Shown: positions 1-64,000 of the stretch, in pieces | Layout of the letters: each line of letters starts with the position of its first letter | Numbering within the stretch: the first letter of the stretch is position 1 | Assembly: GCA_950097015.1 (NCBI GenBank) | Contig: CATNEN010000014.1 | Span: forward strand, 2,046,001-2,110,000 | Length of the DNA: 64,000 nt | Reading direction: 5' to 3' | DNA from: Macrostomum hystrix | Taxonomy: Eukaryota; Animalia; Platyhelminthes | Notes under the pieces: generated by a model | What the model was told of the DNA's origin: nothing | Database searches by the model: none | The model's input: only the letters and a program-made list of their open reading frames with translations | Made by a program: the position numbers and the translations under genes

Positions 1-3000
1 GTCGCCGCCCGAGGAATCAATCTCCAGCGTTGGCTTTGCTGGCAACAGAGGATGAGTTGTGGCTGCTGCTGCGGCTGCTGCGACGGCTTCAGCAGCGGCG
101 GCTGAGATAACGCGGGCCTCAGAGCACAGTGCGGGTGTCCGGTCGGAGGCATCAGAGCACTTGGCTGAGCCGTCGCACCAGAAGCGGAGCGGCAGGCACT
201 GCGGTCCGCCATTGGATTTCTCCTGACCACATGATGGAGAGATGGGGTGCGCATAGAAAACGATTGCGATTCGAGATCTGGGAATATGAACAGTGGGATT
301 TGGGGATCTGGGCATATGATCTGTAAGATTTAGGGATCTGGGCATATGATCTGTAAGATTTGAGAATCTGGGCATATGATCTGTAAGATTTAGGGATCTG
401 GGCATATGATCTGTAAGATTTGAGAATCTGGGCATATGATGTGTAAGATTTGAGAATCTGGGAAAATAATCTGTAAGATTTGGGGATCTGGGAAAATGAT
501 CTGTAATATTTAGGGATCTGGGAATATGATCTGTAAGATTTAGGGATCTGGGAAAATAATCTATAAGATTTAGGGATCTGGGAATATGATCTGTAAGATT
601 TAGGGATCTGGGCATATGATCTGTAAGATTTAGGGATCTGGGAATATGATCTGTAAGATTTAGGGATCTGGGCATATGATCTATAAGATTTGGGGATCTG
701 GGAAAATGATCTGTAATATTTAGGGATCTGGGAATATGATCTGTAAGATTTGGGGATCTGGGCATATGATCTGTAAGATTTGAGAATCTGGGCATATGAT
801 GTGTAAGATTTGAGAATCTGGGAAAATAATCTGTAAGATTTGGGGATCTGGGAAAATGATCTGTAATATTTAGGGATCTGGGAATATGATCTGTAAGATT
901 TGGGGATCTGGGAAAATGATCTGTAATATTTAGGGATCTGGGAAAATGATCTGTAATATTTAGGGATCTGGGCAAATGATCTATAATATTTAGGGATCTG
1001 GGCATATGATCTGTAAGATTTAGGGATCTGGGAAAATAATCTATAAGATTTAGGGATCTGGGAAAATGATCTGTAATATTTAGGGATCTGGGAAAATGAT
1101 CTGTAATATTTAGGGATCTGGGAAAATGATCTGTAAGATTTAGGGATCTGGGAAAATGATCTGTGGGGTTTGAGAATCTGGGCATATGATCTGTAAGATT
1201 TAGGGATCTGGGAAAATGATCTGTGGGGTTTGAGAATCTGGGAATATGATTTGTAAGATTTGAGAATCTGGGAAAATAATCTGTAAGATTTGGGGATCTG
1301 GGAAAATGATCTGTAATATTTAGGGATCTGGGAATATGATCTGTAAGATTTAGGGATCTGGGAAAATAATCTATAATATTTAGGGATCTGGGAAAATGAT
1401 CTGTAAGATTTAGGGATCTGGGAAAATGATCTGTAAGATTTAGGGATCTGGGAAAATGATCTGTGGGGTTTGAGAATCTGGGAAAATGATCTGTAATATT
1501 TAGGGATCTGGGAAAATGATCTGTAAGATTTAGGGATCTGGGAAAATGATCTGTGGGGTTTGAGAATCTGGGAATATGATTTGTAAGATTTGGGGATCTG
1601 GGAATATGATCTGTAAGATTTAGGGATCTGGGAAAATGATCTGTGGGGTTTGAGAATCTGGGAATATGATCTGTGGGGTTTGAGAATCTGGGAATATGAT
1701 CTGTAAGATTTAGGGATCTGGAAAAATGATCTGTGGGGTTTGAGAATCTGGGAATATGATTTGTAAGATTTGGGGATCTGGGAATATGATCTGTAAGATT
1801 TAGGGATCTGGGAAAATGATCTGTGGGGTTTGAGAATCTGGGAATATGATTTGTAAGATTTGGGGATCTGGGAATATGATCTGTAAGATTTAGGGATCTG
1901 GGAAAATGATCTGTGGGGTTTGAGAATCTGGGAATATGATTTGTAAGATTTGGGGATCTGGGCATATGATCTGTAAGATTTAGGGATCTGGGAAAATGAT
2001 CTGTAATATTTAGGGATCTGGGAAAATGATCTGTAAGATTTGGGGATCTGGGCATATGATCTGTAAGATTTAGGGATCTGGGAAAATGATCTGTAAGATT
2101 TGAGAATCTGGGAATATGATCTGTAAGATTTGGGGATCTGGGCATATGATCTGTAAGATTTAGGGATCTGGGAAAATGATCTGTAATATTTAGGGATCTG
2201 GGCATATGATCTGTAAGATTTGAGAATCTGGGCATATGATCTGTAAGATTTAGGGATCTGGGAAAATGATCTATAATATTTAGGGATCTGGGCATATGAT
2301 CTGTAAGATTTGAGAATCTGGGCATATGATCTGTAAGATTTAGGGATCTGGGAAAATGATCTGTGGGGTTTGAGAATCTGGGAATACGGTTATAAATCGT
2401 TGTTAATAATTTTCGAATATTGATTTTGGGAATGTGACGATAATTTTTTTTATTTAAAGTACTGAAGCTCAACCTACCGCTCGGCAGGGCAGGGAGTCGA
2501 CGGAGCCGAGGCCGCCCGCGCCGGCGCCGCAGCACGCCTCGTCGCTGGCATCGTGACAGTCTGGCCGGCCGTTGCACAAGGCCGACAACGGCACGCACTG
2601 CCGCCGGCGCCTGCAGGTGAACTGGCGATTGCCGCAGGCGAACGGTGCCAGACGGCAGACGGTGGCGACCGGAAGGGCAGTCGAAGAAGCCGCTGACACC
2701 AAGGACGAAGACGGTGGATTGCTCAGTTCCCAGCCGCTGGGGCAGGCGCAGCGGAGGCCAAGAGTCGGCGGCTCAGGCGGCAGGCAGATGTGGCTGCAGG
2801 CGCGGCTGCGGCAAGCGGTGGCGTCCACGGAGCGTTGTAGCCACAGGCGCTCGGAGATGTTGGCGAGCACCTGGGCAGGAGGTGGGAGGGGATCGGAGCT
2901 GAGATGCTGGCGAGCACCTGGGCAGGAGGTGGGAGGGGATCGGAGCTGAGATGCTGGCGAGTATTGGAGCGAGGGGCCGTAGTTTGTGGCATTGTGTTTT

Positions 3001-6000
3001 GTGTTTGTGTTTCCCAGCACGCTATCTCAACCGCAGGCAAGGCACAAACCATGGTGGTGACGGATAGTCGGTCAGAGCCGCTCTGCTCTGGCAGACGCAG
3101 CGTCGTGTAGGTCCTGGCATCCACCCTGCTGGAGACGCTGATCCAGCCCGCCCTGGCGTCCAACATGTAGGCGTGGTGGGCGCCGAGGCCGAGGCCCACC
3201 GGGCTGTTCAGCAGGCTGACAGTTTGCGGCGGATCGCAAACTGAAGTCGAGGACGACTTCGATGAAGATGAAGCGCACTGGATGAGCTGGCGACGGTCCA
3301 GCAGGCGGCGCACCGAAGCCGGCTCCGGTCCCGCGGGCAGCATCAGGAGGGCCCAGTTGGGCTGGCCGGCGCCCCCGAGGTTGCTCGTCCAGTGCAGGCC
3401 GGGCTCCTCGCCTGTGGAGTTGTCACCATGGTGGAATTTGAGAGTCATGGCCTGGGGCATAAAAACTGGGATCCCACAGTCTGGGGATTTGAAAACTGGA
3501 GGATGAGCGATCGACTACCATGAGGATCATTATCCCGATGGACGCACCTGCGTAAAACCGAAGATTAGTCGGCGGTCCGGCCAGATACTTCGAGTCCACT
3601 GGCAGCCGAACCTCACCGGTGCCGTCCAGGCGACACCTGTGCAGCAGATGATTGCCGCCGGCCAGATCCCGGTTCAGCCAGTACAGGGCTCCGGCCACAG
3701 GGTCGAGGGCCAGCGCCACCGGCCGGCAGGTCTCCAGGCTGCAGTTCCTGATCAGCCAAGACACCGCGGCCGCCTCCACAGGCAGCAGGCCGGGGTCAGC
3801 GGATGACGTCGAAGACGCTGCCTGCCGGTCCTCCAGGCGGTAGGCCACGATGGCGGTCTCCTCGGCCAGGTAGAGCAGGCGGTTGACGGGGTCCAGGGCC
3901 ATGTCCAGGAAGTGGCCGCGCACCAGACTGTGCCAGGCGCTGCTGGCCGGGTTGTGCAGCAGCACGGAGCCGCGGTGCTGCAGGTAGAGAAAGTACATGC
4001 TGGCTGGCGGCGAATCGCCAGAATCCGAGGCGACGAAGGCAGGCAGCAGCAGCTCGGCGCGCACAATGTCGCCAGGCAGGTCGGGTTGGTGGGACACGGT
4101 GAAGTTTCTAAGGCTGTGCGCTCGCTGCATGTGGGATGGGTGGGGGCGATTTGGTGAGGAAAATCAAAACATTCCATTAAATCCCTCAGTCCTTCAGCTA
4201 CAATCCCTCAGTCCTTCAGCTACAATCCCTCAGTCCTTCAGCTACAATCCCTCAGTCCTTCAGCTACAGTCCCTCAGTCCTTCAGCTACAATCCCTCAGT
4301 CCTTCAGCTACAATCCCTCAGTCCTTCAGCTACAATCCCTCAGTCCTTCAGCTGCAATGCCTTAGTCCTTCAGCTCCAATGCCTCAGTCCTTCAGCTACA
4401 ATGCCTCAGTCCTTCAGGTCCAATGCCTCAGTCCTTCAGCAATAAAGACACAGGTGGCTCACCATGGAGAGCGCGTAGTCCACCGTGATGCCTTTGTCCG
4501 TGACCAGGTGCAGCCAGTCGGAGATCCGCTCGCACCGTTCGGCAGCTCCGCTGTCGTTTGCGAGCCGGTGCGAATCGGCGCAGGCGCAAGTGATCTTCAG
4601 CTGGTTGGTCAGCAGGCAGAAGTGCGGGCAGCGCCTGGCGGAGCAGAACAATCGCGTCTTCAAGGCGCTAGCCGCATCCGGCGGGGCCACCGAGTCCGTG
4701 TCGAACAGCACCAGGCCGACTGGTCGGAAGTCGCGCGGCAGATCGTCAGCGGAGGTGGAGGACGCGCTGGAGGCGTTGCTGAAGGCGGCGGCGTCTTCGG
4801 CAATGAACTCGCCGGTGACTGGCGAAACGCCAACGCGGTGAATCCGGCGACTGTTCAGGGCCACGTAGTAGACAGCCCAGCCATGGAAGGCGACGCCAAT
4901 GGGCGTGAAGCTGAGCGGCAGGCTGCGCACGTCCTGGCCATAGTAGTTCACGGACTTCAGCGACTTGCCATCGGAGAAGAACAGGCGCCTGGAGACCTGG
5001 TCCAAGGTCAGGTGCCTGCAGTGCGCGCGGACAGGTCAGGCAGACTGGTTTAGTGACAAGCTAATCCTAGCAGTGACAAGCTAATCTTGGCAGAGTGACA
5101 AGCTAATCCTAGCAGAGTGACAAGCTAATCCACGCAGAGTGACAAGCTAATCCTAGCAGAGTGACAAGCTACTCCTAGCAGAGTGACAAGCTAATCCACG
5201 AAGAGTGACAAGCTACTCCTAGCAGAGTGACAAGCTAATCCTAGCAGAGTGACAAGCTACTCCTAGCAGAGTGACAAGCTACTCCTAGCAGAGTGACAAG
5301 CTACTCCTAGCAGAGTGACAAGCTACTCCTAGCAGAGTGACAAGCTACTCCTAGCAGAGTGACAAGCTACTCCTAGCAGAATGACGAGCTAATCCTAGCA
5401 GAGTGACAAGCTACTCCTAGCAGAGTGACAAGCTAATCCTGGCAGAGTGACAAGCTAATCCTAGCAGAGTGACAAGCTAATCCTGGCAGAGTGACAAGCT
5501 ACTCCTAGCAGAGTGACAAGCTAATCCTGGCAGAGTGACAAGCTAATCCTAGCAGAGTGACAAGCTAATCCTAGCAGAGTGACAAGCTAATCCTAGCAGA
5601 GTGACAAGCTAATCCTAGCAGAGTGACAAGCTAATCCTGGCAGAGTGACAAGCTAATCCTGGCAGAGTGACAAGCTAATCCTAGCAATGCGAGTTCCCAA
5701 AAGTGGCCGGCTCACCTGGGGTCATCCAGTCCGTCCAGAACGGTGCCAGTGTCGACCTTCAGCCCGGGGTCAATGTCGCCTGAAGGACGCTGGAAGACGG
5801 GCTGCGGCGGGCTGTCGGGCAAGCCGAAGCCGAGCCACTGGAGGCGGCCGCGCCGCTGATAGTTGATGTCAATCCAGAACAGGCGGAATAGGTTTGAGTC
5901 GAACACGAGGGCGCGGGCTCCGGCCAGCCGGTCCGAGGCCAGCAGTGTCCGGCTGAGGCTCGGCTGGTCGAGCGACACGGCGCACAGCCGAGGCCAGGGC

Positions 6001-9000
6001 CAGCGGTCGATGTAGAACAGCACGTTGGTGGCCCAGTCGACTGCCAGGCCCAGCGGCTGGCTGAGGCCGGGCACGACCACCTTGGCGCTGACTCCGGCGC
6101 CGCGGTCAAGACCGGCGCAGGCGATGTGCCGGCCGGCTTCAGCCCAGCAGATTCGGCCGCGGCTGGCGTCGGAGGCCACGAATTCCACGGAGCGCAGGTC
6201 GTTGGACAGGTGCAGGGACTCGAAACCAACTGAGCCCCTGCCGGAGCCCAGGCCGCGCGGGGTAGCCATGCCGATGTCGCGCCCGCTGGCCACCACCAGG
6301 AAGGTGCGCAGCGACTGGCAACGGTGCTGCCCGTCCTCAGCTGCCTCGGTACGGGCGGAGGCGGCGGTCGAGTCGGCCAGTTGGAAGTGGGAGGCGCAGC
6401 GACAGACGCGACGATTGGCGGGTGCCGCGGCGGTCAGGTCGGGCCGAGGGATGCACAGCTGCTCGCAGCCAGCGTTGTCGGGGCGCCGGCATGGGTTGCT
6501 AGAGATGCAGGAAGGGCGGGCATTAACATGGGACAATGTGGACAAAATAAACAAGCGGATAGATGGCAACACCAAGGAAATCTCACCCTGGATACTGACA
6601 GCACTAAGGAAATCTCACCCTGGATGCTGATAGCACTAAGGAAATCTCACCCTGGATGCTGATAGCACTAAGGAAATCTCACCCTGGATGCTGATAGCAC
6701 TAAGGAAATCTCACCCTGGATACTGATAGCACTAAGGAAATCTCACCCTGGATACTGACAGCACTAAGGAAATCTCACCCTGGATACTGATAGCACTAAG
6801 GAAATCTCACCCTGGATGCTGATAGCACTAAGGAAATCTCACCCTGGATGCTGATAGCACTAAGAAATCTCACCCTGGATGCTGATAGCACTAAGGAAAT
6901 CTCACCCTGGATACTGATAGCACTAAGGAAATCTCACCCTGGATACTGACAGCACTAAGGAAATCTCACCCTGGATACTGATAGCACTAAGGAAATCTCA
7001 CCCTGGATGCTGATAGCACTAAGGAAATCTCACCCTGGATGCTGATAGCACTAAGGAAATCTCACCCTGGATGCTGATAGCACTAAGGAAATCTCACCCT
7101 GGATACTGACAGCACTAAGGAAATCTCACCCTAAATGCTGACAGCACTAAGGAAATCTCACCCTGGATACTGACAGCACTAAGGAAATCTCACCCTGGAT
7201 ACTGACAACACTAAGGAAATCTCACCCTGGATATTGACAGCACTAGGGAAATCCCTCAGGAGACTCACCTAGCAATGTAAGCAGCAAAGTCTTCAGCTAG
7301 CCGGGCGCTGCTGGCAGCCAGAGACAGCGGGATGCGCAGCGGCACTGGCAGCTCGCGGCTGTTGGCGCCATTGCGGTCCACAATGCCCAGGCTCATGTCG
7401 CCAGAGATGGACAGCCAGTACAGGTGACCGCGCAGGGCCGAGTAAACTTTGGACACGGAAGGCGAGACGGAGGCGACCGCGCGGGTCAGCTGGATGTGCG
7501 CCGAGGTGGCGCCGTCGGCTGAGAACTGGAACACGCCGAGGCGGCCCTGCGGGTCGGCCTCAAATGGGAGCGGGTGGAGAGTGTTTGTTGGCGAGTCAGG
7601 TACAACAGGCAGATTTAGAGTCCACAGAGAACCAAGCGTAAACTGAGCAGACTCACGAGGTAGTAGAGATCGCCAGTGGCCTCATCAACCACCAGCTGGC
7701 AGAAGTGGCTGGAGGTGAGGTTCAGCAGAATGCGCAGCTGTGAGACGCCGTCAAGGTGACTCTGAACCAAGCGGCTGTCGGCGCAGTAGTACAGGTAGCC
7801 GCTGCGGAGATGCGGGGTAGCGGAGAGGCTGTTAGAGGCTTTCTTTGGGCTGAGCAGGTGGGCTAATGTGAGAAGTAGGAGGGGATCTAGGGCGGACAGG
7901 TTGGAGGGGATCTAGGGAGGACAGGTAGGGGGATCTAGGGCGGACAGGTAGGAGGGGATCTGGGTCGGACAGATAGGAGGGGATCTGGGTCGGTCAGGTA
8001 GGAGGGGATCTGGGTCGGACAGGTAGGAGGGGATCTAGGGCGGACAGGTAGGAGGGGATCTAGGGCGGACAGGTAGGAGGGGATCTAGGGCGGTCAGGTA
8101 GGAGGGGATCTAGGGCGGACAGGTAGGAGGGGATCTAGGGCGGACAGGTAGGAGGGGATCTAGGGCGGACAGGTAGGAGGGGATCTAGGGCGGACAGGTA
8201 GGAGGGGATCTAGGGCGGACAGGTAGGAGGGGATCTAGGGCGGTCAGGTAGGAGGGGATCTAGGGCGGACAGGTAGGAGGGGATCTAGGGCGGACAGGTA
8301 GGAGGGGATCTAGGGCGGACAGGTTGGAGGGGATCTAGGGCGGACAGGTAGGAGGGGATCTAGGGCGGACAGTACACAGGTTGGGGACACGGTGCCAGTT
8401 GGGCTCACCGGATAGGGTCCAGCTTGACGGCGGTGATCTTGTCGAAGCTGGCCAGCACGTACTGGTGGCGGCCGTCCAGGCGGGCAATGAGCAGCTTCCG
8501 CTGGGTGGCCCAGTACAGGTTGCCGCTGGACCAGTCTACAGCCAGGTCCACCGGCACTTCGTCGGCGTTCTCCAGGATCTTCTCGAAGCGGACGGGCCCG
8601 GCGCCGTTGCCCAGAAGGGCCACGCGGCGTATGGCCTCGGTGGAGGCGCGCGAGCCGCTGGAGGACACCTTCTCGTGCTGGTAGTCAATCCAGTACACCA
8701 CATTGGCCAGGGGGTCCACGGCCAGGCACTTGACAATGAACTTGTGCACCTGGAACAGCTCGGTGGAGTGGTAGTCCTCGGTGTCCAGGGACATTTTCAG
8801 CACGGACGAGCCCTTGCTGACATCCAGGCTGATGAGCATGTAGTCCACGTATGCTGCATCGGGTGTTGGAAACAAGCAAGTGAATCACAACCAAGGTCTT
8901 GGGTTCGCATCTCAGCTCAGCTCACGGGAAATAATTAGTGCTACTGAGCAAGATAGCACAGTTCTCTCTACTGCTTCTGTTAACCGATCCGTAAAATGCG

Positions 9001-12000
9001 CCCCAAGATCGCCTGGGGTCGATAATCAGTAAACTCACAGGTCAGGCAGCGGTGAGTGTTATTCCTGGGATCCGGTAGCAGGCCATTGCGGCACAGGCAG
9101 GTGTAGCGCTGATCCTCGGCAGTTGACGAGCGCCGGAAGCACAAGTGGTCGCAAGGATTCCGGGTGGCGCAGATGTCCTTGTATGCTGAGAAATAGAGAT
9201 TAAACAAAGAGCATTGGCATCTGTCCGAAACATTTTGTAGCCTCACTCCGTACTCACTTTGTCTACACATTCTTAGTCTACAGTTCGGCTAAGATCTAAT
9301 GTCTACAGTTCGGCTAAGATCCAATGTCTACAGTTCGGCTAAGATCCAATGTCTACAGTTCGGCTAAGATCCAATGTCTACAGTTCGGCTAAGATCCAAT
9401 GTCTACAGTTCGGCTAAGATCTAATGTCTACAGTTCGGCTAAGATCCAATGTCTACAGTTCGGCTCCGATCAAATGTCTACAGTTCGGCTAAGATCCAAT
9501 GTCTACAGTTCGGCTAAGATCCAATGTCTACAGTTCGGCTAAGATCTAATGTCTACAGTTCGGCTAAGATCCAATGTCTACAGTTCGGCTAAGATCCAAT
9601 GTCTACAGTTCGGCTAAGATCCAATGTCTACAGTTCGGCTAAGATCTAATGTCTACAGTTCGGCTAAGATCCAATGTCTACAGTTCGGCTAAGATCCAAT
9701 GTCTACAGTTCGGCTCCGATCAAATGTCTACAGTTCGGCTAAGATCCAATGTCTACAGTTCGGCTAAGATCCAATGTCTACAGTTCGGCTAAGATCCAAT
9801 GTCTACAGTTCGGCTAAGATCTAATGTCTACAGTTCGGCTAAGATCCAATGTCTACAGTTCGGCTAAGATCCAATGTCTACAGTTCGGCTCCGATCAAAT
9901 GTCTACAGTTCGGCTAAGATCCAATGTCTACAGTTCGGCTAAGATCCAATGTCTACAGTTCGGCTAAGATCCAATGTCTACAGTTCGGCTCCGATCAAAT
10001 GTCTACAGTTCGGCTCCGATCCAATGTCTACAGTTCGGCTAAGATCTAATGTCTACAGTTCGGCTAAGATCCAATGTCTACAGTTCGGCTAAGATCTAAT
10101 GTCTACAGTTCGGCTCCGATCCAATGTCTACAGTTCGGCTAAGATCTAATGTCTACAGTTCGGCTACGATCTAATGTGTACAGTTCGGCTCCGATCCAAT
10201 GTGTACAGTTCGGCTACGATCCAATGTCTACAGTTCGGCTCCGATCAAATGTCTACAGTTCGGCCAAGATCTAATATCTACAGTTCGGCTCCGATCCAAT
10301 GTGTACAGTTCGGCTCCTACCCAATGCCTACAGTTCGGCTACGATCTAATGTCTACAGTTCGGCTCCGATCCAATGTCTACAGTTCGGCTAAGATCTAAT
10401 GTCTACAGTTCGGCTACGATCTAATGTGTACAGTTCGGCTCCGATCAAATGTGTACAGTTCGGCTCCGATCCAATGTGTACAGTTCGGCTACGATCCAAT
10501 GTCTACAGTTCGGCCAAGATCTAATATCTACAGTTCGGCTCCGATCAAATGTCTACAGTTCGGCCAAGATCTAATATCTACAGTTCGGCTCCGATCCAAT
10601 GTCTACAGTTCGGCTACGATCTAATGTCTACAGTTCGACTCCGATCAAATGTCTACAGTTCGGCTCCGATCCAATGTCTACAGTTCGGCTACGATCAAAT
10701 GTGTACAGTTCGGCTACGATCCAATGTCTACATTTGGGCTCCGATCCAATGTCTACAGTTCGGCCAAGATCTAATATCTATAGTTCGGCTCCGATCCAAT
10801 GTCTACAGTTCGGCTACGATCCAATGTCTACAGTTCGGCCAAGATCTAATATCTATAGTTCGGCTCCGATCCAATGTCTACAGTTCGGCTACGATCCAAT
10901 GTCTACAGTTCGGCTACGATCTAATGTCTACAGTTCGGCTACGATCTAATGTCTACAGTTCGGCGAGGATACGGGAACCAATGTAGGCGTAAATTTTCCC
11001 AGACCATTTCTCTGCCCAGCACCCAGAGATACCAGCCAACAATGCCAAAACAATATGAGGCCAGGATTTTTGACAGCCCAGCCTTCAATCGCCCAAGCCT
11101 CACCTGCCGGCCAGGCTTTGTACTCGCTCTTGGAGAGCACCACCAGATTATATGGCAGCTCCGAGACCCGAAGCCGGGTCTGTGTCGCCCGGCAACTCGT
11201 GACCGAAGCTGTCGAGACGCCGGCGGCGCCACCTGCGGCAGCCAGGTCACAGGCAACAACAACAACGCCCTGAATCCAGTAGAGCTGCCTGTCCCGCTGC
11301 TGATAAGCCAGGGCCCTGGCCGGCCGCTTGTCTTTGGGAATGTCCAGCAGGGCGAACGACGAGGGCGAGGTGGGCGAAGCCGAAGCTTCAGTAAGCCAGG
11401 GCAGGTAGGACAGACCGCGGACTTGCATTACGGAATTCGAGCTAATTGACTCCATCCAGTAGATGACCTGCCGTTTTTAGTAGATTGAAAATGCTTTAAC
11501 TGGAGCTAACAGACAAATGGCTTACATCTAGTCTGCTGTGTCACTCAGCTAGTCTGTTGTGTCACTCAGCTAGTCTGCTGTGTCACTCAGCTAGTCTGTT
11601 GTGTCACTCAGCTAGTCTGTTGTGTCACTCAGCTAGTCTGCTGTGTCACTCAGCTAGTCTGTTGTGTCACTCAGCTAGTCTGTTGTGTCACTCAGCTAGT
11701 CTGTTGTGTCACTCAGCTAGTCTGTTGTGTCACTCAGCTAGTCTGTTGAGTCACTCAGCTAGTCTGCTGTGTCACTCAGCTAGTCTGTTGTGTCACTCAG
11801 CTAGTCTGTTGTGTCACTCAGCTAGTCTGTTGTATCACTCAGCTAGTCTGTTGTGTCACTCAGCTAGTCTGTTGTGTCACTCAGCTAGTCTGTTGTGTCA
11901 CTCAGCTAGTCTGTTGTGTCACTCAGCTAGTCTGCTGTGTCACTCAGCTAGTCTGTTGTGTCACTCAGCTAGTCTGTTGTATCACTCAGCTAGTCTGTTG

Positions 12001-13850
12001 TGTCACTCAGCTAGTCTGTTGTGTCACTCAGCTAGTCTGTTGTGTCACTCAGCTAGTCTGTTGTGTCACTCAGCTAGTCTGCTGTGTCACTCAGCTAGTC
12101 TGTTGTGTCACTCAGCTAGTCTGTTGTGTCACTCAGCTAGTCTGTTGTGTCACTCAGCTAGTCTGCTGTGTCACTCAGCTAGTCTGCTGTATCACTCAGC
12201 TAGTCTGCTGTGTCACTCAGCTAGTCTGTTGTGTCACTCAGCTAGTCTGCTGTGTCACTCAGCTAGTCTGTTGTGTCACTCAGCTAGTCTGTTGTGTCAC
12301 TCAGCTAGTCTGTTGTGTCACTCAGCTAGTCTGTTGTGTCACTCAGCTAGTCTGTTGTGTCACTCAGCTAGTCTGTTGTATCACTCAGCTAGTCTGTTGT
12401 GTCACTCAGCTAGTCTGTTGTGTCACTCAGCTAGTCTGTTGTGTCACTCAGCTAGTCTGTTGTGTCACTCAGCTGTCACTCCAGGTAAGCAGCACCCTCA
12501 CCGAATTCTCCGTGTCGATGGCCACGGCGCTGATTTCGTCGGCCTCGCTGATTCGCTGCACAATGCCCAGCACCCGGCCGTCCAGCCGCCTGATGTGCAG
12601 CTGCTTCTGGCCAAAGGGCGCGTCCCGCGACTGCACATCGACGAAGAACAGAATGCAGGCGCTCACGCTGTCCACCGCTAGGGTGCGGCTGAGGATCACG
12701 TGATTGGCCGGCAGGCGGAGCAGAGTGCGCCGATCGCTGCCGTGGTAGTCGTCCACCTTCAGCGCTGAGACGATGGCGTCCGTGAGGTCCGTGTTAGTCA
12801 CCCAGTAGATCTTCCGCCCGATGTCGTCAACTGCCAGGGCCTGCGGAGATTGTGGATTTGTGGTGGATTATCCGATAAATAACAGGAAAGGGCTTTTTGT
12901 TAAATCCAGTCACTAACAGGGGGCGTTGGGATAATCCTATGATTGACAGCTATGTAAGACAATGGGATAATCCTATGATTGACAGCTATGTAAGACAATG
13001 GGATAATCCTATGATTGACAGCTATGTAGGACAATGGGATAACCCTATGATTGACAGCTATGTAAGACAATGGGATAATCCTATGATTGACAGCTATGTA
13101 AGACAATGGGATAACCCTATGATTGACAGCTATGTAAGACAATGGGATAACCCTATGATTGACAGCTATGTAAGACAATGGGATAACCCTATGATTGACA
13201 GCTATGTAAGACAATGGGATAACCCTATGATTGACAGCTATGTAAGACAATGGGATAACCCTATGATTGACAGCTATGTTAGACAATGGGATAACCCTAT
13301 GATTGACAGCTATGTAAGACAATGCGATAACCCTATGATTGACAGCTATGTAAGACAATGGGATAACCCTATGATTGACAGCTATGTAAGACAATGCGAT
13401 AACCCTATGATTGACAGCTATGTAAGACAATGGGATAATCCTATAATAGACAGCCAGGGAAGAAGTTGGGATAATCCAATTAATGATTGACAGCCAGGAA
13501 AAACTTTGCGAAAGCACTGGTGGACCAGTGCAATCAGCACAGGAAATACCTGGATCACGTGGTCCGCAATGATAACGTGAGCTCTGCCAGAGTCGCCGCT
13601 GCCGCTGGCGCCGCCTCCGATGTTGCCGCCATCTCCGGCGTCAATCGGCAGGCCAACTGACGCATCCAGGCGGAAGATCTTGCGGTCTGTGGCGACAAAC
13701 AGAGGCCCGTTGCGTGCATAGGCAACAGCGTGGCAGCGCTGGTCGGCGAGGCTGGGGATGCGGGTCTCGCTGCCCCTGATGAAGATGGAGAGGCCCAGCA
13801 CGTGGCCAATGACAGCCACCAGGTCTGGGCCGAGCTGCTGTGGACCTGCT
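1..13850 (-). CDS. LDL-receptor-related protein, LRP5/6 (arrow)-like architecture, 3' end outside window
   Basis: Exons (minus): ~13850-13550, 12840-12502, 11467-11104, 9185-9039, 8853-8409, 7801-7657, 7558-7269, 6498-5716, 5015-4463, 4124-3548, 3411-3050, 2870-2478, 222-<1. GT/AG ends and phases are consistent. Four YWTD-like propeller blocks (KIYWV, VIYWM, VVYWID, NLYWA, LFYID, ALYWL), each followed by an EGF module (e.g. CATRNPCDHLC..YTCLC), then LDLa modules (FTCRRRRQCVPLSALCNGRPDCHDASDE; QCLPLRFWCDGSAKCSDASD). The start exon and the acceptor at 222 are uncertain. Confidence 0.85.
278..2386. repeat. 30-bp minisatellite, ~70 units, LRP intron
   Basis: Unit GGAATATGATCTGTAAGATTTAGGGATCTG with variants. 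Confidence 0.97.
2863..2962. repeat. 47-bp tandem duplication spanning a splice acceptor
   Basis: GCGAGCACCTGGGCAGGAGGTGGGAGGGGATCGGAGCTGAGATGCTG x~2. Confidence 0.9.
4175..4440. repeat. 22-bp minisatellite, ~12 units, LRP intron
   Basis: Unit ATCCCTCAGTCCTTCAGCTACA. Confidence 0.95.
5053..5686. repeat. 22-bp minisatellite, ~29 units, LRP intron
   Basis: Unit CAGAGTGACAAGCTA(A/C)TCCTAG. Confidence 0.96.
6572..7256. repeat. 32-bp minisatellite, ~21 units, LRP intron
   Basis: Unit AAGGAAATCTCACCCTGGATGCTGATAGCACT. Confidence 0.96.
7876..8370. repeat. 25-bp G-rich minisatellite, ~20 units, LRP intron
   Basis: Unit GGAGGGGATCTAGGGCGGACAGGTA. Confidence 0.96.
9275..10964. repeat. 25-bp minisatellite, ~67 units, LRP intron
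   Basis: Unit GTCTACAGTTCGGCTAAGATCCAAT. Variants increase toward the right end. Confidence 0.97.
11529..12478. repeat. 21-bp minisatellite, ~45 units, LRP intron
   Basis: Unit GTGTCACTCAGCTAGTCTGTT. Confidence 0.97.
12925..13492. repeat. 36-bp minisatellite, ~15 units, LRP intron
   Basis: Unit GGGATAACCCTATGATTGACAGCTATGTAAGACAAT. Confidence 0.96.
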
Positions 13851-14250
13851 GCTGATCAGTTGGGTTGGAAGTATCAGTGTGCTTGGCTAGTGTCCTAGCA
13901 GCTTTGAATTGGATAGGGACCATGTGAAACCCACACAGCATTTACTTCAAAGAGAGCTTGAGTTGATGTTGTAAGCTTTGACTTATGCTGGCATAGTTTT
14001 TACATAGGTAGATAAAATCTAAATTAACAGGACACAATCCAGAATTACCCATCTAGGGCAAATAAATACTATGTCCTTAATCAAACATAAGATAAAAAGT
14101 TAATGTATTTTAAATATAAATTAACTTTATATATAGCCAAACTGACCAAACACTGTATGAAAGTTGATTGTAAAATCCTTTGTTTGAAGGAATCAAAATG
14201 TAACAAAATTATATTTCTTTTTTGCTAGAAATATTTTCTATGATCTCTAG

Positions 14251-14531
14251 CATACATGCGCAACACCCGGCCGACCCGGCCGAACCGGCCAGGTGAAACG
14301 AGGGCCAAGCAAGGTAAGTCGCAAAAACCAATCGACCAAGCGCAAAAAAATCAAAGGGGGGACCAAGGGACAAAAAAGGAAGGCGTGAAGAAAAGAAAAA
14401 AGGGGAGAGAAAAAGACAGCAAATGAGAGCAAACTAAGTCGTAAATAGAGCAATGAAACGAACTAAGTCACAAATGAGAGCAAAAACTAAGTCGCACGGC
14501 TGGCTAAGATTTGGGAGGTTGCGCATGTATG
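14251..14531. mobile_element. Young 281-bp MITE, hAT-like
   Basis: Perfect 14-bp TIRs CATACATGCGCAAC / GTTGCGCATGTATG and an identical 8-bp TSD ATCTCTAG at 14243-14250 and 14532-14539. Confidence 0.9.
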
Positions 14532-14817
14532 ATCTCTAGACCTTGGACCAGAAAGTCTAACCCCTTATGTTACTAACAAAATGACAAAAAGAAAGAAATT
14601 ACATTCATACAATACTTGCAAACTAGTATATATTTGTCAGTTTAGTGTGGCTCTGCTTTTGTAAAAACTAGGGCATAGTAGGCTAGGGCTTAGAACTAGA
14701 ACTTAGAACTAAAACAATATATATATAAAAAGAATAAGTACAGGTGCAAAAGCTAATGAAAGCTATTTCTTTTGCTACAATGGTAACTTAGCATTAACTT
14801 AGCAGGGTGAGTTGCAG

Positions 14818-15100
14818 TTGGCAGCATGGTTAATGCATTTGCTTCTTAACCAAGGTCCCTAAGCTTAATTCCATGGCAAGGCCACATACATTTGGGGTGT
14901 AGTCATGGGGAGAAGGCTTGGGGGCTTAAGAAAGTCAGGGCAGAGGTACACAACTATGTGAGCAAAAGTCTATGTGCAGTATATATGTGTGTGATCAAGA
15001 GTAAGCAAATGGGCAGAAGTGCCTCTTTGCTGGCTAGGGGTCTAGTGTCACCCAATGATATGCCATTGCCTATAGCCTTGCTACAATTATTATTATTTTT
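14818..15100 (+). mobile_element. tRNA-derived SINE family A, heavily C>T/G>A mutated copy
   Basis: Collinear with the copies at 17625, 20490 and 60010. Degenerate A box (TGGCAGCATGG), mutated B box and ATT-rich tail. Confidence 0.75.
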
Positions 15101-17379
15101 TTAACTTAGCAAAAATTAGTCTTATATTATTAAATATTACAGAATTGTAATAAAAAATACAATAAAATTGCTCAACTTTGCCATATTGGCAAATTAGTTT
15201 TTTAGGTTAAGTAAGGCCTACAATATAATCTGAGAATTTAGGTCTGAAATTTGAGATAAACAATAAAAATAGCATTATATGGCATCAAAAGCTAATACTA
15301 TAAAAAGAAACAGATTTTATGGGCAATATAAAGCAAAATAAACTGCTTTATGAACTTTGCTAGTCATATCAAATTATTTCAAATATAACTTTAGCCTATA
15401 TAGGAAAGTGTTAATTGTATAGTGACCATAAAAAATAACAAAACAGCTATTAATATGAGTAACTATTATGCTATTTGTATGGTCACTGTTCAAATAACAA
15501 ATGCAATAACTATAAAATATTTATCAAGATTATTAAGTGAAAAAAATTGTGAGCTGGCTTGAAACTACTAGTCTTTGTGGCTCATATCATAATTTTTCAA
15601 AACTATTCTTCCTATAGAATTATATGTAGTATTTTTTAGCTGGGCCTAGTCATATAATAATAAACAAAAAATACTCACAAGCAGCATTGATCAGACCAAC
15701 ACCAGTGACTGGGTCATCTTTAATTAAAGCAACACTGGGGCAGCAAAAGTATATCAATATACAGACTAAAAGAAACATAAAGCTCATGCTTAGAGAATTC
15801 ACGAACTCAGTTTAGTCTATCAGTAATCAGTGGCTAATTTGTTATATCTAGTCGACAAGACAAAACAAGACAGAAGACTATCTAGAAGGCTAGGAAGATA
15901 GATCATACTAGCCCGCAATCCTGAAATGCACAGCTCAGTTATTTATTTACTTTATCATTTTCACACACACAGCATGTTTAAGTAAATATGATAATATGCA
16001 TAACCTATATTTCAGAATGAAATTCACAGGTGTATCATAGAATTAAATATATAGTACAGCTATCAATAGGGGCCTTGTGTTGCGCGCGAGGTAAATTAAA
16101 TATTACGATTATTTTTTACAAGAAATCAAAATTTGAAGCCAAAATGAGTTAAGAAAAACAACAATTCCATTGCTTTAGGCCAGCGGGAGAGGATTTATAA
16201 GAGGTAAGTTGATACAGTCTACTAGCCAACACGGTACTATACTGTTTGCGAGGACTCTGATTTCGTAATTGCGAATTAGCAATGGAAAAGAAAATAGCGT
16301 ATTTATGATTGTGCACCTATCGTTCTTCAAGTGTACTTACACAAGTACATTTATGTCACGAAAAATATTCTTACTAACGCTAATACTTGTTTTTCGCTTT
16401 TGCCTTCGCTTACGCAATCTGGGAATTGTACGTGTGGCAGAAGTTTTGCAGCTTTGCATAATCACGATATCAGGTGCACACATTTAGATCTGTTCTCTAT
16501 ACCATATGTCCGCGCTGGATACGGGTATCAGAGAAAGCCAGAGTTCAGTTTCTTTCTCTTCAGAGCTGACCTTCTTGATCAATTTTCTGACTGCGCTATT
16601 AATGCTGGCCTTTAATTACGAGGCGGATTCCATGAGACGAGTCCAGCTATTCGAGCTGTGCAGTGGACACAGATAAACAATCAACTTTGTTCACAAGCCA
16701 TTCATATGCGCATTCAAAGTAATGAAGACTCTGGACTTGCTTAAACTCGTCAACTTACACGTGAGTGCTATTAGGAGGGATAAGGGCAGCAATGAAGCTG
16801 AGAAGCTGCAAGCTGGCACTTGGATGACGAAAATGATGCGTGCCTCAAGAGGTAAGAATATTTACTGCCATGGAGTCCTCTACGACAGCCAGTTCGATCC
16901 TATACAGAAGGCAATACATTTAAGTACTTTCATAAGCAGGCTGTCATGACAGTAGCCATGATGACAGCCATGAGCGAAGCCGTGTTTACATCATTTTTGG
17001 ATTAGAAGTGTGTGCTGCAGCAGTGTATTTTGTGTAGATGCTGCTGTGTATTTTATGTTTCGTTTTAACTGAGCTAGTCGTTGAAGGGCATTCAAGAATA
17101 AAATGTGGAACAGTAAAAAAATGTGCTAGATATAATTTTTATAAAAACTAAGTTTTGATTCCCGAAGCTTTATAATTTTATATCTATATGCCTTCTATAT
17201 ATCGTATCTGCTGTCTCGTAGTTACACTCACAGATTCTACTCGTTGTATTTATAGTTACTTATAGTTACGCGATGTTCCGGCTAGGCCGCTAGGGAATTC
17301 CCTTGGTGGAATTTTCGCGGATACCCCATCATGCTTTGATAGCACACTTGGAGAAGCCCCTCGCGTGATAATTCCTTCC

Positions 17380-17420
17380 AGCCAATCAGATAGCGGCAAG
17401 CCGCGCTTCACTCACGTGAC
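17380..17420 (+). promoter_or_regulatory. CCAAT box plus overlapping E-box/CRE
   Basis: AGCCAATCAG followed ~20 nt later by CACGTGACGTCA. The target gene is unknown. Confidence 0.3.
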
Positions 17421-17624
17421 GTCAGGAGTATACGGCAAATGGTATACGGCATATGCTATATGGAGCTTGGATACCTAGTTGATTCCACTTCACTACTACG
17501 TCACTAGTATGTCAATCTTCAAATAAGAGTAGTCAAGTAACTGTGGTCACTTCGTATTCCGGCCGGAATCGGGGAATACTGGGAAATCCGGAAACGCCGG
17601 AAATCTGAGTAATCGTGGTAATAA

Positions 17625-17935
17625 TAATATTAATAAAATAAATAATGATTGCAGGAGGGCTGCGGAAAAATTGTACAGTATTTGGTGACATTAGACACGC
17701 AGCCAGCGAGGAGGCAATTCTGCCCATTTCGCTGATCTCTGAGCAGACACGCACGCAGATACTGTACGCAGGCATACGCTCACACAGCGTATACGCATGA
17801 AGATGACTTTCTTATTGGAGGTTGGCCCTCTCTCCGCCGCTGCGCCGCAATTTAATTGGAATCTTGCCGCGGAATCGAGCTCAGGGACCTTGGTGCGAGA
17901 GGCTTGTGCATTAGCGCGCCGAGTGCAGGATCTGA
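17625..17935 (-). mobile_element. tRNA-derived SINE family A
   Basis: Minus-strand head CGCACCAAGGTCCCTGAGCTCGATTCC (B-box-like), shared body GGGCAGAATTGCCTCC..GTCACC and ATT-rich tail. Confidence 0.75.
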
Positions 17936-18063
17936 GTGCAGCCTACCGCTACAGATTAAATTGAGAACTCTAAAATAAAAATCCCGATCAGATGGTCAGA
18001 CTAAGTCGCCGAAAGTTTCTGGCAACCGCAGAGTCACTTGGCTGAGTAGAGTACATGAGTAGA

Positions 18064-21000
18064 TCACACAGTGAGCAGCTTTCCAGCCAGTCGTACGTGA
18101 TACGCCAGGTCTCTCAGCTGCCTGCTGATTTCATCCTCCGTGGCCGTGCCCAGCTGCAGCTCGGTCAGCAGGTCGGACAGTCCGGGAAAGCGCACGCCGC
18201 TGGGCTCTTGCGGGTACTTGCCGGAGGCGAACACCAAGTTTCCGATGTACGGCCGGCGCGGCTGCCCGCGACCAGCGAGGAAGCTCTGGGTCACTCGCAT
18301 TGCGACGTCATTGATTCGGCGCACGTCCATTGGACTCCGACGATTGACGGTCTGCGCGTCCCACGCGGCCGCCTGTTTGGAAGTCGGTTGATGCAGTTAA
18401 GCGATTTCTTGTTTCGGCTTATAACAGTTGAATGACCAGGCATTTTTTCTCCCTGGCCAAAGACCACGGGGGCAAATTCACGGTAGCTGCCAAACCGAAT
18501 GACCGATTTTCGTGAAATTCCACCATATGGATCAAAATTTTCCGCCTGTTACGATAAATTAACTTTCAAGCCATCCGAGTCAGCATTGTCGAGATATCCA
18601 GCGATTCCAAACGCTACTTCTTTTCGAAGACCCTGGTGACACAAACTAGTTAGTAACATTGCGCGAATCCATATTGGTTCAAAAGTAAAAAAAAATTACA
18701 CAGTTTAAGCATTCCATAACAGTTAACAATGATGGCCGACATGGATACATGATGAAATTTTTGTGAGCTGAGAAAATATTCCTGTGCTGAGAAAATATAC
18801 CTGTGCTGAGAAAATATACCTGTGCTGAGAAAATATACCTGTGCTGAGAAAATATACCTGTGCTGAGAAAATATACCTGTGCTGAGAAAATATACCTGTG
18901 CTGAGAAAATATACCTGTGCTGAGAAAATATACCTGTGCTGGTAGTTTTTGCCACCAGACACTCCGACGGGAATCGTTGAATATCTCGACGATGCCGATG
19001 TTTTGTGATTCTTGCCGATGTTCTGTGATTCTTGAAGTTGTTTCATCGAATAAAGCGGAAAATTTGAGCCTTGATTTATTGATTTTTATGGCTATTGGTT
19101 GAACATTTTCTACAGTTTTCTACAAGGCTACAATCAGTTGAAAGCTAAACATAACAACACAACCATGCGGTGCGAAATTGAAACGGCAAATGTTCATCTG
19201 CAGCTGAAATTCTAAAATATAAAAATTCTTTGGCAACTCAGGTCAGCTTATTTTCGAATTCATCAAATCAAACGCACCTGCTGCCGCAAGTAGGTAACGC
19301 TGTCACCAAGTGCGGTCACGGACTCATTTAGTTGTGGCAGCGCTTTGATTGCACTGCTGCCGTTGACGCTGGCGAAAAATCTGACCAGCTCAAGAGCATT
19401 GTTGCTCATGTTCAGCGCGTAAGGCAGCAAGTACTCATCAGCCAGCTGCCTGACAGCCTCGGTGAGCAGTCGGGCCGAGGACAGGTGCGCCTTGAACCCG
19501 GGGTCCACGTACGTGTCCACATAGTAGAAGCTCTCATACCTGACGTGGTACACGGGATACAGCGAGGACTCCTTGGGGTCGGCCCGGAACATGATGTCCA
19601 AGGACGGGATGGAGGCGAGCTCAATGAAGCCTGCGTAGTCCGAGCCGCCCAGTGGAGTCGCCATGCCGTCCATCGCCGACTTGCCTTCTGCCCACCTCGC
19701 TGACCAGGTGTCGCCCATGGTGTGGCCGGGGTTCACCTCCTCGGGCAGGCTATCCATCAGCGTCTTGGCGAAGGTGCGCAGGCTGGGCATCGCACTGGTG
19801 CGCATGCTGTAGTTGCCGCACACCGCAATGTCGATGTTCACGTAGGCCACAACTGACTGCGGGCGATAAGCCAGCTGAAAGCACTGTCCCAATGTCCCAA
19901 TCGCAATGAACTAAGAAAAGTGAATCTGTGGTCGACGAGCTGACGAAATTTGAGAGCTTGTCAAAGCTGCTCTGAAGTACATGGGTGTAAAATAATAATA
20001 ATTGCGGGAGGGCTTCCTCCCATTTGTCTCGGTACAGTGAAAGCCGATCTCATTAGCACCTGTAGAGTCATTCCCCTGGTCGTCGAATTCCTAGTCAAGA
20101 GTCGGCAACTCACATCCTTGAGCAGCAAGGCGTTCTCCTCAACGAACTCCCAGCTGCCGATGAGTCCGTGCTCCTCTCCGTCCCAGGTGCACAGCATGAT
20201 TGAGCGACGGGGTTTCCAGCCGTTGGCCAGCATGTCGGCGAGAATCTGGCTGAGCTCCATCAGCACGGCTGTGCCGGAGGACGGATCGACAGCACCGTAG
20301 CCCCAGGCGTCGCGGTGGTTGCCCACAATCACCCACCTGGGTGATTTTAGACGATTCTTTTGCATTTTGCGTCAAAGAACACCATTTTGCGACAATTTTG
20401 GTGGAATATGGCAACAGCTGGACGACCCATGGGGTATGAGCAGGTAAGCTCACACATTTAACCATGTGGAAAGGTGCGAACACCCACCCCGGTAAACGTG
20501 TTTGCCTCTCGCGCCAAGGTCCCTGAGCTCGATCTAGGGCGCAGCCGCGGACAGAAGGCTTGTGAGCTTGTCGTCCAATTTACGCCCTTGAGGGCCAACC
20601 TCCAAGGCACAGTGAGAGTGTACACTGCCTGACGATGAGAAAGTCAGGGCAGATGTACACACCTGTGTGAGCGTGTGCATGCGGACAGTATCTGTGTGCG
20701 TGTGTGCTCAGGATTTTAGCGAAATGGGCAGAATTGCCTCCTTGCTGGCTGCGGGTCCAGTGTCACCAAATGATGTTCTGTTTCCCGCAGCCCTCCTGCA
20801 ATTATTGTTATTATATTATAAAGTGCAACCCCAACACTCTATTTAACGTTATTATTGTCAGTGTCTGAAAATCCCGAATTCCTTATTGTGTCCTCAGCAC
20901 TGGCAAAACGCGTGCTTCAAACTAAATAATGCATCGAAAAGTTCGCGCTCTCACCTGTCCGGCTCGATGTCGCCGCGAATGCGAACGCACACGTTTTCAA

Positions 21001-22918
21001 TGTCCTTGAGGAAGTTCTCCTGGTTCACCAGCAAGCGAAGCCGCCGGTCTCCAGCCAGTTTCGGACCGAGTTGCATCGTCCGCGACGTGTTCATGCCATC
21101 AATGCGGACGCGCCAGTCGGCCGGGGCCTCCGGGCCCTCCAGCCTGTCGATGAGCTCGCGGGCATCCGAGTAGCCGATCTGTGAGTACATGTTTGTGTTA
21201 GCAGTGGTTCCTGAGGAGCTCAACAACTACAGGTAAATGAGAAGCTGCGCTCACGGGGTACATCGGCAGGGGCGGAAGTACGCCTCTGGCGACTGCGTCG
21301 TAGCGATAGGCCGATGAGGTGGATGGGTATCCAGGTGTGGTGGGGTCGCCGGACTCCAGCATTGCGGAACCCTTCTGGGTCCCTGTACCGGGCATCCACC
21401 AGCCGGCCGGAAAGGCCTCGTTCTGTTTTTTTGCCACGTCGGCCGGGTCGGAGAAAATCAGGACTCCTGCAGCCCCGAATTTGGCAGCGTTCACCGCCTT
21501 GGCACCGCGGCCGGAGCGGCCGTACCTGACGATGAGCAAACAGTGTAACAGGTGATTGATGTCACTGTCTAACAGGTGATTGATGCCATTGTCTAACAGG
21601 TGATTGATGTCACTGTCTAACAGGTGATTGATTTCATTGTCTAACAGGTGATTGATGTCACTGTCTAACAGGTGATTGATGCCATTGTCTAACAGGTGAT
21701 TGATGTCACTGTCTAACAGGTGATTGATTTCATTGTCTAACAGGTGATTGATGTCACTGTCTAACAGGTGATTGATGTCACTGTCTAACAGGTGATTGAT
21801 GTCACTGTCTAACAGGTGATTGATGTCACTGTCTAACAGGTGATTGATGTCACTGTCTAACAGGTGATTGATGTCACTGTCTAACAGGTGATTGATGTCA
21901 TTGTCTAACAGGTGATTGATGTCACTGTCTAACAGGTGATTGATGTCACTGTCTAACAGGTGATTGATGTCACTGTCTAACAGGTGATTGATATCACTGT
22001 CTAACAGGTGATTGATGTCATTGTCTAACAGGTGATTGATGTCACTGTCTAACAGGTGATTGATGTCACTGTCTAACAGGTGATTGATGTCACTGTCTAA
22101 CAGGTGATTGATGTCACTGTCTAACAGGTGATTGATGTCACTGTCTAACAGGTGATTGATATCACTGTCTAACAGGTGATTGATGTCATTGTCTAACAGG
22201 TGATTGATGTCTCTGTTCGTCACCTGTGTATCACAGGTTCTGAATCTCTATACCTGGTGAGCAGGATGGAGCCATTCAGACTGATTGACAGGTTCCTGGT
22301 GAGGTAGAGGAGGTCGGCCTCCGTGCCGTAGTTCGCGTAGACCGCAGGCCCTGTGACGTCACCAGGCGGAGCGTAGGCCAGGATGGGGCTGGGGATATCC
22401 GTGTCGTTGTCGTGTTCCGTCAGCGGCTTCTCCACCGTCTGGCTGGTGAAGTCCACCGAGCTGCCGTCCGCAGAGCGGATCTCGAAGCGCGTCTTCTCGC
22501 CGGTGAGAGCGGCTCGCGACAGCAGGACCCGATAGACCTGGCCGTCCAGCTTCACCCGGTCAGCGTGGGCCTCGAAGGTCTTCTGCCAGTGCGCCTTGAC
22601 GTAGTCCTTGGCCGGGTCCGAGGCTTGGATCGCCACGTGCGGCTTGGCGGTGATGGCCTGCAGGTGTGAGCGAATCCGATCGGCGCTCAGCCGGTCCTGC
22701 GCGAAGGCGCGCATGGCGGGGTCAGCCTCGCGAATCAGGCGGCCGAAGTCTGCTCCGGAGCCATCGCCACCGCCGCCGCCGCCGTTGCCGCAGGGTCGGA
22801 CAAAGTAGCCGATGACGAGAAATATGGTGCCCACCATGAGGCAGAGGGCCACAATGAGAGCCACGCGGCCCTTTGAGCAAGACTGGCGCGGCTTGTGAAT
22901 GTAGTCCTTGAGAGTCAT
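18064..22918 (-). CDS. Glutamate carboxypeptidase II / NAALADase family (M28B) type II membrane peptidase, ~756 aa
   Basis: Exons 22918-22254, 21525-21255, 21178-20955, 20336-20114, 19856-19278, 18372-18064 sum to 2271 nt. N-terminal TM ([22 protein letters not shown]), PA domain ([18 protein letters not shown]) and all zinc/catalytic motifs are present (NHRDAW, VDP, WDGEE, YVNID, YHVRYE), plus a TfR-like dimerisation tail. Confidence 0.93.
18772..18940. repeat. 19-bp minisatellite, ~9 units, GCPII intron 5
   Basis: Unit CCTGTGCTGAGAAAATATA. Confidence 0.95.
20490..20820 (+). mobile_element. tRNA-derived SINE family A, in GCPII intron 3
   Basis: Same head and body as the other copies (CCAAGGTCCCTGAGCTCGAT; GGGCAGAATTGCCTCCTTGCTGGC) and an ATT tail. 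Confidence 0.78.
21545..22212. repeat. 24-bp minisatellite, ~28 units, GCPII intron 1
   Basis: Unit AACAGGTGATTGATGTCACTGTCT. Confidence 0.97.
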
Positions 22919-24062
22919 TGCCAAGCGTTTCTTAAAGCAAGGCTTTCTAAGAAAACTGATTATTGGCGAATTCACAGACGCTGAAAATGCCTGCTTTCTC
23001 AATGAGTATATTGTGCCGAAACTCGTGGGCGACGTTGCAATGCAACTCGTAAATGCGTTGGACTTTGATCGCAGCTGAGCTGCTGGTCACTGCATGGTCT
23101 GCGCCGTGATAAGCCAACAGGTTCATTGGTGAGCGGAGATAGCGGAGTGAGTGAGCGAGAGTGGGTTGCAGAGAATGCCTGGCGCATGGCACTCATTGAG
23201 CTTCCATATCAAAAGGGCGCAGGGCTGCGTGCAGCTCGAGTTGCAAAGTTATTTCAAACAGCAGTTTTAATTCTCTTGCGTCCTTTAAGTCCTGAGAAAT
23301 CAGGCAACACAGACACTGGATAGCAGGGTTTCACACAGCTAAGTGTGTTTAGAAAATAGAATTTCTTACAGAACTGTTCGAATAGCGTTTATTCGGATAC
23401 TGAACTGTACGTTGCCTGCTGAACCAAAGACTAAATAATGTATTGCTAAGACGGGGAATATAGAATATGATAGACAAAATATGCATTAGTTAGAAGTCAA
23501 TCATAATGCCTATCGAAGTAAATAAGGATTTATGACTCTGCAACTGCTGTCACAACACGTATTAATAAGTATTGCAAATAAAATTGCACATAGTGAATTC
23601 AGTCGGGTTCTCAGTCGGGAGAACAGAGACTAGACCGGAACTCCTGGGGATAAAATTTGCCAAAAACGAAATGATTAATTTGAGACTCCAGCAATATTCA
23701 CATGTGACTTGACTAATCACTAATCATTGATTACAGACCTGAAAACATGGTCTCAGGGCGCCAAAATGTGGCATCACATTAACTGCCTACTTAGAACAGT
23801 AGTTTAAAAGCGTATAACGCAAACTTGTGCATCTTGTTTTCAAAGTAAACAAATATTTTAGTAGCAACGACAACAATTAAAAACAGCAGTCTTACGGATG
23901 CTAAGCCAATAGCTACAAAGCAAATTATAAAACGATTGGCTTTAACGAAGTCTCCTATTGACAGTTCAGAATTGAACTTTGATGTTAGCAGTGCCAGTTA
24001 GTCCAGCAGACTTCCCCAAATCGGAGAAAGCTTCATAGGATAAAATTCTAGCCGACAGGTCT

Positions 24063-27000
24063 CTACGCCAGCTGCAGGCCTGCCAGCGCCACTGACGACA
24101 GCTTGCCGACGGCGCCACTGACGTCGACGCCGGTGAGGGCCTGGACGGCGGGTGGCAGGTTGCCCAGCAGGCGGGACACCTCCGAGGTGGTGCGGTCGTC
24201 GCCCAGCACGACGATCTCATCAATGCGCGACAGCGGAGCGGCGACCTCGGCGGCGACGCGGGGCAGCGCGTCCAGGCTCATCTCCAGGATGGCCGCGTCT
24301 CCGTAGGCCCGGTAGGCCGCGGCCTTCAGGCGCATCTCCTCGGCCTGAGCGCGGCCGACGGCGGCGATGGAGGCGGCTTCGGCGGCGCCGCGAGCTCGGA
24401 TGGACTCCGCCTCGGCCTGGGCCACCTTCACGCGGCGGTAGCGCTCGCCTTCGGCCACCGTTTGTACCTGGCGATGGTCGAGTTGGGTCATTATTAACTT
24501 GGGTCATAAACCAGTTGGGTCATAAACCAGTTGGGTCATAAACCAGTTGGGTCATAAACCAGTTGGGTCATAAACCAGTTGGGTCATAAACCAGTTGGGT
24601 CATAAACCAGTTGGGTCATAAACCAGTTGGGTCATAAACCAGTTGGGTCATAAACCAGTTGGGTCATAAACCAGTTGGGTCATAAACCAGTTGGGTCATA
24701 AACCAGTTGGGTCATAAACCAGTTGGGTCATAAACCAGTTGGGTCATAAACCAGTTGGGTCATAAACCAGTTGGGTCATAAACCAGTTGGGTCATAAACC
24801 AGTTGGGTCATAAACCAGTTGGGTCATAAACCAGTTGGGTCATAAACCAGTTGGGTCATAAACCAGTTGGGTCATAAACCAGTTGGGTCATAAACCAGTT
24901 GGGTCATAAACCAGTTGGGTCATAAACCGATTAGGTCATAAACCAGTTGGGTCATAAACCAGTTGGGTCATAAACCAGTTGGGTCATAAACCAGTTGGGT
25001 CATAAACCAGTTGGGTCATAAACCAGTTGGGTCATAAACCAGTTGGGTCATAAACCAGTTGGGTCATAAACCAGTTGGGTCATAAACCAGTTGGGTCATA
25101 AACCAGTTGGGTCATAAACCAGTTGGGTCATAAACCAGTTGGGTCATAAACCAGTTGGGTCATAAACCAGTTGGGTCATAAACCAGTTGGGTCATAAACC
25201 AGTTGGGTCATAAACCAGTTGGGTCATAAACCAGTTGGGTCATAAACCAGTTGGGTCATAAACCAGTTGGGTCATAAACCAGTTGGGTCATAAACCAGTT
25301 GGGTCATAAACCAGTTGGGTCATAAACCAGTTGGGTCATAAACCGATTAGGTCATAAACCAGTTGGGTCATAAACCAGTTGGGTCATAAACCAGTTGGGT
25401 CATAAACCAGTTGGGTCATAAACCAGTTGGGTCATAAACCAGTTGGGTCATAAACCAGTTGGGTCATAAACCAGTTGGGTCATAAACCAGTTGGGTCATA
25501 AACCAGTTGGGTCATAAACCAGTTGGGTCATAAACCAGTTGGGTCATAAACCAGTTGGGTCATAAACCAGTTGGGTCATAAACCAGTTGGGTCATAAACC
25601 AGTTGGGTCATAAACCAGTTGGGTCATAAACCGATTAGGTCATAAACCAGTTGGGTCATAAAACCAGTTGGGTCATAAACCAGTCTCTGAAAAGTTGAGA
25701 AGTCGCCCTGAGCTGACCTTGAAGGCCTCGGCCTCGGCGGGCCGCTTGATGCTGGCGTCCAGCTCCTTCTCATTGCGCAGGATCTCTTTCTCCTCGATCT
25801 CGATGAGTTTGCGCTTCTCGCGCACCTCGATCTCGATCTCCTCGGCGCGAATTTTCTGCCGCTCCTTGGCGCCCTGCAGACTGTAGGCCAGCTCGGACTG
25901 GGCCTTGGCTCGGTTCACCTGAGGATGACGCCAGCGGGGGTGGATTTCAGTGGCTCAACTGCGGCCTGCATTCCTGCAAAGTTCAGTAAGGCCTTAGCAC
26001 AAGCCACTCACTTCAGTGTCAAAGGCCGCCTTCTGCATCTGGAAGTGGCGCGCGCTGTCCGCAATCTGCGAGTCGGCAAGGTACTTGACGTCCAGGCGGG
26101 CACGCTCGCACTCCGCCTCCTTGATGCCGGCGTCTCGCTCGGCTTGGGCGACGCCGATATCAGCGTCTCGCTTCACATTGGCCACCTGAGTGCGGCCCAG
26201 GCTGTTCAGGTACTCCACCTTGTCATAGACGTCCTTGATGGTGAAGGACAGGATCTCGATGCCCATGCGGCCCACATCCGGGGCGGCCATCTCGCGGACA
26301 AGCGCGGCGAACTGGTCGCGGTCCTTGTAGATGGACTCCACGGACAGCGTGCCCAGGATGGCGCGCAGGTGGCCCTCCATGGTCTGCAGGATGGAATTCT
26401 CGATCTCGCGCCTGCTCTTGCCAAGGAACTGCTGGCAGGCCGTCTGCAGCAGCTCGCCGTCCGTCATCACCTTGATCTGGGCCACGCCTGGGGACAAACA
26501 GGTTGAGCCGAATGTGACCCGATTGATTCACTGCTCACAGTGTCTGAGTCAGTCAGTCAAAACTGCTCAGTCTCTGAGTCGGTCAGTCAACACTGCTCAC
26601 AGTGTCTGAGTCGGTCAGTCAACACTGCTCTCAGTCTCTGAGTCGGTCAGTCAACACTGCTCAGTCTCTGAGTCGGTCAGTTAACACTGCTCAGTCTCTG
26701 AGTCGGTCAGTTAACACTGCTCTCAGTCTCTGAGTCGGTCAGTCAACACTGCTCACAGTCTCTGAGTCGGTCAGTTAACACTGCTCAGTCTCTGAGTCGG
26801 TCAGTTAACACTGCTCAGTCTCTGAGTCGGTCAGTCAACACTGCTCTCAGTCTCTGAGTCGGTCAGTCAACACTGCTCACAGTCTCTGAGTCTGTCAGTC
26901 AACACTGCTCTCAGTCTCTGAGTCGGTCAGTCAACACTGCTCAGTCTCTGAGTCGGTCAGTTAACACTGCTCTCAGTCTCTGAGTCGGTCAGTTAACACT

Positions 27001-30000
27001 GCTCAGTCTCTGAGTCGGTCAGTCAACACTGCTCTCAGTCTCTGAGTCGGTCAGTCAACACTGCTCACAGTCTCTGAGTCTGTCAGTCAACACTGCTCTC
27101 AGTCTCTGAGTCGGTCAGTCAACACTGCTCAGTCTCTGAGTCGGTCAGTTAACACTGCTCTCAGTCTCTGAGTCGGTCAGTCAACACTGCTCACAGTCTC
27201 TGAGTCGGTCAGTCAACACTGCTCAGTCTCTGAGTCGGTCAGTTAACACTGCTCTCAGTCTCTGAGTCGGTCAGTCAACACTGCTCTCAGTCTCTGAGTC
27301 GGTCAGTCAACACTGCTCACAGTCTCTGAGTCGGTCAGTCAACACTGCTCAGTCTCTGAGTCGGTCAGTTAACACTGCTCTCAGTCTCTGAGTCGGTCAG
27401 TCAACACTGCTCACAGTCTCTGAGTCGGTCAGTCAACACTGCTCAGTCTCTGAGTCGGTCAGTCAACACTGCTCAGTCTCTGAGTCGGTCAGTCAACACT
27501 GCTCAGTCTCTGAGTCGGTCATGCAACGGAATAGTGGTCGCGCTCACCTGTGACAGTGACGGGAACGCCTTCAGAAGTTTCCACATTTTCGCACACAGGT
27601 GTCAGTGTCATCACCTCCAGTGTCAGGCTGGTTAAATTAAAAAATGAGCACTAGCGGCTGCTGGATGAATGAGCAAACATTGAAGCCAGACTTAAAACAA
27701 TACGCATTAGGAACACTTACGTCTGCACCTCGGTGACCCACCACCAGGCCCAGCCCCAGCCGCCAATTACGGTGCGCACAGACTGGTCACCGCAGCAGCC
27801 ACCTGGGCGACAGTAAGGTACAGGATGGGGATAGGGAATCAAATAGTGTCCTTGAGAAAGATTATTGATTCCCTACTGTACTCGTATTTTAAGCACAGCT
27901 CACCCAGCTGTAAAATGCGTACCAGCTTCTGTTCGAACCTCCCCAGTCCATGGACTGAACACCTGTACGCAGCTTTTGGAAGCACCCCGCAATAGCTTCA
28001 GCTGTGCACATGTGGCTTAACTGGGCCAGGTATGTGTATCTAACGTGAGTGCGAAGTTTGCCAGCGGGACATTTGCTAGCTTACAATACTGTCTGTCTTA
28101 CAATATACTTTTAAGTTGTACATTTTCTATTCTGAGGCAATCAGCTTTAGTTTTGTATGAAAATAGGGCGTATGACTCATGACTTGAAGGTCGGGGGTTC
28201 GATTCCCGACTCCACTGGAACAATTTGTGTCCTTTAGCAAGACACTTAACTCTGCATTGCTTCAGTTCACCCAGCTGTTAAATGGGTACCAGCATTAGCT
28301 GGGTAATTGAAGGTGGGTGTGGCGTCCCCCAGTCCATGGACTGAACAGCTGTACGCAGCCTTCAGATGCGCCATGCAATAGCTGCGGCTGTGCTGTCGGC
28401 TGCACATCTGGCCCAATTTGGGCAGGTGTAATGAATTATTATTAATTATCAATTATATCAGATCATAATTGTATTCTGCTCAATCTTGGATTTCTCGGAA
28501 AAAATTCTTGCGTTAATCTGCGCTGCTTCCATTTTCGGGAAGCAGACCAGCCCAGAAAAGTGTAAAAGCCTAAAAAATATATATTAAACGTTTGCAACTT
28601 TGGCTTGCCGAGAGCGTCGGGCAATGAGCTTTAGAGTCAGCGGCGTTGCCATGGCAACGGCAAGCAGAGACCTAGGCTGAACTGTTTGCACACGGGCAGT
28701 CGCAGGCATAATAGGTCCGCGCTTGATTTGGTTTGGGGATATTTTGCCTCTGCTCAAATCTCCCCTCGTCTATTCTAACTGTGAGCGGCCTGTGTACCCG
28801 TCCGTTCCCGAGGCGGAAGAGGGTCGAGAAAATCAAAGAGAATAGAAAGAGGCTAGCAGTCAGTTCAGGCTGTGAATGCAGTTGGCTCATCAAGAGTGTA
28901 GGCAATGCATCGGTAACAGTACATTTTCCCATTTGTTACTAAGTAGGAGTACCCCACCAATCAATAGCAAATTAAACGATAGATCGAGTCGCTTCTCTGT
29001 TAGTTTCCGCAGTGGCCAATTTATCAATGCACATGCAGTATTGGGCTAGTCACTGTTAAAGTGGGAAATTAATCCCGAACAGTTTATCAGCATCGGGCGG
29101 GTTAACACAGGCAATAAGCACCCTTACTAATGCTGCCTGCACACACCAGGGAGAAGGAAAACTGGATGAAGAAGAGATAAGCGCCCGGCGCCAATCGATA
29201 GGCCAGTCGGTGCTGCTGCTAAAAATAGCACGGCATCTACACTGGCATGTACACTGGCATGTACACTGCGGGTCAACGACGGCGACAGCTCAGAGAGAGG
29301 AAGAGAGGGCGGACTCGCAATGGTGGGTGGGCAGACGAAGTAATAGAGACAGACAGAGCTGTCGCCAAAGCTTTCCCACTGCCTGTACGCTCTTCTTCCA
29401 CTGCTAAGATCTTCTTTCACCACAATAACATTCTCAAGAGTGATCAACAATTTCTCATCTCTCTCCATACCCTTTAAGTTGCCATGTTCTTGATTCTTTA
29501 TCCTTCCTCTGGTGCTCGTGCTGCGCTTTCATTACCACTGCCCTCCCAATTTCCTGTGATTTGAGCACAGAATGCGCGCATAATGCGTATTATTCTTATT
29601 GGATATATTGCAGATTCGGCCAAAACATAGTCAGAGCTGACTGCAAATTTGCTTTTGCACTCATTCCATACAGCTTGGAATGGAAACTATAGCTAGTAAC
29701 TTCAACACATAAAAATTTAAATTAATAAAATTTCTGGGGTCAGTCATATAACTTTGAGTTCAAAACTTGTAAGGATTACCAAAAATGGGCCTATTTTTCG
29801 TTTTTGTCATTTCTGACCAAATTTACCAATAGCTGTCATACACAATTTTATAATTTTACCATTCTTCACCTGTAGATATTTTAGATAAAAAAACCTAAAA
29901 TTTTATATTTTAATAGTTAAAAATGTAATATATAGACTTATTCATCTTTTAACATAACTTTATTATTACAAATCACGACTTAAAATCCTTATCTATGATT

Positions 30001-30415
30001 GAATACTTGCGCTCCTGGTGTGATCAAAATTGCGGAGCAGCTAATGAAGAAAAAAATTTAACAGCTACTCCAACTAACAAAATAATTTTACAGTCTTTTT
30101 GATAATATTATAGTACGATATTTTCTTTCGTCCAGAATGGAGGGATTGTGTCTTAATACATAAAAAATAAAACGTACATTTAACATATGATATTAATGCT
30201 AAAAGCGTTTAGCTTAAAACGTAAAATTCTATTAACATTTTTATATAACACTTATCCTTATCCTTTCGAACATATTCACTATGATAAGAGGGTAAAAGAG
30301 GAAAAAGCTTGAACTAAAAAACGTGGTCTAAAGGCAAAAAAGTAATCACAAAATACATTACTTTACCTGAAATAACAAGCGCTTCGTTAGGTCCTACTGT
30401 GTGTATATTACCCAT
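24063..30415 (-). CDS. FLOT2: Flotillin-2 (reggie-1), ~430 aa
   Basis: Exons 30415-30367, 27802-27721, 27627-27548, 26487-26012, 25918-25718, 24467-24063 sum to 1293 nt. MGNIHTVGPNEALVISGGCCG N-terminus, GGWGWAWW, EGHLRAILGTL..DRDQFA..VREMAAPDVGRMGIEILSFTIKDV and EA-rich flotillin repeats match flotillin-2. Confidence 0.95.
24481..25683. repeat. 16-bp minisatellite, ~75 units, last flotillin intron
   Basis: Unit TAAACCAGTTGGGTCA, nearly invariant. Confidence 0.97.
26528..27520. repeat. 30/32-bp minisatellite, ~31 units, flotillin intron 3
   Basis: Unit CAGTCTCTGAGTCGGTCAGTCAACACTGCT, with or without a 2-nt insertion. Confidence 0.96.
28160..28450 (+). mobile_element. tRNA-derived SINE family B with CORE-like central domain
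   Basis: B box GGTTCGATTCC at ~28196, followed by TGTGTCCTTTAGCAAGACACTTAAC..CAGTTCACCCAGCTGTTAAATGGGTACC (resembles the MIR/CORE-type conserved domain) and an ATT tail. A diverged sister copy lies at ~27835-28050 and a reverse fragment at ~59922-59962. Confidence 0.72.
28644..28659. promoter_or_regulatory. Perfect RFX X-box palindrome
   Basis: CGTTGCCATGGCAACG; the core GTTGCCATGGCAAC equals the RFX/DAF-19 consensus. Located in flotillin intron 1. Confidence 0.55.
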
Positions 30416-31826
30416 TTGACTTCGTCAATGTGATTATCGGTCGCGTAAGTAAAATTATCGAAGTAAAATCTGCCTTCGATAGCTACGGAACGCATTCACC
30501 TAGTATAAAGCTTGCAAAAAAGTTTTGTATTTATTGTACCGCAGGGAATTTAAACTAAGTAATGAGTTGTTATCATGCAAGTAAAAAAAGTAAAAAATCA
30601 ATAAGCAAAGTATATTTACTGCATTAAATATAATTACACGAAAGGATTTGTAGATATATTGCTATAAACAAAAACGTTTTGTTTTTCTTCTTTAAGTGCA
30701 CAGCTTTGAAAGGTTTTTCCGATTTTTTGGGCGAAACCATGATACAGATTTTAACAATGTATATCATTATTCAAACGATTCCATTTTTAAAGCTATCGAT
30801 TTTCGCTTTCAGATTTTCAATCACCTTTATAGTTTACTCATGGAACAAAATGTTGTGTTTAGACGAAACATGTTATAAGAACCCGCAACATTTTGACGAC
30901 GAAGTTTTGGTACTTAATTAATGTTACAAGGACCACTAGTAGATCTCTACTCCACTACTCCTATTTGTCCTTGTAATAATTATGGACGTATCACTCACTA
31001 TTAGAAAGTATAATATTCGATGACTATTTAGTATTAATATATCACTATTAGGAAGTAATCTAATGTATTTATACGGTGCAAGCACTCTAATGAGGATTCA
31101 CGATTAAAAACACGAAAGTTTATTTCTTCGTTTCCACAATTTAAATGAATAAACGAAATCATTTTATTAGGTTGTTTCAGTTTTTGGCCGGGAAATCGAT
31201 CATGCTCTCCAGCCCACGAATAATCCTATAACTAATTTCTCGTAGTGCACTTTCTCGTAGCTTATCGAATTTATCTAAGCTGTGCATATCTAATGCAAAT
31301 GTCTAATTTCAACTTTAATTGTATTTATGGGTGAATTTAAGCAAATAAAAGTACGTGCGTATACAGCACTGAGCGTCCCAAAATAAAAATTACTTTTTAC
31401 TAACTGAATTTTAAAAGATTACTGAAACGATCATACTCATGCAGCATGCAGCTGCATGAAGTCATCGACTACAGGTATCTCAATTGGTTTAACTTAAGAA
31501 TAAATGAGCTTTGACTGTGCATGTGCATTTTTCAGTTGACTACCAAAGTTGGTTTAAATTTGTACGAACATCATCAGCGTCTCGGCACTAAAACACGCAA
31601 AAAGACTCAGTGTTATAAACTTGACAAGAAGCTATTGTCTATGGTAAAAGATCGTTCTTAAGTAACTTTCCTTGTCTTATTTTATGCCTTACGCATTTTG
31701 CTTAGACAAGTACAGTGACTCATTCACTAACTTTGAGGATAATTAATTTGGTAGCTACTATCGAAACAAAAGTGAGTATACTTTGCGGATATTAACGCTC
31801 AAGGCACTGCAGAAGCAGAAAGCAAG

Positions 31827-32813
31827 ATGTCAATCACAGAAGAGTCGAAGCGGGCCTACTTTGGTGCGCGCGAGGTGTTCATTGAGGCCTACAATGACTT
31901 CCTGCGCAAGCTGCTGGGCCTGTTGTCCGATGCGCAGTCATCTAGCAAATATGCACACGCGCAAGATGACGTTACTCGATTTTCTGAAGAAGTGAAGGTT
32001 CTGCAAAGCCACATTGAGGACTTTCAGAGAACCGTCGAGCGTGATTCTCCATCATCTTCGGCAACTCCACGAGGGATTTCCAGCGAAGTGGACCGGGTCT
32101 CGAGCCCTGGCGAATACGCTCAGCCGACACAGCTCGATGAGTCCACTGCGGTTCCGTTGCTAGGACGTGGAGGAACTACGAGTGCATCGGATCAGAAGTC
32201 AAGTTCTAAGTCGAGAGATTCGTCATCACACGACACGAACGAAGAACTGCAGGTGGAAGTTGAGTCCCAGCCGTCTCAGTTGTCGCCGGTCGATGAGCCC
32301 GTCGATGAGCCGGTCGATGAGGCTCCAGTGATTCTGCCTCCACCACTTGCAGATGATAGCCGTGTCGTATCCGCATTTTGCGCCTTTCGCTATCACAAGG
32401 CTGAATTTCGGCAGCTGTTCATGGGCCAGGGAAGCAACAACAACAGTTGCTACAGCGTCCTTGGAAGTGGCGCTGTTGACAAGCTGGCTGCTGAGAGCAT
32501 CCAGCAGTCACTGCTTTCAATGCCGCCTCCAGCGTGGGTTGGTCCTCTCGCACAATGTACCCTGCGCTTGATGCGTTCCGCCTTTCGCAACGCAAAACCA
32601 GAGCGCTGGGAAACCCTGAAGCGACGCCTTGCTGGCTACGGCTTCCGCCCGGAAGTGCACTTAGCTCTCTGGCTGCGGCTGTCTGACAACGAGGCCGCCT
32701 GCATGGAACCAGCGGACGTGTTTAACGCCATCCCACCGCTATCTAGTCTACCAAAGAGGCTGGCAGCAGAAACTACGTTAATGCTGCAGACCCTCAACCT
32801 GCTGAGCCAGTGA
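31827..32813 (+). CDS. Uncharacterised 328-aa ORF, head-to-head with flotillin-2
   Basis: Uninterrupted GC-rich 987-nt ORF in AT-rich surroundings. Possible 41-nt 5'UTR intron at 31772-31812 (GTGAGT...CTGCAG). No family recognised. Confidence 0.65.
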   Translation: MSITEESKRAYFGAREVFIEAYNDFLRKLLGLLSDAQSSSKYAHAQDDVTRFSEEVKVLQSHIEDFQRTVERDSPSSSATPRGISSEVDRVSSPGEYAQPTQLDESTAVPLLGRGGTTSASDQKSSSKSRDSSSHDTNEELQVEVESQPSQLSPVDEPVDEPVDEAPVILPPPLADDSRVVSAFCAFRYHKAEFRQLFMGQGSNNNSCYSVLGSGAVDKLAAESIQQSLLSMPPPAWVGPLAQCTLRLMRSAFRNAKPERWETLKRRLAGYGFRPEVHLALWLRLSDNEAACMEPADVFNAIPPLSSLPKRLAAETTLMLQTLNLLSQ

Positions 32814-33631
32814 CAGCCTATCTTTGACGTGACCAACGCCAGAACCAATTTTTGACTTTGTTTTTAACACCTTTGAGTCACGCATTGTCACTTCGAGCCT
32901 GTGTTTTCACAGCTGGTGCACGCGGATGCCATGGACGGATCGAGGACCCGGACGTCCTGCTGGCCTCCTTCGTGAATTCCTTCAGTTTAAGAGAATATGT
33001 GTATTTTTTACTTCATTTTGATTGTCCCCGGATTTTTTAAAACCAGCGAGTGGAAAACAGCACGACTTGCATAGAAGTCCGTCTGCTACCATATTTAGTT
33101 AGGAGCAGAAAGAAGTATTGTCGAACTCCCATGCACATTAAAAATAATACAAGACTCGTGCACTCTTGTTTAATTCTCGTGGGACAACCAAAGAAAGTAT
33201 TTTGCAGTTCAAGTTCAGTTCTAAGTAAATATTAATTTCGTTAAAATAACTCTCTGCCAAAAAATGAGCTTTTTTGGCGTACTTTCTCCTCGAAACAACT
33301 TTAAAGCGCCAGTCTTTGCGTCTCTGAGTTTTTCTTCCACTGCCAAAAGGGCCGCAACCGTACCATGCATCTAGGATGAAGAGTGATGTTTAAAGGATGG
33401 CCAACTGCATGAGCACACTAAGCGCACTGAGCACACTAAACACCCACTCAGATGCATTTTGTCTTGCATATGACGCTCTCTACAAACACCAAGAGTTATT
33501 CAGTCTTGCTTCAATTCTCAATGATTTGAAATTGGAATAGAAATGTGTAAAAAAATCTGTCAGAAAAGAAGTACCAGAAGAAAGCTACTTGAGCATTTTG
33601 ATTAGTATATCTTTCTATAGTCCCAGCGCTA

Positions 33632-36174
33632 CCCACTGGAAAATGTACTAGGGGACCCTTAGGGGAACTGAAGGGGCATCGGGGTTTGGTTGGGGCGAGG
33701 TTGAAAGGCAAAGATTGTTTATTTTTTGCATAAAAGTAAATTCCTTGAGGCATATTTCAACTTTTCTACTTTTTAAAGTGTTTAAGCATATTTGGGTCAG
33801 AGGGGGTTTTGATGGGGTTTTCCCCTATGAACTCAGCTTTTGGGGCTGTCCCCTAAAAGCCCCTTAGCCTTTAATCGTTATAACAAAGTTTGAAAGTTTT
33901 TTTGAGTTTGAATATTTCAAGCGAGTTGCCTAACAAATGCTTGTTTATTTTACTCTTTATTGTTTCAAAAATGAATAATTTGTATAGTGCAAGATTTTTA
34001 TTTTAAATGTAGTTAACCCTGCACGTAGCGTCTAGATGCACAAAACACGAAAGTTATCTTTTTATCGCAGAACTTTTAATTTAATGATATGTAGCTATCT
34101 GTCTGTATGATATCGATTCTTGTACGAGAGACAGAGTCAGGGCACTCTGAAATAAAAAAGGATGTGTAAAGCCCAGAGATAGGCTAGCCTAAATATAAGT
34201 TTATTAATCAGGTATTGCCATTTAGACTGGCTAACAAGCATTCATTCGATCATATATAGGCCCTATATTGGGTCAATTATAGTAGACCTAGTCCTGAACA
34301 ATGCTCTTCAATATAACTGAGGCAGTAATTGTTTGATTACATTTTTTGTTATATGCCTGTGCCTAGGTAGGCCTACTTTACCTATTATTTTCTATAGTAG
34401 TTAGCATGGCTAGGCCCTAGCAAGGTCATATTACATTAACTTCCATACCATAGTTGTAAGACTTTTAGAATTTGTTATTTGACCTTTATCAATACCAAAT
34501 GTGGAGCTTGTTGTTAGCTAACATATTTATGTCTGTTTGTTTATACTATCGGGCATATTGATATAAGTAGCTAGAACTTATGTTTAAGATTCTATTTGAA
34601 GAATAATCTTATTTAGTCCTAAATGTTTTTTATATATTCTTAAAGTAATAATGCTAAGAGTAAGACTTATTAAAAAATGTTTTGCTGTCTCTAGAATAAG
34701 CATAGGCAAGTTTAGTTAATATTCCTCAAACAAATTTTATGGGGCTTACCAAGTTTTTAAACAATGAAATATATTAATTATTTGTTTGTATTCATTTAAC
34801 TATGGTTTTATTCTCTAGGTAGATTGTTAAACTAGCAAAATTGCTTCTAAAAGTGTAGAAAAATTGGTCTTATGGATATAATAGGCCTATCGAGATTTTA
34901 TTTAGCAATTTCTTTTTACAGTTTTACTTTTAGCAATTAATACAAAAATGTTTAAAGTATAATTCTAATTTCATACCTTTTAATTTAGATGAGTATGAGG
35001 GTTACATTTAATTTTATACTTAGCTAGGCCTATGATAGCTTGATTTAACATAATTATATATTTTACATTGCATTATAATTATTGCATTTTATATATTAGG
35101 CACTAGTGCAACTAGAAGAGGGGATAGCTGAGAGAATTCAATCGAAAAGGTAGCGATGGAAAAAAGAAATTTTCGGGCCCGTTAGAAGACATTGTAACTG
35201 CAGCGGTGCGAAAAAAAACTTCCCCTCTGCAACAGACCGCGAAATTACTGACTGCATAGCAAAGACTCTGCATAATTCTCGTGACCCCGGTTCTGATTCC
35301 AGACGAATTCTGTCCTATCATCAAAGGGCAGGATATTATGCTGGCACTGCTTCCGTTGCTGCAACGCCTTCCGAGGCGGATCATTCTGGTCCTTCTGCAA
35401 AGCGCCGCAGGGCACGTTCGGCTGCAGGTTGTCAACACAAACAAGGCAGACATGTGGCGATTGTTAGCGATAGCGACAGTGAAAACTAATATACCGACGA
35501 TGAAGTCCATACACTCTGCTTTTGCGACTTTTTCAAAAACGTTATCACTGTGAAGGGGAATTTTTTATATTTAATTTTTTCATACAAATGTGAGTCATTT
35601 TGTCAAACTGGAGAAATTGTGTTTAAATTCAGGGTAATTTTGGTCGAATCTGGGGTAATGTTGGTCAAACCTGATTTATTTTGTTCAGATTCGGGGGGTA
35701 ATGTTGGTCAAACCTGATTTATTTTGTTCAAATAATGGGGTAATTTTGATCAAATGCGGTTTGTTTTGGTCAAACTAAAGTTTAATTCAATTCCATCAAT
35801 GAAAATATACTCGTAAAATTTAATCTGTCGTATTTATTTACACTTCGGAAAAGGAAAAATATAAATGCAATGAAGTCTCGAAATGTGCAGCTTTGACTTT
35901 GACTGCTTCATTTGACTGCTGATTAGAAATCATTCTCTAACTTCTAATTTCTAAAATCTTCCGCTGATACAGAGTACAAATATATTGCAAAAATCTGCTA
36001 GGGGTTAGCCCCTATAAGCTACATTTTACTAGGGTCTGAGAAGGGGATTACCCTTAACCAACCCCTAGTTGCCCCTAGGGGTCCCCTGCCGAACCTGCTC
36101 TCATTCCCCTAGTCATCCCCTATCGTTCCCCGAGGTGTAACCCCGAGGGGTCCCCTAGTGTTTTTGCCAGTGGG
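33632..36174. mobile_element. Non-autonomous TIR DNA transposon, CMC/EnSpm-like
   Basis: 27-bp TIRs CCCACTGG.......ACTAGGGGACCC (23/27 identical), flanked by TA on both sides, with many AGGGG/CCCCT subterminal motifs at both ends. The superfamily assignment is inference. Confidence 0.7.
35127..35489 (+). pseudogene. BEN/DUF4806-like coding remnant inside the TIR element
   Basis: ATG-less open frame LREFNRKGSDGKK...KKNFPSATDREITDCIAKTLHNSRD. Shifting frame between two A-runs gives KKKFSGPLEDIVTAAVRK, which resembles the C-terminal half of BEN domains. An in-frame TAG lies immediately upstream. Confidence 0.45.
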
Positions 36175-36213
36175 TAAAAATATAGTAAATTGCCAATTTA
36201 GCCTATAATATTT

Positions 36214-36537
36214 AGTTTATAGACTGTCGCCCCTGCAGTTTGTAGACTGTCGCCCCTGCAGTTTGTAGACTGTCGCTCCTGCAGTTTATAGACTGTCGCC
36301 CCTGCAGTTTATAGACTGTCGCCCCTGCAGTTTATAGACTGTCGCCCCTGCAGTTTGTAGACTGTCGCCCCTGCAGTTTGTAGACTGTCGCTCCTGCAGT
36401 TTATAGACTGTCGCCCCTGCAGTTTATAGACTGTCGCCCCTGCAGTTTATAGACTGTCGCCCCTGCAGTTTGTAGACTGTCGCCCCTGCAGTTTATAGAC
36501 TGTCGCCCCTGCAGTTTATAGGCTGTCGCTCCTGCAA
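36214..36537. repeat. 23-bp minisatellite, ~14 units, intergenic
   Basis: Unit GTTTATAGACTGTCGCCCCTGCA, starting ~40 bp outside the right TIR. Confidence 0.95.
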
Positions 36538-38835
36538 TTTTTATTCGGAGTCTATTTTGTTTTTTTCTTTAGATTAGGATTCCAAACTTCCAGCATCATT
36601 ATACCTTACAATGCATAACAAAAGTAAATTAAAGTTAAAAATTATCAAAGCACGTTTCTTCGATACTACTTCGACTAAGGCGAAGGAAATTATGGACTGA
36701 GGTTTGAGTGGTTTTGAGTATGGCTGCACAGGCGCTGGCCGGACGCGTAGTACTATAGACAGGACGCCGCCACAGGACCAAGTAATTTGTATTTTTCGTT
36801 GTTCTAACTAACTGATAAATGCAGAAAAAATAGGTTTGCTGGAATAGGCTCTGAAGCAGATCAGTTTTTAAATAAAAGTTCAAGCATATTTCGGACGGAT
36901 GGATTACATGGCGTACAATTGGAAGATGTTCCATCGTACAAGATGGAACTTAAAAGCATGTATTCCTTGAATTTCCCAACTTATTCTAAAGATTATCCAG
37001 GCGCAACAATCTCATAACTACGCTACTCTAAAAAAGACACAGAATTGGCTAAGCATAGGATTTGTCTTTGATTCCTTTGTTTTAATTCAAAAAATTAAAT
37101 CTCGAGTCCTGAACTCAAATTCAAATTCAATTAGTCCTGAGACTTTTTTTTACAGTTTAATAAAACAATGATTGACTTCTTCAGCTCAGCTAGGCCTGCT
37201 ATAGTGTGAACCAGTATTTAAACAATCTAATTATTAATGCTAGCTAAGTTGCTACTACTGATTTATTATTTATTAAACATAACATTCAATGTTTCAATAA
37301 AAATAATGTGTAGAGTTTCATTTAATATTATGCACGATATTTGTCTGTAATCTGTGAGCCAGTCAATTTACATAGATTTGCTGTGCTGCCCTTTACTCCA
37401 CGAGCTGAACCAAAAGCACAAAGCAATGCGCTGATATCTTTAATAAATATATTATTTAAAAAATGTACCCGTGCTGTGACTTAATATATTTAATAAAGAT
37501 GGTTGTCACAAAAGTGACCTATTTTACAAAATGGATTTCATCAAAATATTTGTTGCTGAAATGAACTCTTAGACTATCTATTTTAACCATGTGCCATATA
37601 CTGTTCAGTTTGTTGAATTTTTTCTTTATTTTTAAATAAATAAAAAACACCTTGATTTCTTGACTTGAAACAACTTGAACAATAGCTAGGCCCTAACTTG
37701 AAATAGGACCAACAAAATATTTTTCAGTTTTTAGTAACATTAGGGTTTTGAATATTGAGTAATTTGCACAAATAATGCTTGGCTGCATTTTCCTATTTTG
37801 CCAAACCCAAAGTTATACTTTTATTATCATAACATCATTTTTGCCACTTGATATTGAGAAATATTGAGAATTTAGAAAAAATTAACTTGAGCAAAGATAC
37901 TGACACTAATTAAAATTCTCAGCAAGAAAATGCTCATTTGTACTAACTATTTTAAACTAAGTATAAATTTTGAGTAGCCTAATTTCTTATATCCTCAGAT
38001 TGAGAAGCATGACCTTTCAAATATGTACTATAATTCTCATCCTAGATTTTTACTTGGTGTTATCTAGAATAAGTTGAAGGTCTGACTGATTGCCTACTGG
38101 AAAGTAAATATTATGTATGTATGTGTAGCTATACAACAAGAAAGAAAAGCTAATGTTATACCTAAATGCTGGACAGCCACAATGTTAATGGTATAGAACA
38201 TAAAATTATGCTTTTTATCTCTTTTTTTCTATATTGTTAATACTGTTATACATATATATTCCACCTGACGCTAACACTGATAAGCAAGCTATCTTACAAA
38301 AATATAAGTTTTTGTCAATTTTTGCCTTTCATTGTGTCAATCAGATTTTATATTTGTTTTTGAGCTAATAATTATAAAATATATACTTTTACATAAAAAT
38401 TTAAATGTTATATCTATATTAATATATATAAAAGTGCATACCATACTATTAAGTGTATCTTCAATTGTCAAAATTTTTTGCTCATTGGGTAAGGCTTTTT
38501 ACTGTGCACTTAGCCCCTCTTAGTGTGAATTAAGCAAAGCTAATGCTTTCAAGTTGACACACATCAATAATGATAATCTAGTAAGACAGTAATTTCTTAT
38601 CTGTGTTTGCACTATTTTTGTTTTAAAACAGTGATACACTTTAGTTGCAAGCCAAGCTAGCCTAGCCAGTTAAGACATGACTAAACCATAAACAACATTG
38701 GTTAAGCACAGTTTTTAACTACTGATAAGCTGTTTTATGACTGGCTTTTGATTGCTTTATATTAAAAGTTTTCTGTATTGTCTAGACAATTTCAATTATT
38801 TAATCTCCGCAGTGCATTCACTACATTTATCCTCT

Positions 38836-40143
38836 TAGTTATCTCCATGACTGTCACTCCATAATGGCACTCCCTCATCTCCATGACTGTCACTCCATAA
38901 TGGCACTCCCTCATCTCCATGTCTGTCACTCCAGAATGTCACTCCCCCATCTCCATAACTGTCACTCCAAAATGGCACTCCCTCATCTCCATGACTGTCA
39001 CTCCAAAATGACACTCCCTCATCTCCATGTCTGTCACTCCAGAATGTCACTCCCCCATCTCCATAACTGTCACTCCAAAATGACACTCCCTCATCTCCAT
39101 GACTGTCACTCCAAAATGACACTCCCTCATCTCCATAACTGTCACTCCAAAATGACACTCCCTCATCTCCATGACTGTCACTCCAAAATGACACTCCCTC
39201 ATCTCCATGACTGTCACTCCAAAATGACACTCCCTCATCTCCATAACTATCACTCCAAAATGACACTCCCTCATCTCCATAACTGTCACTCCAAAATGAC
39301 ACTCCCCATCTCCATAACTATCACTCCAAAATGACACTCCCTCATCTCCATGACTGTCACTCCAAAATGTCACTCCCCATCTCCATAACTGTCACTCCAG
39401 AATGTCACTCCCGATCTCCATGACTGTCACTCCAAAATGACACTCCCTCATCTCCATAACTGTCACTCCAAAATGACACTCCCTCATCTCCATGACTGTC
39501 ACTCCAAAATGACACTCCCTCATCTCCATGACTGTCACTCCAAAATGACACTCCCCATCTCCATAACTATCACTCCAAAATGACACTCCCTCATCTCCAT
39601 GACTGTCACTCCAAAATGACACTCCCCATCTCCATAACTATCACTCCAAAATGACACTCCCTCATCTCCATGTCTGTCACTCCAAAATGTCACTCCCCAT
39701 CTCCATAACTATCACTCCAAAATGACACTCCCTCATCTCCATGACTGTCACTCCAAAATGACACTCCCTCATCTCCATGACTGTTACTCCAAAATGACAC
39801 TCCCCATCTCCATAACTATCACTCCAAAATGACACTCCCTCATCTCCATGTCTGTCACTCCAAAATGTCACTCCCCATCTCCATAACTGTCACTCCAGAA
39901 TGACACTCCCCATCTCCATAACTGTCACTCCAGAATGTCACTCCCCATCTCCATAACTGTCACTCCAGAATGTCACTCCCCATCTCCATAACTGTCACTC
40001 CAGAATGACACTCCCCATCTCCATAACTGTCACTCCAGAATGTCACTCCTGATCTCCATAACTGTCACTCCAGAATGTCACTCCTGATCTCCATAACTGT
40101 CACTCCAGAATGTCACTCCCGATCTCCATAACTGTCACTCCAG
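38836..40143. repeat. 36-bp minisatellite, ~36 units, upstream of HR96-like gene
   Basis: Unit CATCTCCATGACTGTCACTCCAAAATGACACTCCCT. Confidence 0.96.
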
Positions 40144-40886
40144 CATCGCATTCTCAGCTAGTCAGTTTCTGTATTCCTTCTCGTTGAGTTGTGTCAGCCA
40201 GCCGTCTGTGAAACATTCCATTCAATTTTCAGTGGACAGCATTTTGATTACCCATGTCAGTCTCTGAGCCGCTTTTCAGGCGTGACTTTATAGTGTGCTC
40301 AGGCATTCAGCTCTGAACTGATCCATATGTATGGGGTGCAGATTGACCTTTAAGTTGGGGCTAAGCTCTAAGGCAAGTTGAGCCGTTCTCCAAGCATATC
40401 AACAATTGGCCCAGGTGTCAGTGCGAATAACAATCGGTCTGAACTTTATCTGCTTCTTTGGTTTTACCGAGACTCTCTGAAATTGAGGTTTTTGTCAGAT
40501 AAGCGACCAGTCTAAAATAGCCTGCCGTGCCTTTATATTGGCCGCGCCTTGTCAGTTTGAAGCCTTTCATTGATTGCACTTTTAGCTGAGCTTAATAGCC
40601 GACCTTTTAGCTGACGTAGTGTCTGCGTATTCAATATTTAAATATTTGCTCTCTCTCCACGCAATTTCTGAACACACCTACTGACCTACTTCCGCTGCGA
40701 GTAGTATTGCTAGTGAATCAGAGCTGAACTGGTATTTTAAACGTGTCTAAACACACCTACTGACCTACTTCCGCTGCCAGTAGTATTGCTAGTGAATCAA
40801 AGCTGAACTCGTAAACTCACTTCCAGCTTACTTTTTGCCGCCACCGCGGCATTCGAACCGGTTTTAATCACTATTGAACGGAAAAG

Positions 40887-43199
40887 ATGCAGCAGTCGCA
40901 GCCAAATGCAGACGATTACGACCCTCTGTTCAGCATCGACTTGCTAAATGTCGACTTGTTAGAGGGCACCCAGCTGCAGCAGCACATGCCTCTTCCACAG
41001 GAGCAGCCGCTGCGGCAGTCATTCCCCTCGACCTCTTATCCGGAGTCCTCTGACTACAGCTTCGTGGCTAGCCTGTCCCCTCTGTCCAGCTGTTCCTCTG
41101 GCCTAAGTCCGCACTCAGCCGGCTACATGCACCTGCAGCAGCAGCAGCAGCCCATGCCCCTGTTTCTAGAGGAGCAGCCGGACTTCCTTCTGCAAACCGA
41201 TCTCACCACCCCACCTCCCCTAGAGCAGCAACAGCAGCAGCAGAGCTTGCCGGCGCCGCAAGTAAGCCTTGAGTCCTCTTATCCTGCCGGCGCTTTGAAG
41301 GCTGAACCAAGCGACGATGGCACGGCCTCCACTTCTCCTGCCGCCTCAGCTGCTCAAAGAGGCGCCGCCGCAAGCGGTCAGCGCCACTCCAGGGAGGACA
41401 AGATCTGCGGCGTCTGTGGCGACAAGGCGCTTGGCTTTAACTTCGATGCTGTCAGTTGCGAATCCTGCAAGGCTTTCTTCAGGCGCAACGCTGTCAAAGG
41501 AGTTGTGAGTCCATCGAGTGAGAAGTCAATCTGCTCAGATCCTCATAGTGAGCAGTCAATCTGCTCAGATCCTCATAGTGAGCAGTCAATCTGCTCAGAT
41601 CCTCATAGTGAGCAGTCAATCTGCTCAGATCCTCATAGTGAGCAGTCAATCTGCTCAGATCCTCATAGTGAGCAGTCAATCTGCTCAGATCCTCATAGTG
41701 AGCAGTCAATCTGCTCAGATCCTCATAGTGAGCAGTCAATCTGCTCAGATCCTCATAGTGAGCAGTCAATCTGCTCAGATCCTCATAGTTGTTTCCCAGT
41801 GCAACGCTGCCGCCTGTCCCACAGGAGGGCTTCAAGTGCCCGTACAGCGGCGCCTGCGCCATCGACGTGTCCAACAGGCGCTTCTGCAAGCGTTGCCGGC
41901 TGGCCAAGTGCTTCGACATCGGCATGAAGCGAGAGTACATCCTCACCGAGGAGGAGAAGGCGGAGAAGCGCAAAAAGATTGACCAGAACAAGTAAGCGAC
42001 TGCTCATTGTGAGCTGCTCTTCCCTTGCCTTCTTGCTGCCCTCTCACGCTTCACCGCCCCACCACCCGCAGGCTTATCCGCACCCTGGAGGCCATGGAGC
42101 TGCTGCCCAAAGACCTGGCCCCGGCTGAGCTGGCCGAACGGGAGCTGCTCACCGAGGCCGAGCTGCAGGATGTCAAGTTCCTCCTTGACGCCTACAGCAG
42201 CTCCGAGGTGGTCAAGCTGCCAGAGCGGCAGGGCCAGCGCGCCGTCAGTTTCGACGATCTAATCAACTTCGCCGAGCTGTCTGTTGTTCGCGTCATCGAG
42301 CTGTGCAAGAAGCTGCCGGATTTCCTCCGACTCAGCCAGCCAGACCGGGTCTCGCTGATGAAGGGCGGCGCCGTGGAGCTCATCCTGCTGCGCGGCGTCA
42401 TCAGCTTCGATCCGGAGCGGGCGAGGTTCCTTGACTCCGGCGATGAGGATTCCGCTGAACAGGTGACCACAACTGCCCCAGATTTCACGAACCCTCAGAT
42501 TGAGTCGTCTTGTTGTTTTAGTCATGCTCCAAGATGCTCAGTTTGAGTAGTCATGCTCCAATATGCTCAGTTTGAGCAGTCATGCTCCAAGATGCTCAGT
42601 TTGAGCAGTCATGCTCCAAGATGCTCAGTTTGAGCAGTCATGCTCCAAGATGCTCAGTTTGAGCAGTCATGCTCCAAGATGCTCAGTTTGAGCAGTCATG
42701 CTCCAAGATGCTCAGTTTGAGCAGTCATGCGGCTTGACTCCCTTATGCTTCGCAATTTACAATCTCGCAGGACTCAATGGAGGGCGGCGATTTCCTTAAG
42801 GCGGCCGGGTCCAGTGGCTACGCCCTGCTGCAGCTGGCCCGCAGCCTCCGCGTGAACCTGCAGTGCGACCGGGCCAGCCTCGTCCTGCTGCTGGTCGTCT
42901 GTCTGTTCAGCGCCGACCGGCCCGGCCTGTCGCCCGAGGGCCGCGACCTGGCGGAGGAGGCGCAGATCCGCTACTCGCTGCTGCTGGACCGCCTGCTACG
43001 AACCCGCCTGCCCGGCAGGGAGGCGCGTAAGATTTATCCCCAGCTGCTCAGCCAGCTGGCCGAGCTGCGCGGCCTGGAAAAGGACTTCAGCGACTTGACG
43101 GCCCTGTCCGATCCGCGGGTCATCCGGCCGCTGATGGCGGAGCTGCTGGACATGCAGGAGGGCCGAGACTCGCGCAAGTCCGGCCAGCGCTGGGAGTGA
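40887..43199 (+). CDS. HR96: Nuclear hormone receptor of the NR1J (HR96/DAF-12/NHR-8) group, ~534 aa
   Basis: Exons 40887-41504, 41825-41991, 42072-42462, 42771-43199 sum to 1605 nt. [32 protein letters not shown] (ESCKA P-box typical of NR1J) and second finger [28 protein letters not shown] signature [20 protein letters not shown] and AF-2-like PLMAELLD. Confidence 0.88.
41516..41789. repeat. 30-bp minisatellite, ~9 units, NR intron 1
   Basis: Unit GTGAGCAGTCAATCTGCTCAGATCCTCATA. It interrupts the DBD between the two zinc fingers. Confidence 0.96.
42520..42730. repeat. 29-bp minisatellite, ~7 units, NR intron 3
   Basis: Unit GCAGTCATGCTCCAAGATGCTCAGTTTGA. Confidence 0.95.
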
Positions 43200-43434
43200 A
43201 CGGACCCTCGCTGGACACAACTCCAGATCCCAATTAATGCTTGATTAGACATGACTCGATACTTTGAGTACTATTTCAGAGGTGAGTGAATTTCCGGCCG
43301 GCTTATAAAGCTCCAGAATCTTCATTCCAGGAATTTAGCTGCGTTGCGAAGATTTCAGGGCCGAGTTCTCGAATTGAACTCGAGATTAACTAATCCCATA
43401 GATTTATGATTTAATATCTCTGAGGTTTAGATAA

Positions 43435-45295
43435 AAGATCTCTGAGATTTAGGATTAGAGATCTCTGAGATTTAGGATTAGAGATCTGAGATTTAGGATT
43501 ATAGATCTCTGAGATTTAGGATTACAGATCTCTTAGATTTAGGATTAGAGATCTCTGAGATTTAGGATTAGAGATCTGAGATTTAGGATTATAGATCTCT
43601 GAGATTTAGGATTAGAGATCTCTGAGATTTAGGATTAGAGATCTCTGAGATTTAGGATTAGAGATCTCTGAGATTTAGAATTAAAGATCTCTGAGATTTA
43701 GGATTATAGATCTCTGAGATTTATGATTAGAGATCTCTGAGATTTAGGATTAGAGATCTCTGAGATTTAGAATTAAAGATCTCTGAGATTTAGGATTAGA
43801 GATCTCTGAGATTTAGAATTAAAGATCTCTGAGATTTAGAATTAGAGATCTCTGAGATTTATGATTAGAGATCTCTGAGATTTATGATTAGAGATCTCTG
43901 AGATTTAGGATTAAAGATCTCTGAGATTTAGAATTAGAGATCTCTGAGATTTATGATTAGAGATCTCTGAGATTTAGGATTAAAGATCTCTGAGATTTAG
44001 AATTAGAGATCTCTGAGATTTAGGATTAGAGATCTCTGAGATTTAGTATTAAAGATCCTGAGATTAAGGATTAAAGATCTCTGAGATTTAGGATTAAAGA
44101 TCTTTGAGATTTAGGATTAAAGATCCTGAAATTCAGGAATAAAGGTCTCTTGAGATTTAGGATTAAATATCCAGTGATATAGGATTAGAGATCTCTGAGA
44201 TTTAGGATTAAAGATCTTTGAGATTTAGGATTATAGATCTTTGAGATTTAGGATTAGAGATCTTTGAGATTTAGGATTAGAGATCTCTGAGATTTAGGAT
44301 TATAGATCTCTGAGATTAAGGATTAAAGATCTTTGAGATTTAGGATTAGAGATCTCTGAGATTTAGGATTATAGAAGATCTTTGAGATTTAGGATTAAAG
44401 ATCTTTGAGATTTAGGATTATAGATCTTTGAGATTTAGGATTAGAGATCTTTGAGATTTAGGATTATAGAAGATCTCTGAGATTTAGGATTAGAGATCTC
44501 TGAGATTTAGGATTATAGATCTCTGAGATTAAGGATTAAAGATCTTTGAGATTTAGGATTAGAGATCTCTGAGATTTAGGATTATAGAAGATCTCTGAGA
44601 TTTAGGATTAAAGATCTTTGAGATTTAGGATTAAAGATCTCTGAGATTTAGGATTATAGATCTTTGAGATTTAGGATTATAGATCTTTGAGATTTAGGAT
44701 TAAAGATCTTTGAGATTTAGGATTAGAGATCTCTGAGATTTAGTATTAAAGATCCTGAGATTTAGGATTAAAGATCCTGAGATTAAGGATTAAAGATCTC
44801 TGAGATTTAGGATTAAAGATCTTTGAGATTTAGGATTAAAGATCCTGAAATTCAGGAATAAAGGTCTCTTGAGATTTAGGATTAAATATCCAGTGATATA
44901 GGATTAGAGATCTCTGAGATTTAGGATTAAAGATCTTTGAGATTTAGGATTATAGATCTTTGAGATTTAGGATTAGAGATCTTTGAGATTTAGGATTAGA
45001 GATCTCTGAGATTTAGGATTATAGATCTCTGAGATTAAGGATTAAAGATCTTTGAGATTTAGGATTAGAGATCTCTGAGATTAAGGATTATAGAAGATCT
45101 CTGAGATTTAGGATTAAAGATCTCTGAGATTTAGGATTATAGATCTTTGAGATTTAGGATTAAAGATCTTTGAGATTTAGGATTATAGATCTTTGAGATT
45201 TAGGATTAAAGATCTTTGAGATTTAGGATTATAGATCTTTGAGATTTAGGATTAAAGATCTTTGAGATTTAGGATTAAAGATCCTGAGATTCGGG
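43435..45295. repeat. ~23-bp minisatellite, ~80 units
   Basis: Unit GAGATTTAGGATTAGAGATCTCT with variants. Confidence 0.96.
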
Positions 45296-45934
45296 ATTCT
45301 ATATTATTTTTTTGTTGTATTTTGGCAGTATTTCCTGTGGCTTCGAATTATGTAATATGTTTGGCCATCAGTTTTTATTCATATCTTCTTATTTTATAGT
45401 TGCTGGCGAGTTAGCAATAGCTGTACTCTGTCGCTTTGTTCCCCCTTTCGCTTTGTGGTTTTATCAAAATGCGCCTCTCTGTTTCACATTCGTGTCTGGG
45501 CTTGCGTCATCTTTCGCTTTATTATTATTTTCTTATACATTTCGCAGAAATTTTGCGAACACAAATGTGCGCCATGTCCGCTAGATACTACTGCCGCTGC
45601 TTTTTATGTGCCGATTAGAGCCTTGCGACCTGTTATGATTATTACTCACCGCAATTCTTAACATTTCGGACCGGTCAAATGCTCTAAGACCCTATCTGCC
45701 TGTCATTTTTTAGTTATTTCTGCTGAAGTTTTACGGCGCCACCTTCGTTGCCAAAGTGTCGCTGTCGACTCGCTCGCAGCCCCCGTCGTGTTAAGTAGAT
45801 TTTTGTTATACTACGTTTTCCTAGAATCAAACCTTTCTATTTATTTTTTTCTCTATAACTCGACTATCACGCTTCTTGTAAAAAGACTGAATCGTGATGA
45901 CTTAGCGATCAGTCACTGGCTGACTCTATACGGT

Positions 45935-46200
45935 CATTCAGTAGTTGATACGGTCATTCAGTTGTTCATATGGTCATTCAGTAGCTCATACGGTCATTCA
46001 GTTGTTCATATGGTCATTCAGTAGTTCGTATGGTCATTCAGTAGCTCATACGGTCATTCAGTAGCTCATACGGTCATTCAGTAGCTCATACGGTCATTCA
46101 GTTGTTCGTACGGTAATTTAGTAGTTCTTACGGTCATTCAGTAGTTCATATGGTCATTCAGTGGTTCATACGATATTTGGTAGTTCGAACGGTCATTCAA
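45935..46200. repeat. 20-bp minisatellite, ~13 units
   Basis: Unit CGGTCATTCAGTAGCTCATA, degenerate. Confidence 0.9.
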
Positions 46201-46695
46201 CAGACTATAAAGTCACTCAGTAGTGTGCAATATGCGAGTTATAAAGGCCAGACAGTCATTAATTCTGCCTTCTATTTTTGTACCCATTGTGGTGGTCAAT
46301 TCGGATAGTTTTAAAGGTTTCTGAGCTAGATTGGCAGAATTCTAATGCGTTTTTAATTATACTTTATGATTATTTATGCATTCTGGGGATTTCGCATCGA
46401 CTTGCCGCCCGCTTATTCGTTAATTGCCGCTTTGGTCTGTTTTTCGTATTCGCGCGCTCTTTTTATCCTCTTGCGACATTTTGCTCCCAGTGCTTATGCT
46501 TGTCAGCGCTCTTGTTAACTCTCTTCCTCTTTGTAATTCCTTTTACTTTTTTCCGGTTTTTTCCTACCCTGTCCTTGCTGTAAGCGCCGCTATTAATCAA
46601 TTTTTCGTATTTTTGTCATTTTTCTTTGTTGTAACCATAGAGAGCCGCTTGTTGGGACTTGACTATCTGACAATGGCTGTAACTGGGGGGATCAG

Positions 46696-47421
46696 AAATG
46701 TACTGCGGGGATAGCGGATGTACTGTGGTGGATAGCGGATGTACTGCGGGGATAGCGGATGTACTGCGGGGATAGCGGATGTACTGCGGGGATATGGTAT
46801 GTACTGCGGGGATAGCGGATTTACTGCGGGGATAGCGGATGTACTGCGGGGATAGCGGATTTACTGCGGGGATAGCGGATGTACTGCGGTGGATAGCGGA
46901 TGTACTGCGGGGATAGCGGATTTACTGCGGGGATAGCGGATTTACTGCGGGGATAGCGGATTTACTGCGGGGATAGCGGATGTACTGCGGGGATAGCGGA
47001 TGTACTGCGGGGATAGCGGATGTACTGCGGGGATTGCGGATGTACTGCGGGGATAGCGGATGTACTGCGTGGATAGCGGATGTACTGCGGGGATATGGGA
47101 TGTACTGCGGGGATATGGGATGTACTGCGGGGATATGGGATGTACTGCGGGGATATGGGATGTACTGTGAGGATATGGGATGTACTGCGAGTATTGCGGA
47201 TGTACTGCGGGGATTGCGGATGTACTGCGAGGATATGGGATGTACTGCGAGTATTGCGGATGTACTCCGGTGATCAGGAATGAACTGTAGGGATCAGGAA
47301 TGAACTGTAGGGGTCAGGAATGAACTGTAGGGATCAGGAATGAACTATAGGGATCAGGAATGAACTGTAGGGATCAGGAATGAACTGTAGGGATCAGGAA
47401 TGAACTGTAGGGATCAGGAAT
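46696..47421. repeat. Compound 20-bp minisatellite
   Basis: TGTACTGCGGGGATAGCGGA grades into TGTACTGCGGGGATATGGGA and then TGAACTGTAGGGATCAGGAA. Confidence 0.94.
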
Positions 47422-47856
47422 GCTAAAGCGTTGATTAGATGCTCGAAACCTGAAGGCAGGTGTTTCAGGCAGGCTATTCTCGCCTGTTTGAAGTTAGTTT
47501 GATGTTGCAATGTCCGACATGTAGCAAGGCAATGTTGCTATGTAATTAATCAGCAAAGCCTGTTGCGTATGATTTTATGCTCTCCCTAATTGTGAAACGA
47601 TGTTCTCATATGTTCTTGTGCAGCAATTTTATTGCTTGTGAGAGGAAATGCCATTTGTTAAAATACACTGTCCGAACACTTCAGAGTGCTCAGCTTCGCA
47701 CTCTTTGTTTCAAGCATGGCGCCATTGCGTGACTTAAATTTGCGGATCAAATCGTTTAGACTGCAGTTTTGTTTGAGTTGCCAGTCCTCATTTGCATGCG
47801 ATAATTGGACTGTCTCTTCGTCACTAAAAATTTGTTCGTCGAAGCACGTGGATAGC

Positions 47857-50800
47857 TACGAGCTAGAATCGAAGCTGGGGTCATAGATTCGAGTCATAGC
47901 TAGAATCGAAGCTGGAATCATAGCTAGAATCGAAGCTGGAGTCATAGCTAGAATCAAAGCTGGGGTCATAGATTCGAGGCTGGAGTCATAGCTAGAATCG
48001 AAGCTGGAGTCATAGCTAGAATCGAAGCTGGAGTCATAGCTAGAATCGAAGCTGGAGTCATAGCTAGAATCGAAGCTGGAGTCATAGCTAGAATCGAAGC
48101 TGGGGTCATAGCTACAATCGAAGCTGGGGTAATAGATTCGAGGCTGGAGTCATAGCTAGAATCGAAGCTGGAGTCATAGCTAGAATCGAAGCTGGAGTCA
48201 TAGCCAGAATCGAAGCTGGGGTCATAGCTAGAATCGAAGCTGGGGTCATAGATTCGAGGCTGGAGTCATAGCTAGAATCGAAGCTGGGGTCATAGCTAGA
48301 ATCGAAGCTGGAGTCATAGCTAGAATCGAAGCTGGAGTCATAGCTAGTATCGAAGCTGGGGTCATAGCTAGAATCGAAGCTGGGGTCATAGATTCGAGGC
48401 TGGAGTCATAGCTAGAATCGAAGCTGGGGTCATAGCTAGAATCGAAGCTGGAGTCATAGCTAGAATCGAAGCTGGGGTCATAGATTCGAGGCTGGAGTCA
48501 TAGCTAGAATCGAAGCTGGGGTCATAGCTAGAATCGAAGCTGGAGTCATAGCTAGAATCGAAGCTGGGGTCATAGCTAGAATCGAAGCTGGAATCATAGC
48601 TAGAATCGAAGCTGGAGTCATAGCTAGAATCGAAGCTGGGGTCATAGATTCGAGGCTGGAGTCATAGCTAGAATCGAAGCTGGGGTCATAGAATCGAAGC
48701 TGGAGTCATAGCTAGAATCGAAGCTGGGGTCATAGATTCGAGGCTGGAGTCATAGCTAGAATCGAAGCTGGGGTCATAGCTAGAATCGAAGCTGGAGTCA
48801 TAGCTAGAATCGAAGCTGGAGTCATAGCTAGAATCGAAGCTGGGGTCATAGATTCGAGGCTGAAGTCATAGCTAGAATCGAAGCTGGAGTCATAGCTAGA
48901 ATCGAAGCTGGAGTCATAGCTAGAATCGAAGCTGGGGTCATAGATTCGAGGCTGGAGTCATAGCTAGAATCGAAGCTGGAGTCATAGCTAGAATCGAAGC
49001 TGGAGTCATAGCTATAATCGAAGCTGGGGTCATAGATTCGAGGCTGGAGTCATAGCTAGAATCGAAGCTGGAGTCATAGCTAGAATCGAAGCTGGATTCA
49101 TAGCTAGAATCGAAGCTGGGGTCATAGATTCGAGGCTGGAGTCATAGCTAGAATCGAAGCTGGAGTCATAGCTAGAATCGAAGCTAGGGTCATAGCTAGA
49201 ATCGAAGCTGGAGTCATAGCTAGAATCGAAGCTGGGGTCATAGCTAGAATCGAAGCTGGAGTCATAGATTCGAGGCTGGAGTCATAGCTAGAATCGAAGC
49301 TGGGGTCATAGCTAGAATCGAAGCTGGAGTCATAGCTAGAATCGAAGCTGGGGTCATAGATTCGAGGCTGGAGTCATAGCTAGAATCGAAGCTGGGGTCA
49401 TAGATTCGAGGCTGGAGTCATAGCTAGAATCGAAGCTGGAGTCATAGCTAGAATCGAAGCTGGAGTCATAGCTAGAATCGAAGCTGGGGTCATAGCTAGA
49501 ATCGAAGCTGGAGTCATAGCTAGAATCGAAGCTGGGGTCATAGCTAGAATCGAAGCTGGAGTCATAGATTCGAGGCTGGAGTCATAGCTAGAATCGAAGC
49601 TGGGGTCATAGCTAGAATCGAAGCTGGAGTCATAGCTAGAATCGAAGCTGGGGTCATAGATTCGAGGCTGGAGTCATAGCTAGAATCGAAGCTGGAGTCA
49701 TAGCTAGAATCGAAGCTGGGGTCATAGATTCGAGGCTGGAGTCATAGCTAGAATCGAAGCTGGAGTCATAGCTAGAATCGAAGCTGGGGTCATAGCTAGA
49801 ATCGAAGCTGGAGTCATAGCTAGAATCGAAGCTGGGGTCATAGATTCGAGGCTGGAGTCATAGCTAGAATCGAAGCTAGAGTCATAGCTAGAATCGAAGC
49901 TGGAGTCATAGCTAGAATCGAAGCTGGAGTCATAGCTAGAATCGAAGCTGGGGTCATAGATTCGAGGCTGGAGTCATAGCTAGAATCGAAGCTGGAGTCA
50001 TAGATTCGAGGCTGGAGTCATAGCTAGAATCGAAGCTGGAGTCATAGATTCGAGGCTGGAGTCATAGCTAGAATCGAAGCTGGGGTCATAGATTCGAGGC
50101 TGGAGTCATAGCTAGAATCGAAGCTGGAATCATAGATTCGAGGCTGGAGTCATAGCTAGAATTGAAGCTGGAGTCATAGATTCGAGGCTGGAGTCATAGC
50201 TAGAATCGAAGCTGGAGTCATAGATTCGAGGCTAGAGTCATAGCTAGAATCGAAGCTGGGGTCATAGCTAGAATCGAAGCTGGGGTCATAGCTAGAATCG
50301 AAGCTGGGGTCATAGATTCGAGGCTGGAGTCATAGCTAGAATCGAAGCTGGGGTCATAGCTAGAATCGAAGCTGGAGTCATAGCTATAATCGAAGCTGGG
50401 GTCATAGATTCGAGGCTGGAGTCATAGCTAGAATCGAAGCTGGAGTCATAGCTAGAATCGAAGCTGGAGTCATAGCTAGAATCGAAGCTGGGGTCATAGA
50501 TTCGAGGCTGGAGTCATAGATAGAATCGAAGCTGGAGTCATAGCTAGATTCGAAGCTGGAGTCATAGCTAGAATCGAAGCTGGGGTCATAGATTCGAGGC
50601 TGGAGTCATAGCTAGAATCGAAGCTGGGGTCATAGCTAGAATCGAAGCTGGAGTCATAGCTATAATCGAAGCTGGGGTCATAGATTCGAGGCTGGAGTCA
50701 TAGCTAGAATCGAAGCTGGAGTCATAGCTAGAATCGAAGCTGGGGTCATAGATTCGAGGCTGGAGTCATAGCTAGAATCGAAGCTGGGGTCATAGCTAGA

Positions 50801-51330
50801 ATCGAAGCTGGGGTCATAGCTAGAATCGAAGCTGGGGTCATAGATTCGAGGCTGGAGTCATAGCTAGAATCGAAGCTGGAGTCATAGCTAGAATCGAAGC
50901 TGGAGTCATAGCTAGAATCGAAGCTGGGGTCATAGATTCGAGGCTGGAGTCATAGCTAGAATCGAAGCTGGAGTCATAGATTCGAGGCTGGAGTCATAGC
51001 TAGAATCGAAGCTGGAGTCATAGATTCGAGGCTGGAGTCATAGCTAGATTCGAGGCTGGAGTCATAGCTAGAATCGAAGCTGGAGTCATAGATTCGAGGC
51101 TGGAGTCATAGCTAGAATCGAAGCTGGGGTCATAGATTCGAGGCTGGAGTCATAGCTAGAATCGAAGCTGGGGTCATAGATTCGAGGCTGGAGTCATAGC
51201 TAGATTCGAGGCTGGAGTCATAGCTAGAATCGAAGCTGGAGTCATAGATTCGAGGCTGGAGTCATAGCTAGAATCGAAGCTGGGGTCATAGAATCGAAGC
51301 TGGGGTCATAGCTACAATCGAAGCTGGAGT
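47857..51330. repeat. 24/20-bp composite satellite, ~3.5 kb
   Basis: Units TCATAGCTAGAATCGAAGCTGG(A/G)G and TCATAGATTCGAGGCTGGAG. Confidence 0.97.
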
Positions 51331-52260
51331 CGTAAACTAATTGGTGATCCAGGCTCCAAAAGCGTATCCTTTAAAAAGCAAATGAACTCTCACTTATCAT
51401 TTGTGGGCTCATGGAAGCAATATTGACGCTTGTTCAAAACCAAATGTTAATTTTCTTGTTATAATATGTAAATCTACTTGTTTATTATGCTACCTATTTC
51501 TCTATATTATCGGCAATAAAAAGTGCTAGAATCAATTAGCATGTAATTATGGGACTCGGGTCAAATCTGAGTTGTAGCATAGCATTGTTCATATGGTATG
51601 ATTAGGTAAATAGGATTTGTGATTCTTTCAAAATCATAGTTTGAGAATGGAACTGGCGCGGCATGTTCAGCTGACCGTGTTGGACGCTATGCAACACTTC
51701 CAGATAGCGCAATCAGAATCTGCTTCTTTTTTAGCTTAAACGGTTGGAAAACTGCTCAAACCCGCGCTGCCAAGCTGCAATATCTGCAGCTGCTCATGTG
51801 TCCTGAGCATCCAGTCACCCCTTCCTACCCACCCTGCTAACCCGCTTCATCTGCGAACCCCGACCCCTACAGTCAAGCAGTCAGGCCATTGTGCCCAGCT
51901 GAGTGCATTTGAAAATGCGCATTGTTTTCTGCGGGCTGGCAACCCTCCGCGTGTGCACCGCGTGTATCGATCCGCCAGTGGTGCCACCCCCCCCCCAAGT
52001 TCGCTCGCAATTTGCGTCTTTTGTCTTCCTGCGGCTGCGGAGAGCGTGTGAAGGGCTGAAGGCCACTGTGGCCCGCATGCTCGACTGCCGCTGCCTTGAA
52101 AAAAGTAAACAGAACTCCCAGGGCAGAGAAACATTCCTGCCCTTCTGTCCCTGTGTCCCCTCTCTCCGAGTTTCACCTGCGAGTTTAATTTATTTCGAGC
52201 CAGCGCGTCAGAGCGGGGCCACTCATTCCTCCTGAGCTGCACTGCAAAGCATTCAACAAT

Positions 52261-55200
52261 ATGGCTTCGGGTGGAGCTCTGGCCTGCTGCAAGACTCTCT
52301 GCTGTGTCTTTGTAGTCTTCTTCAATGTTCTCAGCATTGTGAGTACGAGGGTCGGGACCAGAGGCATGGCAGATCGGACATGAAGGACCATAGTCAGGGC
52401 AGATATTACGGGAAGGACCAGAGTCAGGCAGATAGGACGGGAAGGACCAGAGGCAGGGCAGATATTACGGGAAGGACCAGAGTCAGGCAGATAGGACGGG
52501 AAGGACCAGAGTCAGGCAGATATTACGGGAAGGACCAGAGTCAGGCAGATATTACGGGAAGGACCAGAGTCAGGCAGATATTACGGGAAGGACCAGAGTC
52601 AGGCAGATATTACGGGAAGGACCAGAGTCAGGCAGATATTACGGGAAGGACCAGAGTCAGGCAGATATTACGGGAAGGACCAGAGTCAGGCAGATATTAC
52701 GGGAAGGACCAGAGTCAGGCAGATATTACGGGAAGGACCAGAGGCAGGGCAGATAGGACGGGAAGGACCAGAGGCAGGCAGATATTACGGGAAGGACCAG
52801 AGTCAGGCAGATATTACGGGAAGGACCAGAGGCAGGGCAGATAGGACGGGAAGGACCAGAGGCAGGGCAGTTAGGACGGGAAGGACCAGAGTCAGGGCAG
52901 TTAGGACGGGAAGGACCAGAGGCAGGGCAGATAGGAGATGAAGGACCAGAGTCAGGCAGATAGGACGGGACCAGAGTCAGGGCAGATAGGACGGGAAGGA
53001 CCAGAGGCATGGCAGATAGGAGATGAAGGACCAGAGTCAGGCAGATAGGACGGGAAGGACCAGAGTCAGGGCAGTTAGCATGGGAAGGACCAGAGTCAGG
53101 GCAGTTAGGACGGGAAGGACCAGAGGCAGGGCAGTTAGGACGGGAAGGACCAGAGTCAGGGCAGTTAGGATGGGAAGGACCAGAGTCAGGGCAGTTAGGA
53201 CGGGAAGGACCAGAGGCAGGGCAGTTAGGACGGGAAGGACCAGAGGCAGGGCAGTTAGGACGGGAAGGACCAGAGGCAGGGCAGTTAGGACGGGAAGGAC
53301 CAGAGGCATGGCAGATAGGAGATGAAGGACCAGAGTCAGGCAGATAGGACGGGAAGGACCAGAGTCAGGGCAGTTAGCATGGGAAGGACCAGAGTCAGGG
53401 CAGTTAGGACGGGAAGGACCAGAGGCAGGGCAGTTAGGACGGGAAGGACCAGAGGCAGGGCAGTTAGGACGGGAAGGACCAGAGTCAGGGCAGTTAGGAC
53501 GGGAAGGACCAGAGGCAGGGCAGTTAGGACGGGAAGGACCAGAGGCAGGGCAGTTAGGACGGGAAGGACCAGAGGCAGGGCAGTTAGGACGGGAAGGACC
53601 AGAGGCAGGGCAGTTAGGACGGGAAGGACCAGAGGCATGGCAGATAGGAGATGAAGGACCAGAGGCAGGGCAGTTAGGACGGGAAGGACCAGAGGCAGGG
53701 CAGATAGGAGATGAAGGACCAGAGTCAGGGCAGATAGGACGGGAAGGACCAGAGGCAGGGCAGATAGGACGGGAATGACCAGAGGCAGGGGAGACCTTAG
53801 GGGCAGGTCAGGTGCCCTTTATGAGGCCTGTCGGTCCCGCAGATCTCTGGCGTTCTGCTGACTGTCGCGGGTATCGTGCTGCTCGTCGGCTCCTCGCTCA
53901 TTCAGTCGCTGTCGTCTGTAGCCTCAGGCGGCGGCGGCAATGAGACGGTTGCCTCGGTTAGCGGCCACGTGAACTTTGAGAACTACTACGCGAGTATGAC
54001 TATATTGTTCGGCTCAGCTGCCGGGCTATTCATCGGCCTCGGCGTCATCATCGTGGTGGTCAGCTGCATCGGCTGCTTCGGAGCCTGCATCGGCGTGCCG
54101 GCCTGCCTGATCATTGTGAGCCATCTACTCAGGACAGAACCTGATGATAGATATCGTACTCACTCTTACTTCTCAACTGTTCCTCAACCGTTTTCAGTAC
54201 GTGGTGTGCGTTAGCCTGCTGTTCCTGGGCCAGGTTGTTGTCATCATCATCTGGTTCGCCAATTCCAACATTGTGAGTTCCAAAACTAACTTCAGTTCAG
54301 TTCAGTCCAGTCCAGTTCAGTCCAGTTCAGTTCAGTCCAGTCCAGTCCAGTCCAGTCCAGTTCAGTTCAGTTCAGTTCAGTTCAGTTCAGTTCAGTTCAG
54401 TTCAGTTCAGTTCAGTTCAGTTCAGTTCAGTTCAGTTCAGTTCAGTTCAGTTCAGTTCAGTTCAGTTCTCAACCCCGCCAGTACAAGCAGGGCCTCCGCG
54501 GCTCGCTGCAGAATCAGGTGGAGAAATTTCGGGGCGATCGCGGTGACAACGTGGAGTCGGCCAGCCTGGCGATGATCCAGGCCGTGTTTGGCTGCTGCGG
54601 AGTTGACAATGGCACCGACTTCCACAGGATCAGCTCCGGCTGGGACCGCAGCTACACCATGAGGGACAAGGACAACAGGAGCATCAGCTTCAGTGGGTTC
54701 TTGGGCGCTTGCCCCAGTGTTGGCCTGGGGAGCTTGCCCCTTGGTTAGACCGGGCTTCTGACTGAGAGGTCTGAAGTTCGAATCACTCAGTTCACTCACC
54801 GGTAAAAAGGGGTTCCAGCACCTGAAAGCCTGGACACCTACCCCAGCACAGGCCTGGACTCTTACCCCAGCACAGGCCTGGACACCTACCCCAGCACAGG
54901 CCTGCACGGGCTCTTACCCCAGCGCATGCCTGCACGGGCTCTTACCCCAGCACCTGGACACTTACCCCAGCACAGGCCTGCACGGGCTCTTACCCCAGCA
55001 CCTGGACACTTACCCCAGCACAGGCCTGCACGGGCTCTTACCCCAGCACAGGCCTGCACGGGCTCTTACCCCAGCACCTGGACACTTACCCCAGCACAGG
55101 CCTGGACACCTACCCCAGCACAGGCCTGGACACCTACCCCAGCACAGGCCTGGACACCTACCCCAGCACAGGCCTGGACACCTACCCCAGCACAGGCCTG

Positions 55201-56488
55201 GACACCTACCCCAGCACAGGCCTGGACACCTACCCCAGCACAGGCCTGGACACCTACCCCAGCACAGGCCTGGACACCTACCCCAGCACAGGCCTGGACA
55301 CCTACCCCAGAACAGGCCTGGACACCTACCCCAGCACAGGCCTGGACACCTAACCCCAGCACAGGCCTGGACACCTACCCCAGAACAACAGGCCTGGACA
55401 CCTACCCCAGCACAGGCCTGGACACCTAACCCCAGCACAGGCCTGGACACCTACCGCAGCACTGGCCCTCGTAAATACGTAAATCCTCGTAAATCCACTT
55501 CAGGCTGCCCACTCGCAATTCGCATCTTCCACAGACCTCACCTTTCCCGCGACCTGCTGCAAGTACCACCTGAGCAACTACACACTGCTGGATCCCTACT
55601 GCCCCTACAACCGCTCCCGCGACCCCGCCGTCAGCAACTGGAACGTCGGCTGCTCTGACAAAGTCTGGCTGATGGTGAACACCTACTGGGAGCTCAACAG
55701 GATTTTCTACTCGATGTGCGGCGACCTGGGACTGCAGGTTGGTGCCCGCGGCAGGGGAAATTGAGGGAAGAGATGGAGAAATCAGCATGGGAAGACAGGC
55801 ATGGGATGACAGGTATGGGATGACATGTATGGGATGACAGGCATGGGAAGAAGGATATGGGATAAAAGGTAAGAGATGACAGGTATGGGAAGTCAGGCAT
55901 GGGAAGAGAGGTATGGGCAGACAGGTATGGGAAGACAGGTATGGGAAGACAGGTATGGGAAGACAGGTATGGGAAGACAGGTATGGGAAGACAGGTACGG
56001 GAAGACAGGTATGGGAAGACAGGTATGGGAAGACAGGTATGGGAAGACAGGTATGGGAAGACAGGTATGGGAAGACAGGTATGGGAAGACAGGTATGGGA
56101 AGACAGGTATGGGAAGACAGGTACGGGAAGACAGGTATGGGAAGACAGGTATGGGAAGACAGGTATGGGAAGACAGGTATGGGCAGACAGGTATGGGAAG
56201 ACAGGTATAGGAAGACAGGTATGGGAAGACAGGTATGGGAAGACAGGTATGGGAAGACAGGTATGGGAAGACAGGTATGGGAAGACAGGTATGGGAAGAC
56301 AGGTATGGGGAAACAGGTATGGTATGTGTGCCAATTGTTGGAGAGCAGTAATGGGATTTTTATCCCGTGCCTTGCAGATTCTGCTGATCCTGGGCGCCCT
56401 GCTGATCTTCACAGCCAAGCGGCAAGAGATGCGGGCGAGTTCCATCGCCCACTCCGAGGTCGAGTACAAGATGGTGCAGAGGACTTGA
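52261..56488 (+). CDS. Tetraspanin, ~316 aa
   Basis: Exons 52261-52338, 53843-54115, 54198-54272, 54482-54692, 55535-55737, 56378-56488 sum to 951 nt. Four hydrophobic segments, GCFGA at the end of TM2, EC2 with FGCCG, PATCC and GC cysteine motifs. Confidence 0.9.
52355..53790. repeat. 29/30-bp purine-rich minisatellite, tetraspanin intron 1
   Basis: GGAAGGACCAGAGTCAGGCAGATATTACG grading to GGGAAGGACCAGAGGCAGGGCAGTTAGGAC. Confidence 0.95.
54288..54467. repeat. (TTCAG)n/(TCCAG)n pentamer microsatellite, tetraspanin intron 3
   Basis: About 35 pentamers. Confidence 0.97.
54826..55460. repeat. 24-bp minisatellite, tetraspanin intron 4
   Basis: Unit CCCAGCACAGGCCTGGACACCTAC. Confidence 0.95.
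55785..56322. repeat. 14-bp minisatellite, tetraspanin intron 5
   Basis: Unit GGGAAGACAGGTAT, ~35 units. Confidence 0.96.
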
Positions 56489-57299
56489 GAACAGCCATGG
56501 AGAAGCATTCTCCCTTCAGCGCGCGCGTCGGCAATTGTTTTTGTGAATTGCGGAACTGTGTAAGGCCATCCAGCCCCGATTCTCATTTCCAAGAAGTGTT
56601 AGATCCAGAATTACCTATCTACAATATCCCATTAGCCACATCACACATTCTGTTAATGTTCAATTCGCATTGCACTTCACTTTCCAGGAAATCTATATTT
56701 GTTTAAGCAAAAAACTGAGTATTTATAGCTCTGTTTTCCACGTCTGCGTCCTTTTTCAATTAAAAGCTTTGCAACTTTATCTGTACACAACTGTACAAGT
56801 TTTATAGTTTTTTTCACGGTCTTACACCAGCCTTTTGTTCTGTTTTCAGCTGGCAATTTAAATAATTCATGCTCGCTAATGCTACTTACAGTACGCAGAT
56901 GAGACTTTTAATCAAGATTTTTAACTACTCAAACTCGAGCTAACATGCCCGACAAACGCATATCAATCCGCTAGCTCAGTAATAACCGAAAAATGAATCT
57001 CAGAAGCTTCTGGATTCTTTGGACTGTTCAACAAACACTACAAAAAATGTTTTGCGGTCTCAATTTTTGTCACTTAAAAAACTTTTCCTTAATTTTTAAG
57101 TCATGCAAAAAATAAATTTAAATCAGCTAAGAATCACATGAATTCTGAATAAAGCGATTTAGGAGTGCCAGGCTACAACACTTGCTTTGAAAAAATGGAG
57201 AGCTCTGCTTTTTAGGAATTTGCTTTCCTTATTACATTTTTAACGACGATTACCTATTTCAGAATGGGCCAGGTGGTTCATGGCCATTTAAGTGAGCCA

Positions 57300-58990
57300 C
57301 GGTCCTACAGCGCCTGTTCTTGTACCCCCCGAGGTCCTACAGCGCCTGTTCTTGTACCCCCCCCGAGGTCCTACAGCGCCTGTTCTTGTACCCCCCGAGG
57401 TCCTACAGCGCCTGTTCTTGTACCCCCCCCGAGGTCCTACAGTGCCTGTTCTTGTACCCCCCCGAGGTCCTACAGTGCCTGTTCTTGTACCCCCCGAGGT
57501 CCTACAGTGCCTGTTCTTGTACCCCCCCGAGGTCCTACAGCGCCTGTTCTTGTACCCCCCCGAGGTCCTACAGCGCCTGTTCTTGTACCCCCCGAGGTCC
57601 TACAGCGCCTGTTCTTGTACCCCCCGAGGTCCTACAGTGCCTGTTCTTGTACCCCCCGAGGTCCTACAGTGCCTGTTCTTGTACCCCCCCGAGGTCCTAC
57701 AGTGCCTGTTCTTGTACCCCCCGAGGTCCTACAGTGCCTGTTCTTGTACCCCCCGAGGTCCTACAGCGCCTGTTCTTGTACCCCCCCGAGGTCCTACAGT
57801 GCCTGTTCTTGTACCCCCCCGAGGTCCTACAGTGCCTGTTCTTGTACCCCCCGAGGTCCTACAGTGCCTGTTCTTGTACCCCCCCGAGGTCCTACAGCGC
57901 CTGTTCTTGTACCCCCCGAGGTCCTACAGTGCCTGTTCTTGTACCCCCCCCCGAGGTCCTACAGTGCCTGTTCTTGTACCCCCCCCGAGGTCCTACAGCG
58001 CCTGTTCTTGTACCCCCCGAGGTCCTACAGCGCCTGTTCTTGTACCCCCCGAGGTCCTACAGTGCCTGTTCTTGTACCCCCCCGAGGTCCTACAGTGCCT
58101 GTTCTTGTACCCCCCCCCGAGGTCCTACAGTGCCTGTTCTTGTACCCCCGAGGTCCTACAGCGCCTGTTCTTGTACCCCCCCCCGAGGTCCTACAGCGCC
58201 TGTTCTTGTACCCCCCGAGGTCCTACAGCGCCTGTTCTTGTACCCCCCGAGGTCCTACAGTGCCTGTTCTTGTACCCCCCCGAGGTCCTACAGTGCCTGT
58301 TCTTGTACCCCCCGAGGTCCTACAGTGCCTGTTCTTGTACCCCCCCGAGGTCCTACAGCGCCTGTTCTTGTACCCCCCGAGGTCCTACAGTGCCTGTTCT
58401 TGTACCCCCCCCGAGGTCCTACAGTGCCTGTTCTTGTACCCCCCCCGAGGTCCTACAGCGCCTGTTCTTGTACCCCCCCCGAGGTCCTACAGTGCCTGTT
58501 CTTGTACCCCCCCCCGAGGTCCTACAGCGCCTGTTCTTGTACCCCCCGAGGTCCTACAGCGCCTGTTCTTGTACCCCCCGAGGTCCTACAGTGCCTGTTC
58601 TTGTACCCCCCCGAGGTCCTACAGTGCCTGTTCTTGTACCCCCCGAGGTCCTACAGTGCCTGTTCTTGTACCCCCCCGAGGTCCTACAGCGCCTGTTCTT
58701 GTACCCCCCGAGGTCCTACAGTGCCTGTTCTTGTACCCCCCCCGAGGTCCTACAGTGCCTGTTCTTGTACCCCCCCCGAGGTCCTACAGCGCCTGTTCTT
58801 GTACCCCCCCCGAGGTCCTACAGTGCCTGTTCTTGTACCCCCCCGAGGTCCTACAGCGCCTGTTCTTGTACCTCCCCGAGGTCCTACAGTGCCTGTACTT
58901 GTACCCCCGAGGTCCTGCAGTGCCTGAACTTGTATCCCCCGAGGTCCTACAGCGCCTGTACTTGTCCCCGGAGGTCCTACAGTGCCTGCT
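57300..58990. repeat. 26-bp core + variable poly-C minisatellite, ~50 units
   Basis: GAGGTCCTACAG(C/T)GCCTGTTCTTGTA followed by roughly 5-10 C. It lies between the convergent tetraspanin and P450 stop codons. Confidence 0.96.
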
Positions 58991-59055
58991 TTTGTCAACC
59001 GAGCCACTGAAACAGGTTAATTGTCGTAGAATTTTCCACATGCGTGGCACGTCAC

Positions 59056-61180
59056 TCAGCCCCTCGGAGTGAAGACGATCTTGTGCAGCGGCGGCGACCG
59101 CAGCACTGTGCCCTTGGAGAAGCTGGGATCCTCGGTGAGGTGCCACAGAGTCCGGCCGTCTTCCGGGTCCAGGTCGAAGCGGTAGCGCTGGACCAGCGCC
59201 ACGAAGAAGACGAAGAGCTCCATGCGGGCCAGGCTCTCGCCCAGGCAGGCTCGCTTGCCCAGGCCGAACGTTGCCAGCTGGGGGCACGCCACGAACTGGC
59301 CGTCCCGCAAGTGCCTCTCTGGTAGGAACTTCTCCGGCTGCGGGAACACCGCCGGGTCGTGGTGCATGGCGTACACGTTGAATGCGCAGATGCTTTCGGC
59401 GCGCATTCGGCAGTTGCCAGCGATGGTGACGTCGTCGGTCACTCGGTGGAAAATGCCCAACGGCACCAGGCTGGCCTTGCGGTGCACCTCCTCGATGACG
59501 GCCTGTGGTGTTGTACAGTTCTTGTACTTCAAGAGAGCGATGCTCTGAAAGAATCGTAAAAAGTATTCAATCTTCAAAGCCCTACCTGAGTGTACTGCAG
59601 CTGCGCCTTGTCCTGCATTGTTGGGAGCCGGTCGCGACCGATCGCGTTGACCACCTCCTCGTGCACTCGATCGGACACGTCCGGATTGGCGATCATGAAG
59701 AGGATGGCCCAGCGCAGCGTGTTGGCCGTGGTGTCGGTGCCAGCGATGAACAGGTCGCTGACGGCCATTGTCAGACGCGTGTCCGTGAACATGTCAGGCT
59801 GGTCCCGCTGATGCAGCAGGTGCGCCTCGATGTAGTCTCTGGGGATTTGGCGGTTCATCGGCTCGGATGACAAATATACACTCAGCTAACAGATCTCGGC
59901 ACTTTTAGGAAAGACCTTCAATGGCTGTGTACAGCTTTTCAGTCTGTGGACTGTGGAGACCACCAAAACCATCAAAATGTCCACCCCAGCAAACGGTTGC
60001 GGACAATGGCACATCATGTGTCTATGGCACATCAGGTGACACTAGACGCGCGGCCAGTGAGGAGGCAATTCTGCCAATTCCGCTGACTCCTGAGCACACG
60101 CACACAGATACTGTACGCAGGCATACACTCACACAGGTGTGTACATCTGCCCTGAATTTCTCATCGTCAGGCAGTATACATTTCACTGTGCCTTGGAGGT
60201 TGGCCCTCAAATTGCACGACCAGCCCCCAAGCCTTCTCTCCGCGGCTGCGCCCCAAATGAATGCAGTCTCGCCCGCGTAATCGAGCTCAGGGACCTTGGT
60301 GCGTTAACCGCTCTGTCACTGAACCCCTGCACTCACGCACACAGAGCACATGAAACTGGTACCTGGCCCGGTGGACGCCCTCCATTTCGGCCACGTGCTT
60401 GTCCCGCTGGGTCTGGCAATAGTCCAGCAGCTTCGTGAAATCCTCCACGGCAGCCTTCGAGCCGGGCAGCTTTAACAGCCAATTTGCGATGAAGGGGCTG
60501 AGCTCAAGCAGAGGAATCATCGACAAGAACATGGCGTTCGTGGTGTTGGAGTCCGCGTTGTGCGTGATCTTGCGGAACAGCTCGAGCAGCTCGCCGAACT
60601 TCTCATCCTCGGATGCCAGCCGGGAGCCGAACACGAGCTGGCAGATGATGTTGCTGGTGGCCGTGCTCAGCAGCAGTGAAGTTTCCACCGGCTTGCCGCC
60701 GGCCTCATCAAGCACCCGCCTCAGGTGCTCGACCTCCGCGGTCACGATGTCCTCGGCACCTCGCCTACCGAAGCCGAAATCGCGCAGCGTCTTCAGTGTG
60801 AACCGGCGGTACTCGCGCCACACCTCGCCGTCTGAGGAGACGATGCCGCCGATATCGCCGAACAGACGGGCCGTCAGCTTCTGACTGAGCCGGCCAGTCA
60901 ACTGCTCCGCGTTGTCCACCATGGCCTCCTTGAAGACGTCCCACCGGTTGAACACGTAGACGCACTGGATGCCGAAGTGAACGCGAACGATCGGCTCGGT
61001 GCCGTAGTTGTCATGCAGCCAGAGGTACAGCGGCTCCTGTATGTGCCACATGCTGCCCACAATCGGGTAGCGGCCCACCGACGGCGGCTCCCGAGCGTCC
61101 TCCCAGAGCTTACGGCCGAACCAGTACAGCCCGAGGGCTGCCGCACCGCCTGCCAAAGCCACGCTCGTTGTCAGCGCCAT
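59056..61180 (-). CDS. Cytochrome P450, clan 2 (CYP2-like), ~505 aa
   Basis: Exons 61180-60363, 59838-59586, 59502-59056 sum to 1518 nt. N-terminal anchor, WREYRRFTLKTLRDFGFG, I-helix AGTDTT, ExxR (EVHR), PERH and heme motif FGLGKRACLG. Confidence 0.95.
60010..60308 (-). mobile_element. tRNA-derived SINE family A, in P450 intron 1
   Basis: Extensive identity to the reverse complement of the 20490 copy (GGAGGTTGGCCCTCAA, GTACATCTGCCCTGA, ATCGAGCTCAGGGACCTTGG). Confidence 0.8.
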
Positions 61181-61195
61181 AATTACTTGCTGAAT

Positions 61196-61225
61196 TGAAC
61201 TTTCATGAACTAGTACGAAAGTGCA
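61196..61225 (-). promoter_or_regulatory. Candidate nuclear-receptor response element (DR4 + ER8) at the P450 start
   Basis: Plus strand TGAACT-TTCA-TGAACT-AGTACGAA-AGTGCA. TATAAA on the minus strand at 61248-61243 and 61282-61277. Confidence 0.45.
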
Positions 61226-64000
61226 GCCCGAGAAATGCTTGCTTTATAGTTAGTTGGGCTGAGCCAAAGCTGCCACTTTATAGCTGATAGCACTGACCTA
61301 CCGTGTCTTTGGGTGGGTGGGCAGTCTTTTTCTTACCCCTCTGCCTTGCACTGAGTCTACTGCAGTGCTCTTCAATTCATCGTACATTTCAATGCTAAGC
61401 CCTGACAGAACTTATTGTGTTTGGCCTGTTCTCTCGCAGCAGCAGCTCAAAGCGTGCGTCAGTTAGGAACTGCAGTGCCAGCGCATCCAGAGCCGCAGCA
61501 GTGAATTCTGACCTGAGTTGAGACTACCGCAGCTTGTTAATATAGGACTGCTTGGTTGCGATGAGAAACAAATGTGTACCTCAAGTGCGGCTGAAGTGGC
61601 TGTTTTTTGCGCTTGCTCGGAGACTACATATTGTGCAACTGCGATAAGAAGCTATTTATAGGTTTGAATATTGTATAAATTATGATAATTATAACTGAAA
61701 CTCTTGCAGACAAATACATGCAGAACTATGTACTACTTGTGACCAAAGGGTACCCTCGGCCAGGGTACCCTGGGGATATACGGGCCAGCTACTGATTTCA
61801 GTCAGTAGTTCGGATCGGCTCCATTCTAGAGCCTTTATAAGTTGACGCGAAAGGACACGTGAATTCCCGGCTGGAAGGTTGACACGAAATCCCTGCAGTT
61901 TTTATCCATTTATCCCCCTAGAGTACTATACTACAGTGGTCCTTGGCCCATGCTCGAACCAAGCCTCCGTGCCAAACAGACTTACATACGAGCGTATGCT
62001 AAACGCGCATTCACTGCACGTCGCTAATTAATGGTGCATGTAATTAAGTATAAGTTATACTACTGATGCAGCGGTCCCTTGGCATGAGCATCTTACACGA
62101 GCGGTGTCTCCGGGAATTTCAGTCATAGCTTTGCTATACCTTGCTCTGTTGCTCAATATTCACGGATGTAGAGTCAAATTAAAGAATAAACGCACAGATT
62201 AAACAAGTTCTTAGTTCTTTACAACCCTTCGGGATGTAAGTTTAAGCTCCTCAAATAATATTTACTGAAGTAAGACAAACTATTTTGGGACTTAAAAATT
62301 CCTTGACCCTATAACCCTTACACTAATTTCGGGAAAGCTTAGCTATCCGAACTGACTACCCTGATTACTCCGATGTTCTGAAGCACACAGTGTGATCTAC
62401 GACTGTGTTCACTGTCAGACTGCTGTTTTGGTTCACGTGTTTAGTTAAGCCAATTTTGGATGTTTACATTTATAACAAAGGCTAACTGCTAGAACGAACA
62501 AACGTTTATAATTTAATGAAGTAAAGAAACAAAGTAAAAATCGACGGAGAACCTTTTCAAAGCAAGAGGCTAAGTTAAAATAGCAAAGGTTAGCAAATTT
62601 TTCTGCTAATTCGATGAATCGACAATACCGGTCTTGAACTATCATAATTCGGCAAGAACGCTATAGATAGCTAATTGCTCTTTTTATTGCAATCGATACG
62701 AAGTTGCATTCTTGTTGCATACATCGAATGCCAAGAGGTAATCGTACCAACTATATTTTGTTACATCTTATCTGATTGAAATAATTAAGCCTAGTGATCA
62801 TACACTTCGATTACAACAATGGAATCACAAAAATAATATTTTTGCATTTTTGTATTGCGAAAATAACTTAGGCCTAAATTGTGTATGCTTATGTAGGGGG
62901 GCCTATCTATAAAATGTTTTTGCATGCAAATGAGTAGGTTTGGCTTGGCTTTGAATTTCTATTCTACGTTATATAAATACTAGAACTGGGCTCATTGCTA
63001 CCTATCTCTGTTAATCAAGACCTAGTTAGGCCCCTATTATATTATACACTTACATATATTATGCAATAGGCCTACCTAATTGACTACATATTCCTAGATT
63101 CCTGCCCGACTACCTGAGTTTTTTGTTTTATAGAGCCTATTTTATATTATTTACAGACCTTAGCTCATGAGTCATGCCACACCTGGACCTGGCTATTAGT
63201 AGGCCTATGGCTCTGCCTACTTGTTTAGATGCAATTGAAAAAATGATCCATCAGAGTGATAAAGAAATGGTGTTAATATGATAATGATACACTGTATATT
63301 CAAATCTCCAAAGCAATTATGATTATTTAAGGGTGGATTTCTAATTGAAATTATCATCTTCAAAAGCTATAGCACTTTGGCATCTTATTCAAAGTAGGCC
63401 CTGTATAATTTTGGTTTTGGATGCTAATCAGCTCAATAAGAAATCAGCCTGAAAGTGTTAACATTCTAAAACTAGAGAATTTTATGTCTCTAGTTAGCAT
63501 GCATAGCTACTATGAAGAGAACTATGGAGTAGGCCTATGTGTTACAAAGTGGAGTGGCACCCCCTTAGTTTTAGAAGAATATAATTTTCAATGGTGTGGG
63601 TTATAATAGTGCATGTAACAATTGATACAAATAGTCCAGAGCAAATGACCATAAATCAAAAGTGCAATGTTCATATACTTTTGGTTTCCAGCAATCAATG
63701 GTGATTAGGCTATTTGATGAAAATGAAAATGAATTTTTTGTCTGTTGTATCAGATCAAATCATTTTTCTTTAAAAGTTACATTGAAATGATTGCCTTCCA
63801 AAACTGATAATATGCAAGTGTATGATCATTTAACTATTGTAACTGATTTGCAGTTCTTTTGTTCAAGCCATGATTTCTTAAGCACAGCAGACACGTTTCA
63901 AAGTTAATCATCAATTGTAACTAGTTTGACAAATAATGATTGATAATATTCAATCAATCATAGTATTGAAATATTTCTATATTTATTAAAATAACACTTT

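Follow-up and report, generated by a model that had tools for sequence, protein, structure and literature searches.

Mosaic invertebrate genomes leave most of their DNA unmethylated, carry DNMT1 and DNMT3, and show conversion of CpG to TpG and CpA on both strands; in insects, gene-body methylation can be 5'-biased, lying within genes just past an unmethylated promoter. A CpG desert that we analyzed in the flatworm Macrostomum hystrix resembles these systems in each of these respects, as far as the position of methylation can be read from sequence. It departs from insect gene-body methylation in covering only ~2 kb, namely the end of a probable exon 1 and one intron, with the neighboring exon untouched, in being depleted totally rather than partially (CpG observed/expected ratio, o/e, ≤0.02), and in having a clear non-CG component (CA > CT > CC). 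Non-CG methylation by mammalian DNMT3 is likewise asymmetric and set by the 3' neighbor in the order CG >> CA > CT > CC, with CAG as the top site (PMC7736785, PMC7335073), whereas the pattern described here is deduced from substitutions alone and concerns an invertebrate germline and small domains.

Three further systems offer partial likenesses. Fungal RIP also produces AT-rich tracts of C>T and G>A changes that include repeats, selects its targets by dinucleotide and leaks somewhat into flanking DNA; unlike in RIP, repetition is not the trigger here, the prime target is CpG instead of CpA, changes are not coordinated by strand, and, outside of three loci with a PF00145 domain (DNMT1, DNMT3 and an unclassified third), no RID-like gene was seen. 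Plant chromomethylases, which act on CHG, would share some excess at CAG and CCG, but their activity is symmetric (CAG = CTG), whereas CTG is cold here and no chromomethylase-like locus was detected beyond these three loci. The somatic hypermutation window of AID starts a few hundred bp past the transcription start site (TSS), spans ~2 kb and affects both strands, as does the desert; AID, however, depends on a 5' context (WRC) and acts in somatic cells of vertebrates, whereas the changes described here obey a 3'-neighbor rule and have become fixed through the germline.

Macrostomum is among the few flatworm lineages retaining DNMT1 and DNMT3, and the M. lignano genome paper that Wasik published in 2015 is said to include bisulfite data. 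Two reports describe this congener of M. hystrix as keeping both genes and having low 5mC (PMC11292947, PMC9246332), and a description of the methylation pattern is lacking for all free-living flatworms (PMC9246332).

A CpG desert that tracks gene structure

The desert lies in a 64-kb window, by which we mean the whole stretch of 64,000 nucleotides analyzed (Table 1). A sequence-only reading of the window had reported two of its parts to be free of CpG and had pointed to similarly AT-rich DNA with more than 25 CpGs; its coordinates and quoted strings proved exact. We counted no CpG in 14524-15801 against 32.8 expected (P ~4e-12, taking a local o/e of 0.8), none in 13905-14250 against 7.4 expected, and 33 in the AT-rich comparator at 30421-31300 against 21.9 expected (o/e 1.5). 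Elsewhere in the window, the long runs without CpG are minisatellites whose unit has no CG (273-2387, 11473-12502, 38809-40120, 43382-45292 and more); the desert itself (13832-15802) is not a tandem repeat. A genome search with 15110-15800 returned the self-match alone in the 220-Mb genome, and the single-copy DNA that is wholly CpG-depleted at the desert exceeds 1.5 kb.

Table 1. Features of the window, with positions counted from its first letter.
Feature	Positions	Strand	Remarks
Exon 2	13549..13851	-	GC 0.65; 27 CpGs vs 32 expected
CpG desert, left half	13832..14259	.	0 CpG vs ~12 expected; GC 0.33; non-tandem; unique DNA
Intron, bulk of desert	13852..15678	-	GTGAGT...AG on minus strand
Young 281-bp MITE inserted in desert	14251..14531	+	carries the sole CpGs within the patch
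CpG desert, right half	14523..15802	.	1280 bp; GC 0.32; 0 CpG vs ~33 expected
Hypermutated tRNA-derived SINE copy	14819..15097	+	lacks ~70 bp of consensus middle; every CpG lost
Upstream exon	15679..16088	-	AT-rich; stops in all frames across most of length
Control SINE outside desert	17641..17903	-	CpG bases changed 1/32
Control SINE	20490..20814	+	CpGs kept
Second non-tandem CpG desert	37471..38808	.	1 CpG vs ~26 expected
Control SINE	60024..60328	-	CpG bases changed 3/33; just downstream of P450 first coding exon
Third non-tandem CpG desert	63108..63894	.	0 CpG vs ~21 expected

The position of the desert follows that of a minus-strand gene. A spliced contig of 2558 nt (run X3) connects 12839 with 13549 and 13851 with 15679; at the latter junction, it skips 1827 nt with plus-strand ends that read CT..AC. 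This 1827-nt interval is probably intron 1, and the exon upstream of it is probably exon 1, consisting of the 5'UTR and the start codon; in this exon, a short hydrophobic ORF beginning with ATG reaches the exon end in a phase that matches the next exon (each exon was translated on its own). Exon 1 has CpGs at 16083/85/87, 15914, 15853 and 15802, and none beyond. The desert takes up the 3' part of this exon and all of intron 1, and ends exactly at the edge of exon 2, whose ORF gave no match in a Pfam search. It thus tracks gene structure, beginning ~200-300 bp after the putative TSS and extending for ~2 kb.

Within the desert lies a MITE with 14-bp terminal inverted repeats (CATACATGCGCAAC), flanked at 14243-14250 and 14532-14539 by a target-site duplication of 8 bp (ATCTCTAG). 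Its family is very abundant, and a 96.8% identical copy is found at L025:914-1194. Compared to the family majority, the copy in the desert has lost 3 of ~19 CpGs (A/A/T in place of G/G/C at 14291/14470/14501) and carries 2 other changes, a pattern that fits a gradual, ongoing decay that would only now be beginning.

Location separates hypermutated from normal SINE copies

For the SINE family, we used a 370-bp consensus built from 30 young copies, with 20 CpGs per SINE. Relative to this consensus, the copy in the desert has 15 C>T and 18 G>A changes, 5 reverse transitions and 18 transversions. Its 33 C:G>T:A transitions are spread over both strands, as the sequence-only reading had stated, although their share was overstated there as nearly all changes, since they make up 59% of the substitutions. 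The control copy at 17641-17903 is older, as judged by its transversions (20) and A:T transitions (10).

Genome-wide, the family has more than 5000 copies, ~2% of which are hypermutated and ~98% of which have their CpGs intact. CpG retention falls into two states, with most copies keeping 80-100% of the 20 CpGs and rare ones 0-20%. All hypermutated copies with sequenced flanks lie in ~1 kb of CpG-poor, AT-rich DNA, and two young hypermutated copies (L037 and L095, with 6-7 transversions) have already lost 16-17 of 20 CpGs. CpG decay is decided by location, and not by age or repeat identity. The loss is therefore something other than the ordinary CpG decay of old repeats; nor did the idea of a system that mutates repeats hold up, given that the non-SINE DNA of the patch is single copy, that nearly all SINE copies keep their CpGs, and that the young MITE in the patch has barely started to decay.

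The substitution spectrum is set by the 3' neighbor

To define the spectrum, we compared 10 hypermutated with 81 normal SINE copies at sites remaining after the removal of 44 that are polymorphic among normal copies; the hypermutated set is small (n = 10), and 7 of the 10 were picked for the loss of two CpGs, with the selection segment left out of the counts. C>T changes per site in hypermutated versus normal copies amounted to 0.454 vs 0.022 at CG, 0.189 vs 0.0075 at CAG, 0.105 vs 0.012 at CAH, 0.085 vs 0.012 at CTH, 0.057 vs 0.0045 at CTG and 0.044 vs 0.020 at CCH. Overall, non-CG C>T is ~7x higher in hypermutated copies, while A:T transitions are about unchanged (0.014 vs 0.011, 1.3x), which bears out the earlier proposal of a regional, cytosine-directed mutational process that acts here and elsewhere in the genome and reaches non-CG sites. 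Transversions are ~2-3x higher in hypermutated copies and have no AT bias, for which age, alignment noise or a regional effect are possible reasons.

The same proposal had assigned this process a combined CG and CHG specificity, with extra changes at CAG, CTG and CCG. CAG is indeed hot, to a significant degree over the 10 copies, and CCG weakly so, with CHG exceeding CHH in hypermutated copies at an odds ratio of 1.68 (p=0.014). CTG is not: 28 of 148 CAG sites (18.9%) are changed as compared to 8 of 140 sites of its complement (5.7%; p=7e-4). In an independent set of 35-mers, found with fully transition-degenerate patterns that force TG/TG or CA/CA at two CpGs (20 and 9 places), the corresponding numbers are 10/40 for CAG and 2/60 for CTG. 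The order is thus CG >> CA > CT > CC and asymmetric, not one of CG plus CHG. By 3' base, rates are 0.45 for G, 0.10-0.19 for A, 0.06-0.085 for T and 0.044-0.10 for C; by 5' base, they are 0.116 for T, 0.101 for A, 0.093 for C and 0.066 for G. In other words, the C>T rule is set by the 3' neighbor (G >> A > T > C), with little influence from the 5' neighbor. A CpG no more than 3 bp away goes with a 1.7x higher frequency of non-CG changes, the hottest context being CGCAG (12/32). Two sites diagnostic of subfamilies, at consensus positions 59 and 2, were the source of a spurious uniform rise of all non-CG contexts, in which CAG seemed just as hot in normal copies.

At the CpG sites of the 10 copies, we found 77 TG, 64 CA, 13 TA and 12 CG, with the outcome at a given site varying between copies. 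Every hypermutated copy contains both C>T and G>A, and runs coordinated by strand are absent; in copies chosen by top-strand CpG losses, the non-CG changes are mainly on the bottom strand. Each copy decayed on its own, at the site where it now stands. Outside of SINEs, 5.1 kb of unique DNA drawn from 8 patches shows a CpG o/e of ≤0.02 and contains every non-CG trinucleotide. CAG and CTG are not depleted in its trinucleotide composition, which we do not count against targeting of CWG, because conversions of CCG to CTG and of CGG to CAG replenish it.

DNA methyltransferase genes

A profile search of the M. hystrix genome identified three PF00145 loci. One is DNMT1 (PF00145 at C2:2150957-2155240, DNMT1-RFD at C2:2159710-2160021), one is DNMT3 (PF00145 at C11:3925561-3925812, ADD_DNMT3 at C11:3928437-3928589), and the third lies at C39:20070480-20070950. 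Beyond these three, no further C5-methyltransferase, RID-like or chromomethylase-like locus was found in the genome. An unusual methylase, for which the sequence-only reading had suggested a search, is not needed, with two of the three loci being the standard DNMT1 (RFD domain) and DNMT3 (ADD domain).

Origin of the desert

On balance, we believe that the desert is probably the trace of mutations left by a small domain of germline DNA methylation that decays by deamination; 5mC as the cause of the CpG loss is what we infer from the spectrum. Such a domain would begin ~200-300 bp into exon 1, occupy intron 1 and halt at exon 2. Inside it, DNMT3 would establish and DNMT1 would maintain CpG methylation, and deamination of 5-methylcytosine to thymine on either strand would turn each CpG into TG, CA or TA. 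The CpGs of the inserted SINE would have been erased in the same way, and those of the younger MITE would be starting to go. A side activity of the DNMT3 type that prefers CA, above all CAG, over CT and is weakest on CC could account for the weaker non-CG excess of C>T, and a rule set by the 3' neighbor agrees with methyltransferase recognition. Mammalian mCAG is also found in oocytes. The mammalian mCH site is CAG in ES cells and, in neurons, CAC (PMC7736785); a flank preference is known for DNMT3B (PMC7335073). Taken together, the evidence points to a small methylated domain that had not been described, and not to a RIP-like or plant CHG-like system.

Several features sit uneasily with a 5mC domain. 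The decay is extreme, with ~7% of CpGs left in copies whose A:T transitions stand at 1.4%; this survival, together with an equilibrium o/e of ≤0.02, means that CpG transitions are ~35-100x as frequent as other transitions. In mammals, this ratio is ~10-20. As the value here is several-fold higher, spontaneous decay of 5mC may not be the sole contributor. To our knowledge, substantial germline non-CG methylation is atypical of invertebrates. In addition, exon 2 keeps its CpGs right beside the desert, so the end of the domain must be very sharp.

An alternative is an enzyme-driven mutagenesis close to the TSS, in which active deamination would strike cytosines over the initial 2 kb of certain transcription units, in a programmed or collateral zone and not by slow decay. 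The agent would be a dedicated deaminase or a methyltransferase acting as one, as proposed for fungal RID. CpG loss at this pace outruns classical 5mC decay, the distance from the putative TSS and the length are like those of the vertebrate somatic-hypermutation window, and non-CG cytosines are changed as well, most of all near CpGs. Against this, it is the 3' base that fixes the motif, and the coldest neighbor at -1 is G, a pattern opposite to that of AID (WRC) and different from that of APOBEC (TC/CC); strand-coordinated runs are absent, CpG loss in the MITE is partial and gradual, and the genome has just the three C5-methyltransferase loci with no extra RID-like gene, so that we consider active deamination rather unlikely. 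Quite unlikely, in our view, is a regional bias independent of methylation, whereby AT-rich first-intron DNA gains C>T faster owing to easy melting, transcription-associated single strands, poor repair or a lack of GC-biased gene conversion. It would suit the fact that the patches are AT-rich in all cases, that all non-CG contexts are raised somewhat, that transversions are up to ~3x higher, and that the plus strand of the intron DNA has a slight A>T skew. Yet it leaves the near-total, CpG-specific loss unexplained: elsewhere CpG is not hypermutable (0.022 in normal SINE copies vs ~0.013 at their non-CG sites), the comparator at 30421-31300 is equally AT-rich and rich in CpG, the context order differs between patch and normal copies of identical sequence, there is no G/C strand skew, and the added transversions show no AT bias.

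The deserts could also be relics of an older genome-wide methylation, being the oldest neutral DNA, with the mutated SINEs either the most ancient of the family or members of a CpG-poor subfamily. The higher average number of transversions in hypermutated copies speaks for this, as does the abundance of young repeats and minisatellites in most other DNA. However, young hypermutated copies exist alongside older intact ones, the young MITE in the desert is already losing CpGs, and TG and CA outcomes are independent among copies and thus not inherited from a CpG-poor master; we judge this reading very unlikely and largely refuted. A RIP-like or plant-type symmetric CHG chromomethylase system appears extremely improbable. 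While CAG and CCG do lie above the average CHH, a hot CAG with a cold complement does not amount to plant-type symmetric CHG methylation, and mutation of unique DNA together with the sparing of 98% of SINE copies does not amount to RIP; the uncoordinated strands and the lack of a C5-methyltransferase locus beyond the three add to this. The exotic claim of RIP or plant-like CHG methylation in an animal can thus be dropped.

Returning to the germline methylation domain, a bolder version of it would be a mode of methylation new to animals and used by Macrostomum flatworms, with short, sharp domains at the exon-1 end and intron 1 of certain genes, saturated at CG, appreciable at CA(G) and mutating at ~100x background. 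We regard this version as doubtful, if conceivable; under it, the ~100x rate might arise from missing T:G repair or from methyltransferases that themselves deaminate, and every CpG would be erased, reshaping first introns and incoming transposons. More generally, the sequence by itself yields a prediction of both the location of methylation, in small 5'-intragenic domains making up ~2% of the sampled DNA, and its specificity (CG >> CAG > CAH/CTH > CCH). If confirmed, this would constitute an unusual animal methylome pattern, limited to first introns, saturating and with a germline non-CG component, and it would provide a natural system to measure 5mC mutability, as SINE and MITE copies that have been dated number in the thousands, both within domains and outside of them.

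Other deserts in the window

Scans of the 64-kb window for tRNAs and Rfam families gave no match. Two further non-tandem CpG deserts are present in it. A CpG-free minisatellite follows the desert at 37471-38808, which lies upstream of a nuclear-receptor ORF starting at 40887; the one at 63108-63894 is found ~2 kb upstream of a P450 start codon (61180, minus strand).

CpG deserts in the window

Window-wide, the CpG observed/expected ratio (o/e) is 0.72, with values of 0.5-1.3 in most 1-kb bins. Most of the longest CpG-free runs are trivial, being minisatellites with a CG-free repeat unit; the non-tandem deserts are listed below with the features around them. The sequence-only reading had described a CpG-free patch with an excess of C>T changes, and both hold, as shown by the CpG counts and the context table; its coordinates and quoted strings were all correct on re-check, and its AT-rich comparator (30421-31300) contains 33 CpGs where 22 are expected. 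The patch DNA outside the SINE (15110-15800) occurs once in the 220-Mb, 42-contig genome, the assembly of which has been published (PMC10468722). We sampled ~350 kb of this genome: besides the window, 87 loci of ~3.2 kb each and 11 short ones. Non-tandem CpG-free runs of at least 400 bp account for 1.9% of the unselected part of this sample. All 500-bp bins that lack CpG have a GC <0.45, and unique patch DNA (5.1 kb) has a CpG o/e of at most 0.02.

Minisatellites (units of 14-36 bp, 10-150 copies; 37 TRF rows, 275-58995) are found in nearly all introns and intergenic stretches, where they account for long spurious ORFs and for several kilobases of trivial CpG-free DNA. One minisatellite, CpG-free and TG/CA-rich with a 36-bp unit (38841-40142), directly adjoins the second desert and may or may not share its domain.

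CpG deserts, the MITE and neighboring exons in the window
Feature	Position	Strand	Remarks
Non-tandem CpG-free run (patch)	13832-14259		0 CpG, ~12 expected
MITE	14251-14531	+	14-bp inverted ends; 8-bp target duplication ATCTCTAG; source of CpGs between desert halves
Non-tandem CpG-free run (patch)	14523-15802		0 CpG, ~33 expected
Non-tandem desert	37471-38808		1 CpG, ~26 expected
Non-tandem desert	63108-63894		0 CpG, ~21 expected
Exon 2	13549-13851	-	GC 0.65; 27 CpG, 32 expected
Upstream exon, probable exon 1	15679-16088	-	AT-rich; all frames closed except a short ORF
Nuclear receptor, first coding exon	40887-41927	+	zf-C4 at aa 173-221
CYP2-like P450, first coding exon	60287-61180	-	

Two states of SINE copies

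The SINE is a 370-bp element with a tRNA head, 20 CpGs and an (ATT)n tail; the genome contains 5018 matches to a 35-nt pattern taken from it. The patch copy has no CpG left. Relative to the consensus, its transitions are 15 C>T, 18 G>A and 5 in the reverse direction, and it has 18 transversions. Among 109 copies with at least 10 alignable CpGs, retention is bimodal: 81 (normal) keep at least 80% and 10 (hypermutated) at most 20%, with few between; of the ~104 copies from unselected DNA of the sample, 2 are hypermutated. Copy age does not explain this split, since the copies at sampled loci L037 and L095 are young (6-7 transversions, like average copies) yet have lost 16-17 of 20 CpGs, while at 17641-17903 just 1 CpG base has changed in a copy with 20 transversions and 10 A:T transitions. 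Ordinary CpG decay of old repeats, which had been named as a possible refutation, is therefore not the cause. The outcome at each CpG site (TG, CA or TA) varies from copy to copy, so the losses arose in place rather than being inherited from a CpG-poor master. In the young copy L037:1317-1675, the first 15 CpGs are gone and 3 of the last 5 are retained (P ~0.009), which suggests a domain edge within the element, but its 3' flank is CpG-poor too.

Context of the C>T changes

Non-CG cytosines in patches are really hypermutated (table below, from which 44 sites that vary within the set of 81 normal copies were left out; two CAG sites of the SINE are subfamily-diagnostic).

Changes per site in hypermutated and normal SINE copies
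Class	Hypermutated	Normal
C>T at CG	0.454	0.022
C>T at CAG	0.189	0.0075
C>T at CAH	0.105	0.012
C>T at CCG	0.103	0.015
C>T at CTH	0.085	0.012
C>T at CTG	0.057	0.0045
C>T at CCH	0.044	0.020
A:T transitions	0.014	0.011
Transversions (about 3x raised)	~0.036	~0.011

In hypermutated copies the rate at CAG is higher than at CTG (p=7e-4) or CAH (p=0.018), and that at CA higher than at CT (p=0.008) or CC (p=7e-5); counts from 20 genomic 35-mers, obtained independently, were 10/40 for CAG, 2/60 for CTG and 11/220 for CHH. The 5' base has a small effect (0.066-0.116). Hits are 1.7x commoner within 3 bp of a CpG, and farther off are still ~5x above normal. The rule is thus CG >> CA(G) > CT > CC, which is asymmetric: the non-CG excess claimed earlier is real, but its proposed CHG specificity is not. 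Within hypermutated copies, the hottest non-CG site is CGCAG, with the C of CAG directly 3' of a CpG (12/32; SINE consensus positions 98, 237, 306 and 343, e.g. window 15069-15077), and GGCAG sites are cold (1/47).

Origin of the patch

The patch is best explained by a small germline 5mC domain, the cytosines of which would deaminate and so cause CpG loss; most likely, ordinary animal methylation of cytosine acts here in a local variant form that leaves an unusually complete footprint. AID/APOBEC motifs lie 5' of the cytosine, unlike the pattern seen here, which is defined by the 3' neighbor. DNMT3-type enzymes resemble it, with a target defined by the 3' neighbor, CG first and CA(G) next; DNMT3B/3A flank preferences have been described (PMC7335073), and mammalian mCH lies at CAG in ES cells and at CAC in neurons (PMC7736785). 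The genome encodes DNMT1 (RFD and catalytic domain on contig C2) and DNMT3 (ADD and catalytic domain on C11). A third C5-MTase locus (G000:C39:20070480-20070950), matching PF00145 positions 2-128, is presumed to be DNMT2. Our profile search of this genome revealed no Dcm-, RID- or chromomethylase-like locus beyond these three. The DNMT1 RFD match (G000:C2:2159710-2160021) has one in-frame TGA, which might mark an intron edge, misassembly or a defect. For M. lignano, passages in PMC11292947, PMC9246332 and PMC10658182 report that DNMT1 and DNMT3 are retained and 5mC is low, and state that methylation patterns of free-living flatworms are unknown; the patch predicts such a pattern.

Both systems to which the patch had been likened, RIP and plant-type CHG methylation, are not supported. 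RIP is defined by repeat dependence, which is absent here: unique DNA is affected, so the process is regional rather than repeat-induced. Strand coordination is absent as well, with C>T and G>A mixed in each hypermutated copy. Plant-type CHG methylation fails on symmetry, given the difference between CAG and CTG. A relic of ancient methylation fails both the age test and the copy-independence test, and a regional mutation bias independent of methylation cannot produce CpG-specific extinction, as equally AT-rich neighbors retain a CpG o/e of at least 1. Active TSS-proximal deamination we consider unlikely. The intron has no G/C strand skew, which argues against transcription-strand-specific damage.

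Under the germline 5mC domain, the rate itself is demanding. Hypermutated copies, with 1.4% A:T transitions, have kept only ~7% of their CpG dinucleotides; both this and the o/e of unique patch DNA imply CpG transitions ~35-100x faster than others, above the mammalian ratio. Methylation to saturation, a lack of T:G repair or deamination assisted by an enzyme could be the reason. The raised transversions likewise sit less easily with this explanation.

The MITE, a later insertion into the desert, differs from its family majority at 5 positions, 3 of which (14291, 14470 and 14501, of ~19 CpGs) are CpG>CpA/TpG; given these changes in a young element, decay appears gradual and still running. The family, with another copy at L025:914-1194, is extremely abundant (summed contig depth ~5000x the single-copy level). 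Counting bases that depart from the window copy at 10% or more of contig depth, there are 13 minority variants; all are C>T/G>A at CpG positions (10-36% each), making CpGs the family's most variable sites genome-wide.

Host gene and gene context

Exons in the window encode EGF and PA domains as well as a zf-C4 nuclear receptor and a P450, the exon of which is 76% identical to Macrostomum lignano proteins. Contigs of run X3 look like spliced transcripts, since they connect 13851 with 15679 and 12839 with 13549, and the skipped stretches have GT..AG ends when read on the minus strand; a donor GTGAGT at 15678 and an acceptor AG at 13852 can be read from the sequence. With each exon translated on its own, a short ATG-started hydrophobic ORF reaches the 3' end of the upstream exon in the phase of the next. 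Contigs, splice sites and exon features thus place the patch over the 3' part of the probable first exon and the entire following intron. The last CpGs lie ~170-290 bp past the X3 contig 5' end (16088), and CpGs resume exactly at exon 2. Each of the other two deserts is found 1-3 kb upstream of a first coding exon (nuclear receptor and P450), compatible with such a placement, though unproven; the next intron of the P450 gene is no desert, since CpGs are retained by the SINE copy that directly follows its first coding exon. In one further contig of run X3 (231 nt, depth 8), 14010 is connected with 14531, so that the MITE and 240 bp of desert are missing; it shows ~4% other differences and could represent a deletion allele, a paralogue or an artefact.
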